64,000 nt of DNA. It comes from Candidatus Adlerbacteria bacterium. GTDB lineage: Bacteria > Patescibacteriota > Minisyncoccia > Phycocordibacterales > SBAW01. A model generated the notes under the pieces. It saw only the letters and a list, made by a program, of their open reading frames with translations, did no database searches and was not told the origin of the DNA. Of the stretch, positions 1-64,000 are shown one piece after another; position 1 is the stretch's first letter; the number at the start of each line of letters is the position of its first letter. The DNA is taken from positions 175,866 to 239,865 of the forward strand of contig JARIGK010000004.1 in the NCBI GenBank assembly GCA_029288895.1, written 5' to 3'. The position numbers and the translations under genes were made by a program.

Positions 1-2
1 CT

Positions 3-185
3 ACAAACTCCGTCACCATCCTCTTTAGACGCCCCAACCCTGATGCGGTATTTGCGACAGATATTCCAAGCGAGCAGTACACAAGCGCGTACGTACAAAT
101 ACGCTCACCTAACGGCACAACGCGCAGCGTGGTCGTTACCTCAGCAGGGCAGATCAGTGTGCAAGCCCCCGGAACATTGCCATGA
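3..185 (+). CDS. 3' end of an upstream ORF (partial, runs off the window start); its stop overlaps the next start (ATGA)
   Basis: Open frame from pos 3 to TGA at 183-185. Overlap suggests translational coupling with the pilin operon; no recognisable domain in the 60 aa seen. Confidence 0.3.
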   Translation, partial: TNSVTILFRRPNPDAVFATDIPSEQYTSAYVQIRSPNGTTRSVVVTSAGQISVQAPGTLP

Positions 186-736
186 GACAGCGAGGCTTTA
201 CCTTAATTGAAATGCTCGTGTCGGTCGCCATCTTTTCGACGGTGATGGTGATTGCGCTTGGTTCGCTCTTGGCATTGTCCGAAGCAAACCGCAAAGCAGA
301 ATTGTTGTCGTCGGTGACGAACAACTTTAACTCGGCGATTGATAGTATGACGCGCGGTATGCGCACTGGCTCGCGTTATCATTGCGGCGGCGGCACATTG
401 ACTACAACCAATGACTGCGCGACGACGGGTTCTGGCCAATTCGCGTTCCTTTCTTCGTCGGGGCAGACGGTTGTCTACCAGCTGCAGACAACGGGGTGTG
501 CAAATAACACGGGGTGTATCATCCGTTCGACTGACGGCGGCGCAACGTATACGAGCATCACGTCGCCCGAAATTGTTGTGACCTCGCTGATGTTTTACGT
601 CTTGGGCTCGTCGAGCAGCGACGCGGTGCAGCCCAAAGTGGTAATGCTCGTGTCGGGCTATGCAACCATCAAGGGCCTTCAGCAAACCACATTCAACCTC
701 CAGACGTCCGTGACGCAACGCTTCTATGATCAATAA
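182..736 (+). CDS. Type IV pilin-like / pseudopilin (prepilin N-terminal cleavage-methylation motif)
   Basis: N-terminus MRQRGFTLIEMLVSVAIF = class III signal peptide with G-FTLIE motif followed by a hydrophobic helix. 11-nt overlap with the next gene. Confidence 0.7.
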   Translation: MRQRGFTLIEMLVSVAIFSTVMVIALGSLLALSEANRKAELLSSVTNNFNSAIDSMTRGMRTGSRYHCGGGTLTTTNDCATTGSGQFAFLSSSGQTVVYQLQTTGCANNTGCIIRSTDGGATYTSITSPEIVVTSLMFYVLGSSSSDAVQPKVVMLVSGYATIKGLQQTTFNLQTSVTQRFYDQ

Positions 737-1304
737 ACTAAAAAAACTCAAACAAGGCTTTACGCTGATCGAGACGCTCTTGGCGATTTTGATTTTGGCG
801 ACGGCGATTGCGGGCCCGATGTCGATTGCAGCAAAAGGGTTGCAGTTGGCGCTCATTTCCAAAGACCAGGTGATTGCGACATTTTTGGCACAAGATGCCA
901 TGGAGTACGTGCGTTTTATCCGCGACACAAACAAGTTGGCAGGTGCAACCGACTGGCTTGCGGGGGTTGATGGTACATCCAATGGCCATACGACAGATGC
1001 AAGCGGCGGGCAGGCGTCGTGTGTTGCGGGTAATGCCTGCATCGTCGACTCACTGGCCGACAAAGTTACCTACTGCGGCGCGTCGGTGGCGGCGTGTGCC
1101 TCAAACTATCTCTACTTCAACTCGAGCACCAACACGTACTCATACACATCGATTGGAAATACGCAGACTATATTCTCGCGCACGGTGCAAATTACTAATA
1201 GCACAACAGACGAGGCGCAAGTGACGGTAACCGTGCAATGGAAAGACGTCGGCGGTATCACGCGCTCTGTGGTGCTCCGCGAAAATATGCTCAACTGGCA
1301 ATAA
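726..1304 (+). CDS. Type IV pilin-like / pseudopilin
   Basis: N-terminus ...KQGFTLIETLLAILILA: prepilin methylation motif with E5. Overlapping start/stop with the previous gene. Confidence 0.7.
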   Translation: MINKLKKLKQGFTLIETLLAILILATAIAGPMSIAAKGLQLALISKDQVIATFLAQDAMEYVRFIRDTNKLAGATDWLAGVDGTSNGHTTDASGGQASCVAGNACIVDSLADKVTYCGASVAACASNYLYFNSSTNTYSYTSIGNTQTIFSRTVQITNSTTDEAQVTVTVQWKDVGGITRSVVLRENMLNWQ

Positions 1305-1306
1305 GT

Positions 1307-1843
1307 ATGAAAAACAAAAACCGCGGCTTTACGATATTTTTTGCAACGCTTGTTGCGTCGTTGGCGCTGGCCATTGGGTTGGCTATCTATGACATAACGG
1401 TGCGCCAGCTCGACTTGTCGACCAATAGTATTCAGTCGCAGTATGCAATTTTTGCCGCGGACTCAGGCGCCGAGTGCGCGCTCTATTGGGATGCAAAGTA
1501 CAGCGGGGCGGGAAGTGCGTTTGCAACATCAAGCAACTCGACCCCGGTAACCTCCGGAGTCACGTGCGGCTCGCTTGATGTGGCGGCGCACGGTACGCCC
1601 CCTGTGCCATATCAAAACACTGTATCGAGCTGGGGTGTGTGGAATGTTGTGTCAGACGCCTCTACCGCAACCACCACCTTTACGATGTCGTTTACCGGGT
1701 TTACCTACTGTGCCGAGGTTGAGGTGGGGAAATATACGGACGCTTCGTCGGTCGTGCACACCACTATCCTTTCGCACGGATATAATACCTGCTACACCAA
1801 CACACAAAACCAGCTCGAGCGCGAGCTGAAGGTGAGCTATTAA
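1307..1843 (+). CDS. Pilin-like protein (minor pilin candidate)
   Basis: First ATG is 2 nt after the previous stop. N-terminus MKNKNRGFTIFFATLVASLALAI resembles a prepilin leader plus hydrophobic helix but lacks E5. Same operon. Confidence 0.5.
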   Translation: MKNKNRGFTIFFATLVASLALAIGLAIYDITVRQLDLSTNSIQSQYAIFAADSGAECALYWDAKYSGAGSAFATSSNSTPVTSGVTCGSLDVAAHGTPPVPYQNTVSSWGVWNVVSDASTATTTFTMSFTGFTYCAEVEVGKYTDASSVVHTTILSHGYNTCYTNTQNQLERELKVSY

Positions 1844-1859
1844 ATACGCCCTCGTGTAG

Positions 1860-3875
<2,016 letters not shown>

Positions 3876-3889
3876 TGTAGTATTGGAGG

Positions 3890-4183
3890 GTGATTTCGAA
3901 AGAAGAAATAGCCAAGCTGGCGGAGCTCTCAAGGATAGAGCTGAGTGATGCGGAAATGGAGTCCTTGCAAAAGGATATTTCTAATATTTTGGACTACGTG
4001 GGCCAAGTGAGCGCTGTTGAAGGCGCAGAAGAAAAAGAAGTAGGTTTGAACCACAACGTTATGCGCGACGATGTGCCGTACGACGAAGGCTCGGCGCTTA
4101 AAGCTGCCCGCGAGGATATTGTGAAAGCATTCCCCAAGAGCGAGCGCGACTATAACGTCGTGCGCAAGATAATTGAGAAGTAA
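3890..4183 (+). CDS. gatC: Asp/Glu-tRNA amidotransferase subunit C
   Basis: 97 aa, MISKEEIAKLAELSRIELSDAEMESL... typical GatC; GTG start; directly upstream of gatA. Confidence 0.8.
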   Translation: MISKEEIAKLAELSRIELSDAEMESLQKDISNILDYVGQVSAVEGAEEKEVGLNHNVMRDDVPYDEGSALKAAREDIVKAFPKSERDYNVVRKIIEK

Positions 4184-4191
4184 GGATTGAT

Positions 4192-5610
4192 ATGAGCAGC
4201 GAACTAGCAAAACTTACTATTGCGGAGGCTTCGAAGAAACTTGCGGCAGGGGAGGTAACCTCTGTCGACTTGGTGCGCGCGTGCCTCGAAGAAGCACAAG
4301 CAAAAAACTCAGAGCTGAATGCATACTTGGAGATTTTTGCAGATGCAGAAGAGCAGGCGAAGATGGCAGACGCGAAGCGTGCAGAGTTGAAGGCTCGAGG
4401 CGAAGAAGCGCACCCATTGCTCGGTATTCCACTTGCAACCAAAGACAATATTTTAATCAAAGGCAAACATGCGTCGGCCTCGAGTAAGATGCTCGAGAAC
4501 TATGTTGCGTCGTACGACGCGACGGTCATTGCAAAATTGAAGGAAGCAGGTGCCGTCTTTGTTGGCCGCACCAACATGGACGAGTTTGCACTTGGGGGTT
4601 CCACAGAAAATTCGGCATTTGGCCCCACAAAAAATCCCTACGATACGTCGCGCGTCGCAGGCGGCACTTCAGGTGGCTCGGCCGCTGCAGTTGCTGCACG
4701 CATGGCGCTTGGGTCGCTTGGCACCGACACCGGTGGCTCGGTCCGCAACCCGGCAAGCTTTTGCGGCGTTGTGGGTTTGAAGCCTACCTACGGCGCAGTC
4801 TCGCGCTTTGGTGTTATTGCGGCAGTGTCGTCGTTTGACCAAGTTGGCCCAATTGCGAAAACAGTCGAAGACGCAGAACTTATCTTCAACACTATTCGCG
4901 GAAAAGATCCGCATGACTCAACTTCAATAGATGAAAGCATCTATACGAATGTTGCGAAGAATAAAAAAATTGGCGTACCGCGTGCATTGCTCAAAGAGGG
5001 TGTCGACAAGGATGTCCTCGCGGCATTTGAAGCGTCGCTTGAGAAATTGAAAGCAGCAGGGTACGAAATTGTTGATATTGAATTACTAAGCCTGCCCTTG
5101 GCGCTTGCCACCTATTACATCACCAACTTTGCCGAAGTATCATCAAACCTTTCGCGTTTTGACGGCGTGCGCTACGGGCTGTCGGTAAAGGGCGACTCGC
5201 TCTTGGGCGACTATGCTACAAGCCGCGCACAAGGCTTTGGCGCAGAGACTCGCCGCCGCATTATGCTTGGCACCTATGTCCTTTCTGCCGGCTACTACGA
5301 CGCCTACTACGGCAAAGCAGGCGCTGCGCGCGCGCAACTCCGCAAAGAATTTGAAGATGCACTAAAAGATGTCGAAGCGATTGCGACACCAACAATGCCA
5401 GGCACTGCATGGCGCGTAGGCGAAAAAGAAGATCCGCTTGCGGCATACTTGGCCGACATCTTTACCGTCACAGCAAACCTCACCGGCAACCCAGCTATCA
5501 GCGTGCCTATGGGCAACGTGAACACTCTGCCTGTTGGTATCCAGTTTACTGCGGCGCATGGCGACGAAGCTACACTCTTCCGCGTGGGGAAGGAGATAAC
5601 CGGCAACTAA
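4192..5610 (+). CDS. gatA: Asp/Glu-tRNA amidotransferase subunit A (amidase)
   Basis: 472 aa with the amidase signature GGSSGGSAAAVAA and Ser-cisSer-Lys context; 8 nt after gatC. Confidence 0.9.
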   Translation: MSSELAKLTIAEASKKLAAGEVTSVDLVRACLEEAQAKNSELNAYLEIFADAEEQAKMADAKRAELKARGEEAHPLLGIPLATKDNILIKGKHASASSKMLENYVASYDATVIAKLKEAGAVFVGRTNMDEFALGGSTENSAFGPTKNPYDTSRVAGGTSGGSAAAVAARMALGSLGTDTGGSVRNPASFCGVVGLKPTYGAVSRFGVIAAVSSFDQVGPIAKTVEDAELIFNTIRGKDPHDSTSIDESIYTNVAKNKKIGVPRALLKEGVDKDVLAAFEASLEKLKAAGYEIVDIELLSLPLALATYYITNFAEVSSNLSRFDGVRYGLSVKGDSLLGDYATSRAQGFGAETRRRIMLGTYVLSAGYYDAYYGKAGAARAQLRKEFEDALKDVEAIATPTMPGTAWRVGEKEDPLAAYLADIFTVTANLTGNPAISVPMGNVNTLPVGIQFTAAHGDEATLFRVGKEITGN

Positions 5611-5641
5611 TTTTCGGCGTACAATAGGGAGGACAGTTTCT

Positions 5642-6223
5642 ATGTTTAGCCCCGACTTTTACGGATTCTTCAAAAATCTCTACGACATCAGCATGGGTAT
5701 CCCGACGGAGGCCCACGGGCTTTACCTTACGCTTTTGACGATTGCGAATGTTGTTACGATTGTGGGGCTCGCGCTTGCACTCATTTTGTTGATACTGATC
5801 GTGTATTTGAGCATCCGGCTTGAACATATGGAACACGCTGGCTTCCATCACTTGGAAATGGCCGAGCATATCCACCACGAAGCGCATGCAGCAGAGCATA
5901 CAGAGGTAAAGAATCCGCGCTGGGAAATGATCTCGACGCTCGCGGCATCAACAAACGAAGGCGATTGGCGCCGCGCAATTATCGATGCCGACATTATGCT
6001 GTCGGATATGCTGCGCGAAAAAGGGTATACAGGTGACACGCTGGGGGATCAGCTCAAGATGGCGAACCCGTTGCAGTTTACGACCATTGATATTGCGTGG
6101 GAGGCGCACCGCATGCGCAATGCACTGGCGCACTTAGGCGAAGCATTCCCGCTCTCTGAGCGTGACGCGCGCGCGACGATAGAACAGTACCGCCGGGTCT
6201 TTGAAGAGTTCGACTATATTTAA
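5642..6223 (+). CDS. Hypothetical membrane protein with a His-rich segment and a C-terminal R-x4-H motif
   Basis: GGGAGG Shine-Dalgarno 8 nt upstream. Hydrophobic stretch (TIVGLALALILLILIVYL), His-rich HMEHAGFHHLEMAEHIHHEAHAAEH, and C-terminal ...EAHRMRNALAHLGE. Confidence 0.5.
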   Translation: MFSPDFYGFFKNLYDISMGIPTEAHGLYLTLLTIANVVTIVGLALALILLILIVYLSIRLEHMEHAGFHHLEMAEHIHHEAHAAEHTEVKNPRWEMISTLAASTNEGDWRRAIIDADIMLSDMLREKGYTGDTLGDQLKMANPLQFTTIDIAWEAHRMRNALAHLGEAFPLSERDARATIEQYRRVFEEFDYI

Positions 6224-6242
6224 TTTTTTGAACGTATCGTGT

Positions 6243-6311
6243 TGCGGGGCCGGGATTTGCACCCGGGTCCCAAGGTTATGAGCCTTGTGAGGTACTACTC
6301 CTCCACCCCGC
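6243..6311 (-). tRNA. tRNA-like element with CAT anticodon; non-canonical, possibly a pseudogene
   Basis: Reverse complement folds as a cloverleaf (acceptor GCGGGGT/CCCCGC, anticodon loop CTCATAA). Only 69 nt, 1-nt 8/9 linker, T-loop TGCAAAT instead of TTCRANY. Confidence 0.35.
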
Positions 6312-6390
6312 TATCTGTTGAAGCGTTGCCACTTCAGTAGTTTCGCTATTCTAGCAAAAAATCCATAAAAATGCTAGTTTGTGTTGTATT

Positions 6391-6467
6391 GTCGGGGTAG
6401 CTCAGATGGTTAGAGCGTAGCATTCATAACGCTAAGGTCGTGGGTTCGACTCCCACCCTCGACACCA
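6391..6467 (+). tRNA. tRNA-Met/Ile2 (CAT), CCA encoded
   Basis: GTCGGGG acceptor, D-arm GCTCAGATGGTTAGAGC, anticodon loop TTCATAA, T-arm GTGGGTTCGACTCCCAC, 3' CCTCGAC-A-CCA. Confidence 0.75.
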
Positions 6468-6516
6468 GTAGAGAAATTGCGCTATATGCGCTAGTATCTA
6501 CGATGTTCCGCAATAT

Positions 6517-6590
6517 GCGGGAGTAGCTCAACTGGTTAGAGCGCTGCCCTGTCACGGCAGAGGTTGCGGGTTCGAGTCCCGTCTCTCGCG
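6517..6590 (+). tRNA. tRNA-Asp (GTC)
   Basis: GCGGGAG acceptor, anticodon stem CTGCC/GGCAG with loop CTGTCAC, T-arm GCGGGTTCGAGTCCCGT; no encoded CCA. Confidence 0.8.
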
Positions 6591-6625
6591 CACTTCATCA
6601 ATACTTCTGGTAAGGCTGGGATACT

Positions 6626-7654
6626 GTGCGGATGAAAATTGCACAGATTGCGCCCATTGTTGAGCGCGTCCCACCGAAGAAATACGGCGGCACCGAACGT
6701 GTAGTCCACGCCCTTGTAGAAGAGCTCGTGCGCCGCGGCCACGAGGTGACGCTGTTTGCCAGCGGCGACTCAGAAACATCCGCGACGCTGCATTCTGTCT
6801 ACCCGCGCGCCTTGCGTGATGCACGTATCGCCGATGTCTATGGTGCCAACTCGTGGACGCTCTTGAACATTGCGATGGCGTACGAGATGCAAGACGAGTT
6901 CGATATCATCCACGACCACACCATACCGTTGTCGCTTCCTACAGCCAACATTGCCACCACGCCTGTTGTTGCCACCATGCACGGGCCCTTTAGCGCCGCG
7001 AACCGCAGACTCTTCCAAACACTACGCGGCCCTGGCATTGTGAGCATTTCTGAATCACAAATATTTTCAGCGCCGGGCATCAACCACGTCGCAACCGTCT
7101 ACAACGGCTTGCCTATGGAACACTACCCGTTTGGCGAAACAGCAGGGGACTATTTGCTCTACGTCGGGCGTTTTTCGATGGAGAAGGGCGTACACTACGC
7201 CATCGAAGTTGCCGAGCAGCTCGACATGCCGCTTATCATTGCGGCAAAGCTCGACCCGGGCGACCAGGCGTATTTTCGAAATTATATCGAGCCTCGACTC
7301 TCGGACCGTGTGCGTTGGGTGGGCGAAGTCGACGAAGAGGAACGCAATAAATTAATGGCGGGTGCTAAATGCTTTTTGCACCCAGTGACGTGGCGTGAGC
7401 CGTTTGGCCTCACGTTGATAGAGGCGATGGCGTGCGGCTGCCCGGTTGTAGCATTTAACCGCGGCTCCATACCAGAAATTGTGCAGACAGGGGTGACGGG
7501 CTTTGTCGTCGAAGATACCGACTCGATGATCGATGCGGTGAGCGCCATCGGCGACATCAGCCGCGCCGCGTGCCGCGAACATGCGCTCTCAAAATTCAAT
7601 GTCAAAAATATGGCCGATGCGTACGAAGCGGTGTACCAAAAGATGGTGCCGTAA
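6626..7654 (+). CDS. Glycosyltransferase, family 4 (GT-B, retaining)
   Basis: 342 aa; N-terminal acceptor domain and a C-terminal EX7E-type motif (EPFGLTLIEAMACGCPVVAF). Confidence 0.8.
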   Translation: MRMKIAQIAPIVERVPPKKYGGTERVVHALVEELVRRGHEVTLFASGDSETSATLHSVYPRALRDARIADVYGANSWTLLNIAMAYEMQDEFDIIHDHTIPLSLPTANIATTPVVATMHGPFSAANRRLFQTLRGPGIVSISESQIFSAPGINHVATVYNGLPMEHYPFGETAGDYLLYVGRFSMEKGVHYAIEVAEQLDMPLIIAAKLDPGDQAYFRNYIEPRLSDRVRWVGEVDEEERNKLMAGAKCFLHPVTWREPFGLTLIEAMACGCPVVAFNRGSIPEIVQTGVTGFVVEDTDSMIDAVSAIGDISRAACREHALSKFNVKNMADAYEAVYQKMVP

Positions 7655-7709
7655 TTACTCCTAGTGCATACAACAGTAGTGAGCAGGTATACGCCATAGC
7701 TGGTAGACT

Positions 7710-8306
7710 ATGTACATGAATTGGCATGTTGCGCTCGCGGCCGTGGCTGCCATCATCAGTCTCTCTTCGCTTATCCCATATGTGCGCGACATTGTGCGCG
7801 GCACTACGCGTCCAAATACAATCACGTGGGGCTTATGGTTTTTTATTCAGGTGATAGCCATCGCTGCCCAGGTCCATGAAGGCGCTTCGTGGTCAATCGT
7901 GTTCGTCATCGTGGACGGAATAACTATTCTTGTGGTGCTTGGTTTCTCTATCGCAGGATATGGATATCGAGAGTGGAATATATTTGATGCATGCTGCGGT
8001 GTGTTGGGAGTTGTCGCAATTGTTGCGTGGCAAACGACAGGGGATGCAATACTCGCACTCATCTTTTCGATACTTGCCGATGGCCTTGCGGCTCTTCCGA
8101 CATTGCGCAAAGCATATACGGATGCGTGGTCAGAACATCCTTGGGGTTGGGCGCTGACTACTCTTGCGGCTACGCTAGGGTTAGCTTCCACCGCTCGCTA
8201 CAATCCAGCAAATATACTTTTCCCAGGCTATCTCATTGCAATTAATTTCCTGACCTTTGTATTCTCATTTCTTGGTAGAAAGGTTCAACCCAAACCGACA
8301 ATGTAA
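7710..8306 (+). CDS. Multi-TM membrane protein, paralog 1 of a 3-member family
   Basis: Shares IPYVRDIVRGTTRP...TW, FD..CGVL..VA...W and LPTLRKAY motifs with 15920..16516 and 16525..17151; two internal half-repeats. Confidence 0.55.
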   Translation: MYMNWHVALAAVAAIISLSSLIPYVRDIVRGTTRPNTITWGLWFFIQVIAIAAQVHEGASWSIVFVIVDGITILVVLGFSIAGYGYREWNIFDACCGVLGVVAIVAWQTTGDAILALIFSILADGLAALPTLRKAYTDAWSEHPWGWALTTLAATLGLASTARYNPANILFPGYLIAINFLTFVFSFLGRKVQPKPTM

Positions 8307-8378
8307 TCCCCACAGTGTGTTTGGGAGGGGAGAAGTCGTGTAATACTTACGAGTGAAGCATTTATTTTTGCACTCACT

Positions 8379-9017
8379 ATGGTAAATCAACAACTTCTCG
8401 ACTATATAAAACAGCAATTGGCCGCCGGTGTTCAGAAGAACGACCTTATGAAAGCGTTGGCCGCGGGCGGATGGAATGCGATTGACGTCGGTGAAGCGTT
8501 TGCGGCGCTTACTCCCGCTCCAGCGACTCCTCCTTCAGCCATGCCTGTGCAACCGGCTTCGACTCCGGCTCCGCAACCTGTCCAACCTGCAGCGCCTGCG
8601 CAACCAATGGCGCCGCACACATCTCCTATCGTGCCGCCAGCAGTCACTATTACGCCAAACCCAGTCTCGACACCGATGACGCCAGCTGCGCCTATGGCGC
8701 CCATGGCACCTACATCGCCGCAAGTGTCTGCTGCTGCGATGGTTGCATCACAACCTGCGGCAAAAAGTTCAAACGCAGGACTCATCGTGTTGATCATCAT
8801 TTTACTTTTGATCTTGGCCGCAGGCGCTGCTGTCATCTTTGTCCCATCCTTAAACAACGCACTGCTCAACATGCTTGTGCCGCCAGTTGCACAGACCAAC
8901 GATACGTCTATGCAGCAGCCGCAACCGGCACCTGCTTCAACAGATACCACTCAAGTAACGGCGACTGCAACGACCACGCCGACTGTTTCTGGTACCGCCT
9001 CCACTACAGTCCACTAG
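8379..9017 (+). CDS. Hypothetical Pro/Ala/Thr-rich membrane-anchored protein
   Basis: Small N-terminal domain, long PAPATPPS low-complexity linker, one TM helix (LIVLIIILLLILAAGAAVIFV) and a Thr-rich tail. Confidence 0.5.
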   Translation: MVNQQLLDYIKQQLAAGVQKNDLMKALAAGGWNAIDVGEAFAALTPAPATPPSAMPVQPASTPAPQPVQPAAPAQPMAPHTSPIVPPAVTITPNPVSTPMTPAAPMAPMAPTSPQVSAAAMVASQPAAKSSNAGLIVLIIILLLILAAGAAVIFVPSLNNALLNMLVPPVAQTNDTSMQQPQPAPASTDTTQVTATATTTPTVSGTASTTVH

Positions 9018-9045
9018 GTGTTTGACTTTTATTTGGATTTGTTAG

Positions 9046-10335
9046 ATGAATAACCCCATGCGTAAAGGGGGATACCTGCCACCGTCAGTCTCGCGCTGGA
9101 AAGACCCGTTTTTGTTGTGCGCCACGATTGTGGGGGCCTATTGGGCATTCTCGCGCTTGGCGATTTCGGACACCGTATTGGCTATGTGCATCGTTATTGT
9201 GTCCATTGCGGTGATGGGTGTGCTTGAAGCGTTCCGAACGCACGTGCCCGCACATACGCACTCGCTCAAACAATCAATGTCGCATGCGCTCGTCACATGG
9301 GCGGGAACACTCGCAGGGCTTGGTTTTGTATTGTTTTTGTGGGGAACACTCACGACGTACTCAAGCTCGTACTACCAACCCTTTTTTCAAGTATTGCCAT
9401 TCTTCCTCGCGGCGTCGATTGTTCTAAGTTTCTTCTACGCTATTGTTGCGTCAAAAGTGCTCGGGCTGTATACGCACGGCGACTATCAACTGGGGCAGTT
9501 GGTGCTTGGGCGCGAAGTTAACTGGAAAGGTGTGCGCGACGCATTACTTGTGTGGGTTATCCGCGGATTTTTCTTGCCGATAAATTTTTGTGAATTGGTT
9601 AACACAATCGATGTCTTCCGCGGCCATGGCCTCTTTTTCTTGCAAGGCCCGTGGATGTCTGTCGAATATTACGTGCTCTTAATTGTCTACGGTTTTATCA
9701 TTGCAGCCGTCACGCCTGGCTATGTGTTTGGTGCGCGCCTCTTTGGCACGCATACACGCGACGTGAGCCACTCGTGGTTTGCGTGGGTTGTGACTCTCAT
9801 CTGCTATGCGCCGCTTGAGCTCGCCGTGTTTAAAGGATGGTTTAACTACAACCCCACGGCAGCGACTCCCGTATGGAACCAGCCGTGGGTAGTACATTTT
9901 GCCAACGCGCCAGTTGTGTTGGAAACCATAGGCGGGCTCCTCGTGTTAGTGTCGCTCGTGCACTTGTGGGGCGAAGCGCAGTTTGGCCTCCGCTCGTCCA
10001 ACATAAGCAACCGCGGCATCATTACGACGGGTGCGTATCGCTACACCAAGCACCCGGTGTACCTCACCAAATGTGTGGGATGGTTTTTAATCTGGCTGCC
10101 GTTTCTTTCAGGCGCTTCGTTTGTCGACAGCATGCGCCTGACATTCCTCTTCTTGTGCATCTGTGCGATATACGCGCTGCGCGCGCTGGCCGAAGAAGAA
10201 CTTTTGAGCGCGGACAAAGACTACGTGGCATATGCGCTGTGGATGGATGAACATGCGTGGACGAAAAAAATAGGGGAGATATTCCCCATCTTCCGCTACT
10301 CGTGGCGTCTGGTGCAGTGGGAAAAAGTGAGGTAA
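9046..10335 (+). CDS. Polytopic membrane protein with a C-terminal ICMT/phospholipid-methyltransferase-family domain
   Basis: C-terminal TTGAYRYTKHPVYLTKCVGWFLIW fits the G-x-Y-x3-RHP-x-Y motif of the ICMT/PEMT family; large N-terminal multi-TM extension. Confidence 0.6.
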   Translation: MNNPMRKGGYLPPSVSRWKDPFLLCATIVGAYWAFSRLAISDTVLAMCIVIVSIAVMGVLEAFRTHVPAHTHSLKQSMSHALVTWAGTLAGLGFVLFLWGTLTTYSSSYYQPFFQVLPFFLAASIVLSFFYAIVASKVLGLYTHGDYQLGQLVLGREVNWKGVRDALLVWVIRGFFLPINFCELVNTIDVFRGHGLFFLQGPWMSVEYYVLLIVYGFIIAAVTPGYVFGARLFGTHTRDVSHSWFAWVVTLICYAPLELAVFKGWFNYNPTAATPVWNQPWVVHFANAPVVLETIGGLLVLVSLVHLWGEAQFGLRSSNISNRGIITTGAYRYTKHPVYLTKCVGWFLIWLPFLSGASFVDSMRLTFLFLCICAIYALRALAEEELLSADKDYVAYALWMDEHAWTKKIGEIFPIFRYSWRLVQWEKVR

Positions 10336-10348
10336 GTTGTAGGGTATC

Positions 10349-10424
10349 GCCGTTGTAGCTCAGTTGGTAGAGCAACGCCATGGTAAGGCGTAGGTCGGCA
10401 GTTCGATCCTGCCCAACGGCTCCA
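10349..10424 (+). tRNA. tRNA-Thr (GGT), CCA encoded
   Basis: GCCGTTG/CAACGGC acceptor, anticodon loop ATGGTAA, T-arm GGCAGTTCGATCCTGCC, T-CCA end. Confidence 0.85.
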
Positions 10425-10447
10425 GCTTCCAGAGATGGGAAGTGTAC

Positions 10448-10523
10448 GCCAGCGTAGCTCAGTTGGTAGAGCAGCGGTATCGTAAACCGCAGGTCGTCGG
10501 TTCAATCCCGACCGCTGGCTCCA
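10448..10523 (+). tRNA. tRNA-Thr (CGT), CCA encoded
   Basis: GCCAGCG/CGCTGGC acceptor, anticodon loop ATCGTAA, T-arm GTCGGTTCAATCCCGAC. Confidence 0.85.
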
Positions 10524-10530
10524 AAAAATA

Positions 10531-10556
10531 AAAAACCGCCTTATTCAGGCGGTGTA
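10531..10556. terminator. Rho-independent terminator for the minus-strand nudix gene; hairpin also follows the plus-strand tRNA-Thr pair (no T-run on that side)
   Basis: ACCGCC-ttattca-GGCGGT hairpin with A-run upstream (T-run on the minus strand); the stop codon of the minus-strand nudix gene lies in the loop. Confidence 0.6.
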
Positions 10557-11003
10557 TCCCAAAAACTCTCTATACAATTTGCGGTGGAGGCCGAAGAAAT
10601 CTGGCATTGCATCGACAAGGTCGATAGGGAATTCCTGAGTTTCAAAAAACTCATCTTCATCTTTACCTGGAAATTTTTTTCCAGATAGGTCCCGAAGACG
10701 GCAATACGGAAGACGTGTTTTGTAGAAATACTGAAGATGAGGATTCGCTCCGTATACGGTATACGGTTTACGGACCTCTTCGATGCATACTTCGGGGTCG
10801 CCTCGGTTGGCGAGCCAAAAGCCACCTTCTTCCCACAGTGCGCGAATCACGGCGTCGATTTCGGACTCGCCTTCGTGCATCCCTTCGCCGATAAATTTCC
10901 ACGCATTCTCCGACTTCTTCAGATCTTTGATGAGCAACAGCGTGTCGGGCTGGCGGCTATAGATGGCGAGCATCATAACCGGGAGCCCAAAGTTTGTGTG
11001 CAT
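10545..11003 (-). CDS. NUDIX hydrolase
   Basis: Nudix box GEGMHEGESEIDAVIRALWEEGG (G-x5-E-x7-R[AE]-x2-EE-x-G), 152 aa. Confidence 0.7.
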   Translation of the reverse strand: MHTNFGLPVMMLAIYSRQPDTLLLIKDLKKSENAWKFIGEGMHEGESEIDAVIRALWEEGGFWLANRGDPEVCIEEVRKPYTVYGANPHLQYFYKTRLPYCRLRDLSGKKFPGKDEDEFFETQEFPIDLVDAMPDFFGLHRKLYREFLGYTA

Positions 11004-11076
11004 GTTTCACCTCTGTGCGCAAAATAGCAGAGAAGCATAGAAAGTCAATACTGTGATACAGTAGTGGCACGAATCT

Positions 11077-11958
11077 ATGGCAGAGAAAGAAGAAATACAA
11101 AAACGGATTGCAGAAATAGAGGCAGCAATGAATGCTGCTGATTTTTGGGCCGTGCCTGCTAAAGCACAGGCGATGATTAAAGAGTTGCAGGATTTGAAAG
11201 CCGAAGCAGAAGGCGGCGGCAAGTACGACCGCGGCAACGCAATCATGATGATCGTCGCAGGTGCCGGCGGAGATGACGCAGAAGACTTTGCGCAGATGCT
11301 ACTCGAGATGTATCGCAAATTTAGCGAGAAAAAGGGCTGGGGTATGCGCGTGTTGCACAGCCACCCCAACGACCACGGCGGCTATCGCAACATTACTGTG
11401 GAAGTCGAAGGTAAGAGCGCCTACGGCACGCTCAAAAACGAGTACGGGGTGCATCGCTTGGTGCGTATCTCGCCATTTAATGCCTCGCAAAAACGGCAAA
11501 CATCATTTGTCTTGGTAGAAGTGCTGCCGGTTGTAGAAAAGGTCGGCGATTTTGAAGTGCCCGAACAAGAATTAGAAATTACCTTTGCCCGCTCGGGCGG
11601 CCCCGGCGGCCAAAACGTCAACAAACGCGAGACAGCAGTGCGCGTAGTGCATACACCGACGGGCATTTCGGCGCACGCCGATGGCGAGCGTTCGCAAAAT
11701 GCCAACCGCGAGAAAGCGCTTGCGATCGTGAAGGCAAAACTATTTCATCGACTGGAGACAGAGCGTAAAGAAACTATTGCAGAACTTTCAACCAATGCAC
11801 AAAAGATAGAATGGGGAAGCCAGATCCGCTCATATGTGCTGCATCCGTACAAACTTGTAAAAGATCACCGCACGGGTGTTGAGGTAGGGAACGCCGAAGG
11901 TGTGCTCGACGGCAACCTGGAACCCTTCATTGCCGCGTTTGACACAACCCAGAAATAG
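11077..11958 (+). CDS. prfB: Peptide chain release factor 2 (N-terminally short form)
   Basis: SPF tripeptide (RISPFNAS), GGQ motif ([11 protein letters not shown]) and conserved C-terminus. Only 293 aa, with just 73 bp upstream to the next gene, so domain 1 is genuinely shortened; no in-frame TGA frameshift site. Confidence 0.85.
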
Positions 11959-12018
11959 TCCTATTGTTTTATTTACGCACGACCCCTCGTGCAATAACCA
12001 CACTTCCGGGAGGAAGTA

Positions 12019-12336
12019 ATGAAGATCTTTTCACTCGTCGCCGCAGTTGCGGCAATTTCTGTACCAGCATTCGCCCAAAGCCATCGTTTTGATCCTGGTG
12101 GCAAAGTGGTCGACGCCCGGGCGGCAATGCGTTGTGGAGTGCCGCCGGATTTTGGCGAAGAACTCCACGGCAGCTTCTTCAGCTGTGGAGGAAGGCTTAT
12201 TTTTGTCCGCAATGCGTATTTGCTGGGCATCATAAAAGCCGATGATATTTTCCTCTGCGAAGTCGGCATTAATGCTGCTGGCGGGGAAGTCGCTGAGAAC
12301 TGCAGGCGGGAACGTACCGTCGCCACAAAAAAGTGA
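12019..12336 (+). CDS. Hypothetical small secreted protein
   Basis: Strong Shine-Dalgarno GGGAGGAAGTAATG, signal-peptide-like N-terminus MKIFSLVAAVAAISVPAFAQ, terminator hairpin right after the stop. Competes with an antisense ORF 11973..12359. Confidence 0.4.
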   Translation: MKIFSLVAAVAAISVPAFAQSHRFDPGGKVVDARAAMRCGVPPDFGEELHGSFFSCGGRLIFVRNAYLLGIIKADDIFLCEVGINAAGGEVAENCRRERTVATKK

Positions 12337-12345
12337 CCAATGAGA

Positions 12346-12377
12346 GGCCGCCCCAGCATAGGGCGGTCTTTTTCTTT
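12346..12377 (+). terminator. Rho-independent terminator
   Basis: GGCCGCCC-cagcata-GGGCGGTC followed by TTTTTCTTT. Confidence 0.5.
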
Positions 12378-12443
12378 ATGCAGGTATTAGATGAAGAACC
12401 CAGTTGCCGGGAGGGCAGAGAAAGGTACAATAGGAAAGTTGTT

Positions 12444-13124
12444 ATGATCTATTTCGACAGAGTCAGCAAGGTCTACGCTGACAACTCAATCGCATTGGAA
12501 GATGTTAGCTTCTCCGTTGAACCGGGCGAATTCATCTCCATCGTCGGCCACTCGGGTGCCGGCAAAACCACCCTCGTCAAAATGCTCTTAGCAGAAGAGA
12601 AGCCAACAGACGGCTCCGTCTTTTTTGAATCTATTAATGTGCACGAGGTGCCTTTGTCGCGCATCAACCACCTGCGCCGCAAGATAGGCACCGTCTTCCA
12701 AGACTTCCGCCTTCTTCCGCAAAAGACCGCGTACGAAAATATTGCATTCGCGATGGAGGCAGCAGGCCGCCACGAAGAGGAGATCCATTCCGATGTGCCG
12801 CACGTGCTCGACCTGGTTGACCTCACAGATAAAGCAAATAATTTTCCTGACGAACTTTCAGGCGGCGAACAGCAGCGTGTGGCTATCGCGCGCGCTATTG
12901 TCAATCAGCCTGACGTCATTATTGCCGACGAGCCCACAGGTAACTTGGACCCGGTCAACACCTTTGAAGTGGTGCAGATCCTCAAGAAAATCAATGACCT
13001 AGGCACTACTATTATCCTCACCACGCACAACAAAGGCGTTATCGACAGCTTAAAGAAGCGCGTTATTACTATGGACCGCGGCCGCATCGTCCGCGACGAC
13101 CGAGAAGGGAAATATATATTGTAA
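12444..13124 (+). CDS. ftsE: Cell division ATP-binding protein FtsE
   Basis: Walker A GHSGAGKTT, ABC signature LSGGEQQRVAIARA, Walker B IIADEPTGNLD; ~226 aa from the first ATG. Confidence 0.9.
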   Translation: MIYFDRVSKVYADNSIALEDVSFSVEPGEFISIVGHSGAGKTTLVKMLLAEEKPTDGSVFFESINVHEVPLSRINHLRRKIGTVFQDFRLLPQKTAYENIAFAMEAAGRHEEEIHSDVPHVLDLVDLTDKANNFPDELSGGEQQRVAIARAIVNQPDVIIADEPTGNLDPVNTFEVVQILKKINDLGTTIILTTHNKGVIDSLKKRVITMDRGRIVRDDREGKYIL

Positions 13125-13133
13125 AATTTGCCT

Positions 13134-14066
13134 ATGAACTGGACTACCGTTAAACGAATATTCCGCTCCGGCCTCCTCGATTTTTGGAGAAACGGGTTCG
13201 TCTCACTCGCATCAATTTTGGTGATGACGGTAACGCTGTTTGTCGTAGGTATGACGCTCTTTGCGGGCGTTATTTTGCAAACGGCATTGAATGATTTGCG
13301 CGATAAAGCGGACGTGAGCGTGTACTTCACGACCAATGCACCCGAAGACAAAATATTGGAATTGCAGAAGTCGGTAAATGCGCTGCCGCAAGTTGAAAGT
13401 ACGCAGTATGTGTCGGCCGACGACGCGCTCGCGAACTTCCGCGAACGCCACCAGAACGACCAGCTTACCCTGCAAGCACTCCAAGAACTTGGCGCAAACC
13501 CGCTCGGCGCTGTGCTTAACATCAAAGCAAAAGATATTTCGCAGTACGACGCTATCGCGCAGTTTTTGGAACAGCAGCAGGCACTGTCCACGGGCAACGC
13601 AAGTATCATCGACAAGATTAACTACTTCGACGCGCAGCACCGCCAGGCGCTTGAGCGTCTGCAGAGCATCACCGACTCGGCAGGGACGCTTGGCCTCGTG
13701 ATTATCCTTATCTTGGTTGCGGTCACGATTGCTATTTCATTTAACACGCTGCGTTTGGCAATTTACACCTCGCGCGAAGAGATCCAGGTGATGCGCTTGG
13801 TGGGGGCGGGCTCGTTCTATATCCGTGCACCGTTTATGGTGGAGGGCGTGCTGTACGGCCTCATTTCGGGGCTCGTGACATTGATCCTCTTCTACCCGCT
13901 GACATACTGGTTGGGGAGCGCAACGGCCGACTTCTTTGGCGGCATCAACGTCTTCTCGTACTACGTATCGCACTTCCTTCAATTCTTCGCTATTATAGTC
14001 GGGACGGGCGTTGTGCTTGGGGCGGCAGCCAGCTACCTGGCGGTGCGCCGATATTTGAAGATTTAA
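13134..14066 (+). CDS. ftsX: Cell division permease-like protein FtsX
   Basis: Follows ftsE by 9 nt; 4-TM FtsX topology with a large extracytoplasmic loop; first ATG at 13134 (the ORF track starts at TTG 13128). Confidence 0.85.
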   Translation: MNWTTVKRIFRSGLLDFWRNGFVSLASILVMTVTLFVVGMTLFAGVILQTALNDLRDKADVSVYFTTNAPEDKILELQKSVNALPQVESTQYVSADDALANFRERHQNDQLTLQALQELGANPLGAVLNIKAKDISQYDAIAQFLEQQQALSTGNASIIDKINYFDAQHRQALERLQSITDSAGTLGLVIILILVAVTIAISFNTLRLAIYTSREEIQVMRLVGAGSFYIRAPFMVEGVLYGLISGLVTLILFYPLTYWLGSATADFFGGINVFSYYVSHFLQFFAIIVGTGVVLGAAASYLAVRRYLKI

Positions 14067-14074
14067 ATTGCTAG

Positions 14075-15739
14075 ATGAAATTTCCTTTTTCTAAATCCGA
14101 AAGCTCGAGCGAGAATCCAAAATATATTTTCGTCGTCGGCGGTGTGATGTCGGGCGTTGGCAAAGGCGTCGCGTCATCATCCATCGGCAAAATTTTGAAA
14201 GCAAAGGGGTTTAAGGTCACCGCGATTAAAATCGACCCCTACATCAACGTGGACGCTGGCACCATGAACCCGACAGAACACGGCGAAGTGTTCGTGTTGG
14301 ACGATGGCTACGAGACCGACCAGGATATGGGTAACTACGAGCGCTTTTTGGATGAGTCGCTGCCGCAGATTAACTACATGACCACCGGCCGCGTGTACCA
14401 GGAAATAATCCGCCGCGAGCGCAATTTGGAGTATGGTGGCAAAAACGTGGAAGTGGTACCGGACGTGCCACTCGAAGTAATTCGCCGCATCAAGCGCGCG
14501 CAAGAAGAAGCGAAGGCAGACATTACGCTTGTGGAAGTGGGCGGCACGATAGGCGAGTACCAGAACATCATCTTCCTCGAAGCGGCGCGTATGCTCAAAC
14601 AAAAGCATCCAAAAGATGTGGCCGTCGTGATGGTGTCGTATGTACCCATTCCGGGCAACATCGGCGAGATGAAGACCAAGCCGACGCAGTATGCGGCGCG
14701 CTCGCTGAACTCTGTCGGCCTCCAGGCGGATGTGATTTTGGCACGCGCACAAGTAGCGCTCGACGAAAAGCGCAAAGAAAAAATCGCTATCTTCTGCAAC
14801 ATCCCGACCGAGCATGTGATTTCGGCACCCGATGTCCAGAGTATTTATGATGTGCCAGGTAATTACGAAGAAGACGGCCTAGGCGACATTTTGACGGACG
14901 TCCTTTCCTTGCCAAAGAAAAAGACAGACCTTTCGGAGTGGAATACGTTTGTACAAAAATCAAAGAAGGCAACACAAGAAGTTGAGATAGCAGTTGTGGG
15001 CAAATACTTCTCATCGGGAGAGTTCGTGCTTTCGGACGTATATATTTCGGTGCTCGAGGCAATCAAGACTGCGGCGTACCACCTCGACCTCAAACCAAAA
15101 ATTACGTACCTGTCGTCGCAGGATTTTGAATCAGGAAAAATGGAATTGTCCGAGCTCGATCGCTTTGGCGGCATCTTGGTGCCGGGCGGCTTTGGCTCAA
15201 CAGGCGTCGAGGGCAAAATAAAAGTGATCCAGTACGCACGTGAGAAGAAGATCCCATATTTTGGCATTTGCTATGGCATGCAGTTGGCGGTGATTGAGTA
15301 TGCGCGCCATGTTGCAGGTATGAAAGATGCACACACACGGGAAATTTCCAAAGACACCGCGCACCCAGTGATCGACATTATGGAATCGCAGAAAGATATT
15401 GTTGAGCAGGGGAACTTTGGCGGCACGATGCGGTTGGGTACGTACCCATGCGTCATCAGAGAGGGGACCGTGGCACACACAGTCTTTGGCACAACAGAAA
15501 TTTCCGAGCGCCACCGCCACCGCTACGAAGTAAACACCGACTATATCGAAGAGATAGAAAAAGCGGGCATGGTCTTTTCGGGCAAGTCACCAAACGGCGT
15601 ACTCATGGAAATCGTTGAGCTTCCGAAAGATGTGCACCCGTTCTTTATGGGTATCCAGTCGCACCCCGAATTCCTCTCGCGCCCACTTACTCCGCACCCG
15701 ATCTTCTCGGCGTTTATAAAGGCCGCAAGCAAAAAATAA
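14075..15739 (+). CDS. pyrG: CTP synthase
   Basis: 554 aa; N-terminal synthetase domain (KYIFVVGGVMSGVGKG) and C-terminal GATase with catalytic Cys (GICYGMQ). Confidence 0.95.
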   Translation: MKFPFSKSESSSENPKYIFVVGGVMSGVGKGVASSSIGKILKAKGFKVTAIKIDPYINVDAGTMNPTEHGEVFVLDDGYETDQDMGNYERFLDESLPQINYMTTGRVYQEIIRRERNLEYGGKNVEVVPDVPLEVIRRIKRAQEEAKADITLVEVGGTIGEYQNIIFLEAARMLKQKHPKDVAVVMVSYVPIPGNIGEMKTKPTQYAARSLNSVGLQADVILARAQVALDEKRKEKIAIFCNIPTEHVISAPDVQSIYDVPGNYEEDGLGDILTDVLSLPKKKTDLSEWNTFVQKSKKATQEVEIAVVGKYFSSGEFVLSDVYISVLEAIKTAAYHLDLKPKITYLSSQDFESGKMELSELDRFGGILVPGGFGSTGVEGKIKVIQYAREKKIPYFGICYGMQLAVIEYARHVAGMKDAHTREISKDTAHPVIDIMESQKDIVEQGNFGGTMRLGTYPCVIREGTVAHTVFGTTEISERHRHRYEVNTDYIEEIEKAGMVFSGKSPNGVLMEIVELPKDVHPFFMGIQSHPEFLSRPLTPHPIFSAFIKAASKK

Positions 15740-15782
15740 AACATTGAGCTTCGGGCATTTTTGGTGTACTTTGGAGCAGTAT

Positions 15783-15853
15783 TGCCAGATCGTCTAATGG
15801 TAGGACAACGGACTCTGAATCCGTTTATCTTGGTTCGAATCCAAGTCTGGCAG
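15783..15853 (+). tRNA. tRNA-Gln (CTG)
   Basis: U1-A72 acceptor TGCCAGA/TCTGGCA, anticodon stem ACGGA/TCCGT with loop CTCTGAA, T-arm CTTGGTTCGAATCCAAG. Confidence 0.8.
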
Positions 15854-15919
15854 CAGCTTAGTTTAGTATCGGACGACCAAGAGGGGTCAGGAGCTAACAA
15901 CTAATGTACTATTCCTAGT

Positions 15920-16516
15920 ATGGAATATAAATTTGTACTTGGCACTCTTGCGGCGCTTTTTGCCATAGGTAGCGCATATCTCTATATTCGGGATATATTC
16001 CGCGGTAATACAAAACCTCATACCTACACATGGATTATATGGTCCATTGTTACCGCCATTGGGTTTCTTGGACAATGGTATACCGGTGGAGGAGCAGGCT
16101 CATGGGCCACAGGGGTGACAGCTTGTTACTGTTTCATCATTCTGTTTCTTTGCTTCAAATATGGAACAAGCGATATTACGAAGTTTGATCTACTGTGTTT
16201 GGTTCTGGCAATTACCTCTATTGTCCCGTGGCTCTTCTCCCACAATATTTTGTGGTCTGTAATTTTAGCAACAATAACTGATCTACTTGGCTTTCTTCCT
16301 ACAATACGAAAAACATGGCGCGCTCCGCGTAGTGAATCACTCGGGTCACTCTGGTTCGACGTTTTTAAACACGGGCTTTCTGTTGCGTCACTTCAAACGT
16401 ATTCACTTACTACATGGTTGTATCCAGCCGCTATTATCATTGCAAAGATGATGCAGGTGGTCGAAATATCGTATTTACGGTTTCTACGAAAGGAACATAA
16501 GGCGGCTCAAGTATAA
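15920..16516 (+). CDS. Multi-TM membrane protein, paralog 2
   Basis: YLYIRDIFRGNTKPHTYTW..., FDLLCLVLAITSIVPW, LPTIRKTWRAP motifs shared with 7710..8306; AT-richer than its neighbours. Confidence 0.55.
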   Translation: MEYKFVLGTLAALFAIGSAYLYIRDIFRGNTKPHTYTWIIWSIVTAIGFLGQWYTGGGAGSWATGVTACYCFIILFLCFKYGTSDITKFDLLCLVLAITSIVPWLFSHNILWSVILATITDLLGFLPTIRKTWRAPRSESLGSLWFDVFKHGLSVASLQTYSLTTWLYPAAIIIAKMMQVVEISYLRFLRKEHKAAQV

Positions 16517-16524
16517 TTATCTAT

Positions 16525-17151
16525 ATGAGCGAAGTATTTTTGGGTTTACCGATTGCACACTGGCTCGTCCTTCTTTCCATCGGCATCAGTTCAACAGGAG
16601 GCATAACCTACCTCCTCAACATGTTTCGAGGAAAATCCAAACCCAACTTGGTTTCGTGGGGTCTGTGGGGCTTGGCCCCACTTATTGCAACAGGAGCGGC
16701 TATTTCGGCTCATGCCGATTTGTGGGGCACTGCACGTGTTTTTATTTCTGGTTTTGTACCGTTCGTTATTTTTATGTTCGGTCTGTTTTTGAAGCAAAGT
16801 TACTGGAAACTCACTCGCTTCGACTTCTTCTGTGGAGTACTTTCCGTAATTGCTCTAATTGCATGGCTTATTGCTCATGCTCCCGTTGCGGCAATTTTGT
16901 TCGCGATAGCTGCAGACTTGTTTGCCTCAGTGCCGACTCTAGTAAAAGGATGGCAAAGCCCTCATACCGAAACGGCAACCGTTTTTCTTACAAGCCTCAT
17001 ATCATCTCTCATCACAATCCCTGCTATCCCAGTTTGGAATCTTGAAAACACCGCATTTCAAGCGTATCTGATTATTGTAAATCTGGCTTTGTTTGGAGTC
17101 ATAACTTTAGGTAAACTCCTAAAGCCAACACAAAGTGTTTCGACTCAATAG
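16525..17151 (+). CDS. Multi-TM membrane protein, paralog 3 (tandem with paralog 2)
   Basis: LNMFRGKSKPNLVSWGLW, FDFFCGVLSVIALIAW, VPTLVKGWQSPHTE motifs. Confidence 0.55.
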   Translation: MSEVFLGLPIAHWLVLLSIGISSTGGITYLLNMFRGKSKPNLVSWGLWGLAPLIATGAAISAHADLWGTARVFISGFVPFVIFMFGLFLKQSYWKLTRFDFFCGVLSVIALIAWLIAHAPVAAILFAIAADLFASVPTLVKGWQSPHTETATVFLTSLISSLITIPAIPVWNLENTAFQAYLIIVNLALFGVITLGKLLKPTQSVSTQ

Positions 17152-17239
17152 TTCCGAACCCATCTAACCATTGCAGCCAGTAAAATTTTTGCAGTGAAAT
17201 AAGGATATTTTGGATAGGATGATTGGATGATCAGAACTG
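17150..17239 (+). repeat. Intergenic repeat element A, copy 1 (supplies the start codon of the downstream gene)
   Basis: AGTTCCGAACCCATCTAACCATTGCAGCCAGTAAAATTTTTGCAGTGAAATAAGGATATTTTGGATAGGATGATTGGATGATCAGAACTG; near-identical copies at 18314, 19177 and a partial copy at 17738. Confidence 0.75.
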
Positions 17240-17685
17240 CTATACTTCCTGTAATGGAAAAGAGAATACCGGCACTTACGCCAGAGTTAAAAATCACTGA
17301 CTTTAAGAAGAGTCTAAAATTTTATACTACACTCGCTGGTTTTGATATTGAGTACGAACGTCCTGAAGACGAATTCGCAATGCTCAGCAAAGGAGATGCA
17401 TGGATTATGATTGAATCCATTAGCGATAAAAGTCGCATAATGAAAGCAGGGGCTCTCGAGTATCCTTTTGGGCGCGGCATGCATTTTCAGATACAGGTTG
17501 AAGATGTGCAGTCGCTCTACGATACTTTTAAAAGCAATTCTCATCCTATCTTCTCCGAAATGGAAGATAAGTGGTATCGAACAGGCGAGACCGAGGGAGG
17601 GAATAGGCAATTTTGGGTACAAGACCCTGACGGCTACATGCTGCGCTTCTATCAGGACTTAGGTTCTAGGCCTTTTCAGAAGTAG
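17227..17685 (+). CDS. VOC-family protein (glyoxalase / bleomycin-resistance-like)
   Basis: 152 aa with beta-alpha-beta-beta-beta-like modules (KITDFKKSLKFYTTLAGFDI..., WVQDPDGYMLRF); start codon lies inside repeat A copy 1. Confidence 0.6.
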   Translation: MIRTAILPVMEKRIPALTPELKITDFKKSLKFYTTLAGFDIEYERPEDEFAMLSKGDAWIMIESISDKSRIMKAGALEYPFGRGMHFQIQVEDVQSLYDTFKSNSHPIFSEMEDKWYRTGETEGGNRQFWVQDPDGYMLRFYQDLGSRPFQK

Positions 17686-17691
17686 CAGTCC

Positions 17692-17765
17692 AGTTCCGAA
17701 CGACACTAAAATAATCAGTATGGATTTGTATCAAATTGATTCCGAACCCATCTAACCATTGCAGC
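17692..17765 (+). repeat. Repeat element A, truncated copy 2: an isolated AGTTCCGAAC half, then ...TTCCGAACCCATCTAACCATTGCAGC fused to the next gene start
   Basis: AGTTCCGAAC at 17692-17701 directly after the VOC stop; the first 26 bp of element A at 17740-17765 are followed immediately by ATG 17767. Confidence 0.6.
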
Positions 17766-17766
17766 A

Positions 17767-18288
17767 ATGAAAAAGATTTATATAACGGGAGTTTCAGGGA
17801 CAGGAAAAACTACCATTGCACATGAATTAGAAAAGAGGGGCTACCTTGTTGTGAGTATTGATGAGGTGTCAGGGCTGTGCTCATGGACGCATCAAGAGAC
17901 AGGAGAAAAACATGGCGGCAAAGATACGCCCCTCACTAAAGAATTTGTTGATGCCCATGATTGGATTGTAGATATCGAACACTTGAATAAACTTCTCGAT
18001 AAAGATGTCGAAGTGGCGTTTGTACTAGGTATGGCTGGTAATCAGAATGAGTTCTTGCCATCATTCGATAAAATCTTATTGCTAGAATGTAACCCCGAAA
18101 CCTTCAGTGCGAGAATTGACGCACGAACAGACAATGATTTTGGTAAAGACCCACAAATCAAAGCTCAAATTCTCAACCGCTATAAAACTTACGGGGAAGA
18201 GATGCGTTCGCGAGGTGCTATTGTTGTAAATACCGATAGGCCTATTGATGCGGTGGTCAAAGATGTTATTGCTCAAGCCAATGCATAA
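17767..18288 (+). CDS. P-loop NTPase, small kinase-like (adenylate/shikimate-kinase fold)
   Basis: Walker A ITGVSGTGKTTIAHEL at the extreme N-terminus; 173 aa. Confidence 0.6.
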   Translation: MKKIYITGVSGTGKTTIAHELEKRGYLVVSIDEVSGLCSWTHQETGEKHGGKDTPLTKEFVDAHDWIVDIEHLNKLLDKDVEVAFVLGMAGNQNEFLPSFDKILLLECNPETFSARIDARTDNDFGKDPQIKAQILNRYKTYGEEMRSRGAIVVNTDRPIDAVVKDVIAQANA

Positions 18289-18313
18289 AAACCTTTGCTT
18301 CTTGCCAGTACGG

Positions 18314-18403
18314 AGTTCTGAACTTATCTAACTCGGGCAGCCAGTAAAATTTTTGCAGTGAAATAAGGATATTTTGGATAGGATGATTGGATTATCAGAA
18401 CTG
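18314..18403 (+). repeat. Repeat element A, copy 3 (internal ATG mutated to ATT)
   Basis: AGTTCTGAACTTATCTAACTCGGGCAGCCAGTAAAATTTTTGCAGTGAAATAAGGATATTTTGGATAGGATGATTGGATTATCAGAACTG. Confidence 0.75.
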
Positions 18404-18474
18404 ATTGATATTAGTTAGTCAGTCTTGTATAACTCCCTACAGCCATAAGTTCCATTTTTTCGAGAGGATGACAG

Positions 18475-19086
18475 ATGAACGATCTTGTTAAAGGTCTCGT
18501 TCGCAAGGAAAATATGTTGCAAGAGCTTCTTTCGTTGCCTCGCGACCAACTGGGCAAGGCGATCCAGAGAATCCAGGCCGAGGCTGAAGCGCAGAGTGCC
18601 TTCAAGTTGGGACAGCTCGTTCGAACTTGCAATTCTCCGGGCATCTCACTCGTGGGTGGCCTCAGCGAACTTCCGCACGACCACAATGACCCAAAGCAGC
18701 ATTCCAATACGCGTGTCGTGGGCTGGAATTCTTTTGGTGAAATTGAAGTCGCCACTTCTTACGGGAGTAACCCACATTGTTGCAAGTGGACGCATAGTGA
18801 AAGCAAGATGATTCCTTGCGAGGACGCCGACTGGGCTACTCAAAGTCTTCGCAAACGCGACGAAAAAGTCTCCTACGTATGGGAGCTTCGCGGATTTTGG
18901 GAGGCTGACAATCATGTCGGTGAAGTGGTGCCGGCGATTCTTGTTGTTCCTCACATTAAGGAAGGAGATTGGATCGTACGCTATGCCAAGCCGCATAAGC
19001 GACACGACTGGATCATCCGCGTCATCAACGAGAAACAGATGCTCCCGTCTCTCCCCGACAACGAGTACCCCGCCTCCGACGAATAG
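18475..19086 (+). CDS. Hypothetical protein
   Basis: 203-aa ORF downstream of repeat A copy 3; no recognisable motif. Confidence 0.5.
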   Translation: MNDLVKGLVRKENMLQELLSLPRDQLGKAIQRIQAEAEAQSAFKLGQLVRTCNSPGISLVGGLSELPHDHNDPKQHSNTRVVGWNSFGEIEVATSYGSNPHCCKWTHSESKMIPCEDADWATQSLRKRDEKVSYVWELRGFWEADNHVGEVVPAILVVPHIKEGDWIVRYAKPHKRHDWIIRVINEKQMLPSLPDNEYPASDE

Positions 19087-19093
19087 TCGTGGG

Positions 19094-19137
19094 CGTTTTT
19101 CTTTTCCTTTGTTCTGAAGCACCTATGTTAAAATTTC
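19094..19137 (+). repeat. Repeat element B, copy 1 (T-rich tract + TTGTTCTGAAGCACCTATGTTAAAATTTC)
   Basis: Shares a ~30-bp identical core with 20012..20054; contains an extended -10-like TGTTAAAAT. Confidence 0.6.
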
Positions 19138-19176
19138 GGTATTGGAAGCTCAGTTGTTGTTTTGAGCCACGAAACT

Positions 19177-19265
19177 GTTCCGAACCCATCTCACCATTGC
19201 AGCCAGTAAAATTTTTGTTAAGAAATAAGGGTATTTTGGATAGGTAAATTGGATGATTAGAACTT
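19177..19265 (+). repeat. Repeat element A, copy 4 (its internal ATG opens a 19-codon mini-ORF, MIRTLERFNLLNAEILFVW)
   Basis: TGTTCCGAACCCATCTCACCATTGCAGCCAGTAAAATTTTTGTTAAGAAATAAGGGTATTTTGGATAGGTAAATTGGATGATTAGAACTT. Confidence 0.7.
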
Positions 19266-19401
19266 TAGAACGATTTAATCTATTAAATGCAGAAATTCTT
19301 TTTGTTTGGTAGCCTGTCAGAGGAGTAATCTTGCTCCAGCTCCGAGCCCTATAGCGGAATGCTGGGCTCATATTGCAGTGGAATACTGCAAGGAGAGAAC
19401 A

Positions 19402-19980
19402 ATGAAAGTCTCAACCGAAGCGCAGATTGCGCAGTTCATTCAAGAGTATCCCATCCTCGAGAAGCCAATTGAGATATTGCGCAGGAGAGCGAGCGGCGGG
19501 AATAATGTCGCCTTGCGTATTCACATCGCGGTCAAACGCATGGATACGCTGATGCCTTACTTTGTGGGGAACCCGACCAAACCACGTGCGTGGATTCCAG
19601 GTGAGGGTATCAACAAGGGTCTCGACGGCACTGAAGAAGCGCGAGCATATGTCTATTGGCCAATGGCGCACGAGCCGCTCCACTTTCTTTTTGAGTGGTC
19701 TCCAGGAGATGCCCATAAACTCGGGAACCTGCTGCTCGGTATCAAACCCGAAGAAATCGGGCACGTGGTCATCGAGACCTGCTATGTCTGGCATGAGCGC
19801 AGGAAGGATATCACATGGGAAAGTATTGTTGGGCGCACTCCCATGCGGGCGATAGAGGCTACGTTCGTAGTCTTGTTACCGCCTAAGAGCGGGACGGTGG
19901 CGGAGCTGTTCGAAAAAGCTAAACGGGAACATCCTGAACTGAAAACACCCAAGGAGCACGTTGAGTTTCTGAATCGTTAG
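19402..19980 (+). CDS. Hypothetical protein
   Basis: Shine-Dalgarno AAGGAGAG 6 nt before ATG 19402; 192 aa; strong terminator follows. Confidence 0.55.
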   Translation: MKVSTEAQIAQFIQEYPILEKPIEILRRRASGGNNVALRIHIAVKRMDTLMPYFVGNPTKPRAWIPGEGINKGLDGTEEARAYVYWPMAHEPLHFLFEWSPGDAHKLGNLLLGIKPEEIGHVVIETCYVWHERRKDITWESIVGRTPMRAIEATFVVLLPPKSGTVAELFEKAKREHPELKTPKEHVEFLNR

Positions 19981-19988
19981 GACATCGC

Positions 19989-20012
19989 GGGCCGCCCTTC
20001 TTTTGGGCGGCC
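19989..20012 (+). terminator. Rho-independent terminator
   Basis: GGGCCGCCC-ttctttt-GGGCGGCC followed by TTTTCTTTTT (the T-run continues into element B). Confidence 0.65.
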
Positions 20013-20054
20013 TTTTCTTTTTAATTTGTTCTGAAGCACCTATGTTAAAATTTC
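20012..20054 (+). repeat. Repeat element B, copy 2
   Basis: CTTTTCTTTTTAATTTGTTCTGAAGCACCTATGTTAAAATTTC, 17 bp before ATG 20072. Confidence 0.6.
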
Positions 20055-20071
20055 AGTTAAGAGCTTAAAGT

Positions 20072-20587
20072 ATGAGAGCCAAAACTGTACGTGTGAATGA
20101 CAGAATGCAGAAAGGGTACAGCTACACCCTGAGCGAGCCCGTGGGCAAAAATTTTGACCCGCGTTTCCAGCCCGACCTTACGCCAAAACAAATGCTCGCA
20201 CTTGGTGTGTTTGGCGGCGTCTACATGCGCGACTGCAGAAAAGAATTTCCAAAGGATTGGTTTGCGAAAGCCAAGTTTCAAACGAAAGGAGTGTATGAAC
20301 AAGATCCAACAATTAATTTTTTTAAGGTGAAGGCGAGTCAGTCGCTTAGCGAATGGAAGAGAAAAGGGTGGATATATAAAGACGACCCGCGCGGATGGTT
20401 CCAATGGTACTGCCGCTACTATATGGGGCGCCGCGGGGAGGATGACGAGCGGCAGATCAAACGCTGGGTTGCTATCCGTCGCCACATTGCGCAAATAGTA
20501 AAGAACTGCCGCAAGGGAGATTTTTCATGCCACTCAAAACAGCGGCAAGCTGTTCTTCACTGGGCGTACGACAGCAGGACGTTATAA
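20072..20587 (+). CDS. Hypothetical protein (Trp/Arg-rich)
   Basis: 171-aa ORF after element B copy 2; no recognisable motif. Confidence 0.5.
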   Translation: MRAKTVRVNDRMQKGYSYTLSEPVGKNFDPRFQPDLTPKQMLALGVFGGVYMRDCRKEFPKDWFAKAKFQTKGVYEQDPTINFFKVKASQSLSEWKRKGWIYKDDPRGWFQWYCRYYMGRRGEDDERQIKRWVAIRRHIAQIVKNCRKGDFSCHSKQRQAVLHWAYDSRTL

Positions 20588-20594
20588 TTGAGGT

Positions 20595-20996
20595 ATGAAA
20601 ACAGCGACGCAATATTTCCATTACAAAAAACCAACATGGGCGCCGCCGTCGTGGCTCTTTGGTCCCGTATGGACCGTGCTCTACATTCTTATCGCGATTT
20701 CGTTTGGATACGTTGGCTACTTGTGGTTTACGAATGCAATCACACCCCAAATACTTCTCCCGTTTGTACTCAACCTCATATTCAATTTTCTGTTTACTCC
20801 AATCCAATTTCGGTTGCGCAATTTTACGCTCGCTGCCGTCGATATCATACTGGTTTGGACAACCCTTGTATGGGCGCTGGTAACTATTTTGCCTATTGCA
20901 TCGTGGGTCGCGTACATTAACTTGCCATACCTTGCGTGGGTGAGCTTCGCCACCGTCTTGCAGTTCACGATTACTGCGATGAATAGAAAGGCGTAG
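20595..20996 (+). CDS. TspO/MBR family (tryptophan-rich sensory protein)
   Basis: KPTWAPPSWLFGPVWTVLYILIAISFGYV matches the TspO signature; 133 aa, 5 TM. Confidence 0.75.
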   Translation: MKTATQYFHYKKPTWAPPSWLFGPVWTVLYILIAISFGYVGYLWFTNAITPQILLPFVLNLIFNFLFTPIQFRLRNFTLAAVDIILVWTTLVWALVTILPIASWVAYINLPYLAWVSFATVLQFTITAMNRKA

Positions 20997-21063
20997 GTAC
21001 TTCACTCGTTCCCCAGAACGGGCAGGTACAATAGAGGGGTTATTTATTTTGTAAGAAAAAACT

Positions 21064-21411
21064 ATGAACAAATATTTCGTTACATTCTCGATGCCGGCTG
21101 CGACTATCCAAAACTGGATGGCGACTGTCGACGAAGAGACTCGCAAAACTCAGACAGAAGACATGATGCAAAAGTGGGAGCAGTGGATGGCCGAGCATGC
21201 AGCGCAGGTTGTCGATAAAGGCATGCCGCTTGGCCGAACAAAGCGCATCACAAGCCAGGGCATTACTGATGTTAAGAACGAACTCAACTTTTACATCATT
21301 GTCGAGGCCGAAAGCCACGACGCTGCGGCAGAGCTACTTCGCACGCATCCGCAGTTAGCTATCATCCCCGACACCTATATCGAGGTGATGACTACAACGG
21401 GCCCGCAGTGA
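21064..21411 (+). CDS. Hypothetical small protein (possibly YciI-like alpha/beta fold)
   Basis: 115 aa; weak resemblance (YIIVEAESHDAAAELLRTHP); not recognised confidently. Confidence 0.45.
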   Translation: MNKYFVTFSMPAATIQNWMATVDEETRKTQTEDMMQKWEQWMAEHAAQVVDKGMPLGRTKRITSQGITDVKNELNFYIIVEAESHDAAAELLRTHPQLAIIPDTYIEVMTTTGPQ

Positions 21412-21436
21412 AGCCCTAATGGTATAGTTGGAGTAT

Positions 21437-23056
21437 ATGAGTATGTTGAGCAGGGTATTTGGCCGTGTCCGCGCGTGGGCATGGTACTCCAAAGTTGCTG
21501 CGGCAGTAGCGGTTGTTGCTGTTGTGGGCGTGGGCGTGCATGCACTGACGCGCACCAATGACGCTACTACTACAACGCCACAAGTGTCGCACGTGCGCGA
21601 AGCATCCGTTGCGAGCCTTTCGTCGCAGAGCGTGGGGCCATTGCCTGTCGTGGGCAACGTGACATCGCTCGATCATGCAACACTGCTTGCGCAAACGTCT
21701 GGTCCTGTGACGAGCCTTTCGAAATCGCTTGGTTCGTACGTCGCCGCGGGCGGCGTGATAGGCGAGCTTGAAAACAGCGCCCAGCGCGCAGCCGTACTCC
21801 AAGCACAAGGTGCGTACGAAGCAGCGCAAGCGTCATTTGCAAACACCAGCGGGACGTCGGCGCAAAACTCTGGCATCGGTGCAAATCAGGCAGTGCAAAA
21901 TGTGGCAAACACACAAGCAAGTGCAAACACTGCGATGCAAAGCCTCTACTCGGCGCTCGACGACGCGGTGCATACCAAAGCCGACCTTTTGTTTACTAAC
22001 CCGCGCACTAATGCAACGCTTTTGCTGACGACAACCGACAGCCAGCTTGCTATTACCTTGCAGAACGAACGTGTCGCACTTGAGCACACGCTTTCGAATG
22101 CAAACAGCAAAGCAAATGCATCAACGCGCGCGGACACTGACGCTGACATCACAACGATGGCCGCGTATGGGCAGGCGACGGTAACCTTCCTTAACCATTT
22201 GGTCGAGGCGGTAAACAAAGCGCTGCCTACAGAAACTGTCACAGCGGCGCAAATTTCCGGGTACCAAACATCCATTGCTGCGGCACGCACCGAAGTAGTG
22301 AGTGCGCTCTCGAGCCTTTCGTCGGCAAAAACAGCGTATGATGCCGCGGTGGCAAGCGCTGCAACGGCAAGCAACACTGCGGGCACTGGCACAGCAAACA
22401 GCATTAGCGCAGCCGGGGCGCAGGTGACGCAGGCACAAGGCGCACTTGATGCTGCACGCTCGGCGCTTGAAAAAACAATCATCCGCTCGCCGATTTCCGG
22501 CACCATTGTAAGTTTGCCCATTACGCGCGGCGGCTTTGTCACTGCGGGCTCGCAAGTGGCAGTCGTCTCAAACCCAGGCGCTTTGGAGGTTGATGCGTAT
22601 GTAACGCCAAGCGATGCGAAGACCATTGTCGTCGGTGGCGTGGCAACCATAGGGCAGGGCACCCGCGGCGTTATCGTTTCTATTGCACCAGCGCTCGACC
22701 CAACCATCGGCAAAATTTTGGTAAAGATTGGTATTCCGGGCAGCCAAGCAGCGCTCACCGATGGTGACACCGTCTCTGTCACACTCGCACGCTCGACGCC
22801 GGCACAGGTCAAACAACAAACAAAGACGCCAGAAGGTACGGTGCTTATTCCGATAGTTGCAGCAAAAATTACGCCTCAAGGCCCCGTCGTCTTCCAAGTG
22901 ACTGCGTCATCGACTTTGCACAGCATCCCTGTGACGCTCGGCACTATTTTGGGCGAACAAGTTACCATCACAAGCGGTCTTACCCCTGACATGAGTATCG
23001 TTACCGATGCGCGCGGGCTCTCCGATGGCGACACGGTCGTCGTCGACACTCAATAA
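21437..23056 (+). CDS. Efflux periplasmic adaptor (HlyD/membrane fusion protein family), long form
   Basis: N-terminal TM helix, very long Ala/Thr/Gln-rich helical region, C-terminal beta-barrel motifs (IRSPISGTIVSL, VVSNPGALEVDAYV); 3 nt upstream of the RND gene. Confidence 0.8.
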   Translation: MSMLSRVFGRVRAWAWYSKVAAAVAVVAVVGVGVHALTRTNDATTTTPQVSHVREASVASLSSQSVGPLPVVGNVTSLDHATLLAQTSGPVTSLSKSLGSYVAAGGVIGELENSAQRAAVLQAQGAYEAAQASFANTSGTSAQNSGIGANQAVQNVANTQASANTAMQSLYSALDDAVHTKADLLFTNPRTNATLLLTTTDSQLAITLQNERVALEHTLSNANSKANASTRADTDADITTMAAYGQATVTFLNHLVEAVNKALPTETVTAAQISGYQTSIAAARTEVVSALSSLSSAKTAYDAAVASAATASNTAGTGTANSISAAGAQVTQAQGALDAARSALEKTIIRSPISGTIVSLPITRGGFVTAGSQVAVVSNPGALEVDAYVTPSDAKTIVVGGVATIGQGTRGVIVSIAPALDPTIGKILVKIGIPGSQAALTDGDTVSVTLARSTPAQVKQQTKTPEGTVLIPIVAAKITPQGPVVFQVTASSTLHSIPVTLGTILGEQVTITSGLTPDMSIVTDARGLSDGDTVVVDTQ

Positions 23057-23059
23057 CCT

Positions 23060-26000
23060 ATGTTGTGGCTGTGGAATTTCTTCCTGGAGCGCAAACAATT
23101 TAGCTACGTCCTTATTGCGACGCTTGTTATTGCAGGGTTCTATGCGCTTTTGCAGATCCCAAAAGAAAATGCGCCGTCTATTGTCATCCCCAACGGCATC
23201 GTTACGGTTGCCTTGCCGGGCGCCTCGGCCGAAGATATCGAGCGCCTCGTCACGAACAAACTCGAAGATCAAATTTCTGGTCTCTCGAACCTCGACACCA
23301 TTTCATCAAACTCAAGCGATGGCGTTTCCGTACTAAACGTACAATTCAGCGCAAACGCCGACGTCAACCAATCGATCCAAGACCTGCGCGACGCAGTAGC
23401 CAAAGCGGTGCCTAACTTGCCGCAAGATGCCACGGCGCCGCAAGTCAGCAAGATCGATATCACCAATCAACCTATTCTTGTTGTTTCGATTTCGGGCGAC
23501 CTGCCATTGCCAGCATTTTCTGCCTTGGGCACATCAGTGTCGGATGACTTGAAGAGCATCCCTGGAGTTTCGGAAGTGGATGTTACTGGCGTGCCAGATA
23601 GAGAGGTGGATGTCATCGTCAGCAAAGAACAGCTCGAGCGATATGGCTTGCGCTTGGTTGATGTGATTGGCGCTATCTCGTCTGCAAACGCTGCGGCACC
23701 TGCAGGCAGCATTTCGATAAACGGCGTTAACTACACCGTGAACTTTAAAGGCGGCATCGACGACCCGTCCGAAATACAAAACATTGCGGTTGGCTCCAAA
23801 AATGGCGTGCCGATTTATGTGCGCGACATAGCAGTCGTCTCCGACGGCCTGGCACCTGCAAAAACATATTCGCGCCTCTCGCTTGGCGGCAAACCAAGCA
23901 ATCAAGCCATGACGCTTATGGTCTACAAGCAGTCGGGCGCGAGTGTGCAAGGTGTTGCCAACGCTGCAAAGAAAAAAGTCGAAGCGTTGAAAGGCACATC
24001 GCTCAAAGGCCTCGATGTGTTTATCTCGCCGTCGACAGACCAGGGCGTGCAGGTTTCAAAGCAGTTGGGCGACTTGGCCGAAACAGGGCTCGAAACTGTC
24101 GCACTCGTGCTCATTGTGCTCTTTATCACTATCGGTTGGCGCGAGTCTGTTGTGGCAGGGCTCGCTATCCCGATGTCCTTCCTTATCGCGTTTATCGGGC
24201 TCTACCTTACCGGCAATACGCTTAACTTTATTTCGCTCTTTGCACTTATTTTAGCCGTCGGCATTTTGGTCGACTCTGGCATCGTCGTGACGGAAGCCAT
24301 CCATGCACGCCGTCCATTATTTAAAGACTCGATGGATGCTGCACGCGCGGCACTCCACGACTACGCGTGGCCGCTTATCGCGGGCACCATGGCGACAGTG
24401 GCCGTGTTCGCACCGCTCTTCTTTATCTCGGGCATCGTTGGCAAATTTATCGCTGGTATTCCGTACACGCTTATCTTTGTGCTCATCGCATCGATCTTCG
24501 TGGCGCTTGGTATTGTGCCGCTCATTGCCGTGCTTTTTTCGTCGAGCCAAACGCAGAGCCGTTTGGAGGAGCTCCAAGAAATGTATACCGAAAAGACAAC
24601 GCATTGGTATAAAGAAAAATTGCGCATCATGCTCGAGAGTAAACGCGCACAGCGCCTCTTCTTGCGCGGGCTTGCGGCGCTCTTTGTGTTGTCGCTCGCG
24701 CTGCCATTTACGGGTTTGGTGCAAACAACATTCTTCCCGCAAGACGACCAAGATTTTGTCTACATAAACATCCAAAAACCAGAAGGCACGACGCTTGCAC
24801 AAACAGATTTGACTGTGCGCGAGGTGGAAGAGATCTTGTACAAAAACAGCGATATCTCGTCGTTTGAAACAACCGTTGGCCAAAGTTCTGGGCTTACGGG
24901 CTCGGGCTCGTCCGGCAGCAACCAAGCAAACATCACAGTAAACTTGCCGCTTGGCCACAAAAAGACAAGCACCAGCATTTCAAACGAATTAACACAGCAG
25001 CTTGGCGTTATCACCGATGCAGATATTCAAGTGCTCCAGGCAAACAATGGGCCATCGTCGGGCGCGCCGATTCAAATACAGTTTAAAGGCGAGAATTTAA
25101 ATGACTTGATCACCGCAGCACAAGCAGGGAAGCGATTGCTTGCAAGTATGCCGGATGTCAAAAATATCACTGACACGACGCAAAACAATGGCACTGCGTT
25201 TGACTTGAGCATTGACCGTGGGAAAGCAACGGCGCTTGGCCTCTCGACACAAATGGTGGCGCAAACATTGCGCGCCGCGATCCAGGGCGCCAAGGCCACA
25301 AGCATCACAGAGCCGCAAAAAGATATCGACGTTATCGTAAAGCTCAACCTAAACACCAACTACATCGACCCGTCCGACACGACGCGCACCACGATTGATG
25401 CAATTAAAAATCTTTCGATCCAAGGCAGCACGGGCCCTGTGCTCTTGGGCTCGGTGCTCACAGACAGCCTGGGGCAGAGCAACGCAGCAATTGCCCACAA
25501 AGACAAAGTACGTATTGAAACAGTATCGGCATACCCGAGCGACAACACAACGGCCAATGCCGTAGTCGGCGCGTTCCAAAAACGCCAAAGCGAACTGATT
25601 TTGCCCGAAGGCGTGACGGCTTCGTATGGCGGCGAAACACAAGACGTAAATAAATCATTTACAGAAATGTTTCTCGCGCTTATCGCGGGGCTCGTGCTTA
25701 TGTTTATGATCCTCATCATTTCATTTAACTCGATCCGCCACACGCTCCAACTGTTGCTTATCGTGCCGCTCTCGCTCATCGGCGTCTTGGATGGTTTGGC
25801 GCTCACGGGGCAGCCGGTGTCGTTTACCTCGCTCCTTGGCATCATTGCGCTCGGCGGCGTCATCATTAACCACGCCATTATATTGATGGACTCAATGATC
25901 CATCAGCTGCATGCGCACCCGGACAAGTCGCTCGTTGATATTGTCGTCGACTCATCTGCAACGCGCTTGCGCCCGATTGTGCTGACAACTATTACTACTG

Positions 26001-26161
26001 TTGTGGGTATGATCCCGCTCGCGCTGTCGAATGCTACATGGGGTCCGCTGGCGTACGCTGTGATGTTTGGCTTGACCTTCGCTATCTGTCTCACGCTTGT
26101 GCTCGTGCCAGTGCTCTTCTTCCGCTATCACACGCGCATGCGCGCAAAAGCAACGCACTAG
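23060..26161 (+). CDS. RND-family efflux transporter permease (AcrB-like)
   Basis: 1033 aa, 12-TM architecture with two large extracytoplasmic loops; AcrB-type motifs (SLFALILAVGILVDSGIVV...). Confidence 0.9.
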   Translation: MLWLWNFFLERKQFSYVLIATLVIAGFYALLQIPKENAPSIVIPNGIVTVALPGASAEDIERLVTNKLEDQISGLSNLDTISSNSSDGVSVLNVQFSANADVNQSIQDLRDAVAKAVPNLPQDATAPQVSKIDITNQPILVVSISGDLPLPAFSALGTSVSDDLKSIPGVSEVDVTGVPDREVDVIVSKEQLERYGLRLVDVIGAISSANAAAPAGSISINGVNYTVNFKGGIDDPSEIQNIAVGSKNGVPIYVRDIAVVSDGLAPAKTYSRLSLGGKPSNQAMTLMVYKQSGASVQGVANAAKKKVEALKGTSLKGLDVFISPSTDQGVQVSKQLGDLAETGLETVALVLIVLFITIGWRESVVAGLAIPMSFLIAFIGLYLTGNTLNFISLFALILAVGILVDSGIVVTEAIHARRPLFKDSMDAARAALHDYAWPLIAGTMATVAVFAPLFFISGIVGKFIAGIPYTLIFVLIASIFVALGIVPLIAVLFSSSQTQSRLEELQEMYTEKTTHWYKEKLRIMLESKRAQRLFLRGLAALFVLSLALPFTGLVQTTFFPQDDQDFVYINIQKPEGTTLAQTDLTVREVEEILYKNSDISSFETTVGQSSGLTGSGSSGSNQANITVNLPLGHKKTSTSISNELTQQLGVITDADIQVLQANNGPSSGAPIQIQFKGENLNDLITAAQAGKRLLASMPDVKNITDTTQNNGTAFDLSIDRGKATALGLSTQMVAQTLRAAIQGAKATSITEPQKDIDVIVKLNLNTNYIDPSDTTRTTIDAIKNLSIQGSTGPVLLGSVLTDSLGQSNAAIAHKDKVRIETVSAYPSDNTTANAVVGAFQKRQSELILPEGVTASYGGETQDVNKSFTEMFLALIAGLVLMFMILIISFNSIRHTLQLLLIVPLSLIGVLDGLALTGQPVSFTSLLGIIALGGVIINHAIILMDSMIHQLHAHPDKSLVDIVVDSSATRLRPIVLTTITTVVGMIPLALSNATWGPLAYAVMFGLTFAICLTLVLVPVLFFRYHTRMRAKATH

Positions 26162-26224
26162 TGCGTGTCGACTTCATCGTTTTACATGACATCAGCGTGA
26201 AGCGTCCTTATACTGGAAGCGCTG

Positions 26225-26824
26225 ATGTACAAAATTCTCATAGGCGGATTGATTATTGTTGTTGCGTTCTGTACGCACCTGCAGTCCGCAAGCCCAAGCG
26301 ATGCTATCCCGCAGATTCCTGATGCGGGCACTGTAGTTTCTACGTCGAGCGCGCCGACATCGCACGAAGACGTCCATGTAACCCCGACCGTAGCGCATGT
26401 ACCTGTGCGTGTGCGCATACCCGCACTCAATCTAAATGATGCGGTGGTGCCAGTTGGGCTTACACAGGACGGCGCTATGGATGTGCCGCCGGGCAACACA
26501 AAGAATGTTGGCTGGTACGAGTACGGCACCGTGCCAGGCGACATAGGAAGTGCGGTGTTTGATGCACATGTGTTTGCTGCATTTTCGAAGCTCTACAAAT
26601 TAAAAGCAGGGGACGACATCTACGTCACGCTCATGGATGGACGCGAAGAGCATTTTACTGTTGAAGAGACAAACGTATACGCACTCGGTGATGTTCCTGC
26701 GGAAGCACTCTTTGCGCGTGCGGATACACAGAGGCTCAACTTGATTACATGCGAAGGCAAACTCACGCGCGACCGCTCGACCTACGACCATAGGCGCATT
26801 ATCTCTGCGACGCTCGTGCAATAA
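26225..26824 (+). CDS. Sortase-family transpeptidase
   Basis: N-terminal anchor, catalytic His context (AVFDAHVF), TLxTC active site (RLNLITCEG) and conserved Arg downstream. Confidence 0.7.
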   Translation: MYKILIGGLIIVVAFCTHLQSASPSDAIPQIPDAGTVVSTSSAPTSHEDVHVTPTVAHVPVRVRIPALNLNDAVVPVGLTQDGAMDVPPGNTKNVGWYEYGTVPGDIGSAVFDAHVFAAFSKLYKLKAGDDIYVTLMDGREEHFTVEETNVYALGDVPAEALFARADTQRLNLITCEGKLTRDRSTYDHRRIISATLVQ

Positions 26825-26828
26825 ACAA

Positions 26829-26856
26829 AGCCCCATAGAAGGGGCTCTGTTGTGTT
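26829..26856. terminator. Terminator hairpin between convergent genes
   Basis: AGCCCC-atagaa-GGGGCT followed by CTGTTGTGTT. Confidence 0.45.
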
Positions 26857-26879
26857 ACGAGAGTTTGGATCGGTTCCGT

Positions 26880-27227
26880 CTATGAGCGAAGTGCGATCTT
26901 GCGCTGGCGTGCTAGATATACTGCAGCGCCGCCCGCGATAAGTGCACTGCCGCCAAGTGTTGCCCATGCGCCAAGTGCATCGCCGCCCAACCCTGTGTTT
27001 GGCGTGCCTGGCGTTGTGCTCATGGTGCCACTCGTGCCTGAGGTGCCAGTAGTTCCGGTTGTGTTAGTAGTGCCCGTTGTTCCCGTTGTGTTTGTGGAAC
27101 CGGTTGTACCAGTCGTACCCGTTGTGCTGCTGCCAGTAGTCTGTGCAAACGCGACGCCGCTGCCCAAGAGCAACGTTAGTGCGACTGCGGCACTTCCTGC
27201 TTTAATCCCAAGTGTGCGTAGAGTCAT
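26880..27227 (-). CDS. Small secreted Thr/Gly-rich repetitive protein with a C-terminal PNTG sorting signal (sortase substrate)
   Basis: Signal peptide MTLRTLGIKAGSAAVALTLLLGSGVAFAQT; TTGTTG-type tandem repeats; C-terminus TPNTG + hydrophobic stretch + RQRK. Confidence 0.6.
   Translation of the reverse strand: MTLRTLGIKAGSAAVALTLLLGSGVAFAQTTGSSTTGTTGTTGSTNTTGTTGTTNTTGTTGTSGTSGTMSTTPGTPNTGLGGDALGAWATLGGSALIAGGAAVYLARQRKIALRS
27040..27160. repeat. Short in-frame tandem repeat tract (9-12-bp GT/AC-rich units) inside the 26880..27227 gene
   Basis: Visible reiteration ...ccagtagttccggttgtgttagtagtgcccgttgttcccgttgtgtttgtggaaccggttgtaccagtcgtacccgttgtg... Confidence 0.6.
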
Positions 27228-27380
27228 AGAAGATGTAGTGTTAGCGAGTTAGTAATTCGTAATTCGCACATGAGAGTCCAGTATAGGTTGCATGTACTGA
27301 ACGCGAGGTGAACGAACGCATGATTTGCTCACTCAAAAACTCGTGGTTGAGCTTGATTCATCAAATCTACAGAATGTAAG

Positions 27381-27962
27381 ATGGAGGTAATGCAAAAAAC
27401 TACATCACGTTCGATTGCTTCAAATATAATTTTTACTCCCATCTTGCCATCGCGCACTCGTACTGTTCGTTACATTGGCGGCGTGACGCGCATGCAGAAC
27501 GAACGAATCCTGTCGCATATAGAAAAACTGTTGCACAAAAACGAAGAGGAAATTGGTTTGTTTGTGACATCACCGGGCGGGGCTACAGGTGCCGCGATGA
27601 GCTTTTATGACACCGTGCGCCATATTTTAAAACCTGCGCTTGTGACGATTGGCTCAGGCGACGTCGACTCATCCGGCATTGTTATCTTTTTGTCGGGCAC
27701 ACGCCGTTATGTGAGCCGCCGTACAACATTTTTGTTGCACCCAGCAGGCCGCGTCTTTGGTAACCAGCGCTATACGACAGCCGAAATGGCCGCGATGCTC
27801 GCCGAAGACAAACTCAAAGACGAACAGTACGCGAGTGTTGTTGCAGATAATTCTCGCGGGAATCTTTCTGTGCAGGATGTGCTCCTCATGATGGAGAAAC
27901 ATACCGTTTGTTCTGCGGATGATTTTCTACGAATGGGTCTCGTCGACGGCGTGCTTGAATAG
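27381..27962 (+). CDS. ClpP/crotonase-fold serine protease-like protein (divergent ClpP)
   Basis: VTSPGGATGAAMSFYDTVRHI resembles the ClpP INSPGG...IYDTM motif; candidate Ser (GSGDVDSSG) and His (LLHPAG). Confidence 0.5.
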   Translation: MEVMQKTTSRSIASNIIFTPILPSRTRTVRYIGGVTRMQNERILSHIEKLLHKNEEEIGLFVTSPGGATGAAMSFYDTVRHILKPALVTIGSGDVDSSGIVIFLSGTRRYVSRRTTFLLHPAGRVFGNQRYTTAEMAAMLAEDKLKDEQYASVVADNSRGNLSVQDVLLMMEKHTVCSADDFLRMGLVDGVLE

Positions 27963-28046
27963 CTGCCTTAACCTGCGCTTAATGTTGCCTCAGCTAGAGT
28001 GACTACAGGTCGATGTTATTGGCTAGCAGCTAAAATTGAAAAAGCA

Positions 28047-28293
28047 TATGGCAAACAACAATAGCGGTAACAACGGTAACGGTCGTGATGGTCGTGGCTT
28101 TGCTGGAATGGATCCAGAAAAGCAGCGCGAGATAGCAAGCAAAGGCGGCAAGGCCGCTCATGAGAAAGGGACTGCGCACGAGTTCGACTCGCAGGAAGCG
28201 CAGGAAGCGGGCCGCAAAGGCGGTAAAGCCGCTCACTCAAATTCGAGGGAAGACAACAGTAGCGATGACGAACGATCATCAGACGACGACTGA
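28047..28293 (+). CDS. KGG-repeat general stress protein
   Basis: GGKAAHEKG ... GRKGGKAAH repeats, acidic Ser/Asp tail; 82 aa from ATG 28047. Confidence 0.6.
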
Positions 28294-28316
28294 CCGGAGC
28301 CTCCCGTTCTTCCCCC

Positions 28317-28342
28317 AAACATCCCGCATTCGCGGGATGTTT
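28317..28342 (+). terminator. Stem-loop (possible terminator or attenuator) between the KGG gene and the next gene
   Basis: Perfect 11-bp stem AAACATCCCGC-attc-GCGGGATGTTT, followed by palindromic GCATATATGC. Confidence 0.4.
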
Positions 28343-28416
28343 GCATATATGCATGAAGACGCCCCATATGTGGATTTCTTTCAGTGGGCTGCCTGGTATA
28401 GTGAAATCAGGTTTTT

Positions 28417-29565
28417 ATGGCGGCGAAGAAGAAAACATTTTTAAAGACACACGATGCTCTACTGTACGCCGCAGCTATTCTCTTTGGATGTGCTCTGTGC
28501 TGCGGGCTCGCGTACGCGGCAAGTTACGTGAGCCCCTTTGCCGTGAAGTATGTGGGCGGCGCGGCCGCCGCGGACGCTGCTACAACCACCGCGGGGAGTG
28601 CTACGCAGCCATCATCACAGCCTCCGCTCGACATCAATGCATATAACACCAAGCTTCTTTTCTTGGCGCACGTTGCAACATCAAGTTCGTGGTACCAATA
28701 CTTTTTGACAGGCACCACAACTGGCACCACGACGCCAAAAAAACAATTGTGGCCGGTGAAGACTACGTACCCGAACCCTGGCGCATTACTGCCGAACAAT
28801 CGCATCGTCGCGTATTACGGCAACTTCTACTCCAAAGGTATGGGTGTGCTCGGCGAGTATCCAGAAGATGTCATGATCCAAAAACTGAAGGATGCGGTAG
28901 CGGGGTGGCAAGCGGCCGACCCGTCAACGCCTGTTATCCCCGCAATTGATTACATCGATGTCACGGCACAGGGGAGCCCGGGCAAAGACGGCAAGTATCG
29001 CTTGCGCATGCCCGACAGCCAAATCGATAAAGCGATTGAGATCGCAAACAAAGTACACGGCATTGTGATTTTGGATGTGCAGGTTGGGTTGAGCAATTTG
29101 CAAAGCGAACTGCCGTTGCTTTCGACATACTTGGCGATGCCGAATGTGCACCTCGCAATTGACCCTGAGTTTGCGATGCACGGCGGCACCCCGCCTGGCC
29201 GTGTTATTGGGACGATGAGCTCGGCCGATGTAAACTACGCTGCCAATTTCTTGGCCGACCTGGTGAAGAAAAATAATCTGCCGCCAAAAATTTTGATTGT
29301 GCACCGATTTACAGAAGAGATGGTGACGGGATACGGGAATATCAAACCATTGCCTGAGGTGCAGATCGTGATGGACATGGACGGCTGGGGCTTTCCGGCA
29401 AAAAAGATTAATACGTACAATTCGGTTATCTATTCTGAGCCCGTACAGTTCACTGGCTTTAAACTCTTCTACAAAAACGACATCAAACCGCCAAGCAAGG
29501 CGATGATGACTCCTGCCGAAGTACTCAAGCTCACACCTGCGCCGTTATTTATTCAGTATCAATAA
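28417..29565 (+). CDS. Hypothetical membrane-anchored extracellular protein
   Basis: N-terminal TM (LLYAAAILFGCALCCGLAYAA), Thr-rich linker, ~280-aa globular domain (possibly TIM-barrel hydrolase-like; not recognised confidently). Confidence 0.5.
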   Translation: MAAKKKTFLKTHDALLYAAAILFGCALCCGLAYAASYVSPFAVKYVGGAAAADAATTTAGSATQPSSQPPLDINAYNTKLLFLAHVATSSSWYQYFLTGTTTGTTTPKKQLWPVKTTYPNPGALLPNNRIVAYYGNFYSKGMGVLGEYPEDVMIQKLKDAVAGWQAADPSTPVIPAIDYIDVTAQGSPGKDGKYRLRMPDSQIDKAIEIANKVHGIVILDVQVGLSNLQSELPLLSTYLAMPNVHLAIDPEFAMHGGTPPGRVIGTMSSADVNYAANFLADLVKKNNLPPKILIVHRFTEEMVTGYGNIKPLPEVQIVMDMDGWGFPAKKINTYNSVIYSEPVQFTGFKLFYKNDIKPPSKAMMTPAEVLKLTPAPLFIQYQ

Positions 29566-29569
29566 AAAA

Positions 29570-29590
29570 CACAGCCCAGAAAGGGCTGTG
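29570..29590. terminator. Rho-independent terminator for the minus-strand 29605..29997 gene; hairpin also follows the plus-strand 28417..29565 gene (no T-run on that side)
   Basis: CACAGCCC-agaaa-GGGCTGTG with an A-run upstream, which is a T-run for the minus-strand gene. Confidence 0.6.
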
Positions 29591-29604
29591 AGGGTGCCGA
29601 AGAA

Positions 29605-29997
29605 TTATTTCTGTGGTGCGGTGGCGCGCCAGTAATGGCCATGTTCCGACAAGTGCACTATTTTTAGTGTTTGTGCGGCGGGGCCAATGAAGATCTCGAC
29701 CGTATGCTCTGGGTTGATATAGACCTGCGCTCCTTCCTCTGATGTTCGGATCCGTGACACGAGTTTGCACCCGATCTCGTCGTCCGAATAGAGTGCCATA
29801 GCCATGTCCACGTCGATATATGTCGCATTCACAGGGTCCTGCGCGACGCCTCCATTTTTTATCGTAAGGGCAGCGCGATGCGTATCGCGCCCTTGGAGAG
29901 AGTCGCACTGGAATTTTCCTGATTCAGGAATTCCCCAGTACATGAGTGCAAGAACCGAGCCGCTAACGCCAGCTATCTGCGCAAGTGTGCCAAACAT
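29605..29997 (-). CDS. Hypothetical protein
   Basis: ORF on the minus strand; start chosen at the ATG with a GGGGG Shine-Dalgarno (MFGTLAQIAG...). The longer ORF-track version to 30138 would overlap the helicase gene. Confidence 0.4.
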   Translation of the reverse strand: MFGTLAQIAGVSGSVLALMYWGIPESGKFQCDSLQGRDTHRAALTIKNGGVAQDPVNATYIDVDMAMALYSDDEIGCKLVSRIRTSEEGAQVYINPEHTVEIFIGPAAQTLKIVHLSEHGHYWRATAPQK

Positions 29998-30116
29998 ACA
30001 TAACCCCCGATTGGAAAGAACAACTCTACAATTCTGCACTCGTGCTCCCAAAGGTGGCATGAAGAGAATATGGCCACATTTGACAAAATCATTGCAATAT
30101 ATTATTATTGTTGGCA

Positions 30117-31418
30117 ATGCCAGAACGCAGTCATACAAAGCCGTTTAGCGGCCGCCGTTTCGGAAAGAAGCCTGGAAACAGGGCTTTTTCGACATCGCGT
30201 CCGTCGTACGGTGGAAGCCGCCCTTCATTTGGCGGTGGTCGCCCGCAGTTTAAGAAGCGCCCATTTTCAGGTGGCGCTAAGGGTGGCTCTCGCGGCGGTT
30301 TCAAAGGAGGTTCCTTCTTTGACCTTTCGCAATTCGTAAACAAAGCGGTCATCACCGAAGAAGTTGAGAAGTTTATCCCCGAACACAAGTTTACCGATTT
30401 CCACATCGAACCGCGTTTGAAAGACGCAATTGTGTCGAAGGGCTATATCGCGCCGACCCCAATTCAGGATCGCGCTATTCCGCATGTGTTGATGGGCCAG
30501 GATGTCGTGGGTATTGCAAACACGGGTACCGGCAAGACAGCAACATTCCTCATCCCGCTCATCAATAAAATTTTGAAAAATAAAAACGAGCGTGTGCTCG
30601 TGATGGTGCCGACGCGCGAACTTGCGGTGCAAATAGGCGACGAACTTCGCGGCTTTACGCCAGGCCTCGGTATCTACTCGGCCATTTGCGTGGGTGGTGC
30701 AAGCATCGGCCCGCAGATTTCGCAGCTCCGCCGCCGCCCCAACTTTGTTATTGGTACTCCTGGCCGCCTCAAAGATTTGCTCGAGCGCCGTGCACTCAAC
30801 CTTTCTGACTTTGGCACCGCAGTCTTGGACGAAGCAGACCGCATGCTCGACATGGGCTTCATTAATGATATGAAGACTATTCTCGCACTTTTGCCGAGCC
30901 CTCGCCATACGCTCTTCTTCTCGGCGACGTTGTCGAAAGAAATCGAAAATCTCATTGGCCAGTTCTTGAAAGAACCGGTCCGTATCTCCGTCAAAACACG
31001 AGAGACCTCGGCCTCAATCGACCAGGACGTTGTCCGCGTACCGAAGGGTGGCGATAAGCTCACTGTGCTCCACGACCTGCTTCTTAAGCCTGGGTTTGAA
31101 AAGGTGCTTATCTTCGGCCGCACCAAACACGGCGTCGAGAAGCTTTCCAAGATGCTTGTACAGCGCGGATTTAAATCAGAATCGATCCACGGCAATAAAA
31201 CCCAAAATGCACGCCAGCGCGCACTTGATGGGTTCAAAAAAGGCCACACTAACATTTTGGTTGCGACAGACGTTGCAGCCCGTGGGTTGGATATCTCGGG
31301 TGTTTCTCACGTCATCAACTACGACTTGCCAGCGTCGCGCGAAGACTACGTCCACCGCATCGGCCGCACGGGTCGTGCAGGCAAGCGCGGTATGGCGCTC
31401 ACCTTTATCGAGGCGTAA
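30117..31418 (+). CDS. DEAD-box ATP-dependent RNA helicase with an N-terminal Arg/Gly-rich extension
   Basis: Q-motif, Walker A (ANTGTGKT), DEAD (VLDEADRML), SAT, HRIGRTGR. ~75-aa N-terminal low-complexity RGG/FGG region (SRPSYGGSRPSFGGGRPQFKK...GGSRGGFKGG). Confidence 0.85.
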   Translation: MPERSHTKPFSGRRFGKKPGNRAFSTSRPSYGGSRPSFGGGRPQFKKRPFSGGAKGGSRGGFKGGSFFDLSQFVNKAVITEEVEKFIPEHKFTDFHIEPRLKDAIVSKGYIAPTPIQDRAIPHVLMGQDVVGIANTGTGKTATFLIPLINKILKNKNERVLVMVPTRELAVQIGDELRGFTPGLGIYSAICVGGASIGPQISQLRRRPNFVIGTPGRLKDLLERRALNLSDFGTAVLDEADRMLDMGFINDMKTILALLPSPRHTLFFSATLSKEIENLIGQFLKEPVRISVKTRETSASIDQDVVRVPKGGDKLTVLHDLLLKPGFEKVLIFGRTKHGVEKLSKMLVQRGFKSESIHGNKTQNARQRALDGFKKGHTNILVATDVAARGLDISGVSHVINYDLPASREDYVHRIGRTGRAGKRGMALTFIEA

Positions 31419-31448
31419 CGTCCTGGCTTTCAGCGAACAACAAACCGT

Positions 31449-31739
31449 ATGAAAAACACGAAAGTAAAACCTAAAATTGTAAAAGCTACGAAAGTAGTAA
31501 AGAAGGGGAGCATTGTTAAAAAAGCTCTCATGGCTAAGCCGTTGGCAGGTGAGCCGATGCGCCCCAACGCGCAGCTCCAGGGCCCGCACAAAACTTTCCA
31601 GCAAGACGGCCACTGGATCGAAAAGCCAAACAAGACGCAGATCCTTATCTGCACCTGCGGCAACCGCTACTTGAAGACCCGCCCTCGCCAAGAAAAGTGC
31701 CTCCGCTGCGTCTCCGCAACCCTCACCATCCGCCGCTAA
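31449..31739 (+). CDS. Small Lys-rich protein with a C4 zinc-ribbon
   Basis: KVKPKIVKATKVVKKGSIVKK N-terminus and CTCGN...CLRC; 30 nt downstream of the helicase; terminator follows. Confidence 0.5.
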   Translation: MKNTKVKPKIVKATKVVKKGSIVKKALMAKPLAGEPMRPNAQLQGPHKTFQQDGHWIEKPNKTQILICTCGNRYLKTRPRQEKCLRCVSATLTIRR

Positions 31740-31740
31740 A

Positions 31741-31770
31741 ACTCCCCTTCTCGGGGAGTTTTTGTTTTGT
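31741..31770 (+). terminator. Rho-independent terminator
   Basis: ACTCCCC-ttctc-GGGGAGT + TTTTTGTTTTG. Confidence 0.7.
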
Positions 31771-31851
31771 CGAGGACGGTCCTCGACATTCGCAATTTTT
31801 GAAGTGTCTGGTATTGTCTCAAACAGATTTCTTTTAGATAGGGAGACAGCA

Positions 31852-32679
31852 ATGGGTAGAGTCTTTTCGTGGCCTGATATTGAAGCGGGCCAGATTCCAA
31901 AAATTACTGATTTTCCGGTGGTTGTTCGACATATACGGAAGGTCATTGAAGCCGAAGATTCAATCGCAGGAGCCCTTCTTTGTGGTTCCGTACTGCGCGG
32001 TGATCACAATTGCCGAAGCGACATCGACTGTGTCGTGATCTATAACACTAAGTCTGAGCGCAGGGCTATGGAAGTGCTGCAGGGCATAACCGAGTTTGCA
32101 TCAAAGCGGTACGTGCCTGTTGGGTTTGTCCCGTGTGACTCGTCTACGGTGCTGACGAGGTTCCACCATTTGGGCCCTGCATTCTGTATCCATTTGCAGA
32201 CAGCGATACAGAATGGCGGTGTCATTAGCGCGAACCCTCTTGATCTTTTAGGTGAAGAAGGCGGCGATATGATTTCAGAGGTTGAGTGGTACCTTCGAAC
32301 TAAGCTTTATCGTCTCCAAGAGGGCCTCGCAAAATATCCTTCCATGTCGATGGAACGGAAGTGCGGGTTCTTGCAAAAATCGCTTGAAGCTCCGTCACAT
32401 GTAGCCCGTAAAATGCTTCACTTGTTCGACAAGGACAAGAATGATTCAAAGAAGGCCATCGTCGACAGATACTGTGCCGTTATGCCGCATGAACTTGGTC
32501 AACGTCTTGTGTTTCTAACCTCGACTGATGCGGACTATACAAGACGGCTGCGTGAGCAACTCAAGCATCCTGATAGGGAACAGTATCAAGATGCATGGGA
32601 GATCATCGAACAAACCCCTTACTGGGCGCTTAACTTCCTTCGGGAAAGTATTGTTCAAGTAAACAAGCTTCGCGCGTAA
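31852..32679 (+). CDS. Nucleotidyltransferase (Pol-beta superfamily) domain protein with a helical C-terminal domain
   Basis: GS-x10-DIDxV motif (LLCGSVLRGDHNCRSDIDCVVIY); ~276 aa from ATG 31852; visibly lower GC than its flanks. Confidence 0.55.
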   Translation: MGRVFSWPDIEAGQIPKITDFPVVVRHIRKVIEAEDSIAGALLCGSVLRGDHNCRSDIDCVVIYNTKSERRAMEVLQGITEFASKRYVPVGFVPCDSSTVLTRFHHLGPAFCIHLQTAIQNGGVISANPLDLLGEEGGDMISEVEWYLRTKLYRLQEGLAKYPSMSMERKCGFLQKSLEAPSHVARKMLHLFDKDKNDSKKAIVDRYCAVMPHELGQRLVFLTSTDADYTRRLREQLKHPDREQYQDAWEIIEQTPYWALNFLRESIVQVNKLRA

Positions 32680-32761
32680 TGTGCGGGGCTTTTTCTTTTC
32701 CACAGTCCCGCTTGCATTATTTTACCTAGTACCTTAGTATAAAAAGGTACTGAATTTAGAT

Positions 32762-33100
32762 ATGGCAGAAGACACCGACAAAGATGTATTTAGCCCGCTT
32801 CGCAAAGGCTTGCTTGAGCTCGTTGTACTCAAGGTAATTTCTGCGCGCCGCGCATACGCTGCTGATATTTTGGCGCGCTTGGCAGAGACCGAATTTGCGA
32901 CACAAGAAGGGACGCTGTATCCGCTGCTGTCGAAGCTGCGCCGCGACGGGGCCGTCGACTATGAATGGGTCGAATCGGAACAAGGCCCGCCGCGCAAATA
33001 TTATTCTCTGACGGCAAAAGGCAAAGAGAGGGCAGACGAATTGGACACCTATTGGAAGACATTACACGAAACAATTATCAAACTTAGTAAAAAAGCATGA
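32762..33100 (+). CDS. PadR-family transcriptional regulator
   Basis: Winged HTH with conserved GTLYPLLSKLRRDGAV...KYYSLT; 112 aa. Confidence 0.8.
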   Translation: MAEDTDKDVFSPLRKGLLELVVLKVISARRAYAADILARLAETEFATQEGTLYPLLSKLRRDGAVDYEWVESEQGPPRKYYSLTAKGKERADELDTYWKTLHETIIKLSKKA

Positions 33101-34014
33101 ACAAGGTTGTAACAGTTAACTTAAATGGGCGCTCGTACGAGTTCGAGGAAGGCGCATACGATGCATTGCGCCGCTACTTGGATGCTGCCGAACATAAGCT
33201 CGCCGATAACCCCGACAAGCAGGAAATCCTGTCCGACTTGGAGCAGGCTATTGCTGAAAAGTGCGACCTCTACCGAACTCCGCACAAAAACGTAATCATT
33301 GGGGCTGATATGGACGCAGTGCTCAAACAGATGGGCGATGTTGATGGCGAGCAGGGTGAGCATGCGTCGCACGAAGGCGCGCATACTGGTACGCACACGC
33401 CGCGCCGCTTGTACCGCCTGCACGAGGGCCGTGTCTTCCTTGGCGTTTGTTCTGGGTTGGCTGCGTATTTTAATGTCGACGTCACACTCATCCGCGTGTT
33501 GTTTGTGATCTTGGCATTTATCACGCACGGCGGGTTTGCGTTTGGGTATGTGCTCATCGGTATCTTTATCCCTGAAGCCGACACGCCCGAGCAAAAAGCG
33601 CAGGCCTATGGCGCAGCATCAGTCACCGCAAACGACCTCATCAACCGCGCACACAAAACATACGAAGATTTTAAAAACAGCCGCGATTGGCATAAAGCGA
33701 CTCATGACGCTCATGAAATTCGCAAACAAGCCGCTGAGCACGCAAAAGAATGGAAGCAGATGTGGAAGGCAGAGCGCCGCAAACAGCGCCGCCAACACCG
33801 CGCCTATTCGTACAACTATCAATACCGCATGTCGCCCATGTGGGAGGCAGTGCACTCAATAATCGGGATGGCGTGGTTCCTCCTTATTGTGTATGTGGGC
33901 TGGCTGCTCTATACCCATGTGCCTGCAGCACACCATGATATCGACGTCATAGCAGCATGGCTCCACGGTTTGTTGCTCCATATAGGGTCGTGGGTCGCCG
34001 CGCGTATCCACTAG
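33097..34014 (+). CDS. PspC-domain membrane protein
   Basis: RLYRLHEGRVFLGVCSGLAAYFNVDVTLIRVLFVI = PspC domain; 4-nt overlap with padR. Confidence 0.7.
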   Translation: MNKVVTVNLNGRSYEFEEGAYDALRRYLDAAEHKLADNPDKQEILSDLEQAIAEKCDLYRTPHKNVIIGADMDAVLKQMGDVDGEQGEHASHEGAHTGTHTPRRLYRLHEGRVFLGVCSGLAAYFNVDVTLIRVLFVILAFITHGGFAFGYVLIGIFIPEADTPEQKAQAYGAASVTANDLINRAHKTYEDFKNSRDWHKATHDAHEIRKQAAEHAKEWKQMWKAERRKQRRQHRAYSYNYQYRMSPMWEAVHSIIGMAWFLLIVYVGWLLYTHVPAAHHDIDVIAAWLHGLLLHIGSWVAARIH

Positions 34015-34054
34015 CCGTTTGGGGCAGGGGTAAAAACGGGGGTACTATTGGGGT

Positions 34055-34534
34055 ATGTCACCTGACCAAATCCCGCCCTTGGCTGGCCGCTCGACCATTA
34101 CCACCGTTGTCGTTGTTGTTATCTTGATAGCGCTTTGTCTCGTTGCATGGGCATACCGCAATACACCGCCGTTCTCAAACTTCTTGGGTTCGAGTGTGTC
34201 GAATGTTATGCCTGCCGAAACTGCAAAACCAATAAACACCGTCTCGTACTCGTGCGACCAAAACAAAGTTCTTATCGCACAGTACTATGAGGGTCCGTCG
34301 ACTGTTGCAGCAAACGGTATGCCAATCCCTGGCGGCCATGTGGTGCTCACACTCGCGAACGGTTCGATGATGAGCGTGCCGCAAACCGTTTCTGCAGATG
34401 GTGCACGCTATGCAAATGCAGATGAGTCGTTTGTCTTTTGGAGCAAAGGCAATGGTGCGTTTGTAACCGAAGGTGCAAACCAAACACAGACGTACACCAA
34501 CTGCGTTGTAAAAAGCCAAACCGCTGGGCAGTAG
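34055..34534 (+). CDS. MliC-like (membrane-bound lysozyme inhibitor of C-type lysozyme) family protein
   Basis: N-terminal anchor, then YSCDQNKVLIAQYY...SADGARYANADESFVFWSKGNGAFVTEG...C resembles the MliC S-x-SGA-x-Y / W-x-KG core. Confidence 0.55.
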   Translation: MSPDQIPPLAGRSTITTVVVVVILIALCLVAWAYRNTPPFSNFLGSSVSNVMPAETAKPINTVSYSCDQNKVLIAQYYEGPSTVAANGMPIPGGHVVLTLANGSMMSVPQTVSADGARYANADESFVFWSKGNGAFVTEGANQTQTYTNCVVKSQTAGQ

Positions 34535-34597
34535 CATCCATCGCGAAACGCTGTATAGTGATGCCAGTCTGGTCCTAAAGAAAAGAAAGGAGAAAGA

Positions 34598-34954
34598 ATG
34601 GCCTATAGAGGTCAGAAGAATAACCGCCAGAAGCGTTTTGATGATCAGCGATTCCCAGGCAAGGGAAAGCAACGCAAGACGGTGCGGACAGGTGAGCAGG
34701 CTGCGCGCATCAAAGATGCGCAAAGAGCCGCTGTGGCAAAGACAACGGATGTCGACGCTCCAGAGAAGTCCTACAAAAAGGGCGAAACGGTCAGCGTGGA
34801 TGGTTTCCCTTTGGCGTGGTACGTCGGGAAAGCAAAAGAAAAAGGCTATCTGCAGATTCTGGTCTCCGGGCATGAAGATGAAGGGCCTATCCTTGTTGCT
34901 GAAGAGCGCGTTGACGTGTCCGATATCCAAGTGCCATTCCCTCAGAAGATATAA
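34598..34954 (+). CDS. Hypothetical basic protein
   Basis: Strong Shine-Dalgarno AAAGGAGAAAGAATG; terminator follows. Confidence 0.55.
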   Translation: MAYRGQKNNRQKRFDDQRFPGKGKQRKTVRTGEQAARIKDAQRAAVAKTTDVDAPEKSYKKGETVSVDGFPLAWYVGKAKEKGYLQILVSGHEDEGPILVAEERVDVSDIQVPFPQKI

Positions 34955-34961
34955 CTCATAT

Positions 34962-34990
34962 GCTCCGCCACGTGCGGAGCGTTTTTTTGT
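34962..34990 (+). terminator. Rho-independent terminator
   Basis: GCTCCGC-cacgt-GCGGAGC + GTTTTTTTG. Confidence 0.7.
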
Positions 34991-35061
34991 TGGATATTGA
35001 TAGCCGCGTTGCGAGGTATATACTTATATATATGTATATGCATCACTGGGGCGTGGGGGAT

Positions 35062-35337
35062 ATGTGGTTTATTAATATGCCATTTGGGCTTGCTGCATTG
35101 TTTGGCGGCTTGGTATTAGTTGCAGTGCTCTGGTCGATTATTTGGAAGGGCTTGGCGCTCTGGCACAGTGCACGCCGCGGCCAGCCGTGGTGGTTTGTCA
35201 TTATGCTTGTGGTTAACAGCCTCGGCATTTTGGAGATCATCTACCTCTTTGGCGTAGCAAAACTAAAATTTGACCAACTCTTCTCGAAAGACTCGCACCG
35301 CCACAACGACCACACCCACACGCATCACCACAACTAA
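35062..35337 (+). CDS. Small 2-TM membrane protein with a His-rich C-terminus
   Basis: MWFINMPFGLAALFGGLVLVAVLW...WWFVIMLVVNSLGILEIIYLFGV, tail HRHNDHTHTHHHN; alternative in-frame starts at 35032/35038. Confidence 0.45.
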   Translation: MWFINMPFGLAALFGGLVLVAVLWSIIWKGLALWHSARRGQPWWFVIMLVVNSLGILEIIYLFGVAKLKFDQLFSKDSHRHNDHTHTHHHN

Positions 35338-35349
35338 ATAAAGAAAAAA

Positions 35350-35375
35350 CCGCCGGGTACAAGCCCGGCGGTTTG
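35350..35375. terminator. Bidirectional terminator
   Basis: CCGCCGGG-tacaag-CCCGGCGG flanked by an A-run and a T-run. Confidence 0.6.
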
Positions 35376-35774
35376 CTATCCGCCCGAATAGAGATGCATG
35401 TTGAGGTGCTCGAGCGCCAGAAGAATGGTCCCAGTCTCGATCCGACCCTCCCTGCCGCGCAAGGGTTCGATATCGCTTTCCTCCCAATGGAAGAAATTGA
35501 TGATGTCGCCGATGCTTTCGACCGCGATACCGTTCTTGGTGAGGACACGTTGGAAGTCGGCCCAAAACGTCGTGCCCATCGGGAACCTCTTCAGCTCCTC
35601 GAACGTCAGGTGCGTATTGTGGCGGTGAGGCGTGGGCCAGAGCGCATCATCGAGGTCGGCGTGTACCATCCCCAGATAGTGCGTGATGAGCAGATTCAAT
35701 ACCCGCTTTTGCTCGCTCGCCTGGTCGAGAACCTGGCCAGGCTGCGGAGGCGAGATAGGGTACACATTGGTCAT
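35376..35774 (-). CDS. Hypothetical protein
   Basis: 132-aa ORF downstream of and co-directional with alkB. Confidence 0.5.
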   Translation of the reverse strand: MTNVYPISPPQPGQVLDQASEQKRVLNLLITHYLGMVHADLDDALWPTPHRHNTHLTFEELKRFPMGTTFWADFQRVLTKNGIAVESIGDIINFFHWEESDIEPLRGREGRIETGTILLALEHLNMHLYSGG

Positions 35775-35822
35775 GAGAATCCCCTTGTGTGTTTCGTCTG
35801 CGGCAACTGTAGCAACAGAAGT

Positions 35823-36428
35823 TTATTTCGACAACTGAGGAGGTAATGTTCGAAACGTGATTGAATAGCGCAGGTCGGGGACAGGCATGACACTATGCTG
35901 CCATTCCCATCGCACCTGGCCTTGCATAATGTAGGCCGAGCGCGGCTCAAGTTCGAGGGTGATGATGTCGTTTTTATTTCTACTGCGAAGCGGGCGGAAG
36001 CGGATGCGCGACCAGCTACCAAGCGAAATGCCAACGATTGTCTCAAACGACTCATTGTCGACGTGCCAGCCTAATTGTGTCCCTTTTGAGTATTCGGTAA
36101 TCAAGGCTTCTGCGACGCGGCGCTTTTCAATCCCCAGCCACTTAGCGATTTTGTACTGCACAGGTTTTAAAAACGTTGGCAGTTCGGGCCCTGGGACGAG
36201 TCGATTCTTCCGGAAGTCGAACGACCACCCAAAGTTCATAATGCGGCGGTTGGCTGTGTACTCGCGGTACGGCGCATGGAAGAGGGGTAGGTTGCCGATG
36301 TAGGCCAACAAAATCTCTTCTTCATCCCGCGTCAGAAAATCCGGCTTGTATACAAGGCCGTTTGGCAGTGAGCGGGGTGTATCAAAGAGGATGAGTTGGT
36401 TGTTGGTGCGGTTCACGGTGTTATCCAC
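35823..36428 (-). CDS. alkB: AlkB-like 2OG-Fe(II) dioxygenase (alkylated DNA/RNA repair)
   Basis: HVDNE (HxD) ...IVGISLG...LELEPRSAYIMQG..R..WQHSV...RYSITFR matches the AlkB core. Confidence 0.75.
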   Translation of the reverse strand: MDNTVNRTNNQLILFDTPRSLPNGLVYKPDFLTRDEEEILLAYIGNLPLFHAPYREYTANRRIMNFGWSFDFRKNRLVPGPELPTFLKPVQYKIAKWLGIEKRRVAEALITEYSKGTQLGWHVDNESFETIVGISLGSWSRIRFRPLRSRNKNDIITLELEPRSAYIMQGQVRWEWQHSVMPVPDLRYSITFRTLPPQLSK

Positions 36429-36444
36429 AGATTAGTGTACCTTG

Positions 36445-36457
36445 TGTATAGTATACA
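36445..36457. promoter_or_regulatory. Perfect 13-bp palindrome TGTATAgTATACA in the alkB<>lexA divergent intergenic region; candidate LexA operator
   Basis: Only 53 bp separate the two start codons; the palindrome sits 25 bp upstream of the lexA ATG. Confidence 0.35.
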
Positions 36458-36481
36458 TACATCGCGTGGTAGGATATACAC

Positions 36482-37150
36482 ATGAACATCCAACATCTAC
36501 TAACCTTCAAGCAGCAGCGAGTGCTTGATGCGGTGCGTGAATATATTAATGAGGAAGATAGGTCGCCTACGCTCGAGCAATTGCGTGCAACGCTCGGCTT
36601 TTCGTCACTGCGCACCGTAACCCAGTATTTGGACATCTTGGAGCGGAAGGGCTACATCGTCCGCCGCAAAAATGCTGCGCGTAATATCGAACTGCGCAAC
36701 GTCGATGGTGCGTGGGGGACAGTCTCTATCCCTGTTATTGCCAACGTAGGCTGCGACGACCTTTCTGTTTTTGCACAAAATTCAAACTCGGCTGACGAGT
36801 TTTTGGAAGTCGACAAGCGCATTGTCGATGAAGAGGAAGGCGATATTGTGGCGGTGCGCGCCATCGGCGACAGTATGAATGACGCCGGCATTAACACTGG
36901 CGACTACGTGCTTATTCGCTTTACCAACGACGTGCGTGATGGCGACCGTGTGGCTGCAATCGTCAACGACATGGTGACGGTCAAACGTTTGGAGCGCCGC
37001 GACGGCATGACCATCCTGTGGCCGCAGTCTAAAGACCCGAAATTCAAACCCATCATTTTGAAGGATGATTTTAAAATCGCCGGCAAAGTGCTCTGCGTGA
37101 TCCCAAGCAACCAGATGGAAATGACAGAGGTTGTACCGCTTGAGGATTAA
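36482..37150 (+). CDS. lexA: LexA repressor (S24 peptidase)
   Basis: N-terminal wHTH, Ala-Gly cleavage region, catalytic Ser in GDSM and Lys in the C-terminal domain. Confidence 0.85.
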   Translation: MNIQHLLTFKQQRVLDAVREYINEEDRSPTLEQLRATLGFSSLRTVTQYLDILERKGYIVRRKNAARNIELRNVDGAWGTVSIPVIANVGCDDLSVFAQNSNSADEFLEVDKRIVDEEEGDIVAVRAIGDSMNDAGINTGDYVLIRFTNDVRDGDRVAAIVNDMVTVKRLERRDGMTILWPQSKDPKFKPIILKDDFKIAGKVLCVIPSNQMEMTEVVPLED

Positions 37151-37173
37151 ACACCCCGAACTATACTGGACGT

Positions 37174-37857
37174 ATGCGGAACCTCTTCCGATGGGCGATA
37201 CTCGGCGTCTTATGCGGCATCCTTATAGGTATTGCTGCGGTCGCATATGTCGATGTTTCAACTGCCCACTCTATCTACGAGCCATCCCAGGCACCCAAAG
37301 CGCAAGTTGCGATGGTGCTTGGTGCGTCTGTCGCATCAAGCGGCAAACTCTCGCCAGTTCTTAAAGAACGTGCCGACGTGGCTGCCTGGCTCTACGAGCA
37401 CCATGTTGTTTCAAAGATATTAGTCACAGGCGACAACTCGACCCTTCAATATGACGAGGTGTATCCGGTGGGCAAATATTTGCTGGCGCTTGGTATCCCG
37501 CAAAAGGATATCTTCCTCGACTATGCAGGGTTTGATACCTATAGCAGTATGTACCGTGCGCGCGACGTCTTCCGCGTAACGTCACTCCTTATTATTTCGC
37601 AGCGCTTCCATTTGCCGCGCGCTATATTTATCGCGCGCTCGCTTGGGCTCGATGCGCGGGGTATTGACGCTGCTGCCCCAGGCGAGAAGTATTTTGTGTA
37701 CTCGCTTCGCGAGATCCCTGCGTCTTTCAAAGCCACGCTCGATGTTTTGTTTGCGCGTACGCCAAAATACCTAGGCGCCCAGTTCCCGGTCTCGGGGAGT
37801 AGTGATGCAACGTGGGTCGGCGGAAGTGCGCAGATGGTATACTTTAAATCTCAATAG
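37174..37857 (+). CDS. DUF218 / SanA-ElyC-like membrane-anchored protein
   Basis: N-terminal TM, then conserved ILVTGDNS...YDEV...LLIISQRFHLPRA typical of the YdcF/SanA (DUF218) fold. Confidence 0.6.
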   Translation: MRNLFRWAILGVLCGILIGIAAVAYVDVSTAHSIYEPSQAPKAQVAMVLGASVASSGKLSPVLKERADVAAWLYEHHVVSKILVTGDNSTLQYDEVYPVGKYLLALGIPQKDIFLDYAGFDTYSSMYRARDVFRVTSLLIISQRFHLPRAIFIARSLGLDARGIDAAAPGEKYFVYSLREIPASFKATLDVLFARTPKYLGAQFPVSGSSDATWVGGSAQMVYFKSQ

Positions 37858-37859
37858 GT

Positions 37860-38486
37860 ATGGATAAAGGGCGTCTTGAAGCATTTAGTGACAGCGTATT
37901 TTCAATTGTCATTACGCTTTTCATTTTTAATATCCACGTACCGGAACTCCCGCCGCCTGTGACTGACGCGGCGCTCTGGTCGGCGCTCGGGGCAATGTTC
38001 CCTGTGTTTGCAATCTTCATTACTACCTTTGCCGTACTGTCTGTGTTTTGGATCAACCACCATTTTCTGTTCCACAGCATGGTAAAGACCGTCGATCGCA
38101 GGCTGAACTTGCTTAACCTCGTGTACCTTATGTTTGTGACATTCTTGCCCTTTAGCGCAAGCTTGTTGGGTACCTACCATGCGACGCGCCAACCGGCAGC
38201 TATCATCTACGGGCTCAATGTGCTCGCTATCGTACTTCTTTCGTCAATAATGCTTTCGTACGTGCGGCATCGCCCTGCCATCATGATGGATGATGTGTCG
38301 TCGCGTACGCTCACGCAGGCACGAGTGCGCGGAGGAGTATCGCTGTGCTTGTATGCGCTTGGGCTCGTGTGCACCTTCTTTTCTGCACCGCTAAGCGTCT
38401 TCTTCTACACTGTGCCGGTCGTATTCAACATTATTCCAGGTACGCTCAACCTCGTGGAGCGCATATTTGGATTTACTCTCGTATAA
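37860..38486 (+). CDS. DUF1211 / TMEM175-like putative K+ channel
   Basis: [19 protein letters not shown] signature in TM1, 6 TM; 3 nt after the previous gene. Confidence 0.65.
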
Positions 38487-38508
38487 CCTGGTTTGCTATA
38501 CTGACCAT

Positions 38509-38886
38509 ATGGATGAAAAAGAATTTAAAGACAAACTAACGCCCGAGCAGTACGAAGTCCTCCGCCAAAAGGGGACCGAGGCGCCGTTTAGCGGCAAGCT
38601 TTTGCACGAGAAACGCGACGGCATGTATGCGTGTGCCGCGTGCGGCAACCAGCTCTTTTCGTCAGATACTAAATTTGATTCTGGCACGGGTTGGCCATCG
38701 TTCGACCAGGCTATTCCAGGGTCCACCAAAATTATCGAAGACACCTCGCATGGTATGCACCGGGAAGAGGTGGTGTGCGCGCGTTGTGGCTCGCACTTGG
38801 GCCATGTCTTTAACGACGGCCCTACGGAAACAGGTAAGCGCTACTGCATCAATTCGGTCTGTTTGGACCTAGAGGCAAAGGAGTAG
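38509..38886 (+). CDS. msrB: Peptide-methionine (R)-S-oxide reductase
   Basis: CxxC...CxxC zinc site (CAACGNQLF...[16 protein letters not shown]) and the catalytic region. Confidence 0.85.
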
Positions 38887-38946
38887 CCAAGCCCGAGGAG
38901 GGCGGTATACTAAAGAGGTACTCACTAACTTTGTAGTTTTTTACCT

Positions 38947-39249
38947 ATGACTCTTGCAATACGTTGGATTATCGCGATTATTGTTTTGGCAGCCTTGGGC
39001 TGGCTTGTATGGTGGAGCGGTTGGCTCACGCCTAAAACGCCAGGCACGCCCATGGGCCAGGCTACAACTGCGTCTACGACTCCTACCACTCAACAGGACG
39101 CGCCTATTAATGGCATGAGCGCATCAAACGATGCCTCTGATGCTGCTGTGGCACAGGACACTGCAGCAATCGATGCGCAGATGAATGCATACACAACAGA
39201 TACCTCGGGCGTTGACTCGAGCATGAACGATAAAGCTATCAGCCAGTAA
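38947..39249 (+). CDS. Small membrane-anchored protein (shares a DTAAIDAQ motif with 39261 and 58796)
   Basis: TM helix plus Thr/Ala-rich tail. Confidence 0.45.
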   Translation: MTLAIRWIIAIIVLAALGWLVWWSGWLTPKTPGTPMGQATTASTTPTTQQDAPINGMSASNDASDAAVAQDTAAIDAQMNAYTTDTSGVDSSMNDKAISQ

Positions 39250-39260
39250 TCACATCCTGT

Positions 39261-40076
39261 ATGACTATCAAAAAGATTTCCTACATTCTCGCAGTGCTTG
39301 GGTTTGGAATGACATTGGCGCCGGCATTTGCAATGGCACAGACGGCAGGCGTTGGTGTCTCGGCTAACGCAACTGTTACAACGCCTGCAGCAAAGGTAGA
39401 AATGAGCGCAACTGCCATGACAAATGCGAAGGCGCGTGGCGATAAAGAACTCGACCGCCGCGTACAAGCACTCACCGATGCAAACATCCGCGTTCAGGCG
39501 ATGCAGAAGGTAACGCCAACCTTTAAAGACAACTTGGCAACGGCGCTCCAGACACAGATCACTGCATTTAATGCACTCAAGGCAAAGATCGATGCAGATA
39601 CTGATGCTGCAACATTGAAGGCAGATATACAGTCGATCACTCAGTCATACCGCGTATACGCGCTCGTGCTCCCGCAGGTACACATTGCAGCTGCGGCAGA
39701 CCGCGCAGTCGCTATCTCTTCGATGATGCAGACGCTTGGCACTAAGTTGGCAGCACGCATCCAGGCAGCAGGGCAGGCAGGTGCGGATGTCACTGCGCTC
39801 AATGCAACCTTGTCTGACTTGGGCACCAAGATCTCGGATGCAAATACGCAGGCACAGGCTGCTGTTACCGTAAGCGCAGCACTTGCCCCAGACAATGGCG
39901 ACAAAGACAAAATGGCATCAAATAATGCAGCACTTAAAACGGCACGCACTGATTTGACCACTGCAGGTGCTGACTTGAAGGCAGCTCGCAAAGACATCGA
40001 CACGCTCGTCAAAGGGCTGAAGAAGGTAGAAGCAAGTGCCTCGGCTACGAGCACTGCGTCGACTACCACGCACTAA
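39261..40076 (+). CDS. Secreted Ala-rich coiled-coil protein
   Basis: Signal peptide MTIKKISYILAVLGFGMTLAPAFAMA, heptad-like Ala/Thr/Gln/Asp/Lys-rich sequence. Confidence 0.5.
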   Translation: MTIKKISYILAVLGFGMTLAPAFAMAQTAGVGVSANATVTTPAAKVEMSATAMTNAKARGDKELDRRVQALTDANIRVQAMQKVTPTFKDNLATALQTQITAFNALKAKIDADTDAATLKADIQSITQSYRVYALVLPQVHIAAAADRAVAISSMMQTLGTKLAARIQAAGQAGADVTALNATLSDLGTKISDANTQAQAAVTVSAALAPDNGDKDKMASNNAALKTARTDLTTAGADLKAARKDIDTLVKGLKKVEASASATSTASTTTH

Positions 40077-40083
40077 CTACTCC

Positions 40084-40803
40084 ATGCCGCTTGTTATTGG
40101 CATCGCTGCAGCTCTCTCAACGCTTGTTGGGGGAGCTGTTGCGTTACGATTGCGCGACCGCTTGCACTTGATATTGGGGTTTAGCGCGGGGGCAGTTATT
40201 GCTGTTGCATTCTTTGACCTATTGCCTGAAGCGCTCACGTTGGGCGGCAGAGCGCACGAGCTTTCGACTGTCACGTCATTCGTGGCGCTTGGCTTCTTAC
40301 TCTACTTGTTGCTCGACCGGTTGCTTGTATTGCACAGCCACGGCCATGCGGACGATGCCGAGCATGATCATTCGCGCGGCCACGTGCGTGCAGGCTCACT
40401 TTCGCTCCACAGTTTTCTCGACGGTGTAGGTATTGGTTTGGCATTCCATGTGTCGCCCACGGTTGGCTTCCTTGTTGCGGCAGCGGTCTTGGCGCACGAT
40501 TTCTCGGACGGCATCAATACAGTTAATGTCTTGGTACGCCACGGCGGCACAAAAGCACAGGCAATGCGATGGCTTGTTGTCGACGCACTCGCGCCCATTG
40601 CGGGCATCATACTGACGATGTTTATAAATGTGGGCGAAGGTACGCTTGGCCTGCTTCTTGCGCTCTTCTCTGGCTTCTTCCTCTACATTGGCGCGTCGGA
40701 CTTGATTCCCGAAAGCCATCACGTACACCCAACCTTCTGGACTACCTTTATGACCCTCTTGGGCGCACTCGTTCTCTTTGTCGCAATCTCAATCGCAGGC
40801 TAA
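40084..40803 (+). CDS. ZIP-family metal transporter (ZupT-like)
   Basis: His-rich loop HSHGHADDAEHDHSRGH, HSFLDGVGIG and LAHDFSDG metal-binding TM motifs. Confidence 0.75.
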   Translation: MPLVIGIAAALSTLVGGAVALRLRDRLHLILGFSAGAVIAVAFFDLLPEALTLGGRAHELSTVTSFVALGFLLYLLLDRLLVLHSHGHADDAEHDHSRGHVRAGSLSLHSFLDGVGIGLAFHVSPTVGFLVAAAVLAHDFSDGINTVNVLVRHGGTKAQAMRWLVVDALAPIAGIILTMFINVGEGTLGLLLALFSGFFLYIGASDLIPESHHVHPTFWTTFMTLLGALVLFVAISIAG

Positions 40804-42290
40804 GCCTCGACCATAATAGGTTCGTCCAATTTCTTTTCGGGGACGCGGAGGAAGAGTGCTGCAAAGGCGCCTACGGCAAGAAGGGAAGCGGCGGTGATAA
40901 ATATCACGGCGTACGCGTCTATCTGCGCTTTTAATTCGATAAGTGTAATAAACTGTTGCGTCGCAGCTTTGGTGTGTACGTTGAGCAGGCTGTTTTGAGC
41001 GATCTTGAGCACGTTGTTGTTTGTGGTGCTCTGGAGCAATGTGCCAAAGAGCGCGATGCCGAATGCGCCCGCGATATTTCTGCCAAGCGCCAAGATAGAT
41101 GATGCGACGCCGATTTCTTCCTGCGGCACAATCGCAGCAATCGCGTTTGTGCGCTGCGCCATACCAAAGCCCAACCCAAAGGCCATTACGAACATGGGGA
41201 TCATAATGTCGATGGCCGTGGAACGTACATCAATAAATGAGAAAAGGTAGAGGCCAAACGCCGCAACAATCGTTGATGCAAAAATCACATAGCGCGGCTG
41301 CACGCGGCCTGTGAGTGCGCCGCCGATGGGCGCCGCAAACATCATTGCAAATGCCATCGGCATAAAAAGGTAGCCCGACTCCGTGGCATCGTATGCAAGG
41401 AATGTTTGTGCAAATACGGGGATAAGGAAGATGCTGCCCATAAGGCCCATAAAGACGAGGAAGTTGTTGCCAAGCGTGTTGATGAAGGTCCAGTTTTTAA
41501 AGAACTTCAAATCCACGATTGGCTCCGGATGTCGTTGTTCGATATATACAAAGATGGTTGTGGCAACAACAACGGTGATATAGCAGAGGATGCTGTTAAG
41601 CGAGAGCCAGCCCCAGTCGGTACCTTGGTCGAGCACAAAGACGAGGCTCGATAGCGCAATGCCCAATACCGACGCGCCCCACCAGTCGAAGCCTTTTGGC
41701 TTCTTTTCGTTTTTTGATTCCTCGATATAGATGATTGCCAAAATCATGCCGATGACGCCCACCGGGATGTTGATGAGGAAGACCGAGCGCCAGCCAAAGC
41801 TGTCGATAAGCGGGCCGCCTACAAGCGGGCCAAACACTGCTGCAGCGGCAAACGACGACGACCAAATGCCGAGTGCCTGCGCGCGCTCTTTACCCTCGCG
41901 GAAGGTAAACGCGATGATTGCCATGGCGGTGGGGTAGTCGGCGGAACCTGCAATTGCTTGGATGACGCGGAAGACAATCATGGAACCCAAGTTCCACGAA
42001 AGGCCTGCGAGCGCCGAGCCCACGATAAACATCGCAAAGCCTGTGAGATAGACGCGTTTGCGCCCTATGGTGTCGCCGAGCTTGCCCCAAATCGGCACAA
42101 AGACTGCGTTAGCCAAGATATAGGCAGTTGCGATCCAGCCTGCGGCCGAGACCGTGATCGAAAAGTCATTGATAATTTTGGGCAGCGCCAAGTTAACGAT
42201 GGTCTGGTCGAGCCGACCAAGAAACGTACCCATTATCACCGTCAGCAATATCATCCAACGGTACGGATTTTGCGTCGTACCTTCTGGCAT
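40800..42290 (-). CDS. MFS transporter, DHA2 (EmrB/QacA) family, 14 TM
   Basis: 496 aa; motif A-like GRLDQTIVNLALPKI, G-x-LGDTIGRKR. Confidence 0.85.
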   Translation of the reverse strand: MPEGTTQNPYRWMILLTVIMGTFLGRLDQTIVNLALPKIINDFSITVSAAGWIATAYILANAVFVPIWGKLGDTIGRKRVYLTGFAMFIVGSALAGLSWNLGSMIVFRVIQAIAGSADYPTAMAIIAFTFREGKERAQALGIWSSSFAAAAVFGPLVGGPLIDSFGWRSVFLINIPVGVIGMILAIIYIEESKNEKKPKGFDWWGASVLGIALSSLVFVLDQGTDWGWLSLNSILCYITVVVATTIFVYIEQRHPEPIVDLKFFKNWTFINTLGNNFLVFMGLMGSIFLIPVFAQTFLAYDATESGYLFMPMAFAMMFAAPIGGALTGRVQPRYVIFASTIVAAFGLYLFSFIDVRSTAIDIMIPMFVMAFGLGFGMAQRTNAIAAIVPQEEIGVASSILALGRNIAGAFGIALFGTLLQSTTNNNVLKIAQNSLLNVHTKAATQQFITLIELKAQIDAYAVIFITAASLLAVGAFAALFLRVPEKKLDEPIMVEA

Positions 42291-42293
42291 AGA

Positions 42294-42941
42294 TTAGTTT
42301 TTGTAGACCCAGATCTTTGCGGACATACCGTTTTTGAGTTCGGGATGTGCCGCGGTGTCGAAGCGAACTTTGACGTCGAAGTCTTGTTCTTGGCGTTTGT
42401 CGGAGATGTTAAAGACAACATCGCCCGACTCTGCGCTTGGGGCGACCTCGTCAACAATGCCGGTATATTTTTGCCCGCCGAATGCATCGACAGTAAACTC
42501 TGCGCGTTGGCCAGCATGGATATCGACGAGGCCTTTGTCTTCTGCAATTTGGCCTACGACGCGCAACTGTGTCGGGTCGATTACTGCGACGACTGTTTCG
42601 TTTTGGCCAATTGATTTGCCGATGTTGTTATTGGTGGTGATCACAAGCCCGCCGTTTTGCGATTTGATAAGTTCGGTGCCGACCTGTGCTACTACAGTGT
42701 TTGGCGCAATAGTGTCGCCTTCGTGCACATAGACTGCTTTTAATATGCCGCTTGCGCCAGGGCCCAAGTCGACAACAGGCGCTTCGATCTGCGATTTGTC
42801 GATGTAGACAGTCTTCGATGCCGCGGCAAGGTATGCAGCGCCTGCGATGCCGCCGCCTATGACGATGACAAGGAACGCGGCAAGGACAAGCACGCGGCGA
42901 TCAAGACCTTTCTTTTCTTCTGTTGGTTGTGTAGGTGCCAT
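42294..42941 (-). CDS. HlyD/EmrA-like membrane fusion protein, short form
   Basis: N-terminal TM, biotinyl-lipoyl-like hairpin (ILKAVYVHEGDTIAPNTVVAQV) and beta-barrel C-terminus; 215 aa; 3 nt upstream of the MFS gene. Confidence 0.7.
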   Translation of the reverse strand: MAPTQPTEEKKGLDRRVLVLAAFLVIVIGGGIAGAAYLAAASKTVYIDKSQIEAPVVDLGPGASGILKAVYVHEGDTIAPNTVVAQVGTELIKSQNGGLVITTNNNIGKSIGQNETVVAVIDPTQLRVVGQIAEDKGLVDIHAGQRAEFTVDAFGGQKYTGIVDEVAPSAESGDVVFNISDKRQEQDFDVKVRFDTAAHPELKNGMSAKIWVYKN

Positions 42942-42946
42942 AAAAA

Positions 42947-44521
42947 TTATTTTGAATTCACGAGATACTGGTCGCCCGCAGAAAGACCCGAGGTAACTTC
43001 AATGTTGGTATCGTCAGCGATGCCTGTTTGGATTTGTTTCTCGATTGGGGTTTTGCCGCCCGGCACGAGCACGAATGTGTTTGCGCCATTTTGCAATACT
43101 GCGCTTTTCTGTATCACCACAACGTTCTGTTTCTGTGCAGCTAAGATCGTCGCATTCGCACCCATGCCTGTTGAGATGCTTTCGTCATTGTTTGTAAACT
43201 GGAGTACGACTTTGTACCCAGACATGCCGCTCTCTGTCGTAGGGGAGCGGTCGATAGACGCAACCGTTGCGGGGAAGATCTTGCCGCTGCCGTAGGCATC
43301 GAGCGTCACCTGCGCGCTGTCTCCCGTCTGTAACTTTGCAACATCAACTTCGCTCACGTAGAGCTTCACCTGCAAGGCGCTTTGTGGTGTAAGCGACACG
43401 GCAACGGTATTTGGTGCGACTGTTTGGCCCGCCTTTACATTGACGCTGGCGACAGTGCCGGAAAACGGCGCGACGATAATATTATTTGCAATTTGTGCTT
43501 CTATACTTGCGACCTGCGCCTTTGCTGCATCAACTTGCGCTGTCTGTGCTGCGATGTCTTGGCTCGTTGCGCCAGCTTGGATCTTGTTGAGTGCATCTTG
43601 TGCCGACTGCACTGCCAATTTGCCCGATGCAATTTGCTGCTGCGCGCCTTGCAGAGAAAGTATGAGTGAACTTGCGGTGCTGTTGAGTGTGCTGACTGAC
43701 GTTTGTGCTGTTGCAATCTGTGCGGCAGTGAAATTGCTTGACGGTACGGCATTTGCAAGTGCTTGGAGAAGCGTGCTCGTGTATGTGCGCACGTTTGTCA
43801 GTTGTACGATAGAGGCAGAGAGCGCTGCATCAATTGTGTGGGCGTCAGATGCGGTGTTGAGCGAATCTATCGTCGAACTCCAGGATGGAAGCTGCACATT
43901 CAAGGTGGTGCGAGCATTCGAAGCATCCACCGCAGCCTGGCTGTTTGATGTTTGGAAGGTAACGGTAGGCTGCGGCATCGTTGGTTGGTTAAAGAGTGCG
44001 TCTGTATTTTGGCGCACGCCATTGTAGGTTTTGTTGTATGCGTCTGTCAGCGTTGCGGGGATGTTGGCGTATACATTGGCAAGCGACTGCTGTGCTTGTG
44101 CGACTGCAGTTTGGCCTGATTGGACATCGGTGGCGCGGGCGCCTGCGTTTAAGGAGTCGAGCTTTGCCTGTGCTGCTTCGACATTAGCCTCTGCCATTGC
44201 TTCTTGCGCATGCAAACTTGCGGTGTCGAGTGCTGCGAGTACCTGGCCTTGGTACACCTGTGCACCAACGGATGCATGGACTGAAACGACACGGCCGCCG
44301 CCTACAAATGCGAGATTAGGGTTTTGTGAAGGTTCGACAGTGCCTGAGCCCGTGACAGTTTCGTTAATTGAACCCATCTCAACCGTAGCAACAGACGACT
44401 GGGGTGAGCGAGTTGAGACGAAGTAATACACACCGCTACCCAAGGCGATGACAACAACCGCTCCAAGCGCACTCATAACAAGCGGGTGGGCGAGAACTTC
44501 TTTTTCAAAAAATGATTTCAT
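42947..44521 (-). CDS. HlyD-family periplasmic adaptor, long coiled-coil form
   Basis: 524 aa; N-terminal TM, lipoyl-like (GTVEPSQNPNLAFVGGGRVVSVHASVGAQVYQGQVLAAL), ~300-aa Ala/Gln-rich coiled coil, C-terminal barrel. Confidence 0.7.
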   Translation of the reverse strand: MKSFFEKEVLAHPLVMSALGAVVVIALGSGVYYFVSTRSPQSSVATVEMGSINETVTGSGTVEPSQNPNLAFVGGGRVVSVHASVGAQVYQGQVLAALDTASLHAQEAMAEANVEAAQAKLDSLNAGARATDVQSGQTAVAQAQQSLANVYANIPATLTDAYNKTYNGVRQNTDALFNQPTMPQPTVTFQTSNSQAAVDASNARTTLNVQLPSWSSTIDSLNTASDAHTIDAALSASIVQLTNVRTYTSTLLQALANAVPSSNFTAAQIATAQTSVSTLNSTASSLILSLQGAQQQIASGKLAVQSAQDALNKIQAGATSQDIAAQTAQVDAAKAQVASIEAQIANNIIVAPFSGTVASVNVKAGQTVAPNTVAVSLTPQSALQVKLYVSEVDVAKLQTGDSAQVTLDAYGSGKIFPATVASIDRSPTTESGMSGYKVVLQFTNNDESISTGMGANATILAAQKQNVVVIQKSAVLQNGANTFVLVPGGKTPIEKQIQTGIADDTNIEVTSGLSAGDQYLVNSK

Positions 44522-44543
44522 ACGTTGTTTGTAAAATATTGCG

Positions 44544-44957
44544 CTAATTGGTTTCTAATATCTTTTTCAATATTCGCTGCATATCGCTATGGTCTTTATC
44601 CGAGAGGCTCTGTAGCATACCGTGGAGGATTTTCTTGCGCTTATTCATAATTGTTGCAAGCTCCGTCGTCGCCTTCTTCGTTACTTTGATATGTACTTGC
44701 CTGCGGTCGTCCTTATTTGTCTCACGCACAAGATAGCCTCCGTCTACAAGTTGGTTTACCAGCGCCGTGGCCGATGGCGCGCGGATGTGGAGGTGTATGG
44801 CTACAGCGCTCATAAGAGGGGAGCCTTGTTCTTGGACAAAGCGCAGCACTTCAGCCTGGGTAAATGACACGCCATCTTCGACGGCGACCAGTTTCTTTTT
44901 CATTTTTCGTCCAGCGTCCAGAAACAGCTCGACGGTTGTTTCGCTTTTGTTCGACAT
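44544..44957 (-). CDS. MarR-family transcriptional regulator
   Basis: wHTH QAEVLRFVQEQGSPLMSAVAIHLHIRAPSATALVNQLVDGGYLVRETNKDDRR. Confidence 0.8.
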   Translation of the reverse strand: MSNKSETTVELFLDAGRKMKKKLVAVEDGVSFTQAEVLRFVQEQGSPLMSAVAIHLHIRAPSATALVNQLVDGGYLVRETNKDDRRQVHIKVTKKATTELATIMNKRKKILHGMLQSLSDKDHSDMQRILKKILETN

Positions 44958-44970
44958 GCAAATAGTTAGA

Positions 44971-44985
44971 TATACTAAGTATATA
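44971..44985. promoter_or_regulatory. Palindrome ATATACTaAGTATAT immediately upstream of the marR start; candidate MarR operator
   Basis: Perfect 7-bp arms 13 bp upstream of the marR start codon. Confidence 0.3.
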
Positions 44986-45159
44986 GGGATAGAGATGGAG
45001 TGTCAATGAAGCCTTCGTATACTGGTCTCGTGCCAGGGCCTTGTAATTTCTAAATAAAGTGGTAGTCTGGCTGCCAGATTCGCCCGCCTGTGTGGCGGGT
45101 TCATCGGGAACTCATCCCATTCAAGCCAGTATTAGTATCTAATTAACCCTTTATTTAAT

Positions 45160-46074
45160 ATGACATTCCGCCCACTCGTAGTTTCATTGATTGCCGCTGC
45201 TGCGGTAGCTATGCCGTTTGTTGCGTCAGCACAGACTGCGCCGTATTCGCAACTTATGATTACAACCCACGTGGCGCCTGGCACGCCAGCTCCCCAGGTG
45301 GCGCCGATTGTCACCATCCAGGCGACTATCCCGCAAATTTCGAATGTTGCGAATACAAGCTCGTCGCAGGCAAGCTATCCTGCAAACTTTAACGGCGAAG
45401 TGCGCACGGTAAACTTTGTTCCGGGCAGCTACGCTGTGTGGGCCTCTGGCGCTCCGGGGTACTACTTTACGTACTCGCAGGATTGCTCGGGCTTTACTCC
45501 TGCAAATGGCGGCAATGGTATCCGCGGCTGCACTATTACACTTTCCAACACGCCGCCTCCGCCTGCGTACAATTGCATTACCTGGTTTGGTAGCAATTCG
45601 TGCATGGCGCCCGTTGTCCCGTACTCGGGGCCTCTTGGCCAATCGCAGCTTACCTGCGCACCGACCTACCAGACTATTTCTGCAGGCCGCCCGGCAACCT
45701 TTACTGCTGAGGGTGGTAACCAGGGTGGGTACAACTGGACCACGACCGACCGCACCTCGCTTAACGTCGGCACGTCGTTTACAACCGTGCTCCAGACCAC
45801 GGGCGTACAAACTGTCATCGTTTCCAATGGCGTACAAAATGCGACCTGCACCGTAAACGTTGTCGCGGGTGCAGCAGGCACAGCTATTACTTACGCTGGC
45901 TCGCAGACTGGCGCACCATCTGTTACCTCAAACTACATCCCAGCATACTTGCCGAACACAGGCTTTGGCCCGCTTGATAGCGCATCGCTCGCATTTGCGC
46001 TCGTCCTCCTCTTGGCTGTTGGTTTCGTCACTGCCCCATATGTCAGAAAAGCCCTTACTGCTGCCCTCGGCTAA
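45160..46074 (+). CDS. Cell-surface protein with a C-terminal LPNTG sorting signal
   Basis: Signal peptide, Thr/Pro-rich region, C-terminus YLPNTGFGPL + hydrophobic stretch + RK tail; sortase gene starts 2 nt downstream. Confidence 0.65.
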   Translation: MTFRPLVVSLIAAAAVAMPFVASAQTAPYSQLMITTHVAPGTPAPQVAPIVTIQATIPQISNVANTSSSQASYPANFNGEVRTVNFVPGSYAVWASGAPGYYFTYSQDCSGFTPANGGNGIRGCTITLSNTPPPPAYNCITWFGSNSCMAPVVPYSGPLGQSQLTCAPTYQTISAGRPATFTAEGGNQGGYNWTTTDRTSLNVGTSFTTVLQTTGVQTVIVSNGVQNATCTVNVVAGAAGTAITYAGSQTGAPSVTSNYIPAYLPNTGFGPLDSASLAFALVLLLAVGFVTAPYVRKALTAALG

Positions 46075-46075
46075 G

Positions 46076-46747
46076 ATGGCAACGCTTGTTCGTGAGTCGG
46101 AAGTCCGCGCATGGGCACGGATGGTTCTTATCGCTGTCGGGTTTGCTGTCATTGCGCTTGGTGTGTTTGCCGCACTGAACAAACTCTCGTCGTATGTCAG
46201 CGTTGATGCAACGCAAACAGCATTTGCGCCGCTTGGTACGCTCACGACAAAAAATATAAATATCGCGGCACTGCCCGCATATGTCTCGACGACGACGCCC
46301 ATTACGCCGGTGCGTTTGAAGATCCCGTCGATTGGCGTGGATGCGCACGTAGAGCGTGTTGGCAAAAAAGCCGATGGCTCGATGGCAACTCCAACGTCCT
46401 TTGAAGATGCTGGCTGGTACGAATTGGGTGCGCACCCAGGGCAGGCGGGCAACGCAGTCATTGCGGGCCACGTCAACAATGCGCTCACCAAGGCAGGAGT
46501 ATTTGAACATTTGAACGCCGTAAAAGTAGGCGACTATGTGACTGTTACAGACGCTTCGGGAAAGACGCTTGTGTACGTTGTTTCAGAAACGCATCAGTAC
46601 GCAACAAACGAAGCACCTACAGCATCTATCTTTGCGGTTACGGGCCCATCACAGCTCGTGCTCATCACTTGCGACGGGGCCTGGGATGACGCATCGCACT
46701 CCTACGACAAGCGCCTTGTCGTCTTTGCCCGCCTCACGTCTAAATAA
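46076..46747 (+). CDS. Sortase-family transpeptidase
   Basis: N-terminal TM, catalytic His (NAVIAGH), TLxTC (LVLITCDG), conserved Arg (FARL). Confidence 0.75.
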   Translation: MATLVRESEVRAWARMVLIAVGFAVIALGVFAALNKLSSYVSVDATQTAFAPLGTLTTKNINIAALPAYVSTTTPITPVRLKIPSIGVDAHVERVGKKADGSMATPTSFEDAGWYELGAHPGQAGNAVIAGHVNNALTKAGVFEHLNAVKVGDYVTVTDASGKTLVYVVSETHQYATNEAPTASIFAVTGPSQLVLITCDGAWDDASHSYDKRLVVFARLTSK

Positions 46748-46891
46748 GTTCTCTACCTCATCTTTATTGCAATTTCATCTAAGGTATGGTCTACTAGAGG
46801 CGTTCGAGTAAGTTTCTCCATGTGCCAAGTTTAGGCGTCAGGAGGGTCGCCTTACGAAGGACAGTATTAATCCAATTGTTTTTCGCACACT

Positions 46892-47140
46892 ATGGCACGC
46901 AAATTGTTCATCGGTGGCCTTCCTTACCGCACTACGGGGGATGAGCTCCGTGACGCGTTCGCACAGGCAGGTGAAGTCGTTTCGGCTTCTATCGTCACCG
47001 ATCGCGAAACCGGCCGCTCACGCGGTTTCGGCTTCGTCGAAATGGCAGATGATGCTGCAGACAACGCTATCGCTATGTGGAACGGCAAGGACTTCGGTGG
47101 TCGTATGCTCACCGTTTCCGATGCACGTCCTAAGGCGTAA
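46892..47140 (+). CDS. RRM-domain RNA-binding protein
   Basis: RNP-2 KLFIGGL and RNP-1 RGFGFVEM; 82 aa; long AT-rich 5' leader. Confidence 0.8.
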   Translation: MARKLFIGGLPYRTTGDELRDAFAQAGEVVSASIVTDRETGRSRGFGFVEMADDAADNAIAMWNGKDFGGRMLTVSDARPKA

Positions 47141-47164
47141 GCTTCTCTAAGCTAGTCTTCAAAA

Positions 47165-47200
47165 CGCCTCGAGGCTTCGGCCCCGGGGTGTTTTGTTTTT
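47165..47200 (+). terminator. GC-rich palindromic region + T-run (terminator)
   Basis: GCCTCGAGGC...CCCCGGGG followed by TGTTTTGTTTTT. Confidence 0.45.
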
Positions 47201-47203
47201 GGT

Positions 47204-47935
47204 ATGATTGCAGCGATGCTACGAGAGCTTAAACGCTTCTACAAAAAAGAGGGTAGATCACATCTTCCTTGGAGGAAGACCAAAGACCCGTACAAAATTT
47301 TGGTGTCAGAGTTGATGCTGCAGCAGACGCAAGTCGCTCGTGTCATACCGAAATACGAGCGTTTCATACAGGTGTTCCCGAGTTTCGCAGCACTCGCCAA
47401 AGCACCGCTTTCAAACGTACTGCTCGAGTGGCAAGGGTTGGGCTACAACCGCCGCGCAAAATTTTTGCATGAGACAGCAAAGATAATCACAAAAGAGTTT
47501 AAAGGTAAATTCCCAAACACAGCAGAAGAGATAGAAGAACTTCCCGGGATTGGGCATTACACGGCGGGCGCTATTTCTGCCTTCGCCTTTAACAAACCAG
47601 AAGTATTTATCGAAACCAATATCCGTACCGTCTTTACCCATCACTATTTTGAGCAAGGTCCGACCTTGCTCACTAAGAAAATAGACGATAAAGAGTTACT
47701 GCCATTGATAGAGCGGGATTTGAAGAAATCGAAGATGGAGCCAAGGGATTTCTATGCAGCATTGATGGACTACGGCTCATACCTCAAAGCCTCCGGCATC
47801 CGCATCAATAACAAAAGCAAACACTACACCAAGCAGTCCAAGTTCGAAGGCTCTACACGCCAAAAGCGCGCAGCAGCACTGCGTGATGCTCTTAAGAAAG
47901 GCGTGTCTGAGAAAGACTTACTGAAATTCTTATAG
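47204..47935 (+). CDS. HhH-GPD base-excision DNA glycosylase (MutY/EndoIII-like, no Fe-S cluster motif seen)
   Basis: HhH motif ELPGIGHYTAGAISAF and the catalytic Asp region; the C-x6-C-x2-C-x5-C cluster is absent. Confidence 0.65.
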   Translation: MIAAMLRELKRFYKKEGRSHLPWRKTKDPYKILVSELMLQQTQVARVIPKYERFIQVFPSFAALAKAPLSNVLLEWQGLGYNRRAKFLHETAKIITKEFKGKFPNTAEEIEELPGIGHYTAGAISAFAFNKPEVFIETNIRTVFTHHYFEQGPTLLTKKIDDKELLPLIERDLKKSKMEPRDFYAALMDYGSYLKASGIRINNKSKHYTKQSKFEGSTRQKRAAALRDALKKGVSEKDLLKFL

Positions 47936-47986
47936 TAAAAAGAAAATGGCCGCCGACCCGGAGAGGGAGGGCGGCCACTGGTCGTT

Positions 47987-48442
47987 TTAGGCTTCGTCAA
48001 GATAGAAGCCGTGCTCCTGCTGAATCCTAAGATTCAGGCACAGGAGCGTGAGCGCCGCTGTGATGCTCCACTGGACTGCATCCGTGAGAATACCTTCGTA
48101 CGCCAGGCCGATGTAGTAGTACCTGGGCACCGGGCCGAACAGGCTCGTCATGTCCGTTGGCACAAGCAGCCATGACCGGCCGGCAAGTGACACAATGCAG
48201 ATCAGGATGACAGCCTCCAAGGTCGGCGGCCTCATGCCGTACTTCCGCCAGATCGCGATGGCGAGGAGCAGAAACGGCATGACGATCAGGAACTGAATCC
48301 TGTACCCGTCCAGGCCGTCGTCGTTGGCATATGGCAGCAGCGCCCGCCAATACATGATTCCCCAGAAGTAGAACGGGTAGAACCACATCTTGGGGTAGTC
48401 GGCGAAGAGAGGGCGGAATGCCCTCCAATAGTCTCTGAACAT
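47987..48442 (-). CDS. Hypothetical Trp/Tyr-rich membrane protein
   Basis: Shine-Dalgarno GGAGGAGGG upstream; 3-4 TM helices. Confidence 0.5.
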   Translation of the reverse strand: MFRDYWRAFRPLFADYPKMWFYPFYFWGIMYWRALLPYANDDGLDGYRIQFLIVMPFLLLAIAIWRKYGMRPPTLEAVILICIVSLAGRSWLLVPTDMTSLFGPVPRYYYIGLAYEGILTDAVQWSITAALTLLCLNLRIQQEHGFYLDEA

Positions 48443-48512
48443 CCAACCCTCCTCCGGGGAATCCGGTAAGTTGAAGTGAGGATATCATACATTATTTTAC
48501 ATTTTTGTCAAA

Positions 48513-48538
48513 TAAAATAAGCCCTTAAAAGGGCCTAT
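48513..48538 (-). terminator. Weak terminator hairpin downstream of rnj
   Basis: GCCC-ttaaaa-GGGC with T-rich flank on the minus strand. Confidence 0.35.
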
Positions 48539-48562
48539 TTTAGAACATTATTTTTCAGGAAA

Positions 48563-50428
48563 TTAGACGCCTAGCACTACCGGAATCACGATAGGGCGCT
48601 TGTTGGTTTTTTCGAAGAGGAAGCGGGCGACAGCGTCGGTGACGTTGTTTTTGACGTAGTCGAAGTTGACTGGGTTCATGCCGCGAGTCGTATCCTCGAT
48701 GGTCTTCTTGATAAGAAGACGAGTCTGCTGAAGTAGGTCTTGGTTTTCGCGGAGGTAGACGAAGCCACGCGAGATAATGTCTGGCGATTTGCGCAGGCGG
48801 CCGTTCTTTGGGTTGACGGTCGCGATAATGACGAACATACCTTCTTGTGCGAGTACCGAGCGGTCGCGGATAACCACCTCCTGTATGTCGCCAATAGAGA
48901 AGCCGTCAACGAGGCGAAGTGAGTTCGGCGCATGCTCTTTCAAGCGCACGACAGACTGGCCTTCGTCGCGGATTTCGATAACCGTACCATTGTCGGGGAT
49001 GATGACTTCGTCCTCGCGGCGGCCGCAGGCCTTGGCAATTTCGCCATGGGTGCGGAGCATGTAGTGGTAGCCGTGCATCGGCATAAAGAAGCGCGGGTTT
49101 ACGTGCATGTGGATCCAGACGAGTTCGTCGCGGTTTGCGTGGCCCGAGGCATGGATGTCCATCGTCTTGCGGTGGATAATCTTGGCACCCTGGCGCGAGA
49201 TGTTGTCTTTCAATTTTTGCACTGCGCGTTCGTTGCCTGGGATAACAGATGACGAAAGGAGGACAATGTCTGTTGGCTTCAATTTGATGTATTTGTGCGT
49301 CTTCATCGCGACACGCATAAGCGCTGCAAATTCGTCGCCCTGCGCACCCGTGGCCAAGATAAGGATCTTGTTGTCAGGCAAGTGCTCCAACTCTTGTGCG
49401 CTGATGAACGTCTTTTCAGGGACCTTCAACATGCCAAGCTGTTTGACGATATCGATGTTGACCTTCATCGAACGGCCTTCGACAAGCACATGCTTGCCTG
49501 CATTTGCAGCCGTTTCAACAATGTGGATGATGCGCTCGAGCTGCGACGAGAAGGTGCCGATGATAAGGCGGCCTTTGGTCGAGGTAATAACCTCTTCCAT
49601 GTTTTTGCGCACCGTGCGCTCTGGAAGCGAGAAGCCAGGCTCTTCGCAGTTGGTCGAGTCTGCCATGAGCATAAGCACGTTCATGTCTTTAAAGATGGAC
49701 CACTCTTTTTCTTCCTGCTCTGTTGGGACGCCGTTGATGTGGTCGAGCTTCAAGTCGCCGGTTGCAACGATATTGCCGTGCGGCGTTTCGATGATGATGC
49801 CCATCGAGTCGGGGATAGTGTGGGTCACAGAGAAGAAACGAATCTTCAATTTGCCCGCGCGGACGCTCTCGTTCTTTTCTACTTCGTGGATAGTAAGAGG
49901 CTTCAAGTTCGGGAATTCTTCCTGGCGCTTCTTAACCATGATTGAGGTAAGAAGGCGGGTGTAGACAGGCGGGTAACCGATGCGGTCGATAACGTACGGG
50001 ATGCCGCCGATGTGGTCGAGGTGGCCGTGCGTAATAAAGAGGCCACGGATTTTATCGCGGCGCTCTTCCAAGTAGCGCGTGTTCGGCAAGATGTAGTCGA
50101 TGCCTGGCGTATCATCTTCGCGGAATTGGAAACCGCAGTCGATGATAACAATGTCATCGCCGTACTCGACGGCCGTCATGTTGCGACCGATTTCTTCCAC
50201 GCCGCCAAGCGGGATGATGCGGATGTTACCTGGCTCGAGCGGTGGAACTGGCTTTTCGTCCGGGTTGGCAGTGTTTTGCCCCGGTTCGAATTCTTTTATC
50301 TCGCGCACTGGGTGCGGCTGATGAGGCTTAGGACCTTCGCGGCGGAAATCATTCCGGCGCCCACGCCCACCGCGGCCTCCGCGGCCGCGACCTGCGCCAC
50401 CTCTGGGAGCTTTCTTCTTCTCTTCCAT
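48563..50428 (-). CDS. rnj: Ribonuclease J with an N-terminal Arg/Gly-rich extension
   Basis: Metallo-beta-lactamase HxHxDH (ITHGHLDHIGG), beta-CASP and C-terminal domains; first ~45 aa are RGGAGRGRGGRGGRGRRNDFRREG. Confidence 0.9.
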   Translation of the reverse strand: MEEKKKAPRGGAGRGRGGRGGRGRRNDFRREGPKPHQPHPVREIKEFEPGQNTANPDEKPVPPLEPGNIRIIPLGGVEEIGRNMTAVEYGDDIVIIDCGFQFREDDTPGIDYILPNTRYLEERRDKIRGLFITHGHLDHIGGIPYVIDRIGYPPVYTRLLTSIMVKKRQEEFPNLKPLTIHEVEKNESVRAGKLKIRFFSVTHTIPDSMGIIIETPHGNIVATGDLKLDHINGVPTEQEEKEWSIFKDMNVLMLMADSTNCEEPGFSLPERTVRKNMEEVITSTKGRLIIGTFSSQLERIIHIVETAANAGKHVLVEGRSMKVNIDIVKQLGMLKVPEKTFISAQELEHLPDNKILILATGAQGDEFAALMRVAMKTHKYIKLKPTDIVLLSSSVIPGNERAVQKLKDNISRQGAKIIHRKTMDIHASGHANRDELVWIHMHVNPRFFMPMHGYHYMLRTHGEIAKACGRREDEVIIPDNGTVIEIRDEGQSVVRLKEHAPNSLRLVDGFSIGDIQEVVIRDRSVLAQEGMFVIIATVNPKNGRLRKSPDIISRGFVYLRENQDLLQQTRLLIKKTIEDTTRGMNPVNFDYVKNNVTDAVARFLFEKTNKRPIVIPVVLGV

Positions 50429-50484
50429 ATCTGCTGATTAACTAACGTTACTACTTATACGATTAATAATTTGAAAGACTCTTT

Positions 50485-52239
50485 TTAGTGCGCAAACGGG
50501 GGCCATACCTGGTCTGTCTCTTTGTGCCAGCCCCTGATGCTCAAAAATCGGTCGCTTGGAGTTTCGATAAACCCGAGATCTACCCCAGCGAGGTCGTTAG
50601 GTACAATATACACGAAATCGGGCGCATAGAGAAATACGGCAGGGTTGTCTTTGGAAAGCTCGCCAGCAAATTGCTGGTAGAGCGAGAGGCGCTTCTGTTC
50701 GTCGCTGGTCTGGCGCAATGCCTCGAGTGTTTTGTCTGCTGTGGCATTTGCGTACATAGCGATGTTGAGCCCCGGGTCATTGCGCTGGCTCGAATCCCAG
50801 AAGGCAAAGAGGTCGAGCTCGCGGCCGACAACTTCGCCAAACAACAGTGCGTCGTACTTACGCGGGCGGATAACATTTTGTGAGAGGTCGCCTTGGTCGT
50901 AAATTTGAATGTCTACTTTGATACCAACTTTGGCCCAGGTAGTTTTGACATATTCTGCTGCTGCGCGAAGTTCGGGCACATTGCCTGTGGCCAAGCTAAA
51001 TTCAAGCGTTGTAGTTTTTGCGCTCTTGCCCGAGCCGCTCACTTTTTGCATAAAACCATCCGGGCCCATCTTCCACCCGGCGCGCGTAAGCTCGTTTTGC
51101 GCTTTTGCGATTGCTTGGTCTTGTGAGCTTGTTGCCGCACCGATTGTTGTGCCCGAGATAATGCTTGGCGGGACAGGGCCCGACAGTGCAGTGCCGTAGC
51201 CGCCCAACACTTGTGCCACAAGCGCCTGGCGGTCGAGCGAATCGTTGAGTGCTTGGCGCACGGCCCCGTCGCGAAGCACAACGGATTGGTTTTGATTAAA
51301 GAAGACGCCGAAGACACGGTTTAAGGGTGCCTGTTCGACGCGGAAGCCGTTCAAGGTCGACAGTGCCGCAGGTGAGATGCTGCTTGCCGATTCAATCGAG
51401 CCGCCTTTGAGTGCCGTCACTAAATCATCCTCATTTTGGTAAAAGCGGAGCGTGACATGTTCGAGGTAGGGCGCGCCCAATGTGTATTTTGAGAAGCCAT
51501 CAAGCTCGTACGATGAGGGGATGCCAGATGACGTGCGCGAAATCGACGCAATCTTAAATGGCCCTGAACCTACAGGCGAGGTGTTTAAGTCGCTGAAGGG
51601 GAATTCGTCATCGCTGATGTTTTGCCACAAACTCTTCGGGATAATGCCAAGTGTGAGGTTTGCAATAAAGGGTGCGTACGGGGCTTTCAATGTAAATTGC
51701 ACGGTTTCTGGGTCGACTTCTGTGACGACAACGCCGTCCCAGTTTGCGCGCACAGGGCTCTTCAATTGCGGGTCCTGTGTTTTTTGGATGGTAAAGACGA
51801 CGTCGTCGGCAGTCACGTGCGTGCCGTTATGGAAGGTCGCGTCAGGGCGCAGGTGGAAGGTGTACGTGCGGCCGTCGGGAGAGATATCGTAGGATGCCGC
51901 CAAGTCGTCGGTGTAGTCGCCGTCTGGCGTTGCGCGTAAGAGGCCAGAGTACACAAGTGACGAAAGGTCGCGGTCGGCATCAGACACGGCCAACACGGGG
52001 TTTATAAAGCGAGGCGCGCCGACGATACCTTCTGCAAGTGAGCCGCCGTGCGCTGGCACTCGTACGAGCAATGCTGCGTTCAATATATAGACGAGGCCGA
52101 CAACGCTTACGACCAAGAGCCCTGCAAAGAATAAAAAGAGGGCACGACCGCTGGCCGAAAAGGTGTGGTACGTATCTTGCGCGCGGGCAAGTAGAGGGAA
52201 GCGAGGAGTGTTAGTTTGATTGCGCCAAAACGAACGCAT
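50485..52239 (-). CDS. ABC transporter substrate-binding protein, family 5 (oligopeptide/dipeptide-binding-like)
   Basis: ~585 aa from the internal ATG 52239 (MRSFWRNQ...); N-terminal TM anchor then an SBP_bac_5-type fold. The upstream part of the ORF-track reading frame overlaps secG and is rejected. Confidence 0.75.
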   Translation of the reverse strand: MRSFWRNQTNTPRFPLLARAQDTYHTFSASGRALFLFFAGLLVVSVVGLVYILNAALLVRVPAHGGSLAEGIVGAPRFINPVLAVSDADRDLSSLVYSGLLRATPDGDYTDDLAASYDISPDGRTYTFHLRPDATFHNGTHVTADDVVFTIQKTQDPQLKSPVRANWDGVVVTEVDPETVQFTLKAPYAPFIANLTLGIIPKSLWQNISDDEFPFSDLNTSPVGSGPFKIASISRTSSGIPSSYELDGFSKYTLGAPYLEHVTLRFYQNEDDLVTALKGGSIESASSISPAALSTLNGFRVEQAPLNRVFGVFFNQNQSVVLRDGAVRQALNDSLDRQALVAQVLGGYGTALSGPVPPSIISGTTIGAATSSQDQAIAKAQNELTRAGWKMGPDGFMQKVSGSGKSAKTTTLEFSLATGNVPELRAAAEYVKTTWAKVGIKVDIQIYDQGDLSQNVIRPRKYDALLFGEVVGRELDLFAFWDSSQRNDPGLNIAMYANATADKTLEALRQTSDEQKRLSLYQQFAGELSKDNPAVFLYAPDFVYIVPNDLAGVDLGFIETPSDRFLSIRGWHKETDQVWPPFAH

Positions 52240-52273
52240 AAATATAAGTGGCCCATACGGGCCATTGAGTTGC

Positions 52274-52504
52274 TTAGTGGATGACGAGAGCGACGAACGC
52301 TGAGGCAGCGAACAAGATACCCACAATGATGGTTGTACGGAAGAGGTACTTTTCGAGACCGCGGCGTGTGTGGTACGCAGCGCTGAAGTTGTCGGCGCCG
52401 AATGCGCCGCCCAAGGATGCGCCTGTTTGCTGCAACAAGATGCAGACAATAAGCACGACCGAAAGCACTATTTGTATATAGGGCAATGCGCCCGCTATCG
52501 TCAT
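52274..52504 (-). CDS. secG: Preprotein translocase subunit SecG
   Basis: 76 aa, MTIAGALPYIQIVLSVVLIVCILLQQTGASLGGAFG...: 2 TM with a Gly-rich loop typical of SecG. Confidence 0.65.
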   Translation of the reverse strand: MTIAGALPYIQIVLSVVLIVCILLQQTGASLGGAFGADNFSAAYHTRRGLEKYLFRTTIIVGILFAASAFVALVIH

Positions 52505-52545
52505 TAGAAATAGCCTAACACAGCCATATGAGCCCCGCAACCCAT

Positions 52546-52569
52546 GTTTCTTGACCGTTCTTGATCCTT
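52546..52569. promoter_or_regulatory. Inverted repeat TTGATC-N10-GATCAA upstream of groES (no CIRCE present)
   Basis: cTTGATCcttgtttcccGATCAAg, 30 bp upstream of the groES ATG in the secG<>groES divergent region. Confidence 0.3.
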
Positions 52570-52598
52570 GTTTCCCGATCAAGTAAACTTTCTTCACT

Positions 52599-52970
52599 AT
52601 GAAGAAGGCTAAAAAAAGTGTGAAAAAAGCAGTAAAGCCTGCTGCGAAGAAAAAGGCTGTTTTGAAGACTGGTTCTACGAAGAGTGCTCTTGGCCGCCCG
52701 TACGGCGACCGTGTGTTGGTAAAGCCCACACCGATGGAACAGACGACATCGTTTGGCCTTATCATCCCAGACTCGACTAAAGAGAAGCCAGAAACAGGTG
52801 TTGTTGTGGCGGTGGGCGATGGCCGCATTTCGGCAGACGGCAAAGTAATGCCGATGCGCGTGCAGGTTGGCGACACGATTATGTTTTCTAAGTACGGCTA
52901 CGACGAGGTCAAAGTACAGGGCACAGACTATTACTTGATCCGCGAAGAGAGCATCACATACATCTTCTAG
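52599..52970 (+). CDS. groES: Co-chaperonin GroES with a ~30-aa Lys-rich N-terminal extension
   Basis: GDRVLVKP...GLIIPDSTKEKP..GVVVAVGDG...VGDTIMFSKYGYDEVKV...YYLIREESI; preceded by MKKAKKSVKKAVKPAAKKKAVLK. Confidence 0.85.
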   Translation: MKKAKKSVKKAVKPAAKKKAVLKTGSTKSALGRPYGDRVLVKPTPMEQTTSFGLIIPDSTKEKPETGVVVAVGDGRISADGKVMPMRVQVGDTIMFSKYGYDEVKVQGTDYYLIREESITYIF

Positions 52971-52980
52971 TTATTTCTAA

Positions 52981-54642
<1,662 letters not shown>

Positions 54643-54664
54643 CCTATCTTAAAAGGAAGGCAGA

Positions 54665-54692
54665 AATGGGGCTGTACAAAGCCCCATTTTTT
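54665..54692 (+). terminator. Rho-independent terminator
   Basis: AATGGGGCT-gtacaa-AGCCCCATT + TTTT. Confidence 0.75.
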
Positions 54693-54785
54693 ATACCTGC
54701 GCAATATTGACATATAGCTATATAATGTTATTATGTATAACGGAACTCGTGTTTGGGTTCGTAACAGAAAATAGGAGAAGTGAGA

Positions 54786-55241
54786 ATGGCTCGTAGCCAT
54801 CCTGTTGACGTCCATGTCGGCGCTCGTATGCGCCAGCGGCGCTCGCTGCTCGGAATGAGCCAGACCCACCTCGGTAACGCGGTTGGGCTGACATTCCAGC
54901 AGATCCAGAAGTACGAACGCGGCTCCAACCGCATCGGCTCGTCGCGGCTCTTCGAGTTCGCGAAGGTGCTCGATGTGCAGGTCTCGTACTTCTTCGACGA
55001 AATGCCGTCGAACGCGCTTGCCGGCCGGCCCATGTCGGGCCGTGGCCGCAAGCACGGCGAAGAGGCGACTCCGTTCGAACAGGAGAAGGATCCGCTGGTC
55101 AAGCGCGAAACCCTCGAGCTGGTTCGCGCCTACTACAAGATCCGCGAAGGCCGCGTCCGCAAGCGCATCTTCGAAATGGTGAAGGCGGTCGGTGCCGCCA
55201 GCCATGCCGAGGTGCTGGGCGGTCGCAAAGGTCGTCGCTAA
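54786..55241 (+). CDS. XRE-family helix-turn-helix transcriptional regulator
   Basis: HTH_3-like LLGMSQTHLGNAVGLTFQQIQKYERGSNR; Shine-Dalgarno AGGAGAAG before ATG 54786. Confidence 0.6.
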   Translation: MARSHPVDVHVGARMRQRRSLLGMSQTHLGNAVGLTFQQIQKYERGSNRIGSSRLFEFAKVLDVQVSYFFDEMPSNALAGRPMSGRGRKHGEEATPFEQEKDPLVKRETLELVRAYYKIREGRVRKRIFEMVKAVGAASHAEVLGGRKGRR

Positions 55242-55251
55242 ACCAACAATG

Positions 55252-55297
55252 TCCGCGTCGTTCCAACTAGGGGATGACGCGGACTTTCTTTTTTTCA
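55252..55297 (+). terminator. Rho-independent terminator
   Basis: GTCCGCGTC-(16 nt)-GACGCGGAC + TTTCTTTTTTTC. Confidence 0.65.
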
Positions 55298-55350
55298 TGG
55301 AAACTTCTACCTCATCTGCTACGTATATATAGTAGAGGGAGATATGTTCT

Positions 55351-55530
55351 ATGGAAAACAACGATAGTCTTCTGATTATCGAGGCGCGGCGACCGCGAAG
55401 AGTTTCGACAGACGGGACTCTCAAAGTTTCGCCAGATCTCGAGGATAGGCTCGCTAGGCTTCGCGATAGACGAATTGCGCAATGGCGAGGAAAAAATTCT
55501 GAGACCACACCAAGGGCAGCTTCTGAATAG
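55351..55530 (+). CDS. Possible small protein (59 aa, Arg-rich); absent from the ORF track because it is <60 aa
   Basis: Shine-Dalgarno GAGGGAGA upstream; uninterrupted frame; stop codon sits in the loop of a strong terminator (GGCAGC...GCTGCC + T-run, 55515..55549). Confidence 0.25.
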   Translation: MENNDSLLIIEARRPRRVSTDGTLKVSPDLEDRLARLRDRRIAQWRGKNSETTPRAASE

Positions 55531-55570
55531 AGGCTGCCTTTTTCTTTTTGTGCTATATTCTGCATGCATT

Positions 55571-55660
55571 GGAGGCGTCGCATAGTGGTCTAGTGCACCG
55601 CCTTGGAAAGGCGGCATCGGGGAAACCTGATCGAGAGTTCGAATCTCTCCGCCTCCGCCA
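55571..55660 (+). tRNA. tRNA-Ser (GGA), long variable arm, CCA encoded
   Basis: GGAGGCG/CGCCTCC acceptor, anticodon stem CCGCC/GGCGG with loop TTGGAAA, variable arm ~18 nt, T-arm GAGAGTTCGAATCTCTC. Confidence 0.8.
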
Positions 55661-55687
55661 CGATGTGCTGTTTAACCAATTGAACAG

Positions 55688-56143
55688 ATGGGGCGTACTA
55701 CAATAGTATTTATGGCCACTATCAACGTACATATCAACTTTAATGGAAATGCAGAAGAAGCATTCAATTTTTATAAGTCAGTATTTGGCGGAGAATTTTC
55801 AAAAATTAGCCGTTTCAAGGATTTAGCAAGTGCTGACTTTACACCGGCACCGGAGGAAGGGAATAAAATAATGGTTATCGAGTTGCCTATTGGTAACAAT
55901 ATATTGAGCGCAAACGATGTCCCACAGCATTTGGGGCGTACAAACGAACACGAAAACAGAAGCAAGATTGCAGTTGCTGCAGAGAGCCGCGAAGAAGCAG
56001 AAACGCTATTCAACGGGCTTTCAGTTGGGGGAGAAGTAGAAATGCCGCTTGGCGATAGCCCTTGGGGGACCTACTTCGCAATGTTCCGAGATAGGTACGG
56101 CATCGAATGGATGATTGAGTTTGATTCAAAAAATATAGATTAA
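55688..56143 (+). CDS. VOC-family protein (PhnB / glyoxalase-like)
   Basis: INVHINFNGNAEEAFNFYKSVFGG...PWGTYFAMFRDRYGIEWMI typical of PhnB-like VOC proteins; strongly AT-rich. Confidence 0.6.
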   Translation: MGRTTIVFMATINVHINFNGNAEEAFNFYKSVFGGEFSKISRFKDLASADFTPAPEEGNKIMVIELPIGNNILSANDVPQHLGRTNEHENRSKIAVAAESREEAETLFNGLSVGGEVEMPLGDSPWGTYFAMFRDRYGIEWMIEFDSKNID

Positions 56144-56201
56144 GGATAGAGCGTGCGTGTGTGCGAGGCGAGGTACAATACCTTGAATAAGGACGAGAGG
56201 T

Positions 56202-57089
56202 ATGAAGAAGCACGCTCGCGCAAAGAAAAAAATACTAAGCACTTCGCGTGTGTGGATGATTTTTGCTGCCGTGGCCACCCTTGCCACCCTTTCGCTCTAT
56301 GTGGTTGTGCAGGGAGCCCGCAGCAAAGAAGTCGTCTCGGATATACCGCCCGAAATTGAATCGGCAACACTAATGGAGGCGCTCTTTCAAATGCGGCCTG
56401 AAGAATTGCCAACGAAAGACTCAGTTAAAATCCCGATTTTTATTTACCACAGCATCCGCCCCATCGACCCAAACGATTCGAGCGCGGTAAAAACGTACGA
56501 AATCAGCCCCGAACTTTTTGAAGAGCAATTGAAATACCTCCGCGATAATGGCTACACCACAGTTTCGCTCGACGACGTTGTAGACGATATCAAGATCCAT
56601 TCAACAGGAAGTGTCAAAAAACCCGTTGTGCTCACATTCGACGACGGATGGGAAAATCAATACAAATACGCCTTTCCGCTGCTTAAGAAATATCACATGA
56701 CGGGAACGTTCTACGTGTATACAAACCCAATTAGCAAAGTCGATCACTGGCTTACCTGGGATCAGCTCAAAGAAATGCAAGCCGCAGGTATGACGATTGA
56801 AGACCATACACTTTCGCACCCGCTTTTTAAACACACGTCAACCGACCAGATCAAAACCGAAGTCACCCAAAGTAAAAAAATATTGGAACAACATCTGGGA
56901 ACCCACGTCGACCATTTTGCATCTCCGTACGGATACTGGACAGAAAGTATTGCGGATATTGTGCGCGGGGCAGGGTATGCAACCTACCGCACGACATATA
57001 AAGGTGTGTACCAAGACAACCCGATGCGCTTGCGCGGCATACTTGTCACAAACGACCTTAATTATTTTATTGAAATGCTCAATCGCTAG
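56202..57089 (+). CDS. Polysaccharide deacetylase (CE4, NodB homology domain)
   Basis: N-terminal TM, TFDDGWENQY (motif 1), HTLSHP (His motif); 295 aa. Confidence 0.8.
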   Translation: MKKHARAKKKILSTSRVWMIFAAVATLATLSLYVVVQGARSKEVVSDIPPEIESATLMEALFQMRPEELPTKDSVKIPIFIYHSIRPIDPNDSSAVKTYEISPELFEEQLKYLRDNGYTTVSLDDVVDDIKIHSTGSVKKPVVLTFDDGWENQYKYAFPLLKKYHMTGTFYVYTNPISKVDHWLTWDQLKEMQAAGMTIEDHTLSHPLFKHTSTDQIKTEVTQSKKILEQHLGTHVDHFASPYGYWTESIADIVRGAGYATYRTTYKGVYQDNPMRLRGILVTNDLNYFIEMLNR

Positions 57090-57124
57090 CTACCCTAGGT
57101 GGTAGTATCAGGGTACAGACTCAC

Positions 57125-58762
57125 ATGCTGTATTTTTTAAAGACTCTTTGTGCGGTATCTTTGTGTGCTGCAGCGGCTGCGGTAAACCATTTGCCCGCTG
57201 TGTTTACGCCACCGCCCATGCCGCCCACGGCCTCGTTTGAGCAATCTTCTGTTTTGTCACTGCAGGCAAACCCGACACTTGTTGGTACTGCCGCTAATAT
57301 AAAAGCCCCGCTTATTCTTTCGATTGCGGCGCAAACGCCCCTTGATGCGTCCATCAGTACAACAACATCGCTTGCTGTAGCAGGGGGAAAGTGGGGCGCA
57401 GTGCTTCCGCCTCTCGTAAATGGGCGCTACCTCCTTTCTCTTCGCTCGGGCACAACAACATTGGCAACCAGCACGCTTGCAGTGGGTCTCAAGTCTTTGC
57501 CGGCGCTGCTTGCCGTACCATTGCCTGTCTATGATGTGGCGGATGGGCGATTGTCGCGTTTTAGCATTACCGCTGGTGCGGGCGGCCCCGTCACCATTGG
57601 GCGCATCGGGTTTTTTGTCGCAAGCAACAATGCAGATGTATCGGAGCTTGCGTTGTATGGGTTTAGCGACTCGTCCTACACCACCTCGCTTCTTGGATCG
57701 TCGACGCCGCTTAACAGCGCGCCTGTCGACCTCGACGGGCAGGTTGCATCAATCTCGCCCGACGAGCCATTGTCTATACCAACGGGGCAGACCTACTATT
57801 TTGAACTTGATGGCACAGTCACCCCAGGCGACACATCGTATACGGTTATAACAACGTTGCTTGCAGACCATACACAGCTTTCGCCCACGACGCTTGCGTC
57901 ATCGACAGGAAATTTTATCTGGACACCAAATACATTTGGTACCTCGACAGAACTCGCAGCAGACTGGCTCAATGGTTCGATGTTGTCGATTCCGCAAAAC
58001 GGTATTGTTGAAGGGCGCTCTGGTGCGCCAGTGCCTACGCCGCCCACCTGTACGCTAAACGCGAGCACCAATGTGGTGAGCAGCCAGCCCGTGGTTGTCT
58101 CATGGACAAGCTCGGACGCCGACTATGCAGTATGGAATAACAGTACGCGCGTTGGAGTCAGCGGCACGCAAACCTTTGCCAGCATCCCTGCGCCCACAAC
58201 CTACGTGCTGACGTTCTATGGAAAATACGGCACGGTAAGTTGTACAGCCGCGTTTTCGTCGACTGCGTCACAAGTGGCAAGTGGTGTTGCAACAACAAGT
58301 GCGACAACAACTCAAACAGGGGGCGGTGGTGGCACGCAGGCAAGTAGCACTTCGCCTATTGTGGATTCTTTGTTGGCGTCGACAACGTCCGGAGTCGCAC
58401 CGCTGTCGGTCAAATTTACAACCACCGTCAACACTGCAAAGTCGTGTGCTGCACTTACCTATAGTCTGGGCTACGGCGACAATTCGACAAGCACTATTTC
58501 GGTAAGCAAAAATACCTGTAAACAAGTAGTGTCGACATTTACGCACACATACCTGCGGGCCGGCACGTACACGGCGGCGCTCTATAGGGCAGGTGGAACA
58601 AGCACAAACGAACTGATCCAAAAAATCACTATTACGTCAAAAGTATCTTTTATTGATAGGGCCGGGGCGATGCTTGCAGGTGCCTCTGCTGCTATCCCCA
58701 TGGCTCTTCATGCCGTTTTCATGAAGACGGTATACTTGCTCTACGGGGCGATTAGTAAGTAG
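57125..58762 (+). CDS. Large secreted Thr/Ser-rich protein with a PKD-like domain and a C-terminal TM anchor
   Basis: Signal peptide; LSVKFTTTVNTAKSCAALTYSLGYGDNST...HTYLRAGTYTAALY resembles a PKD domain; C-terminal hydrophobic segment. Confidence 0.55.
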   Translation: MLYFLKTLCAVSLCAAAAAVNHLPAVFTPPPMPPTASFEQSSVLSLQANPTLVGTAANIKAPLILSIAAQTPLDASISTTTSLAVAGGKWGAVLPPLVNGRYLLSLRSGTTTLATSTLAVGLKSLPALLAVPLPVYDVADGRLSRFSITAGAGGPVTIGRIGFFVASNNADVSELALYGFSDSSYTTSLLGSSTPLNSAPVDLDGQVASISPDEPLSIPTGQTYYFELDGTVTPGDTSYTVITTLLADHTQLSPTTLASSTGNFIWTPNTFGTSTELAADWLNGSMLSIPQNGIVEGRSGAPVPTPPTCTLNASTNVVSSQPVVVSWTSSDADYAVWNNSTRVGVSGTQTFASIPAPTTYVLTFYGKYGTVSCTAAFSSTASQVASGVATTSATTTQTGGGGGTQASSTSPIVDSLLASTTSGVAPLSVKFTTTVNTAKSCAALTYSLGYGDNSTSTISVSKNTCKQVVSTFTHTYLRAGTYTAALYRAGGTSTNELIQKITITSKVSFIDRAGAMLAGASAAIPMALHAVFMKTVYLLYGAISK

Positions 58763-58795
58763 GTATTATAAGGTATTCGTACCAATACGATTTTT

Positions 58796-59359
58796 ATGTC
58801 AAAGAAGTGGGTATGGGCGGTAATTGTGATCGTGGTCGTCGCAGTAGGTGCGTGGTATTACATGTCGCACAAGGAAATAGGCATGACTGATGCAAAAGAA
58901 ACTGCAGCAGTAGGGAATGCTATGCCGTCGTCAACGTCAGTATTGCCAACGGACACAGCAGCAATTGATGCACAGGTTACTGCGATGTCGGCAGCAGTAA
59001 GCGCACTTAGCAAAACATCATCACCTAAAGATGTTGCTGCAGCGGCAGCGATGATTGATTCGACAACGGTACTGATGAGCAAGGTCGCTCCTAAACTCCA
59101 GGCGATGATCTCGACTGCGCAAAATGCAAAGAAGGACGTTGCTGCCCTCCAGGCTGCTATGAAGGACTTGGGAACCCAGGTTGCGTCTGCAGGCTCTATT
59201 TCAAAGAGCGTTTCGAACAACGCAAACAATGCTAAGAAGCCGATGGATGCGGCTGGTGTTGCTGCTGCGGAAGCACAGCTTTCTACAGCGGTGAGCTATA
59301 TCGTTAAAGCACAGAACGATATCCACACAGTTGCAGCTGGCTTGAGCGCACTCAAGTAA
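58796..59359 (+). CDS. Membrane-anchored Ala-rich coiled-coil protein (paralog of 39261)
   Basis: N-terminal TM WVWAVIVIVVVAVGAWYY, then Ala-rich helical sequence; shares TDTAAIDAQ with 38947/39261. Confidence 0.5.
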   Translation: MSKKWVWAVIVIVVVAVGAWYYMSHKEIGMTDAKETAAVGNAMPSSTSVLPTDTAAIDAQVTAMSAAVSALSKTSSPKDVAAAAAMIDSTTVLMSKVAPKLQAMISTAQNAKKDVAALQAAMKDLGTQVASAGSISKSVSNNANNAKKPMDAAGVAAAEAQLSTAVSYIVKAQNDIHTVAAGLSALK

Positions 59360-59380
59360 GCCTCCTCGTTTTTGGTCTCC

Positions 59381-59410
59381 AAAACCCCGCCCATGTGGCG
59401 GGGTTTTGCT
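59381..59410 (+). terminator. Rho-independent terminator
   Basis: AAAACCCCGCC-catgt-GGCGGGGTTTT. Confidence 0.75.
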
Positions 59411-59483
59411 TGTAACATAGCTCTGCTTCTGGTGTTATAGACTCCGGAAGACCTTCACACATTCATCACGAAAGGAAACACAC

Positions 59484-61313
59484 ATGTGCGGAATCATTGG
59501 CTATGCCGGCAGCCGGAACGCAGCGCCTCTGCTGCTCCAAGGCCTTCGTCGGCTCGAGTACCGCGGGTACGATAGCGCAGGGGTTGCAACACTTACATGC
59601 GAAGGTATTGCTCATCGTCGTGCGGTGGGTAAGCTCGTTAATCTCGAAGCATTGCTCGAAAAGGAGCCCCTCCTTGGCACTGTTGGCATCGGCCACAACC
59701 GGTGGGCAACCCACGGCAAGCCGACTGTTGAAAACGCCCACCCGCACACCTCGTGCAACGGGCGGGTCGCGGTGGTGCACAACGGCACCATCGAGAACTA
59801 TATCGAACTCCGCAAGGAACTTGAGGCAGAAGGGTGTACCTTCAGCTCAGAGACGGATACGGAAGTTGTCGCGCACCTTGTTGAACGGGCGCTGCGTACG
59901 GGAGTTCCGTCACTTGAAGATGCGGTGGCTGCATCGCTCACGCATCTGCGTGGTGCGTATGCACTGGCTATTATCTCTGCTGAGCATCCAGGGGAGATTG
60001 TGGCTGCACGTTTGAGCAGCGCGTTGTTCATTGGGTTCGGGGCCGAAGGCGTGATGCTTTCGTCCGACGAAGTCGGGTTCAACGGGTCAGCGTCCGAGGT
60101 GTTGGCATTAGAGGATGGCGAAGTTGCCACTCTTTGTGCCGACGGCTCGCGTCGTCTGCGCGGAGTTTCCGCCGAGGATATGCAGGCACGTATCACCCCT
60201 CCGAGCGTGTCACTGGACGACATCGACAAGGGCGGCTACCCGCACTTGATGCTCAAGGAGATCGATGAGCAACCCGACGCCATTCGCAATGTGCTGCGCG
60301 GAAGGCTTGGGACAAATAGCATCAAACTCGGAGGTGTCGAGGCTATCAAAGGACGTCTTGCTGATTCGCGACGCATATATATGGTCGCGTGCGGCACGTC
60401 CTATCACGCTGCGTTGTTCGGCAAGCGCCTCATTGAAGGGCTTGTGCGCATACCAGTCGAAGTTGCGCTTGCGTCCGAGTTCTTCCACGAAGATGTGCTT
60501 GTCGACAAAAGAGACTCCGTCATTGGTGTCTCACAGTCGGGGTCGACCTTCGATACGCTGCGTGCTATCGAGCTCGCCAAAAAGCGCAAGGCGTTGACGT
60601 TCGGCATCACCAACCGTGTCGGGTCTGAACTCGCCCAGCTCACTGGTGCGGGAATCTACCTGCATGTGGGGCCCGAATGCGCAGTCGCATCGACGAAGGC
60701 TTTCACTGGTCAGGCGACAGCGTTTGCACTTTTGGCATTGCGGTTGGCATACGAACGTGGGTACATGCAAGACATCCAGCCGCTCATCCGAGGGTTGGCG
60801 ATGTTGCCGAAGTGGGTTGAACAAGCCCTTCGAACCCGTGCGCAGATACAGTCGATCGTTGCGTCCATTTCCAAGGCGCAGCGAGCGATCTTTATCGGCC
60901 GAGGGTATGGCGTGCCGCTTGCACTTGAGGGCGCGCTGAAGCTCAAAGAAGTTGCCTATATCGATGCACACGGCTATGCCGCGGGCGAACTCAAACACGG
61001 GCCGCTGGCCTTGGTTGAAGAGGGTACGCCCGTTGTTGCCGTCGCACTTCGTTCAAAAGTGCATACAGCAATGCTTGCCAACATGGAAGAAGCAAAGGCG
61101 CGAGGGGCGCATGTCATTGCTCTTGCAACACAAGGTGACTATGAGGTGCCGTGTGTTGCAGACGAGTGCATTGAGCTTCCGGACATCCCGGAAGAACTCA
61201 TGGCCATCGTCGGTGCCATCCCTTTGCAACTGCTTGCCTATGAGTGGGGAGTAGCGAAAGGTTTGGACGTCGATCAGCCGCGTAACTTGGCTAAATCAGT
61301 TACCGTTGGGTAA
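59484..61313 (+). CDS. glmS: Glutamine--fructose-6-phosphate aminotransferase
   Basis: MCGIIGY N-terminal nucleophile, two SIS domains, C-terminal ...KSVTVG; 609 aa. Confidence 0.95.
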   Translation: MCGIIGYAGSRNAAPLLLQGLRRLEYRGYDSAGVATLTCEGIAHRRAVGKLVNLEALLEKEPLLGTVGIGHNRWATHGKPTVENAHPHTSCNGRVAVVHNGTIENYIELRKELEAEGCTFSSETDTEVVAHLVERALRTGVPSLEDAVAASLTHLRGAYALAIISAEHPGEIVAARLSSALFIGFGAEGVMLSSDEVGFNGSASEVLALEDGEVATLCADGSRRLRGVSAEDMQARITPPSVSLDDIDKGGYPHLMLKEIDEQPDAIRNVLRGRLGTNSIKLGGVEAIKGRLADSRRIYMVACGTSYHAALFGKRLIEGLVRIPVEVALASEFFHEDVLVDKRDSVIGVSQSGSTFDTLRAIELAKKRKALTFGITNRVGSELAQLTGAGIYLHVGPECAVASTKAFTGQATAFALLALRLAYERGYMQDIQPLIRGLAMLPKWVEQALRTRAQIQSIVASISKAQRAIFIGRGYGVPLALEGALKLKEVAYIDAHGYAAGELKHGPLALVEEGTPVVAVALRSKVHTAMLANMEEAKARGAHVIALATQGDYEVPCVADECIELPDIPEELMAIVGAIPLQLLAYEWGVAKGLDVDQPRNLAKSVTVG

Positions 61314-61317
61314 CACC

Positions 61318-61360
61318 ATCGCCGACTCTCTCACGAGAGCCGGCGATTTTTCTTTTTTCG
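61318..61360 (+). terminator. Rho-independent terminator
   Basis: ATCGCCGACTCTC-tcac-GAGAGCCGGCGAT + TTTTCTTTTTTC. Confidence 0.8.
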
Positions 61361-61457
61361 TAACACTTGACGAAGTTTTTACGGAAGAACAAGAAATAAA
61401 TAATAGCTGCCACAAAAGAAAAACCGTCGCCTCAGGGAGAGGCAACGGCTCTAATAT

Positions 61458-61802
61458 CTAACCGCCCAGATCGATGTGGTGATATATCTTCACGTCTGTT
61501 GTGATTTTATTTTCACGGAAGATCTGGCAAACTTTCTCACACATATCGAGTGCGCTCTTTGTGAGGGTGGGGTCGTATTCGCCGGGGCCTTTGCTTGCAG
61601 GGAGCCAATCAAGCTCAAGAACTTTGACGCCGCTACCGACAAGGTCTCCGTGCATATAGATACGCTCAAACCTGAGGCCGTCGTAATTAACCGCTTCGGC
61701 GTCATAGAACAGCCTCGTTATAAACGGGTTGTCCTTGTCGACCTCTTCGAGGCGGTCATTCCTGACACCTACCCAGATGAAGTAGCAGGCATACGTCGTC
61801 AT
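61458..61802 (-). CDS. Hypothetical protein
   Basis: Shine-Dalgarno AAAGGAG 7 nt before the ATG; 114 aa. Confidence 0.5.
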   Translation of the reverse strand: MTTYACYFIWVGVRNDRLEEVDKDNPFITRLFYDAEAVNYDGLRFERIYMHGDLVGSGVKVLELDWLPASKGPGEYDPTLTKSALDMCEKVCQIFRENKITTDVKIYHHIDLGG

Positions 61803-61967
61803 CGTGTTGCTCCTTTAGGATTGAGTATCGGACCGGAGGCGGTCCTCATATACAAGAGGTACCGTTGTGTAAGCGCCTCCTGAGCACCATATTCTTTTAT
61901 TTTTGTATAATAAAACTATTGAATAGTCAATTATCCCTATTGTTCGTTATAAAGATTGGAAAAATAT

Positions 61968-62693
61968 ATGAGAACAAAAACTCAAGAACAGATCGAAATG
62001 ATACGCCAGGTCCAGAAGGCGACCGAGGCTGCGATGGCAGCAGTTATTGAGTACGTAAAGACAGCAGATGAGCCGACATCAGAAAATGCACACAAAATTA
62101 TTGACCAAGTACTCGAGGCGCATGACTGCGAATCGCCCGAAGGAAACATTGTCGCAAGCGGCGAACAGGGTGTTGAGCCACACGACATAGGGAGCGGAAT
62201 AATACAAAAAGGCACAGTCGTTGTTATTGATATTTACCCGCGCTCAAAGACGAATGCGTATTTTGCTGATATGACACGTACGGTGTGTGTCGGCGAAGCG
62301 CCCCCGGCACTCAAAGATATGTATAGGGTAGTACTTGAAGCGCAAACGCTCGGCATATCTCTGCTGCGGCCTGGTGCGTCGTGCGGTGAGATCCATGCTG
62401 CGGTTGCAAAAGTCTTTACTGACGCGGGTTATGTAACGTCAGGAAAAGGGAAAGAATTTCCATTTGCAGAAGGGTTCGTGCACGGCGTTGGACATGGCGT
62501 TGGTTTAGAGATCCACGAAGCGCCAAGTATTTCAAGAAATAGTACCGACATCCTCCAAGAAGGGGATGTTGTCACGGTAGAGCCCGGGCTCTATTACAAA
62601 GGTGTTGGTGGCATCCGTTTGGAAGACATGCTTTTGATAACTCCCAATGGGGCAGAAAATCTTACTGATTTTCCAAAAGTATTTGAGATATAA
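61968..62693 (+). CDS. M24-family metallopeptidase (Xaa-Pro aminopeptidase / prolidase-like, catalytic domain only)
   Basis: Pita-bread metal ligands: D (VIDIYPR..YFADMTRT), HGVGHGVGLEIHE, VEPGLY, GGIRLED. Confidence 0.75.
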   Translation: MRTKTQEQIEMIRQVQKATEAAMAAVIEYVKTADEPTSENAHKIIDQVLEAHDCESPEGNIVASGEQGVEPHDIGSGIIQKGTVVVIDIYPRSKTNAYFADMTRTVCVGEAPPALKDMYRVVLEAQTLGISLLRPGASCGEIHAAVAKVFTDAGYVTSGKGKEFPFAEGFVHGVGHGVGLEIHEAPSISRNSTDILQEGDVVTVEPGLYYKGVGGIRLEDMLLITPNGAENLTDFPKVFEI

Positions 62694-62821
62694 AATGTTA
62701 CGAAAGGTTCAAAAGAAAGTATTGAAGACTCCCTCCATACATGGAGGGTTTTTCTTTTTCACCTCGCGTTCAGTGACACTCATGCATACTTTGGATGTTT
62801 ATGAGAAGGGGAATGTCATTG

Positions 62822-63682
62822 ATGACTTTTTTTGTTGCGCTCCTGATGATGGCCATACTGCCGGCATCTGTCATTGCGCAAGGTACATCTGCCACGACAG
62901 GGCAGACGCCTGATTTCGTTCCTGCAGAAGACGCTGGCACGTCTGCAAACTGGGCGGGCTATGCCGCGCAAAAAGATGGAAACGTGTACACCGGAGTGTC
63001 TGCGAGCTGGACTATACCGACTGTTGTGGCAACGGGCACGGCACCGGTGCAAGCTGATGCAACATGGGTTGGCGTTGGTGGAGTTGTGTCGCGCGATTTG
63101 ATTCAAGCAGGTACGCAAGCAGTGGTGCAGAATGGACGCGTGCAATACGAAGCGTGGTACGAATTGTTGCCCGACTATCAAACGCATATTTCTTTGCCTG
63201 TGCATGCAGATGATTCTATAAGTGTTTCGATTTCAGAAGTTGCAGAAAATAATTGGAGTATAGTGTTCGTCAATAACACAACAGGGAAGACATACCAAAA
63301 AACACTCGAGTACGAATCATCAAAATCTTCGGCCGAATGGATACAAGAGATGCCTGTCGGTGGCGTGGGAAGAGTGCTCTCGTACTTACCGCTCGATGAC
63401 TTCGGGCAGGTCGCATTTGCTAACGCAAACGCAACGGTGGATGGCCAGGTAGAGTCTGCACGGGAGGCCGACGCACAAGCGCTCACCATGGTCCAAGGCC
63501 GGGGGCACCTCCTTGCCCGACCTTCGACGTTTGGGTCTGATGGTGCGGGGTTTAGTGTCGCGCGTGCATCTGGAGGTGCGCGTATGGCAGAAAATTCGAT
63601 GCTCGGCTTGCCGAGAAATGTTGCAAACAAATCATTTTTTATCTTGTTTGGTGGCGGCCAGTTTATTTTGGTCTTCCGGTAG
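62822..63682 (+). CDS. Peptidase G1 (scytalidoglutamic/aspergilloglutamic peptidase)-like secreted protein with a C-terminal hydrophobic tail
   Basis: SANWAGYAA...VSASWTIP...ATWVGVGG...LIQAG...YEAWYELLP resembles the G1 beta-sandwich motifs; Shine-Dalgarno GAGAAGGGGA; alternative start 62795. Confidence 0.5.
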   Translation: MTFFVALLMMAILPASVIAQGTSATTGQTPDFVPAEDAGTSANWAGYAAQKDGNVYTGVSASWTIPTVVATGTAPVQADATWVGVGGVVSRDLIQAGTQAVVQNGRVQYEAWYELLPDYQTHISLPVHADDSISVSISEVAENNWSIVFVNNTTGKTYQKTLEYESSKSSAEWIQEMPVGGVGRVLSYLPLDDFGQVAFANANATVDGQVESAREADAQALTMVQGRGHLLARPSTFGSDGAGFSVARASGGARMAENSMLGLPRNVANKSFFILFGGGQFILVFR

Positions 63683-64000
63683 GTTGATGCTGGTAACGCT
63701 GTCTCTGCTGATACGTGCAGCATCTTTGTGCTTCTCCTGTATCGATGAGATGCAGGAGCCGTTCTATGTATTAGCTACTGATATCCACACCAACAAAGAA
63801 AAAGCGTTATATCACAACGCGTAATTCTTTAGTATGATTATCTGCATACAGGGCAATCGCACGTCGCGGTATGCCTTTTCTTTTTTCTCATAAAAAACTA
63901 GCAGCTCAATTCTCGAATACCTTTGCTCAGAGGTATTTTTTGCTACAAAAAACAGTCACGTGTGTGACGGTGCTTTCGCTCGTCTTTAGCACCTACGCTG

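What the first reader, a model, noticed from the sequence alone, without database searches (positions are those of the whole stretch)
19094..20054. Element B: second repeated intergenic module with an extended -10-like box placed 17-20 bp before two unrelated genes
TTGTTCTGAAGCACCTATGTTAAAATTTC (preceded by a T-rich tract) occurs at 19109-19137 and 20027-20054. TGTTAAAAT fits an extended -10 (TGnTAAAAT). The leading TTGTTCTGAAG resembles the GTTCYGAAC core of element A. Together with element A, the island seems to use portable promoter or junction modules, one per cassette.
Basis: seen in the sequence. Interest (0 to 1): 0.5.

Follow-up and report, generated by a model that had tools for sequence, protein, structure and literature searches.

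The report
Repeated terminator-proximal promoter-like junction module
A 29-base sequence found twice in a variable gene island of an uncultivated Patescibacteria bacterium is real, is conserved in a related genome, and is most likely a copied promoter sitting just behind a terminator, though only one copy lies directly in front of a gene.

Summary
The repeat is real. An exact 29-mer lies at 19109-19137 and 20026-20054 (0 of 100 shuffles reach 2 matches). The "T-rich tract" before each copy is the U-tract of an intrinsic terminator.

The placement claim holds for copy 2 only, which ends 17 nt before the ATG of a conserved Patescibacteria gene. Copy 1 is 264 nt from the next ORF, with element A3 in between.

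A third copy sits at the orthologous position in another genome (L086). There TTTGTTCTGAAGCA and TGTTAAAAT are invariant, while the 4-nt spacer and the flanks differ.

TGnTAnnnT is this genome's promoter signature (11 vs 1.9 expected upstream of genes). In relatives, TGnTAWAAT often lies 5-10 nt before ATGs. So an extended -10 promoter is the best reading.

B's 5' half equals the 5' end of element A, the junction repeat of a cassette-like array after tRNA-Gln. The flanking genes are unrelated, so this is not a tandem duplication.

B is not "one per cassette". It is not an integron attC, and no recombinase domain was found among the window ORFs screened. No transcript data exist. This is an ordinary kind of element in an interesting context.

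The parts
19109..19137 (+). Element B copy 1 (exact 29-mer; the extended family spans 19092-19140). It has no adjacent ORF and is followed by a linker and element A3.
   Evidence: An orthologous copy lies in L086 at 10635-10668.
20026..20054 (+). Element B copy 2 (exact 29-mer; the extended family spans 20009-20057). It ends 17 nt before ATG 20072.
19126..19134 (+). Extended -10-like box TGTTAAAAT of copy 1. The predicted transcription start is about 19141-19142 (inferred).
   Evidence: Invariant in L086.
20043..20051 (+). Extended -10-like box TGTTAAAAT of copy 2. The predicted transcription start is about 20058-20059, giving a leader of about 13 nt that contains AAGAG (inferred).
   Evidence: It is one of 11 TGnTAnnnT hits in the 60-nt windows upstream of genes.
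19111..19118 (+). Core GTTCTGAA of copy 1, shared with the 5' end of element A.
20028..20035 (+). Core GTTCTGAA of copy 2.
19071..19108 (+). Intrinsic-terminator hairpin of gene 5 (19071-19095) plus its U-tract.
   Evidence: The hairpin and tract are conserved in L086.
19989..20025 (+). Intrinsic-terminator hairpin of gene 6 (19989-20013; 9 pairs, 8 of them G-C) plus its U-tract.
   Evidence: One search gives z = -2.9 for the segment.
19160..19175 (+). Conserved linker block TTTTGAGCCACGAAAC between B copy 1 and A3.
   Evidence: Also present in L086, and in L003 next to a tRNA-Gln T-loop fragment.
19176..19265 (+). Element A copy 3.
18314..18403 (+). Element A copy 2. It is the left edge of the block shared with L086.
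17150..17239 (+). Element A copy 1.
17693..17765 (+). A lone core (GTTCCGAAC...TAAAAT) plus a 5' fragment of A (17740-17765) that stops at GCAGC right before the gene 4 ATG.
18475..19086 (+). Gene 5 (203 aa, no Pfam domain). It is upstream of B copy 1 and has an 88% identical homolog in L086.
19402..19980 (+). Gene 6 (192 aa, near-orphan). It lies between the two B copies.
20072..20996 (+). Gene 7 (20072-20587, a conserved Patescibacteria hypothetical protein) and TspO (20595-20996). This is the unit that B copy 2 would drive.
15783..15854 (+). tRNA-Gln(CTG), at the left edge of the low-GC variable island (about 15855-21000).

Best explanation
B is a short intergenic module with two conserved halves, placed directly behind the intrinsic terminator of the preceding gene.

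The 3' half, TGTTAAAAT, is a sigma-70-type extended -10 promoter that needs no -35 box. At copy 2 it restarts transcription after the gene 6 terminator and drives gene 7 and TspO through a leader of about 13 nt. At copy 1, and at its ortholog in L086, it fires into a linker and element A, which then form a long 5' leader for the next gene.

The 5' half, (AA)TTTGTTCTGAAGCA, is the same sequence as the 5' end of element A. Element A is the junction repeat that separates genes in this cassette-like array downstream of tRNA-Gln.

The two identical copies in the window most likely arose by recombination or gene conversion between such junction repeats when the gene 6 unit was placed. They did not arise by tandem duplication or by transposition of B on its own.

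Shown: the repeat, the terminators, the conservation pattern, and the genome-wide promoter signature. Inferred: promoter activity, the transcription start sites, and how the copies arose.
For: 1. The repeat is non-random.
2. Both copies follow terminator hairpins with U-tracts.
3. An ortholog exists in L086, inside an 84%-identical 962-nt block: A, gene 5, terminator, B, linker, A.
4. Across the three B copies, TTTGTTCTGAAGCA and TGTTAAAAT are invariant. The 4-nt spacer differs (CCTA vs TAAG), and the sequence after the -10 box diverges between the window and L086.
5. In the window, TGnTAnnnT occurs 11 times in the 60 nt upstream of genes and tRNAs, against 1.9 expected (P about 6e-6). B copy 2 is one of these hits.
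6. In about 1 Mb of relatives' loci, 41 of 214 TGnTAWAAT sites lie 5-10 nt upstream of an ATG that opens an ORF of at least 80 aa, and 26 lie 11-30 nt upstream. Scrambled motifs give 0-1 and 3-10.
7. Relatives show the same layout of terminator, U-tract, TGnTAnAAT, then ATG, for example in L027.
8. Genes 5 and 6 are not paralogs. The only DNA shared by the two units is A and B.
9. The 5' flanks are mosaic. B2 and L086-B share TAATTTG, while B1 equals B2 in the spacer. That points to exchange among family members.
Against: - There are no transcript data.
- Copy 1 has no gene within 264 nt. Gene 6 appears to have its own extended -10-like box (TGGTAGCCT, 19307-19315) and its own conserved leader hairpin, so copy 1 may be redundant or may serve another purpose.
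- The exact motif TGnTAWAAT is not enriched in this 52% GC window (3 hits, about 3 expected from base composition).
- Only three B copies are known in total, so the conservation argument rests on a single cross-genome comparison.
- The conserved 5' half has no role in a promoter that lacks a -35 box, and it is not explained by the promoter reading.
Confidence: 0.55

Rival explanations
1. B is only a recombination junction: a truncated copy of the A-type, att-like site. The 29-nt identity would be the crossover region left when the unit of A3, gene 6 and its terminator was inserted. The TGTTAAAAT box would be incidental, or an arm-type protein-binding site, and not a promoter.
For: - B's first 14-17 nt match the 5' end of A.
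- All repeats in the array start with the same core, which always lies just 3' of a gene.
- 5' fragments of A in two genomes always break at GCAGC(CAG). This mirrors the tRNA-Gln 3' end GGCAGC.
- Relatives carry exact partial tRNA-Gln copies around this tRNA.
- The block TTTTGAGCCAC + core is homologous to an L003 site that contains a true T-loop fragment (0 of 300 shuffles).
- The two B copies directly flank a near-orphan gene.
Against: - No recombinase or transposase domain was found in any window ORF screened.
- The L086 array has no tRNA within the 15 kb examined.
- Similarity between the tRNA 3' part and A-left is marginal (p about 0.006-0.8, depending on copy and scoring), and B carries even less of it.
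- This reading does not explain why TGTTAAAAT stays invariant while the adjacent spacer changes.
- It does not exclude promoter activity. The two readings are compatible.
Confidence: 0.25
2. B is a regulated promoter or operator. The near-palindrome GTTCnGAA(C/G), shared by A and B, would be the binding site of one transcription factor that co-regulates the island genes. Alternatively, copy 1 would be the promoter of a small RNA made from the linker and A.
For: - The core is a 9-nt palindrome in A (GTTCYGAAC). In B it lies just upstream of the -10 box, a typical operator position.
- In both genomes copy 1 sits about 40 nt upstream of an A element.
- A has two conserved complementary arms.
Against: - In B the palindrome is imperfect (GTTCTGAAG).
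- A shows almost no compensatory changes, and its folding energy is no better than that of shuffles.
- There is no Rfam match.
- No terminator follows A.
- No candidate regulator lies in the island.
Confidence: 0.12
3. The repeat is a trivial product: chance, a simple tandem duplication, or an assembly artefact of a metagenome-assembled genome.
For: - There are only two copies in the window, 917 nt apart.
- No further copies were found in any public collection searched.
Against: - 0 of 100 shuffles reach 2 matches.
- The flanking genes are unrelated.
- An independently assembled genome carries copy 1 in the same context.
Confidence: 0.03

Closest known systems
Extended -10 (TGn) sigma-70 promoters, including those of leaderless or short-leader mRNAs
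   Same: The TGnTAAAAT box has no usable -35 box (the spacing from TTGTTC is 14 nt). It lies 20 nt before an ATG. The same motif class is enriched upstream of genes in this genome and its relatives.
   Different: The activity is untested. Copy 1 has no adjacent gene. The box is embedded in a repeated module whose other half is not a promoter element.
Promoter plus stem-loop 'mobile regulatory cassettes' (PeSL) that flank variable ORFs in T4-type phage genomes (recalled from the literature; not tested here)
   Same: A terminator-like stem-loop is immediately followed by a promoter. The pair is repeated at the borders of unrelated small genes in a hyperplastic region, and recombination between the repeats is the proposed way genes get shuffled.
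   Different: Here the context is a bacterial chromosome, not a phage. There is no sequence similarity. In this case only the promoter half and the core are repeated, while the two terminator stems differ.
Promoter-carrying MITEs and intergenic repeats such as Neisseria Correia elements (recalled from the literature)
   Same: They are short repeated intergenic elements with terminal inverted repeats that can supply promoters. Element A has imperfect inverted ends of about 18 nt.
   Different: B has no inverted partner and no target-site duplication. Copy number is tiny. No transposase was found.
Integron gene-cassette arrays with attC sites
   Same: Unrelated small genes all lie on the same strand and are separated by a repeat. 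The repeat is more similar within a genome than between genomes.
   Different: B and A lack the R''/R' consensus (RYYYAAC...GTTRRRY). They show no strong single-strand hairpin and have no intI nearby. The genes here have their own terminators and promoter-like boxes.
Tandem accretion of integrative elements, or cis-mobilizable remnants (CIMEs), at tRNA genes (recalled from the literature)
   Same: The island abuts tRNA-Gln. Relatives show displaced partial tRNA-Gln copies. The A 5' part weakly resembles the tRNA 3' end and breaks at the equivalent position.
   Different: The units are single genes of 0.6-1.3 kb. There is no integrase. The tRNA similarity is marginal. The L086 array is not next to a tRNA.

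Membership tests
Extended -10 sigma-70 promoter | A TGn motif immediately upstream of a TAnnnT hexamer | tested here: met
   TGTTAAAAT at 19126-19134 and 20043-20051.
Extended -10 sigma-70 promoter | Position upstream of a transcription unit at a plausible distance | tested here: inconclusive
   Copy 2 lies 20 nt before ATG 20072, within the 6-24 nt range seen for other such boxes in the window. Copy 1 lies 267 nt from the next ATG.
Extended -10 sigma-70 promoter | The motif class is the promoter signature of the organism | tested here: met
   In the window, 11 hits against 1.9 expected upstream of genes. In relatives, 41 of 214 sites show leaderless geometry, against 0-1 for scrambled motifs.
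Extended -10 sigma-70 promoter | A transcription start about 7 nt downstream, and activity that depends on the box | not testable with these tools
   No transcriptome or reporter data are available.
Integron attC site / cassette array | R'' RYYYAAC and R' GTTRRRY at the two ends | tested here: not met
   B has no inverted partner. A starts with GTTCYGA and ends with TCAGAAC, the opposite arrangement.
Integron attC site / cassette array | A stable single-strand hairpin | tested here: not met
   The DNA folds of A are no better than shuffles (z from -0.35 to +2.1). In the folds of the B segments, the stable stem is the upstream terminator hairpin, not B.
Integron attC site / cassette array | An integron integrase next to the array | tested here: not met
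   No recombinase Pfam domain was found in any window ORF screened.
MITE | Terminal inverted repeats, a target-site duplication and many copies | tested here: not met
   For B there is no inverted repeat and no duplication, and three copies are known. A has inverted ends, but no duplication was seen and it has at most 4 copies per locus.
tRNA-derived att remnant (tandem accretion at a tRNA gene) | Sequence identity to the 3' part of the adjacent tRNA | tested here: inconclusive
   blastn-short finds nothing in the window. Permissive alignment of A-left gives p about 0.006-0.8. B shares only GTTCnGAA with the T-loop.
tRNA-derived att remnant (tandem accretion at a tRNA gene) | Location at a tRNA integration hotspot | tested here: met
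   The island starts at tRNA-Gln. Relatives carry exact partial tRNA-Gln copies there. However, the L086 array has no tRNA within 15 kb.
Known RNA family (Rfam) | A covariance-model match | tested here: not met
   At gathering threshold only tRNAs match. Nothing meaningful appears at E<=1 in 17000-20200.

The most novel reading that the evidence does not exclude
A and B are the working sites of a previously undescribed gene-cassette exchange system in Patescibacteria that acts in trans. Single-gene units, each with its own promoter and terminator, would be inserted next to tRNA-Gln, and at secondary arrays as in L086, at junction repeats that mimic the T-arm-to-3'-end of tRNA-Gln. These repeats have the core GTTCYGAAC and break at GCAGC. 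B would be a shortened junction that also provides an outward extended -10 promoter for whatever lands downstream.
Probability: 0.15. Interest if true: 0.7.

Novelty: new member of a known kind. Interest (0 to 1): 0.35.

Why it matters
Almost nothing is known from experiments about promoters or gene flux in Patescibacteria (CPR), which have tiny genomes and few recognizable mobile elements.

This locus gives a concrete, testable promoter module. It also supports, from sequence alone, the view that extended -10 boxes, often in leaderless geometry, are the lineage's main promoter type.

The surrounding A/B junction repeats, shared by two genomes around different genes, mark a hotspot where single genes are swapped next to tRNA-Gln. 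If a dedicated recombination mechanism lies behind this, it would be a new route of gene acquisition in these organisms. If not, B is simply a duplicated promoter.

Tried and rejected
- Further copies of B. A 20-mer scan of GTDB species genomes and of IMG/VR gave one hit each, both chance hits with unrelated flanks. A 24-mer scan of JGI metagenomes gave none. A degenerate B pattern and an A-left pattern in IMG/VR gave none. blastn against phage and plasmid records gave none. A fuzzy search with up to 8 mismatches in the loci fetched up to that point found only the chance hits.
- The source contig. Exact-protein look-ups failed, so the rest of the genome could not be scanned.
- Integron attC reading. 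Rejected on consensus, folding and the absence of intI (and the Pfam calls).
- Classical -35/-10 promoter. The scan finds none at B, and TTGTTC is only 14 nt from the -10 box.
- Tandem duplication. Rejected because genes 5 and 6 are unrelated.
- B as the ancestral promoter of gene 7. Rejected. Close gene 7 homologs have other upstream sequences (L090 and L005) or are fused into operons (L003, L004 and L091).
- Phage attP carrying the tRNA-Gln 3' end. No IMG/VR match.
- A third window copy of B at 17693. It shares the core and TAAAAT, but the alignment is ambiguous.
- Literature searches on CPR cassettes and promoters found nothing relevant.
- The conserved mini-ORF (MIRT...) inside A is not conserved in L080, so it was dropped.

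Full report
**1. The observation**

The 29-mer TTGTTCTGAAGCACCTATGTTAAAATTTC occurs exactly twice in the window, at 19109-19137 and 20026-20054 on the + strand. Even with 3 mismatches allowed there are no other copies, and no shuffle of the window reaches two matches. The repeat finder extends the similarity 17 nt upstream, giving a 49-nt family at 88% identity.

The upstream "T-rich tract" is not part of a mobile module. In both cases it is the U-tract of an intrinsic terminator that closes the preceding gene. The hairpins lie at 19071-19095 and 19989-20013 and have unrelated stems. Relatives end their genes with very similar tails such as GGCTTTTTCTTTTT.

The positional claim is half right. 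Copy 2 ends 17 nt before ATG 20072, and its TAAAAT ends 20 nt before it. Copy 1 is followed by 264 nt without any ORF start. Those 264 nt contain a conserved linker, element A3 (19176-19265), and then the ATG of gene 6 at 19402.

**2. Context**

The window comes from a Patescibacteria (Paceibacterota-like) genome. The closest named homologs of gene 7 carry those labels. A 100% identical protein sits on an unnamed 298-kb NCBI contig that could not be retrieved.

FtsE, FtsX, PyrG and tRNA-Gln(CTG) (15783-15854) are followed by a lower-GC stretch, 41-50% against about 52%. It holds nine small genes, all on the + strand:
- two paralogous membrane proteins
- a glyoxalase/bleomycin-resistance-like protein
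- a P-loop kinase-like protein
- two proteins with no Pfam domain (genes 5 and 6)
- a highly conserved hypothetical protein (gene 7, more than 8000 homologs at about 75-80% identity)
- TspO
- a weak YCII-like protein

PyrG followed by tRNA-Gln is conserved in dozens of relatives. The genes after the tRNA, however, are almost never the same. Several relatives carry exact partial copies of tRNA-Gln around the tRNA. The region is therefore a hotspot of gene turnover.

No recombinase or transposase domain was found in any window ORF screened. Several ORFs have no Pfam match at all.

**3. B belongs to a small family of junction repeats**

Six of the seven GTTCYGAA sites in the window lie between 17151 and 20028. 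All six are on the + strand, and each lies just 3' of a gene. Three start the roughly 90-nt element A, one is a lone core at 17693, and two are the B copies.

Gene 5 has an 88% identical homolog on an independently assembled contig, L086. There the whole block of A, gene 5, terminator, B, linker and A recurs. Window 18315-19266 aligns to L086 9840-10796 at 84% identity, exactly from the first base of one A to the last base of the next. The neighbouring genes differ. In L086 they are a kinase-like gene upstream and an ECF-type sigma factor downstream.

L086 has two further 5' fragments of A. The closest PyrG relative, L080, has one A copy one gene after tRNA-Gln.

The L086 version of B reads TAATTTGTTCTGAAGCATAAGTGTTAAAATCC. 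Across the three copies:
- TTTGTTCTGAAGCA is invariant.
- TGTTAAAAT is invariant.
- The 4-nt spacer between them differs.
- The sequence after the box diverges.

**4. Promoter reading**

A classical -35/-10 scan finds nothing at B. However, extended -10 boxes are clearly the promoter type here.

In the window, TGnTAnnnT occurs 11 times in the 60 nt upstream of genes and tRNAs, against 1.9 expected (P about 6e-6). B copy 2 is among these hits, with a spacing typical of the others.

In about 1 Mb of relatives' loci, TGnTAWAAT occurs 214 times. Of these, 41 lie 5-10 nt upstream of an ATG that opens an ORF of at least 80 aa, which is leaderless geometry. Another 26 lie 11-30 nt upstream. Scrambled motifs give 0-1 and 3-10.

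Relatives also show the same arrangement of terminator, U-tract and box. L027, for example, has GGGCGGCCTTTTCTGTTATAAT followed 14 nt later by ATG.

Together with the invariance of TGTTAAAAT between genomes, this makes promoter function the best single explanation for the 3' half of B. At copy 2 it would restart transcription of gene 7 and TspO behind the gene 6 terminator.

Copy 1 is less clear. It would transcribe the linker and A3. Gene 6 seems to have its own box (TGGTAGCCT, 19307-19315) and its own leader hairpin (19344-19369). Both are conserved in position, and the hairpin shows compensatory changes, in a distant homolog. In L086 the equivalent B copy is the only obvious box ahead of the sigma-factor gene.

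**5. How the copies arose**

Genes 5 and 6 are unrelated, and the only DNA the two units share is A and B. Gene 6 is nearly an orphan, with 4 distant homologs among 1.8 billion representatives.

Close homologs of gene 7 have different upstream regions, so B is not that gene's ancestral promoter.

B1 and B2 are identical in the spacer and the 3' end. In the 5' flank, however, B2 resembles L086-B more than B1 does. The A copies are likewise more similar within a genome than between genomes.

This mosaic pattern fits exchange or gene conversion among junction repeats. It does not fit one simple duplication.

**6. Junction/att reading (rival or complement)**

5' fragments of A in two genomes always stop at GCAGC(CAG). 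This is the same motif that ends tRNA-Gln (GGCAGC).

The linker plus core (TTTTGAGCCACGAAACTGTTCCGAACCC) is homologous to an L003 site in which the core is a true T-loop fragment (TTGGTTCGAATCC).

A also has two conserved complementary arms.

On the other side, the tRNA similarity is only marginal. A folds no better than shuffled sequence. There is no Rfam match. No recombinase is nearby, and the L086 array is not next to a tRNA.

Canonical integron attC features are absent. A dedicated cassette system therefore remains a minority reading.

**7. Verdict**

The repeat is real and non-random. It is best read as a terminator-proximal extended -10 promoter fused to the common 5' core of the island's junction repeats.

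It is not "one per cassette", and it is not placed before two genes.

It is a new member of known kinds: an extended -10 promoter and a repeated intergenic regulatory or junction module. Its value lies mainly in the context, namely promoter architecture and gene turnover in Patescibacteria. All functional statements await 5'-end mapping.

Noticed in passing
window-wide; relatives' loci L003-L087: Extended -10 boxes look like the main promoter type of this lineage. In relatives, 41 of 214 TGnTAWAAT sites lie 5-10 nt before an ATG-started ORF, which is leaderless geometry, against 0-1 for scrambled motifs. In the window, TGnTAnnnT occurs 11 times upstream of genes against 1.9 expected.
   Followed up: yes
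window 17150-17239, 18314-18403, 19176-19265, 17740-17765; L086 7435, 9840, 10706, 12865; L080 12856-12943: Element A is a roughly 90-nt repeat with two conserved complementary arms (GTTCTGA / CATCTAA ... TTGGATG / TCAGAAC). It is shared by three genomes and is more similar within a genome than between genomes. Its 5' fragments always break at GCAGC(CAG).
   Followed up: partly
window 19307-19369; L088 176-237: Gene 6 has its own extended -10-like box (TGGTAGCCT) and a 5' leader hairpin, GAGCCC-N14-GGGCTC. A 45% identical homolog keeps the hairpin with compensatory changes (GAGTCC...GGACTC) and an identical 14-nt loop.
   Followed up: partly
L027 12420-13335; L066 2547-8815; L003 7484-9030; L032, L067, L048: Many Paceibacterota relatives carry exact partial copies of tRNA-Gln around the intact tRNA-Gln that follows PyrG. 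They include 3' fragments, some 5' fragments and inverted T-arm copies. This marks a recurrent insertion hotspot.
   Followed up: partly
window 19160-19175; L086 10691-10705; L003 7825 and 8937: A conserved block TTTTGAGCCACRRAA precedes the core in three genomes. In L003 it directly precedes a 13-nt true T-loop fragment of tRNA-Gln.
   Followed up: partly
window 20072-20587: Gene 7 is a 171-aa protein with no Pfam domain. It has more than 8000 homologs at about 75-80% identity across Patescibacteria and is often next to TspO. That is unusually strong conservation for an uncharacterized protein.
   Followed up: no
L086 1-95 and 5270-7300: The L086 locus starts with a large serine recombinase (Resolvase, Recombinase and Zn_ribbon domains). 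It lies about 5 kb from the A/B array, with purM and purL in between. A 50-nt perfect palindrome built on GTTCTGAAGT...ACTTCAGAAC sits at 7165-7214.
   Followed up: no
window 17693-17720: A lone core followed by TAAAAT (GTTCCGAACGACACTAAAAT), then a linker and a 5' fragment of A. This may be a degenerate third B-linker-A composite, but the alignment is ambiguous.
   Followed up: partly
window 55571-56143: tRNA-Ser(GGA) is immediately followed by a second glyoxalase-family gene. This may be another small accessory gene next to a tRNA.
   Followed up: no
window 15920-17151: The first two island genes are distant paralogs (23% identity, E=7e-17). Both are multi-pass membrane proteins with no Pfam match.
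   Followed up: no

What the first reader, a model, noticed from the sequence alone, without database searches (positions are those of the whole stretch)
26225..27227. Sortase with adjacent tiny repeat-built PNTG-anchored substrate; second sortase-substrate pair at 45160-46747
Two sortase genes (TLxTC: LITCEG, LITCDG) each sit next to a protein ending in x-PNTG + hydrophobic segment + basic tail: LPNTG in the 304-aa surface protein, TPNTG in the 115-aa protein. The small substrate is almost entirely (T/S/N)TG(T)n tandem repeats, encoded by short GT-rich DNA repeats at 27040-27160. Such repeats are prone to slipped-strand length variation, making a candidate phase- or length-variable surface fibril. 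PNTG rather than LPXTG/LAXTG specificity hints at a distinct sortase class.
Basis: partly seen in the sequence, partly recalled or inferred. Interest (0 to 1): 0.55.

Follow-up and report, generated by a model that had tools for sequence, protein, structure and literature searches.

The report
Two sortases with neighbouring wall-anchored substrates
An uncultivated ultra-small (CPR/Paceibacterota) bacterium carries two ordinary sortase–substrate gene pairs; one substrate belongs to a large unnamed family of tiny threonine-rich wall-anchored peptides, and nothing indicates that its repeat is phase- or length-variable.

Summary
Both sortase genes and both neighbouring substrates are real. Sortase 1 (26225-26824) and sortase 2 (start corrected to 46040, end 46747) have the sortase domain and a His-Cys-Arg triad. 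Both score best as class F sortases, but below NCBIfam's cut-off. The only two x-PNTG + hydrophobic + basic tails in the window lie next to them.

The 115-aa ORF (26880-27227, minus strand) is a conserved gene. It belongs to a family of at least 628 sequence clusters of 60-230-aa proteins. Each has a signal peptide (AxA|QT), an uncharged Thr/Gly/Ser-rich segment (median 49 aa) and an extended signal, TPG-x-PNTG-AGG-D. No Pfam or NCBIfam model covers the family. A sortase sat next to it in all seven species-level contexts examined from the substrate side.

The 304-aa protein is a conserved surface protein with two Ig-like domains and an invariant LPNTGF(G)P signal. Its gene is overlapped at its end by that of its own sortase.

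The slipped-strand idea is not supported. The DNA repeat is degenerate, and no length variants appeared in a related population. PNTG is conserved, but LPNTG and IPNTG are already known sortase motifs.

Verdict: a new member of a known kind, of moderate to low interest.

The parts
26225..26824 (+). Sortase 1: 199 aa, N-terminal membrane anchor (MYKILIGGLIIVVAFC), class-F-like catalytic domain with His115, Cys176 (LITCEG) and Arg190.
   Evidence: Pfam PF04203 E 2.6e-17. NCBIfam class F 111 bits, best by more than 80 bits but below the cut-off of 166. H115, C176 and R190 are invariant in 32 homologues. The AlphaFold model (pLDDT 81) matches solved sortases of classes C, D and E at E about 1e-9 to 1e-10.
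26829..26846 (.). GC-rich hairpin between the convergent sortase 1 and small-substrate genes. It has a U-run on the minus-strand RNA and is a likely shared (bidirectional) intrinsic terminator.
   Evidence: Terminator scan. RNA fold -21.1 kcal/mol, z = -4.6, 0 of 200 shuffles as stable.
26880..27227 (-). Small sortase substrate, 115 aa: signal peptide + Thr/Gly/Ser/Asn-rich uncharged segment + TPNTG sorting signal. No globular domain, i.e. a 'headless' wall-anchored peptide.
   Evidence: ORF. 21 homologues by word search and 628 cluster representatives by profile search. Syntenic orthologue in L005/L006. 11 of 34 C-terminal codons differ only synonymously, with a third-position excess. No Pfam hit.
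27144..27227 (-). Predicted Sec signal peptide, residues 1-28, with cleavage predicted after AFA, before Gln29.
   Evidence: Read from the sequence. A-Q is invariant in the family alignment. AFAQT, ASAQT and AHAQT dominate. No signal-peptide predictor was available.
26994..27143 (-). Predicted mature peptide, residues 29-78 (50 aa): QTTGSSTTGTTGTTGSTNTTGTTGTTNTTGTTGTSGTSGTMSTTPGTPNT. Its DNA is only a degenerate 9/27-nt periodic repeat.
   Evidence: Codon table; the repeat finder family D1, 67-79% identity; TRF.
26883..27005 (-). Cell-wall sorting signal, residues 75-115: TPNTG, then LGGDALGAWATLGGSALIAGGAAVY (hydrophobic), then LARQRKIALRS. Cleavage is predicted between Thr78 and Gly79.
   Evidence: Six-frame scan. 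Family position table TPG-x-PNTG-AGG-[DN]-A-x-x-N.
45160..46074 (+). 304-aa wall-anchored surface protein: signal peptide, two Ig-like beta-sandwich domains (about 30-130 and 165-235) with conserved cysteines, and an LPNTG sorting signal (45949-46071).
   Evidence: 27 homologues, hypothetical or unnamed where a name is given. Invariant L264-P265-N266-G268 and six invariant or nearly invariant Cys. AlphaFold pLDDT 71.6, domains about 86. Foldseek best hits are tandem Ig domains, E 1e-5.
46040..46747 (+). Sortase 2: 235 aa, class-F-like (LITCDG). Its start overlaps the last 35 nt of the substrate gene, which suggests translational coupling.
   Evidence: Pfam E 6e-25. NCBIfam class F 139.5 bits, below the cut-off of 166. 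The N-terminus MSEKPLLL aligns with relatives' starts. Substrate-sortase-RRM-HhH-GPD synteny in L067-L070.

Best explanation
The window comes from a Paceibacterota (Parcubacteria, CPR) genome. It holds two separate cell-wall anchoring cassettes, each made of a class-F-like membrane sortase and its own neighbouring substrate.

Cassette 1. The 115-aa precursor is exported by Sec and its signal peptide is removed after AFA. The C-terminal hydrophobic segment and basic tail hold it in the membrane. Sortase 1 cleaves TPNT|G and transfers the 50-residue, uncharged, Thr/Gly/Ser-rich peptide to the peptidoglycan precursor. The result is a domain-less, hydrophilic and probably O-glycosylated peptide decorating the wall. 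In effect it is only the 'wall-spanning' part of a classical LPXTG protein.

Cassette 2. The 304-aa protein with two Ig-like domains is anchored in the same way through LPNT|G by the translationally coupled sortase 2, and probably serves as an adhesin.

The two substrates carry different extended signals: TPG-x-PNTG-AGG-D versus [YF]LPNTGF[GA]P. The two sortase clades are about 35% identical. Each enzyme is therefore probably dedicated to its neighbour.

Shown: the genes, domains, motifs, conservation and gene linkage.
Inferred: cleavage, wall attachment and enzyme-substrate assignment.
Speculative: glycosylation and the physiological role.
For: - Sortase domains, class F as best model, and an invariant His-Cys-Arg triad.
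- The only two sorting signals in the window lie beside the only two sortases.
- A sortase lies next to the small protein in every context reached from the small-protein side or by synteny: the window, L001, L003, the P0019 locus, L005, L055 and L065.
- The Ig-protein/sortase pair and its downstream synteny are conserved.
- Sortases next to small proteins include a 46-74%-identical clade containing sortase 1. Sortases next to Ig proteins form a 68-74%-identical clade containing sortase 2. Identity between the two clades is about 35%.
- Small family: 628 cluster representatives; PNTG in 94%; the extended block is conserved; mature part is 30% T, 15% G, 12% S, 0.1% K and no Cys.
- The substitution pattern is that of a coding sequence, and a terminator follows the gene.
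- CPR sortases are known to be common (PMC6744442).
Against: - There is no experimental evidence for cleavage or anchoring in any CPR organism.
- Both sortases fall below NCBIfam's class F cut-off.
- No LPXTG-anchor model appeared among the NCBIfam hits listed for the small protein at E <= 1.
- Starting from the sortase side, only 7 of 48 sortase-1-like loci have a small-family gene within 3 kb. Linkage is therefore frequent but not obligatory. The sortase may serve other substrates as well.
- L013, L017 and L020 have two different sortases flanking the small gene, which weakens a one-enzyme-one-substrate reading.
- There is no clear Shine-Dalgarno sequence before the small ORF.
- Glycosyltransferase neighbours occur in only 2 of 7 contexts.
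Confidence: 0.72

Rival explanations
1. One reading: the small gene is a contingency locus. Slipped-strand mispairing in its tandem repeat changes repeat number (length variation) or frame (phase variation) of a surface fibril.
For: - The protein-level (T/S)TG periodicity corresponds to a 9-nt period and a weak 27-nt duplication.
- The low-complexity segment differs greatly in length between species: 20-170 aa overall, and 21 vs 50 aa between syntenic orthologues.
- A truly hypervariable 9-mer repeat gene does exist in another CPR lineage (bioRxiv 10.1101/595074).
Against: - Copies are only 67-79% identical, and all synonymous Thr codons are mixed. The longest exact repeated word is 10 nt and is not tandem.
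- Twelve other family genes have repeated words of 10 nt or less.
- No length change was seen wherever the gene is complete, or across the low-complexity stretch in 9 of 10 contigs from 10 samples that share an identical sortase.
- P0009 is identical on at least 24 contigs, and all 10 clusters checked at 90% identity are singletons.
- Units are multiples of 3 nt, so slippage could not switch the frame.
- Caveats: the tested population is nearly clonal, assemblies hide minority variants, and the window's own species could not be found in other samples.
Confidence: 0.05
2. The functional product is not the wall-linked peptide but the sorting signal itself. Either the sortase reads an unusually long recognition element, or the membrane-retained C-peptide (GAGGDAxxN + TM + RR) released by cleavage acts as a signal or a sortase regulator. 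The Thr-rich part would then be a disposable spacer.
For: - Conservation peaks around and after the cleavage site (A78, G98, G89, D/N76, A70, N75 %), while the mature part is free to vary in length and sequence.
- 12 of 161 members repeat the TPGxPNTG element 2-6 times.
- From general knowledge, not checked here: streptococci sense the C-peptides of sortase A substrates through a membrane circuit.
Against: - The strong compositional constraint on the mature part (30% Thr, almost no charge) argues that it is selected too.
- No sensor kinase is consistently linked. One was seen, in L003 only.
- Extended recognition and wall anchoring are not mutually exclusive.
Confidence: 0.12
3. The small protein is a sortase-polymerised pilin or a collagen-like (Gly-X-Y) fibre subunit.
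For: - x-PNTG signals with a non-Leu first residue, and dedicated neighbouring sortases, are typical of pilins (IPNTG of GBS80; PMC3166054).
- Gly recurs every third residue over short stretches.
Against: - Mature peptides lack the Lys nucleophile that pilin polymerisation needs. K is 0.1% of residues, and only 4 of 136 peptides have any.
- There is no folded pilin domain.
- The longest uninterrupted G-x-y run is 4 triplets here. The median is 2 across 163 members, and only 3 have 6 or more.
- The syntenic orthologue has no G-x-y periodicity.
- No Pfam Collagen hit.
Confidence: 0.03
4. The 115-aa ORF is not a gene but a chance ORF in low-complexity DNA, or the real gene is the opposite-strand ORF 26899-27252.
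For: - Gene callers sometimes skip it or call the opposite strand (L057, L058).
- The exact protein is not on record as a called gene.
- There is no Pfam hit.
Against: - Signal peptide and sorting signal are conserved full-length in hundreds of clusters.
- It keeps its position next to sortases.
- Synonymous and third-position differences are in excess.
- A terminator lies downstream on the minus strand.
- The look-up also failed for the sortase, which is demonstrably in the NCBI record. That absence therefore says nothing.
Confidence: 0.02

Closest known systems
Class F sortases (NCBIfam NF033748 / InterPro IPR042001). The only characterised enzyme is Cutibacterium (Propionibacterium) acnes SrtF.
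   Same: - Class F is the best-scoring class for both enzymes, by a wide margin.
- Same small size, N-terminal membrane anchor and His-Cys-Arg triad.
- NCBI names relatives in Paceibacterota 'class F sortase'.
- As for actinobacterial class F enzymes, the physiological role is unknown (PMC13251363).
   Different: - Scores of 111 and 139.5 bits are below the curated cut-off of 166.
- The host is a CPR bacterium, not an actinobacterium.
- P. acnes SrtF is described as a housekeeping LPXTG enzyme (PMC8225981). Here each enzyme sits beside one substrate with its own extended signal.
- The Foldseek PDB hits named sortase classes A, C, D and E, never class F.
Classical LPXTG cell-wall sorting signal and sortase A anchoring (Staphylococcus, Streptococcus). 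LPNTG occurs there, e.g. in S. thermophilus PrtS.
   Same: Tripartite signal of pentapeptide, hydrophobic segment and basic tail, plus an N-terminal signal peptide. The 304-aa protein's LPNTG is a plain LPXTG.
   Different: - In the small family position 1 is V/T/A/L/I, with Leu in only 13%.
- Asn at position 3 is 94% conserved.
- The P' side (AGG-D/N) is conserved.
EF0750/EF2685 family of small sortase-dependent surface proteins of Enterococcus (NCBIfam NF053819, profile length 105)
   Same: About 100-aa precursors consisting of little more than a signal peptide, a short low-complexity segment and a sorting signal. This was the only weak NCBIfam match, covering nearly the whole profile (residues 15-110 against profile positions 13-105 of 105).
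   Different: The match is E 0.0098 and 16 bits against a cut-off of 47, so the window protein is not a member. The host phylum and the signal also differ.
SspA of Actinoplanes missouriensis: an intrinsically disordered, sortase-dependent spore-wall protein
   Same: A sortase substrate whose whole mature part is predicted to be disordered, with no domain. It has a demonstrated structural role at the wall (PMC13293333).
   Different: SspA is anchored by a class E sortase, and its four class F sortases are dispensable (PMC13251363). No sequence relationship was tested or is claimed.
Pilus-specific class C sortases and their neighbouring pilins (GBS80, signal IPNTG)
   Same: A dedicated sortase encoded next to its substrate, and an x-PNTG signal with a non-Leu first residue (PMC3166054).
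   Different: The substrate here has no pilin fold and no Lys nucleophile. The sortase scores only 15-28 bits against class C.
Hypervariable PTD-repeat surface gene of a Gracilibacterium (CPR)
   Same: A CPR surface protein built from a 9-nt-period, Thr-containing repeat (bioRxiv 10.1101/595074).
   Different: In that gene a few exact 9-mers recur and variation broke the assembly. Here the 9-mers are degenerate, the assembly is continuous and no population variation was seen.

Membership tests
Sortase superfamily (Pfam PF04203) | Sortase domain scoring above Pfam's gathering threshold | tested here: met
   Sortase 1 scores 63.2 bits and sortase 2 scores 87.8 bits, against a cut-off of 26.6. 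The predicted fold of sortase 1 matches solved sortases at E about 1e-9 to 1e-10.
Sortase superfamily (Pfam PF04203) | Catalytic His, Cys (TLxTC-type motif) and Arg | tested here: met
   H115, C176 (LITCEG) and R190 are invariant in 32 homologues. The equivalents are conserved in sortase 2 and its relatives.
Class F sortase (NCBIfam NF033748) | Whole-protein score at or above the curated cut-off of 166 bits | tested here: not met
   Scores are 111.2 and 139.5 bits. Class F is still the best class by more than 80 bits, and NCBI names a 62%-identical relative 'class F sortase'. The enzymes are therefore called class-F-like.
Class F sortase (NCBIfam NF033748) | Transpeptidase activity on an LPXTG-type peptide | not testable with these tools
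   This needs recombinant enzyme and peptide assays.
LPXTG-type cell-wall sorting signal proteins | N-terminal signal peptide plus C-terminal pentapeptide, hydrophobic segment and positively charged tail | tested here: met
   Both substrates show all parts by direct reading. In the small family the tail after the motif Gly has a median of 33 residues, with a median of 3 basic residues among the last 10. No signal-peptide predictor was available.
LPXTG-type cell-wall sorting signal proteins | Canonical L-P-x-T-G pentapeptide | tested here: inconclusive
   The 304-aa protein has LPNTG, so it meets the feature. The small protein has TPNTG, and its family has Leu at position 1 in only 21 of 161 members. 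No LPXTG-anchor model appeared among the NCBIfam hits listed at E <= 1.
EF0750/EF2685 small sortase-dependent surface proteins (NF053819) | Score at or above the cut-off of 47 bits | tested here: not met
   16.4 bits, E 0.0098.
Contingency (slipped-strand) loci | Tract of identical or near-identical short tandem DNA repeats | tested here: not met
   TRF finds none, or only 27 nt x 2.4 copies at 76% match. The longest exact repeated word is 10 nt.
Contingency (slipped-strand) loci | Repeat-number polymorphism within populations | tested here: not met
   Tested in relatives only. No indel was found across 10 contigs of one population, and the 90% clusters are singletons. The window's own species was not found elsewhere. 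Power is limited.
Sortase-assembled pilins | Pilin-motif lysine nucleophile and a folded pilin (CnaB/Ig) domain | tested here: not met
   The window peptide has no Lys, and K is 0.1% of residues across the family. The mature part is low complexity only.
Bacterial collagen-like proteins | Long uninterrupted Gly-X-Y tract | tested here: not met
   The maximum is 4 triplets here, and the family median is 2. No Pfam Collagen hit.

The most novel reading that the evidence does not exclude
The small proteins define an undescribed, widespread CPR envelope component. They would be peptidoglycan-linked, uncharged, Thr-rich and probably O-glycosylated peptides of 20-100 residues. A dedicated class-F-like sortase would install them by reading an extended ~15-residue signal (TPG-x-PNTG-AGG-D). 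They would act as a protein-based wall polymer, functionally analogous to wall teichoic acids or a mucin brush, on ultra-small episymbiotic bacteria. This would also give class F sortases their first natural, genetically linked cognate substrate.
Probability: 0.2. Interest if true: 0.6.

Novelty: new member of a known kind. Interest (0 to 1): 0.35.

Why it matters
Sortase anchoring itself is textbook, and sortases are already known to be common in CPR bacteria. What is new and useful is a large family of tiny wall-anchored peptides that has no name and no model. It has at least 628 clusters at 50% identity, no Pfam or NCBIfam model, and gene callers often miss it. Its sorting signal is sharply conserved and it is repeatedly encoded next to class-F-like sortases.

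Class F sortases have no established physiological role, and only one has been characterised. A conserved neighbouring substrate gives a concrete peptide to test specificity with. It is also a candidate abundant component of the poorly understood CPR cell envelope.

The negative result matters too. Low-complexity protein repeats encoded with mixed synonymous codons should not be read as phase-variable loci.

Tried and rejected
- Exact look-up of the small protein and of the window's sortase (P0022) in the gene-position index: neither is on record. This says nothing, because P0022 is in the NCBI protein set.
- Two exact-DNA scans of JGI metagenome contigs, with a 26-mer from the small gene and a 27-mer from sortase 1: 0 hits. 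Within-species repeat variation of this organism could therefore not be tested. A relative's population was used instead.
- PDB sequence search: nothing for sortase 1, and only weak class C/D hits for sortase 2. A fold search was needed to confirm the fold.
- Collagen-like reading: rejected on G-x-y run lengths.
- Pilin reading: rejected because there is no Lys and no fold.
- 'Not a gene', or the opposite-strand ORF 26899-27252: rejected on conservation and substitution pattern.
- O-glycosylation support from neighbouring genes: glycosyltransferases sit next to the pair only in L001 and L003, not in the window or four other contexts. Too weak to count as evidence.
- The long ORF from TTG 45860 as sortase 2: rejected in favour of ATG 46040.
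- Literature searches for CPR/Patescibacteria sortase substrates and for V/T/A-PNTG motifs found no description of this family. The library covers open-access papers only, so this is absence of evidence.
Full report
**1. What is in the sequence**

- The ORF at 26225-26824 (+) encodes a 199-aa protein with a Pfam Sortase domain (E 2.6e-17). It has an N-terminal hydrophobic anchor and the motif LNLITCEG.
- Convergent with it, 55 nt away, is the ORF 26880-27227 (-). It encodes 115 aa: MTLRTLGIKAGSAAVALTLLLGSGVAFA | QTTGSS...TPGTPNT | GLGGDALGAWATLGGSALIAGGAAVYLARQRKIALRS.
- Between the two genes lies a GC-rich hairpin at 26829-26846. Its fold energy is -21.1 kcal/mol (z = -4.6), and it looks like a shared terminator.
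- The second pair is a 304-aa protein (45160-46074, +) ending in YLPNTG + hydrophobic segment + PYVRK, followed by a sortase (Pfam E 6e-25, LVLITCDG).
- By alignment with relatives, sortase 2 starts at ATG 46040 (MSEKPLLL...). It overlaps the substrate gene by 35 nt.
- A six-frame scan of the whole window finds only these two x-PNTG + hydrophobic + basic tails. phmmer finds only these two sortases, which are 35% identical to each other.

**2. The DNA repeat claim**

- At protein level, residues 29-78 are T/G/S/N low complexity with a loose three-residue period.
- At DNA level the repeat is degenerate. Thr is encoded by ACT x7, ACA x6, ACG x5 and ACC x4. Gly is encoded by GGC, GGT and GGA.
- The longest exactly repeated word is 10 nt, and its two copies are 87 nt apart.
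- The Tandem Repeats Finder tool reports nothing in the tract.
- The repeat finder gives seven 24-nt copies at 9- or 27-nt spacing that are only 67-79% identical.
- A local TRF run on the coding strand gives a 27-nt period x 2.4 copies at 76% match.
- Twelve other genes of the family likewise have no exact repeated word longer than 10 nt.
- This is a poor substrate for slipped-strand mispairing. All units are multiples of three, so frame switching is excluded.

**3. Host and sortase class**

- The nearest sortase 1 relative (62% identity) and many others come from Candidatus Paceibacterota, Parcubacteria or Patescibacteria MAGs.
- L005 and L006 are syntenic with the window: AcrB, sortase, convergent small ORF, ClpP, KGG protein.
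- Against NCBIfam, both enzymes score best by far as class F. Sortase 1 scores 111 bits (next best class 28.6) and sortase 2 scores 139.5 bits (next best class 42.6). Both are below the curated cut-off of 166.
- NCBI's own annotation calls relatives 'class F sortase'.
- His115, Cys176 and Arg190 are invariant in 32 homologues.
- An AlphaFold model of sortase 1 (pLDDT 81) matches solved sortases of classes C, D and E at E about 1e-9 to 1e-10, with 24% identity or less. No hit was described as class F.
- I therefore call them class-F-like, not a new class.
- Sortases are already known to be enriched in CPR (PMC6744442).
- Class F enzymes have no known physiological role. Only the P. acnes enzyme, an LPXTG enzyme, has been characterised (PMC13251363, PMC8225981).

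**4. The small protein is a conserved gene and founds a large family**

- A word-based search found 21 small proteins (80-157 aa) with the same three-part layout.
- A profile search of 1.84 billion cluster representatives found 628 at E <= 1e-3 and 208 at E <= 1e-10. The 150 listed are 60-225 aa long, and most are matched nearly end to end.
- The signal was located in 161 of 162 family sequences. In those 161 it reads T-T-P(93%)-G(87%)-x-P(100)-N(94)-T(100)-G(99)-A(78)-G(98)-G(89)-[D/N](76)-A(70)-x-x-N(75). The x before Pro is V 40%, T 19%, A 13% or L 13%.
- The predicted mature peptides have a median of 49 aa (range 20-170). Their composition is 30% Thr, 15% Gly, 12% Ser, 9% Ala, 7% Pro and 6.5% Asn, with 0.1% Lys, 0.4% Arg, 0.2% Glu and no Cys.
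- The syntenic orthologue in L005 is only 86 aa, with a 21-residue mature peptide, QTTTTTSTTDTTGATVGVPNT.
- Between the two orthologues, 11 of 34 C-terminal codons differ only synonymously. Differences by codon position are 9, 8 and 19.
- No Pfam model matches. The only NCBIfam hint is a sub-threshold match to the EF0750/EF2685 small sortase-dependent proteins of Enterococcus.
- Where sources give a name it is 'hypothetical protein', or an obviously wrong one.

**5. Linkage to sortases**

- Starting from small proteins, or from synteny, a sortase is the immediate neighbour in every case looked at. These are the window, L001, L003, the P0019 locus, L005/L006, L055-L064 and L065. Orientation is either co-directional or convergent.
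- Starting from sortase-1-like genes in one genome per species, 7 of 48 loci have a small-family gene within 3 kb. Two more have large proteins ending in KLPNTG or TAPNTG.
- Linkage is therefore recurrent but not universal. Genomes without a neighbouring copy could not be searched beyond the flanks.
- The Ig-like 304-aa family keeps its sortase directly downstream, with overlapping genes. It also keeps the same downstream RRM and HhH-GPD genes as in the window.
- In an identity matrix, sortases beside Ig proteins form one clade (68-74% identical) that contains sortase 2.
- Sortases beside small proteins include a clade (46-74% identical) that contains sortase 1, plus a looser second group. The sortase 1 and sortase 2 clades are about 35% identical to each other.
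- Together with the two different extended signals, this favours dedicated enzyme-substrate pairs. In L013, L017 and L020, however, two different sortases flank the small gene.

**6. The 304-aa protein**

- There are 27 homologues of about 300 aa in Adlerbacteria and other Patescibacteria. Where a source gives a name it is 'hypothetical protein'.
- They have invariant L-P-N-(T)-G-F and six conserved cysteines.
- AlphaFold predicts two beta-sandwich domains (about 30-130 and 165-235, domain pLDDT about 86). They are joined by disordered linkers and followed by a C-terminal helix.
- Foldseek returns generic tandem Ig domains at E about 1e-5.
- It is an ordinary Ig-fold wall-anchored surface protein, plausibly an adhesin.

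**7. Test of length variation**

- The window's own species was not found in JGI metagenome contigs.
- As a proxy that is unbiased with respect to the small gene, I looked up a related sortase (P0046) by exact sequence. It lies on at least 13 contigs, and 10 from 10 samples were retrieved.
- The convergent small gene has the same length wherever the whole gene lies on the contig (7 contigs). The low-complexity stretch is in register in 9, with a single Ser-to-Gly substitution in two of them (L061 and the truncated L063).
- That population is nearly clonal (0-2 SNPs per about 600 bp), and assemblies are consensus sequences. The power of the test is therefore limited.
- P0009 is identical on at least 24 contigs, and all ten family clusters inspected at 90% identity are singletons.
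- Between species the tract length changes a great deal. That is slow turnover of a compositionally constrained spacer.

**8. Mechanism**

- Shown: the genes, domains, signals, conservation and linkage.
- Inferred from the established sortase pathway:
  - Sec export and signal-peptide removal.
  - Retention in the membrane by the C-terminal segment.
  - Thioacyl cleavage between Thr78 and Gly79.
  - Transfer to the peptidoglycan precursor.
- The product would be a 50-residue uncharged Thr-rich peptide on the wall. In effect it is the wall-spanning region of a classical LPXTG protein without a head.
- O-glycosylation is plausible from composition alone. Neighbouring glycosyltransferases occur in only two contexts.
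- Unexplained: the strong conservation on the P' side (GAGGDAxxN), and the 12 members with 2-6 copies of TPGxPNTG.

**9. Comparison and verdict**

- LPNTG is a plain LPXTG (for example PrtS).
- IPNTG is the signal of the GBS80 pilin handled by a dedicated class C sortase (PMC3166054).
- Small or fully disordered sortase substrates are known: the EF0750 family and SspA (PMC13293333).
- The finding is a new member of a known kind: two class-F-like sortase cassettes in a CPR genome.
- Its modest added value is the large, unannotated family of tiny Thr-rich substrates with an extended x-PNTG signal.
- Interest is 0.35.

Noticed in passing
window 21428-26161; 40800-44957: An HlyD-type membrane-fusion protein (21428-23056) and an AcrB-type RND pump (23060-26161) lie directly upstream of sortase 1. 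A second HlyD-type protein (42947-44521), an MFS transporter (40800-42290) and a MarR regulator (44544-44957) lie upstream of the second pair. These are parts of tripartite efflux systems, in a CPR bacterium presumed to lack an outer membrane. AcrB-sortase synteny is kept in L005/L006.
   Followed up: partly
window 28417-29565 (+): A 382-aa protein with an N-terminal hydrophobic segment, no Pfam hit and a short TGTTTGTTTP stretch. An unannotated 374-aa gene (no Pfam hit) sits at the same position in L005 (7010-8134).
   Followed up: no
P0256, P0006; L011 2637-3065: Some small-family members carry 2-6 tandem copies of the TPGxPNTG element (P0256 has six). These are possible internal sortase sites or a polyprotein-like precursor.
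   Followed up: partly
L013, L017, L020 (about 1350-3500 in each locus): The small substrate gene is flanked by two sortase genes from different clades, 35-38% identical to each other.
   Followed up: no
L020 2249-2728; L022 2275-2784; P0276, P0286, P0307: A subfamily inserts a Tyr/Gly-rich module (...GDGTYYNP..GGSVYDPTG...) between the Thr-rich part and the sorting signal.
   Followed up: no
L057, L058 (2199-2606); P0009: Gene callers skipped the small ORF or called an opposite-strand ORF in some assemblies. One source names the 96-aa P0009 'UDP-N-acetylmuramyl tripeptide synthase', which is evidently a mis-annotation.
   Followed up: partly
window 26560-26600 (sortase 1 residues about 113-125): Sortase 1 has a six-residue gap just after the catalytic His relative to sortase 2 and its relatives (HVFAA------FSKL versus HVNNALTKAGVFEHL). 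The motif DAHVFAAF is conserved among its homologues. This might bear on specificity.
   Followed up: no
window 26899-27252 (+): The opposite strand of the small gene carries a 117-aa ORF rich in PVV repeats. It is a mirror artefact of the low-complexity coding strand.
   Followed up: yes
window 46892-47140 and 47204-47935: A small RRM-type RNA-binding protein gene and an HhH-GPD glycosylase gene follow sortase 2. The order substrate, sortase, RRM, HhH-GPD is conserved in Adlerbacteria-like relatives.
   Followed up: partly

Follow-up and report, generated by a model that had tools for sequence, protein, structure and literature searches.

A tandem direct repeat next to a DnaA-box-like element is the candidate LexA operator of a Candidatus Adlerbacteria lexA promoter

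Results

The lexA promoter and its proposed operator

The 53-nt spacer between lexA and a divergent oxygenase gene in Candidatus Adlerbacteria was analysed within a 64,000-nucleotide stretch of contig JARIGK010000004.1 (the window). It is best explained as an autoregulated lexA promoter with the clade-wide tandem repeat TTGTGTAT-n-TTGTGTAT as operator, a reading to which we assign a probability of about 0.7. As judged from sequence, this is an ordinary autoregulated lexA promoter with a motif of a known kind. An earlier note on this DNA had proposed a perfect palindrome in the spacer as the SOS operator defining the lineage. A non-canonical SOS-type operator does appear to lie there; the conserved element is, however, a tandem direct repeat with TTATCC[A/C]CA upstream, and the palindromic form was not upheld.

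Gene content of the locus

The window contains a divergent pair, an AlkB-like oxygenase gene on the minus strand (35823..36428) and lexA on the plus strand (36482..37150), the latter followed on the same strand by genes for a DUF218/SanA-like membrane protein (37174..37857), a TMEM175-family protein (37860..38486) and MsrB (38509..38886). The identities previously given to lexA and the three genes behind it were borne out by Pfam and NCBIfam profile matches, with msrB passing TIGR00357. The alkB assignment held at the level of the AlkB-like 2OG-Fe(II) oxygenases (PF13532, E = 1e-16), the sole match of the product, but not at that of the NCBIfam AlkB equivalog (19.8 bits, cut-off 267). An oxygenase gene divergent from lexA was also found in six related loci (L321, L027, L028, L055, L060 and L068). 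The spacing of 53 nt applies from the lexA ATG to the first GTG (36428); homologue N-termini point to the second GTG (36416) as an alternative start, in which case the gap may be 65 nt. Further corrections concern the rightward genes: the gap between lexA and the DUF218 gene is 23 nt rather than 24, that between the DUF218 and TMEM175 genes is 2 nt rather than 3, and the reported overlap of msrB with the TMEM175 gene was an artefact of a TTG-extended reading frame. From ATG 38509, msrB encodes a 125-aa product, as called in the closest relative L321, and is separated from the TMEM175 gene by 22 nt.

Downstream of the alkB-like gene lies ORF132 (35376..35774, minus strand, 132 aa), which has no known function and gave no match in Pfam or NCBIfam. 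L321 has a 117-aa gene at the corresponding position. A strong hairpin resembling an intrinsic terminator (35347..35374, minus strand; 11-pair stem with 8 GC pairs, then a T-run) would terminate the leftward unit of the alkB-like gene and ORF132. An Rfam scan of 34000-40500 gave no match.

The lexA product combines a winged-HTH domain (LexA_DNA_bind, PF01726) with a Peptidase_S24 domain (PF00717) and scored 135.2 bits with TIGR00498 (cut-off 110.95). By these profiles and by alignment it is a true LexA equivalog with a Ser/Lys dyad; Ser131 (GDSM) and Lys168 (VKR) matched Ser119 and Lys156 of E. coli LexA, and both were invariant in 22 homologues. The predicted recognition helix reads S-L-R-T-V-T-Q-Y. 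The canonical Ala-Gly scissile dipeptide is missing, and the family has an invariant A-N-V-G-C-D-D, in which BLAST pairs Cys91-Asp92 with E. coli Ala84-Gly85 and Val89-Gly90 is the only X-Gly. RecA-dependent cleavage of this LexA is therefore an assumption.

A tandem direct repeat conserved in lexA promoters

Conservation, geometry, specificity and co-occurrence of the promoter elements were observed directly. A block composed of TTATCC[A/C]CA, 3-7 nt, TTGTGTAT-n-TTGTGTAT and an extended -10 element was found in approximately 75 of 81 related lexA promoters. The window site reads TAGTGTAC-c-TTGTGTAT (36433-36449, plus strand) with a period of 9 bp. Repeat 1 (36433..36440) corresponds in the alignment to the first repeat of 74 related promoters (consensus TTGTGTAT), and repeat 2 (36442..36449) is perfect. 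The repeat cores, GTGTA in repeat 2, carry 1.6-2.0 bits per position across the alignment, and GTGTAT-N3-GTGTAT with at most two mismatches occurred in 75/81 related lexA upstream regions. The motif was also specific: on both strands of 1.23 Mb, 73 of the 80 matches with at most one mismatch were located just upstream of lexA, as were 77 of the 83 matches to a PSSM at 11 bits or more. The window has a single PSSM site (26.2 bits for the whole site), and neither ligA nor the HhH-GPD glycosylase gene in the window has one in the PSSM scan. The earlier note had remarked that the palindrome differs from the canonical LexA boxes; neither CTGT-N8-ACAG nor GAAC-N4-GTTC is present in 36429-36481. Matches to TTGTGTATnTTGTGTAT in viral contigs (120) were rejected as real sites and attributed to chance because none carries a TTATCC box.

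The repeats accompany a LexA helix of the form S[LIV]RTV.QY and are missing in the four loci with an altered helix (L076, L077, L079 and L080), a covariation that comprises only four negative cases and is confounded by phylogeny. Position, this covariation and the published Patescibacteria motif are the grounds on which the repeats are taken as candidate LexA sites.

The palindrome as a probable by-product of repeat 2

The 13-bp sequence TGTATAgTATACA (36445..36457, no strand assigned) is indeed a perfect 6+1+6 palindrome and the sole exact copy in the window. Perfect 6+1+6 palindromes numbered 21 in the window versus about 15 in shuffled sequences, those with spacers of 0-4 about 120, and TGTATAgTATACA with at most two mismatches gave 2 matches versus 1.0 expected. 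The frequency is no higher than chance, and position alone makes this palindrome notable. Its left arm consists of the last five bases of repeat 2 and the next base. Most of its right arm falls within a degenerate inverted third copy of the repeat, ATACATAC (36453..36460, minus strand; 6/8 matches to ATACACAA). This copy is recognizable at 6/8 or better in the window, L321, L001, L002, L004-L007, L018, L035 and L055 and is missing in most lineages. In the closest clade the consensus is TTGTGTAT-N3-ATACACAA with the same centre as the palindrome, the inverted copy matching 8/8 in L005 and 7/8 in L321, L001, L006 and L007. The third copy is thus moderately conserved in the window's clade, and a palindromic site of repeats 2 and 3' may therefore contribute. 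On this alignment the palindrome is a by-product of repeat 2 and the degenerate inverted copy of the closest relatives, and not pure noise.

The proposal that TGTATA-N-TATACA is itself the LexA box, bound by a symmetric LexA dimer, draws on its perfect symmetry between divergent genes and on the closest clade, in which the inverted copy keeps its centre while the spacer bases differ, a hint of selection. We consider it very improbable. The right arm lies on columns with 0.01-0.23 bits in the 74 aligned promoters, and an inverted partner is missing from most lineages that share this LexA recognition helix; such palindromes occur at about chance frequency. With at most one mismatch, TGTATAgTATACA was found upstream of none of approximately 120 other lexA genes, and before no umuD or restriction-modification promoter. 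The earlier note had itself held that absence from other such promoters would speak against the palindrome, and it therefore fails on its own terms; it is not the lineage's SOS box because relatives keep the adjoining tandem repeat instead.

Alternatively, the palindrome could be promoter sequence, its minus-strand TATACT serving as the -10 element of the alkB-like gene and its symmetry being an accident of A/T-rich hexamers of the -10 type beside repeat 2. TATACT is a recurrent -10-like hexamer of the locus (37162, 37838 and 38497), the alkB-like gene needs a promoter within 53-65 nt, and a promoter scan additionally called TATAGT (36447-36452) as a plus-strand -10. Against this, L001 and L004-L007, which have no divergent gene, keep the inverted partner at the same centre. 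This explanation appears unlikely on its own, though not far-fetched, and is compatible with, rather than exclusive of, a tandem-repeat operator.

Predicted promoter elements and auxiliary boxes

The predicted extended -10 element of lexA, TGgTAGGAT (36467..36475, plus strand), is followed by a 6-nt spacer to the ATG, and TGnTAnnnT is kept at +29 to +39 of the promoter alignment. With the -10 element at this distance, the predicted start falls on or close to the first base of the ATG, and the lexA mRNA would probably have no leader. The spacer itself is an inverted GTGTAT box, ATACAC (36476..36481, minus strand), which abuts the ATG and is shared with relatives: ATACAC(A) directly precedes the ATG in L011-L013, L017, L034, L036, L060, L072, L078 and L321 and also in the methyltransferase promoter of L048. 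Other lineages have a forward GTGTATAT in place of ATACAC before the lexA ATG. As to geometry, repeats at -49 to -33 in a promoter without a -35 element would be equally suited to an activator.

Each of the three genes behind lexA has a -10-like TATACT of its own, which takes the extended form at the TMEM175 and msrB genes: TATACT 6 nt before the DUF218 ATG (37162..37167, conserved in L321), TGgTATACT 16 nt before the TMEM175 ATG (37835..37843, read directly from the sequence) and TGcTATACT 6 nt before the msrB ATG (38494..38502; L321 has TGaTATACT-N6-ATG), all on the plus strand.

The TTATCC[A/C]CA box

The first element of the composite, TTATCCACA (36421..36429, plus strand), is an exact match to the DnaA-box 9-mer TTATNCACA and occurs in exact form just once in 64 kb. 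The same perfect consensus was found in 41/74 relatives, and TTATCC[A/C]CA precedes the repeats by 3-7 nt in 67/74 lexA promoters. Exact copies of TTATCCACA were lexA-proximal in 41 cases versus 12 elsewhere in 1.16 Mb. The possibility that it represents a reverse-strand -10 element of the divergent gene was discarded; it is a poor -10 match and is kept where no divergent gene exists.

DnaA is known as a transcription factor, acting on dnaA and nrd in E. coli and on a replication-stress regulon in B. subtilis; we know of no link between DnaA and lexA. A further alternative holds that the composite serves another regulator, instead of LexA or in addition to it: DnaA would bind TTATCCACA, and DnaA or another winged-helix factor on the repeats would activate these promoters, which have no -35 element. 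Expression of lexA, methyltransferase and repair genes would then follow replication status and not LexA cleavage. The exact consensus in more than half of the aligned promoters and its background frequency elsewhere fit this, as does the variable distance between box and repeats, which is expected of independent binding. The box keeps C-C at a place where the corresponding base is never accepted in the repeats; L076, whose LexA helix is altered and whose promoter lacks the repeats, retains ATATCCACA; and direct repeats in place of a -35 element resemble activator sites. On the other hand, approximately one-fifth of the boxes read TTATCCCCA, which breaks CACA, the core of DnaA boxes, and in L013 the sequence is TTATACACA, exactly an inverted GTGTAT box, which suggests a third LexA half-site. 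The box also stands singly and not in a cluster, and the TTATCCCCA variants are atypical. The repeats moreover covary with the LexA helix, and lexA autoregulation is the rule in other bacteria. We regard control by DnaA or an activator as rather improbable.

Conserved linkage of lexA and msrB

The arrangement lexA-DUF218-TMEM175-msrB had been described as an unusual operon. Its msrB component recurred: of 80 loci, about 46 have msrB downstream of lexA, and in 30 it comes directly after, with gaps of 0-3 nt in L033, L035, L037, L039, L041 and L052. By its recurrence in these loci, the lexA-msrB linkage is real, conserved, widespread and often tight. A DUF218 gene between the two is confined to closer relatives (LexA at least approximately 58% identical). 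A TMEM175 gene directly after lexA occurs in this window only; it was at this position in 0/80 loci, L321 lacks it, and only L012 has one, at +2.7 kb. From lexA to msrB no terminator was found.

Other genes associated with the composite

In L064, a cassette of a umuD-like gene, an IMS polymerase gene and a SRAP gene shares its operator region with lexA, as does a umuD-like gene in L253, where the contig ends after that gene. L209 has separate repeats at a frameshifted pair of umuD-like and IMS polymerase genes, and in L025 a umuD-like gene follows lexA. The same composite was located ahead of at least eight unrelated restriction-modification genes, which suggests that mobile defence systems adopted the host DNA-damage switch; type II restriction-modification systems either have their own composite operator or take a place inside the lexA operon. 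An origin of these sites by recent duplication of the lexA promoter was rejected, as the motif positions are shared and the spacers are not. In tblastn searches, recA, uvrA and ruvB had no match in the collected loci or the window, and no recA, uvrA or similar gene was among the strong composite sites of the collected loci.

Discussion

With the tandem repeat as operator, regulation at this locus could proceed as follows; the binder, the regulatory sign, the transcription start and co-transcription are predicted. LexA would bind the tandem repeats at 36433-36449 (approximately -49 to -33 relative to the predicted start) through its helix S-L-R-T-V-T-Q-Y, and the bound protein would block access to the -35 region as well as to the start site, so that lexA is repressed. 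Repression would extend to genes reached by read-through, ancestrally msrB and here the DUF218, TMEM175 and msrB genes, which may also use their own -10 elements. The divergent alkB-like unit, the promoter of which must overlap the repeats, would probably be repressed too, and the inverted GTGTAT-type boxes at 36453-36460 and 36476-36481 would belong to the operator region as auxiliary sites. Upon DNA damage, loss of LexA would derepress both the lexA unit and the alkB-like unit.

According to PMC7739468, recognition of direct repeats arose several times in the evolution of LexA, and a study of Patescibacteria is cited there among the cases. A direct-repeat LexA motif in Patescibacteria is thus already published (Sanchez-Osuna, Barbe & Erill 2017, Environ Microbiol 19:3465); as far as the text of PMC7739468 conveys it, that motif resembles the present one in superphylum, direct-repeat form and location upstream of lexA. 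Papers citing that study give no motif sequence. GTTC-N7-GTTC of Alphaproteobacteria and Acidobacteria and TTACACATATTTTWTACATA of Balneolaeota are further direct-repeat LexA motifs (PMC8565304, PMC7739468), with tandem half-sites in lexA and umuDC-type promoters as found here, and TACACA, the Balneolaeota half-site, is the present TGTGTA core in reverse complement. These other motifs have a period of approximately 11 bp, whereas that of the present lineage is 9 bp and comes with an extra upstream TTATCC[A/C]CA and auxiliary inverted boxes. The classical SOS boxes (CTGT-N8-ACAG in E. coli, GAAC-N4-GTTC in Gram-positive bacteria) likewise serve lexA autoregulation with an operator overlapping the promoter, and their regulons include umuD and Y-polymerase genes as here; unlike the conserved element described here, they are palindromic.

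Regulated restriction-modification is otherwise known from C-protein control and from competence-induced DpnA in S. pneumoniae. Both tie methyltransferase expression to a dedicated operator or to a host stress or competence circuit, as appears to be the case here. In contrast to C-protein systems, the unrelated type II systems of this lineage have the host lexA-type composite or lie inside the lexA operon, and no C protein is involved.

For annotation, the SOS box of the lineage would be TTGTGTAT-n-TTGTGTAT together with the accompanying TTATCCACA, and not the palindrome. Three aspects may exceed what is known: the perfect DnaA-box consensus fixed beside LexA repeats, the connection of restriction-modification systems to the composite operator, and the lexA-msrB pairing, which brings an enzyme for the repair of oxidized protein into the core LexA unit of organisms whose genomes measure about 1 Mb. 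We tentatively propose, at less than even odds, that the Paceibacteria SOS operator is tripartite, consisting of the DnaA-box-like TTATCC[A/C]CA and two tandem LexA half-sites, and that it joins lexA-msrB, the alkB-like gene, umuD-polY-SRAP and many unrelated type II restriction-modification systems in one circuit. If so, expression of methyltransferases and restriction enzymes would depend on DNA damage and possibly, via DnaA, on replication initiation, which would give these tiny-genome bacteria built-in restriction alleviation or a damage- or phage-triggered defence.

Architecture of the lexA promoter

The lexA upstream regions of 80 loci from species-representative genomes and of the closest relative (L321, with 93% LexA identity to the window) were compared by alignment. 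Approximately 75 of the 81 regions shared one architecture: a (T)TATCC[A/C]CA box, a spacer of 3-7 nt, the tandem direct repeat A-TT-GTGTAT-n-TT-GTGTAT-T, an A-rich stretch, and an extended -10 element, TGnTAnnnT, at +29 to +39 of the aligned promoters. In relatives, the repeat had a 9-bp period with 1.6-2.0 bits per core position, and an extra GTGTAT box in either orientation often lay between the -10 element and the lexA ATG. The window contains the box TTATCCACA (36421-36429), repeat 1 TAGTGTAC (36433-36440), repeat 2 TTGTGTAT (36442-36449), the extended -10 element TGgTAGGAT (36467-36475), and an inverted box ATACAC (36476-36481). We interpret this feature as an autoregulated lexA promoter with a predicted direct-repeat operator, a kind of operator already reported for Patescibacteria; PMC7739468 describes direct-repeat recognition by LexA as independently evolved and cites the Patescibacteria study (Sanchez-Osuna, Barbe & Erill 2017) for it.

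With only 6 nt between the -10 element and the ATG, the lexA mRNA is predicted to be leaderless. A TAnnnT hexamer 5-8 nt ahead of the start codon was present in approximately 13 of 69 window genes (e.g. those starting at 1869, 3890, 7716, 16525, 17227, 36482, 37174, 38509, and 47216), several with a TGn extension, versus a chance expectation of approximately 5%; thus, leaderless transcription seems to be common in this genome.

LexA (36482-37150, + strand) was assigned by TIGR00498 (135 bits, cut-off 111), and its Ser131 and Lys168 are the alignment counterparts of the E. coli dyad. Residues 87-93 (~36740-36760) lack the canonical Ala-Gly dipeptide for self-cleavage; all 22 aligned homologues have an invariant A-N-V-G-C-D-D in place of V-A-A-G-E, which makes the scissile bond and the RecA-dependence of this LexA uncertain. 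Judged by its LexA homologues, the organism belongs to the Patescibacteria (Paceibacteria, close to Ca. Adlerbacteria). Patescibacteria are thought to be without an outer membrane; genes for an RND transporter of the AcrB type plus a HlyD-like adaptor (21428-26161), and for a further HlyD-like protein close to an MFS transporter (40800-44521, - strand), are somewhat unexpected in such a genome.

The divergent gene (35823-36428, - strand; possibly starting at a second GTG, 36416) encodes an AlkB-like superfamily 2OG-Fe(II) oxygenase matching PF13532, which did not reach AlkB equivalog status (19.8 bits, cut-off 267 bits). Together with a family-less 132-aa ORF and a strong terminator it forms an insert (35347-36428, - strand) between a DUF5652 gene (34960-35337) and lexA. 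The insert is present in L321; in the closest relatives from the genome collection (L001, L003-L007), no alkB-like gene intervenes, and at most ~400 nt separate lexA from the DUF5652 gene upstream of it.

Status of the 13-bp palindrome

An earlier note had proposed the palindrome TGTATAgTATACA (36445-36457) as a candidate SOS operator for this lineage. The palindrome is indeed present, as the sole exact copy in 64 kb, and 6+1+6 palindromes as such are unremarkable (21 in the window versus ~15 in shuffles). Its left arm belongs to repeat 2, and its right arm falls into alignment columns of 0.01-0.23 bits. With at most one mismatch, the motif was found upstream of none of ~120 other lexA genes, leaving the proposal unsupported as stated. 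In the closest clade, an inverted repeat copy lies at the centre of the palindrome (consensus TTGTGTAT-N3-ATACACAA), with 8 of 8 matches in L005, 7 in L321, L001, L006, and L007, and 6 in L002, L004, and the window; most lineages that share the LexA helix lack this inverted partner. At best, the palindrome would thus be an auxiliary box that is restricted to this clade and has fused with repeat 2. Its minus strand also contains TATACT, which would make a plausible -10 element for the alkB-like gene.

Candidate binders of the repeats and the adjoining box

The evidence points to LexA as the binder of the repeats. In 1.23 Mb, 73 of 80 near-exact repeat matches and 77 of 83 PSSM matches of at least 11 bits lay directly upstream of lexA, and the window contained a single site. 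Repeats accompanied LexAs with the helix S[LIV]RTV.QY; none were present upstream of lexA in four loci with altered LexA helices (L076, L077, L079, L080). The operator region is shared with a divergent umuD-like S24, Y-family (IMS) polymerase, and SRAP/YedK cassette in L064 (894-3271, - strand) and with a divergent umuD-like gene in L253 (1246-1623), after which the contig ends. A frameshifted umuD-like and IMS polymerase pair in L209 (4077-5768) has its own repeats in both orientations, and in L025 a umuD-like gene (1751-1993) directly follows lexA. Since the umuD-like gene of L253 occupies exactly the box-adjoining position of the alkB-like gene in the window, the latter is likely co-regulated.

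The box was found at the equivalent position, 3-7 nt upstream of the repeats, in 67 of 74 related promoters, and in 41 of the 74 as TTATCCACA, the exact DnaA-box consensus. In 1.16 Mb, 41 copies of TTATCCACA were lexA-proximal versus 12 elsewhere (~9 expected there by chance), and the window copy is the only exact one in 64 kb. The variable spacing to the repeats (3 to 7 nt), a C-C that is never tolerated within the repeats, and the retention of the box in L076 despite loss of the repeats suggest a separate factor such as DnaA as candidate binder; TTATCCCCA variants of the box and TTATACACA in L013 suggest instead a candidate inverted LexA half-site. Four clustered TTATCCACA or ATCCACA boxes in L231 (minus strand, ~45-140), adjoining a chance GTGTAT-N3-GTGTAT match, look like a replication origin. 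The presence of a DnaA-like box beside LexA repeats is worth pursuing.

Genes downstream of lexA

lexA is followed by genes for a DUF218/SanA-like protein (37174-37857), a TMEM175-family protein (37860-38486), and MsrB (38509-38886), all on the + strand. The spacings given in the earlier note are corrected to 23 nt after lexA and 2 nt after DUF218; the claimed overlap of msrB with TMEM175 was not confirmed, as ATG 38509 is the most likely start of msrB. From the proposed four-gene operon, the coupling of lexA and msrB was supported: msrB was found downstream of lexA in ~46 of 80 loci and directly after it in 30, often with gaps of 0-30 nt (0 nt in L037, L039, and L052; 1-3 nt in L033, L035, and L041), which suggests that lexA-msrB is an old pair transcribed together. 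Downstream of lexA, DUF218 was confined to closer relatives, mostly ahead of msrB, and TMEM175 between the two is specific to the window, being absent there from L321 and all 80 loci; L012 has a TMEM175-family gene 2.7 kb downstream of lexA. A TATACT -10-like element precedes each of DUF218, TMEM175, and msrB in the window, two in extended -10 form, and L321 retains those of DUF218 and msrB. No terminators were found between the four genes; the three downstream genes may be transcribed by read-through from the lexA promoter or from starts of their own. In L215 (98-560), a predicted membrane peptide of 62-67 aa is encoded between the composite operator and lexA; it may be a small membrane protein induced in the SOS response, e.g. 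a division inhibitor or toxin.

lexA-type sites before restriction-modification genes

Within the genome loci, the only strong sites not associated with lexA preceded DNA methyltransferase genes, in L048 (2466-2497) and L055 (2944-2975, preceding a HaeII-type system plus vsr), both with the TTATCC box. Among the 120 metagenome matches listed, 54 composite sites reached at least 30 bits; 33 of these preceded lexA, 20 restriction-modification genes, and one lay at a contig end, and none preceded recA or uvr genes. The 20 sites represented three C5 and four N6/N4 methyltransferase lineages and one NgoPII endonuclease among the matches listed. The full composite, TTATCC[A/C]CA with TTGTGTATnTTGTGTAT and the extended -10 element, precedes unrelated type II restriction-modification genes in L048, L055, and metagenome loci (L203, L234, L235, L243, L249, L301, L305 at 650-677, L309, and L317). 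In six further loci, DNA methyltransferase genes immediately follow lexA (L020:10658-11506, L021:4484-5446, L056:1332-2369, L067:10683-11495, L228, and L288), in the slot taken by DUF218/msrB in the window, which would represent a second route to placement under the lexA promoter. This connection to restriction-modification is unexpected and worth pursuing.
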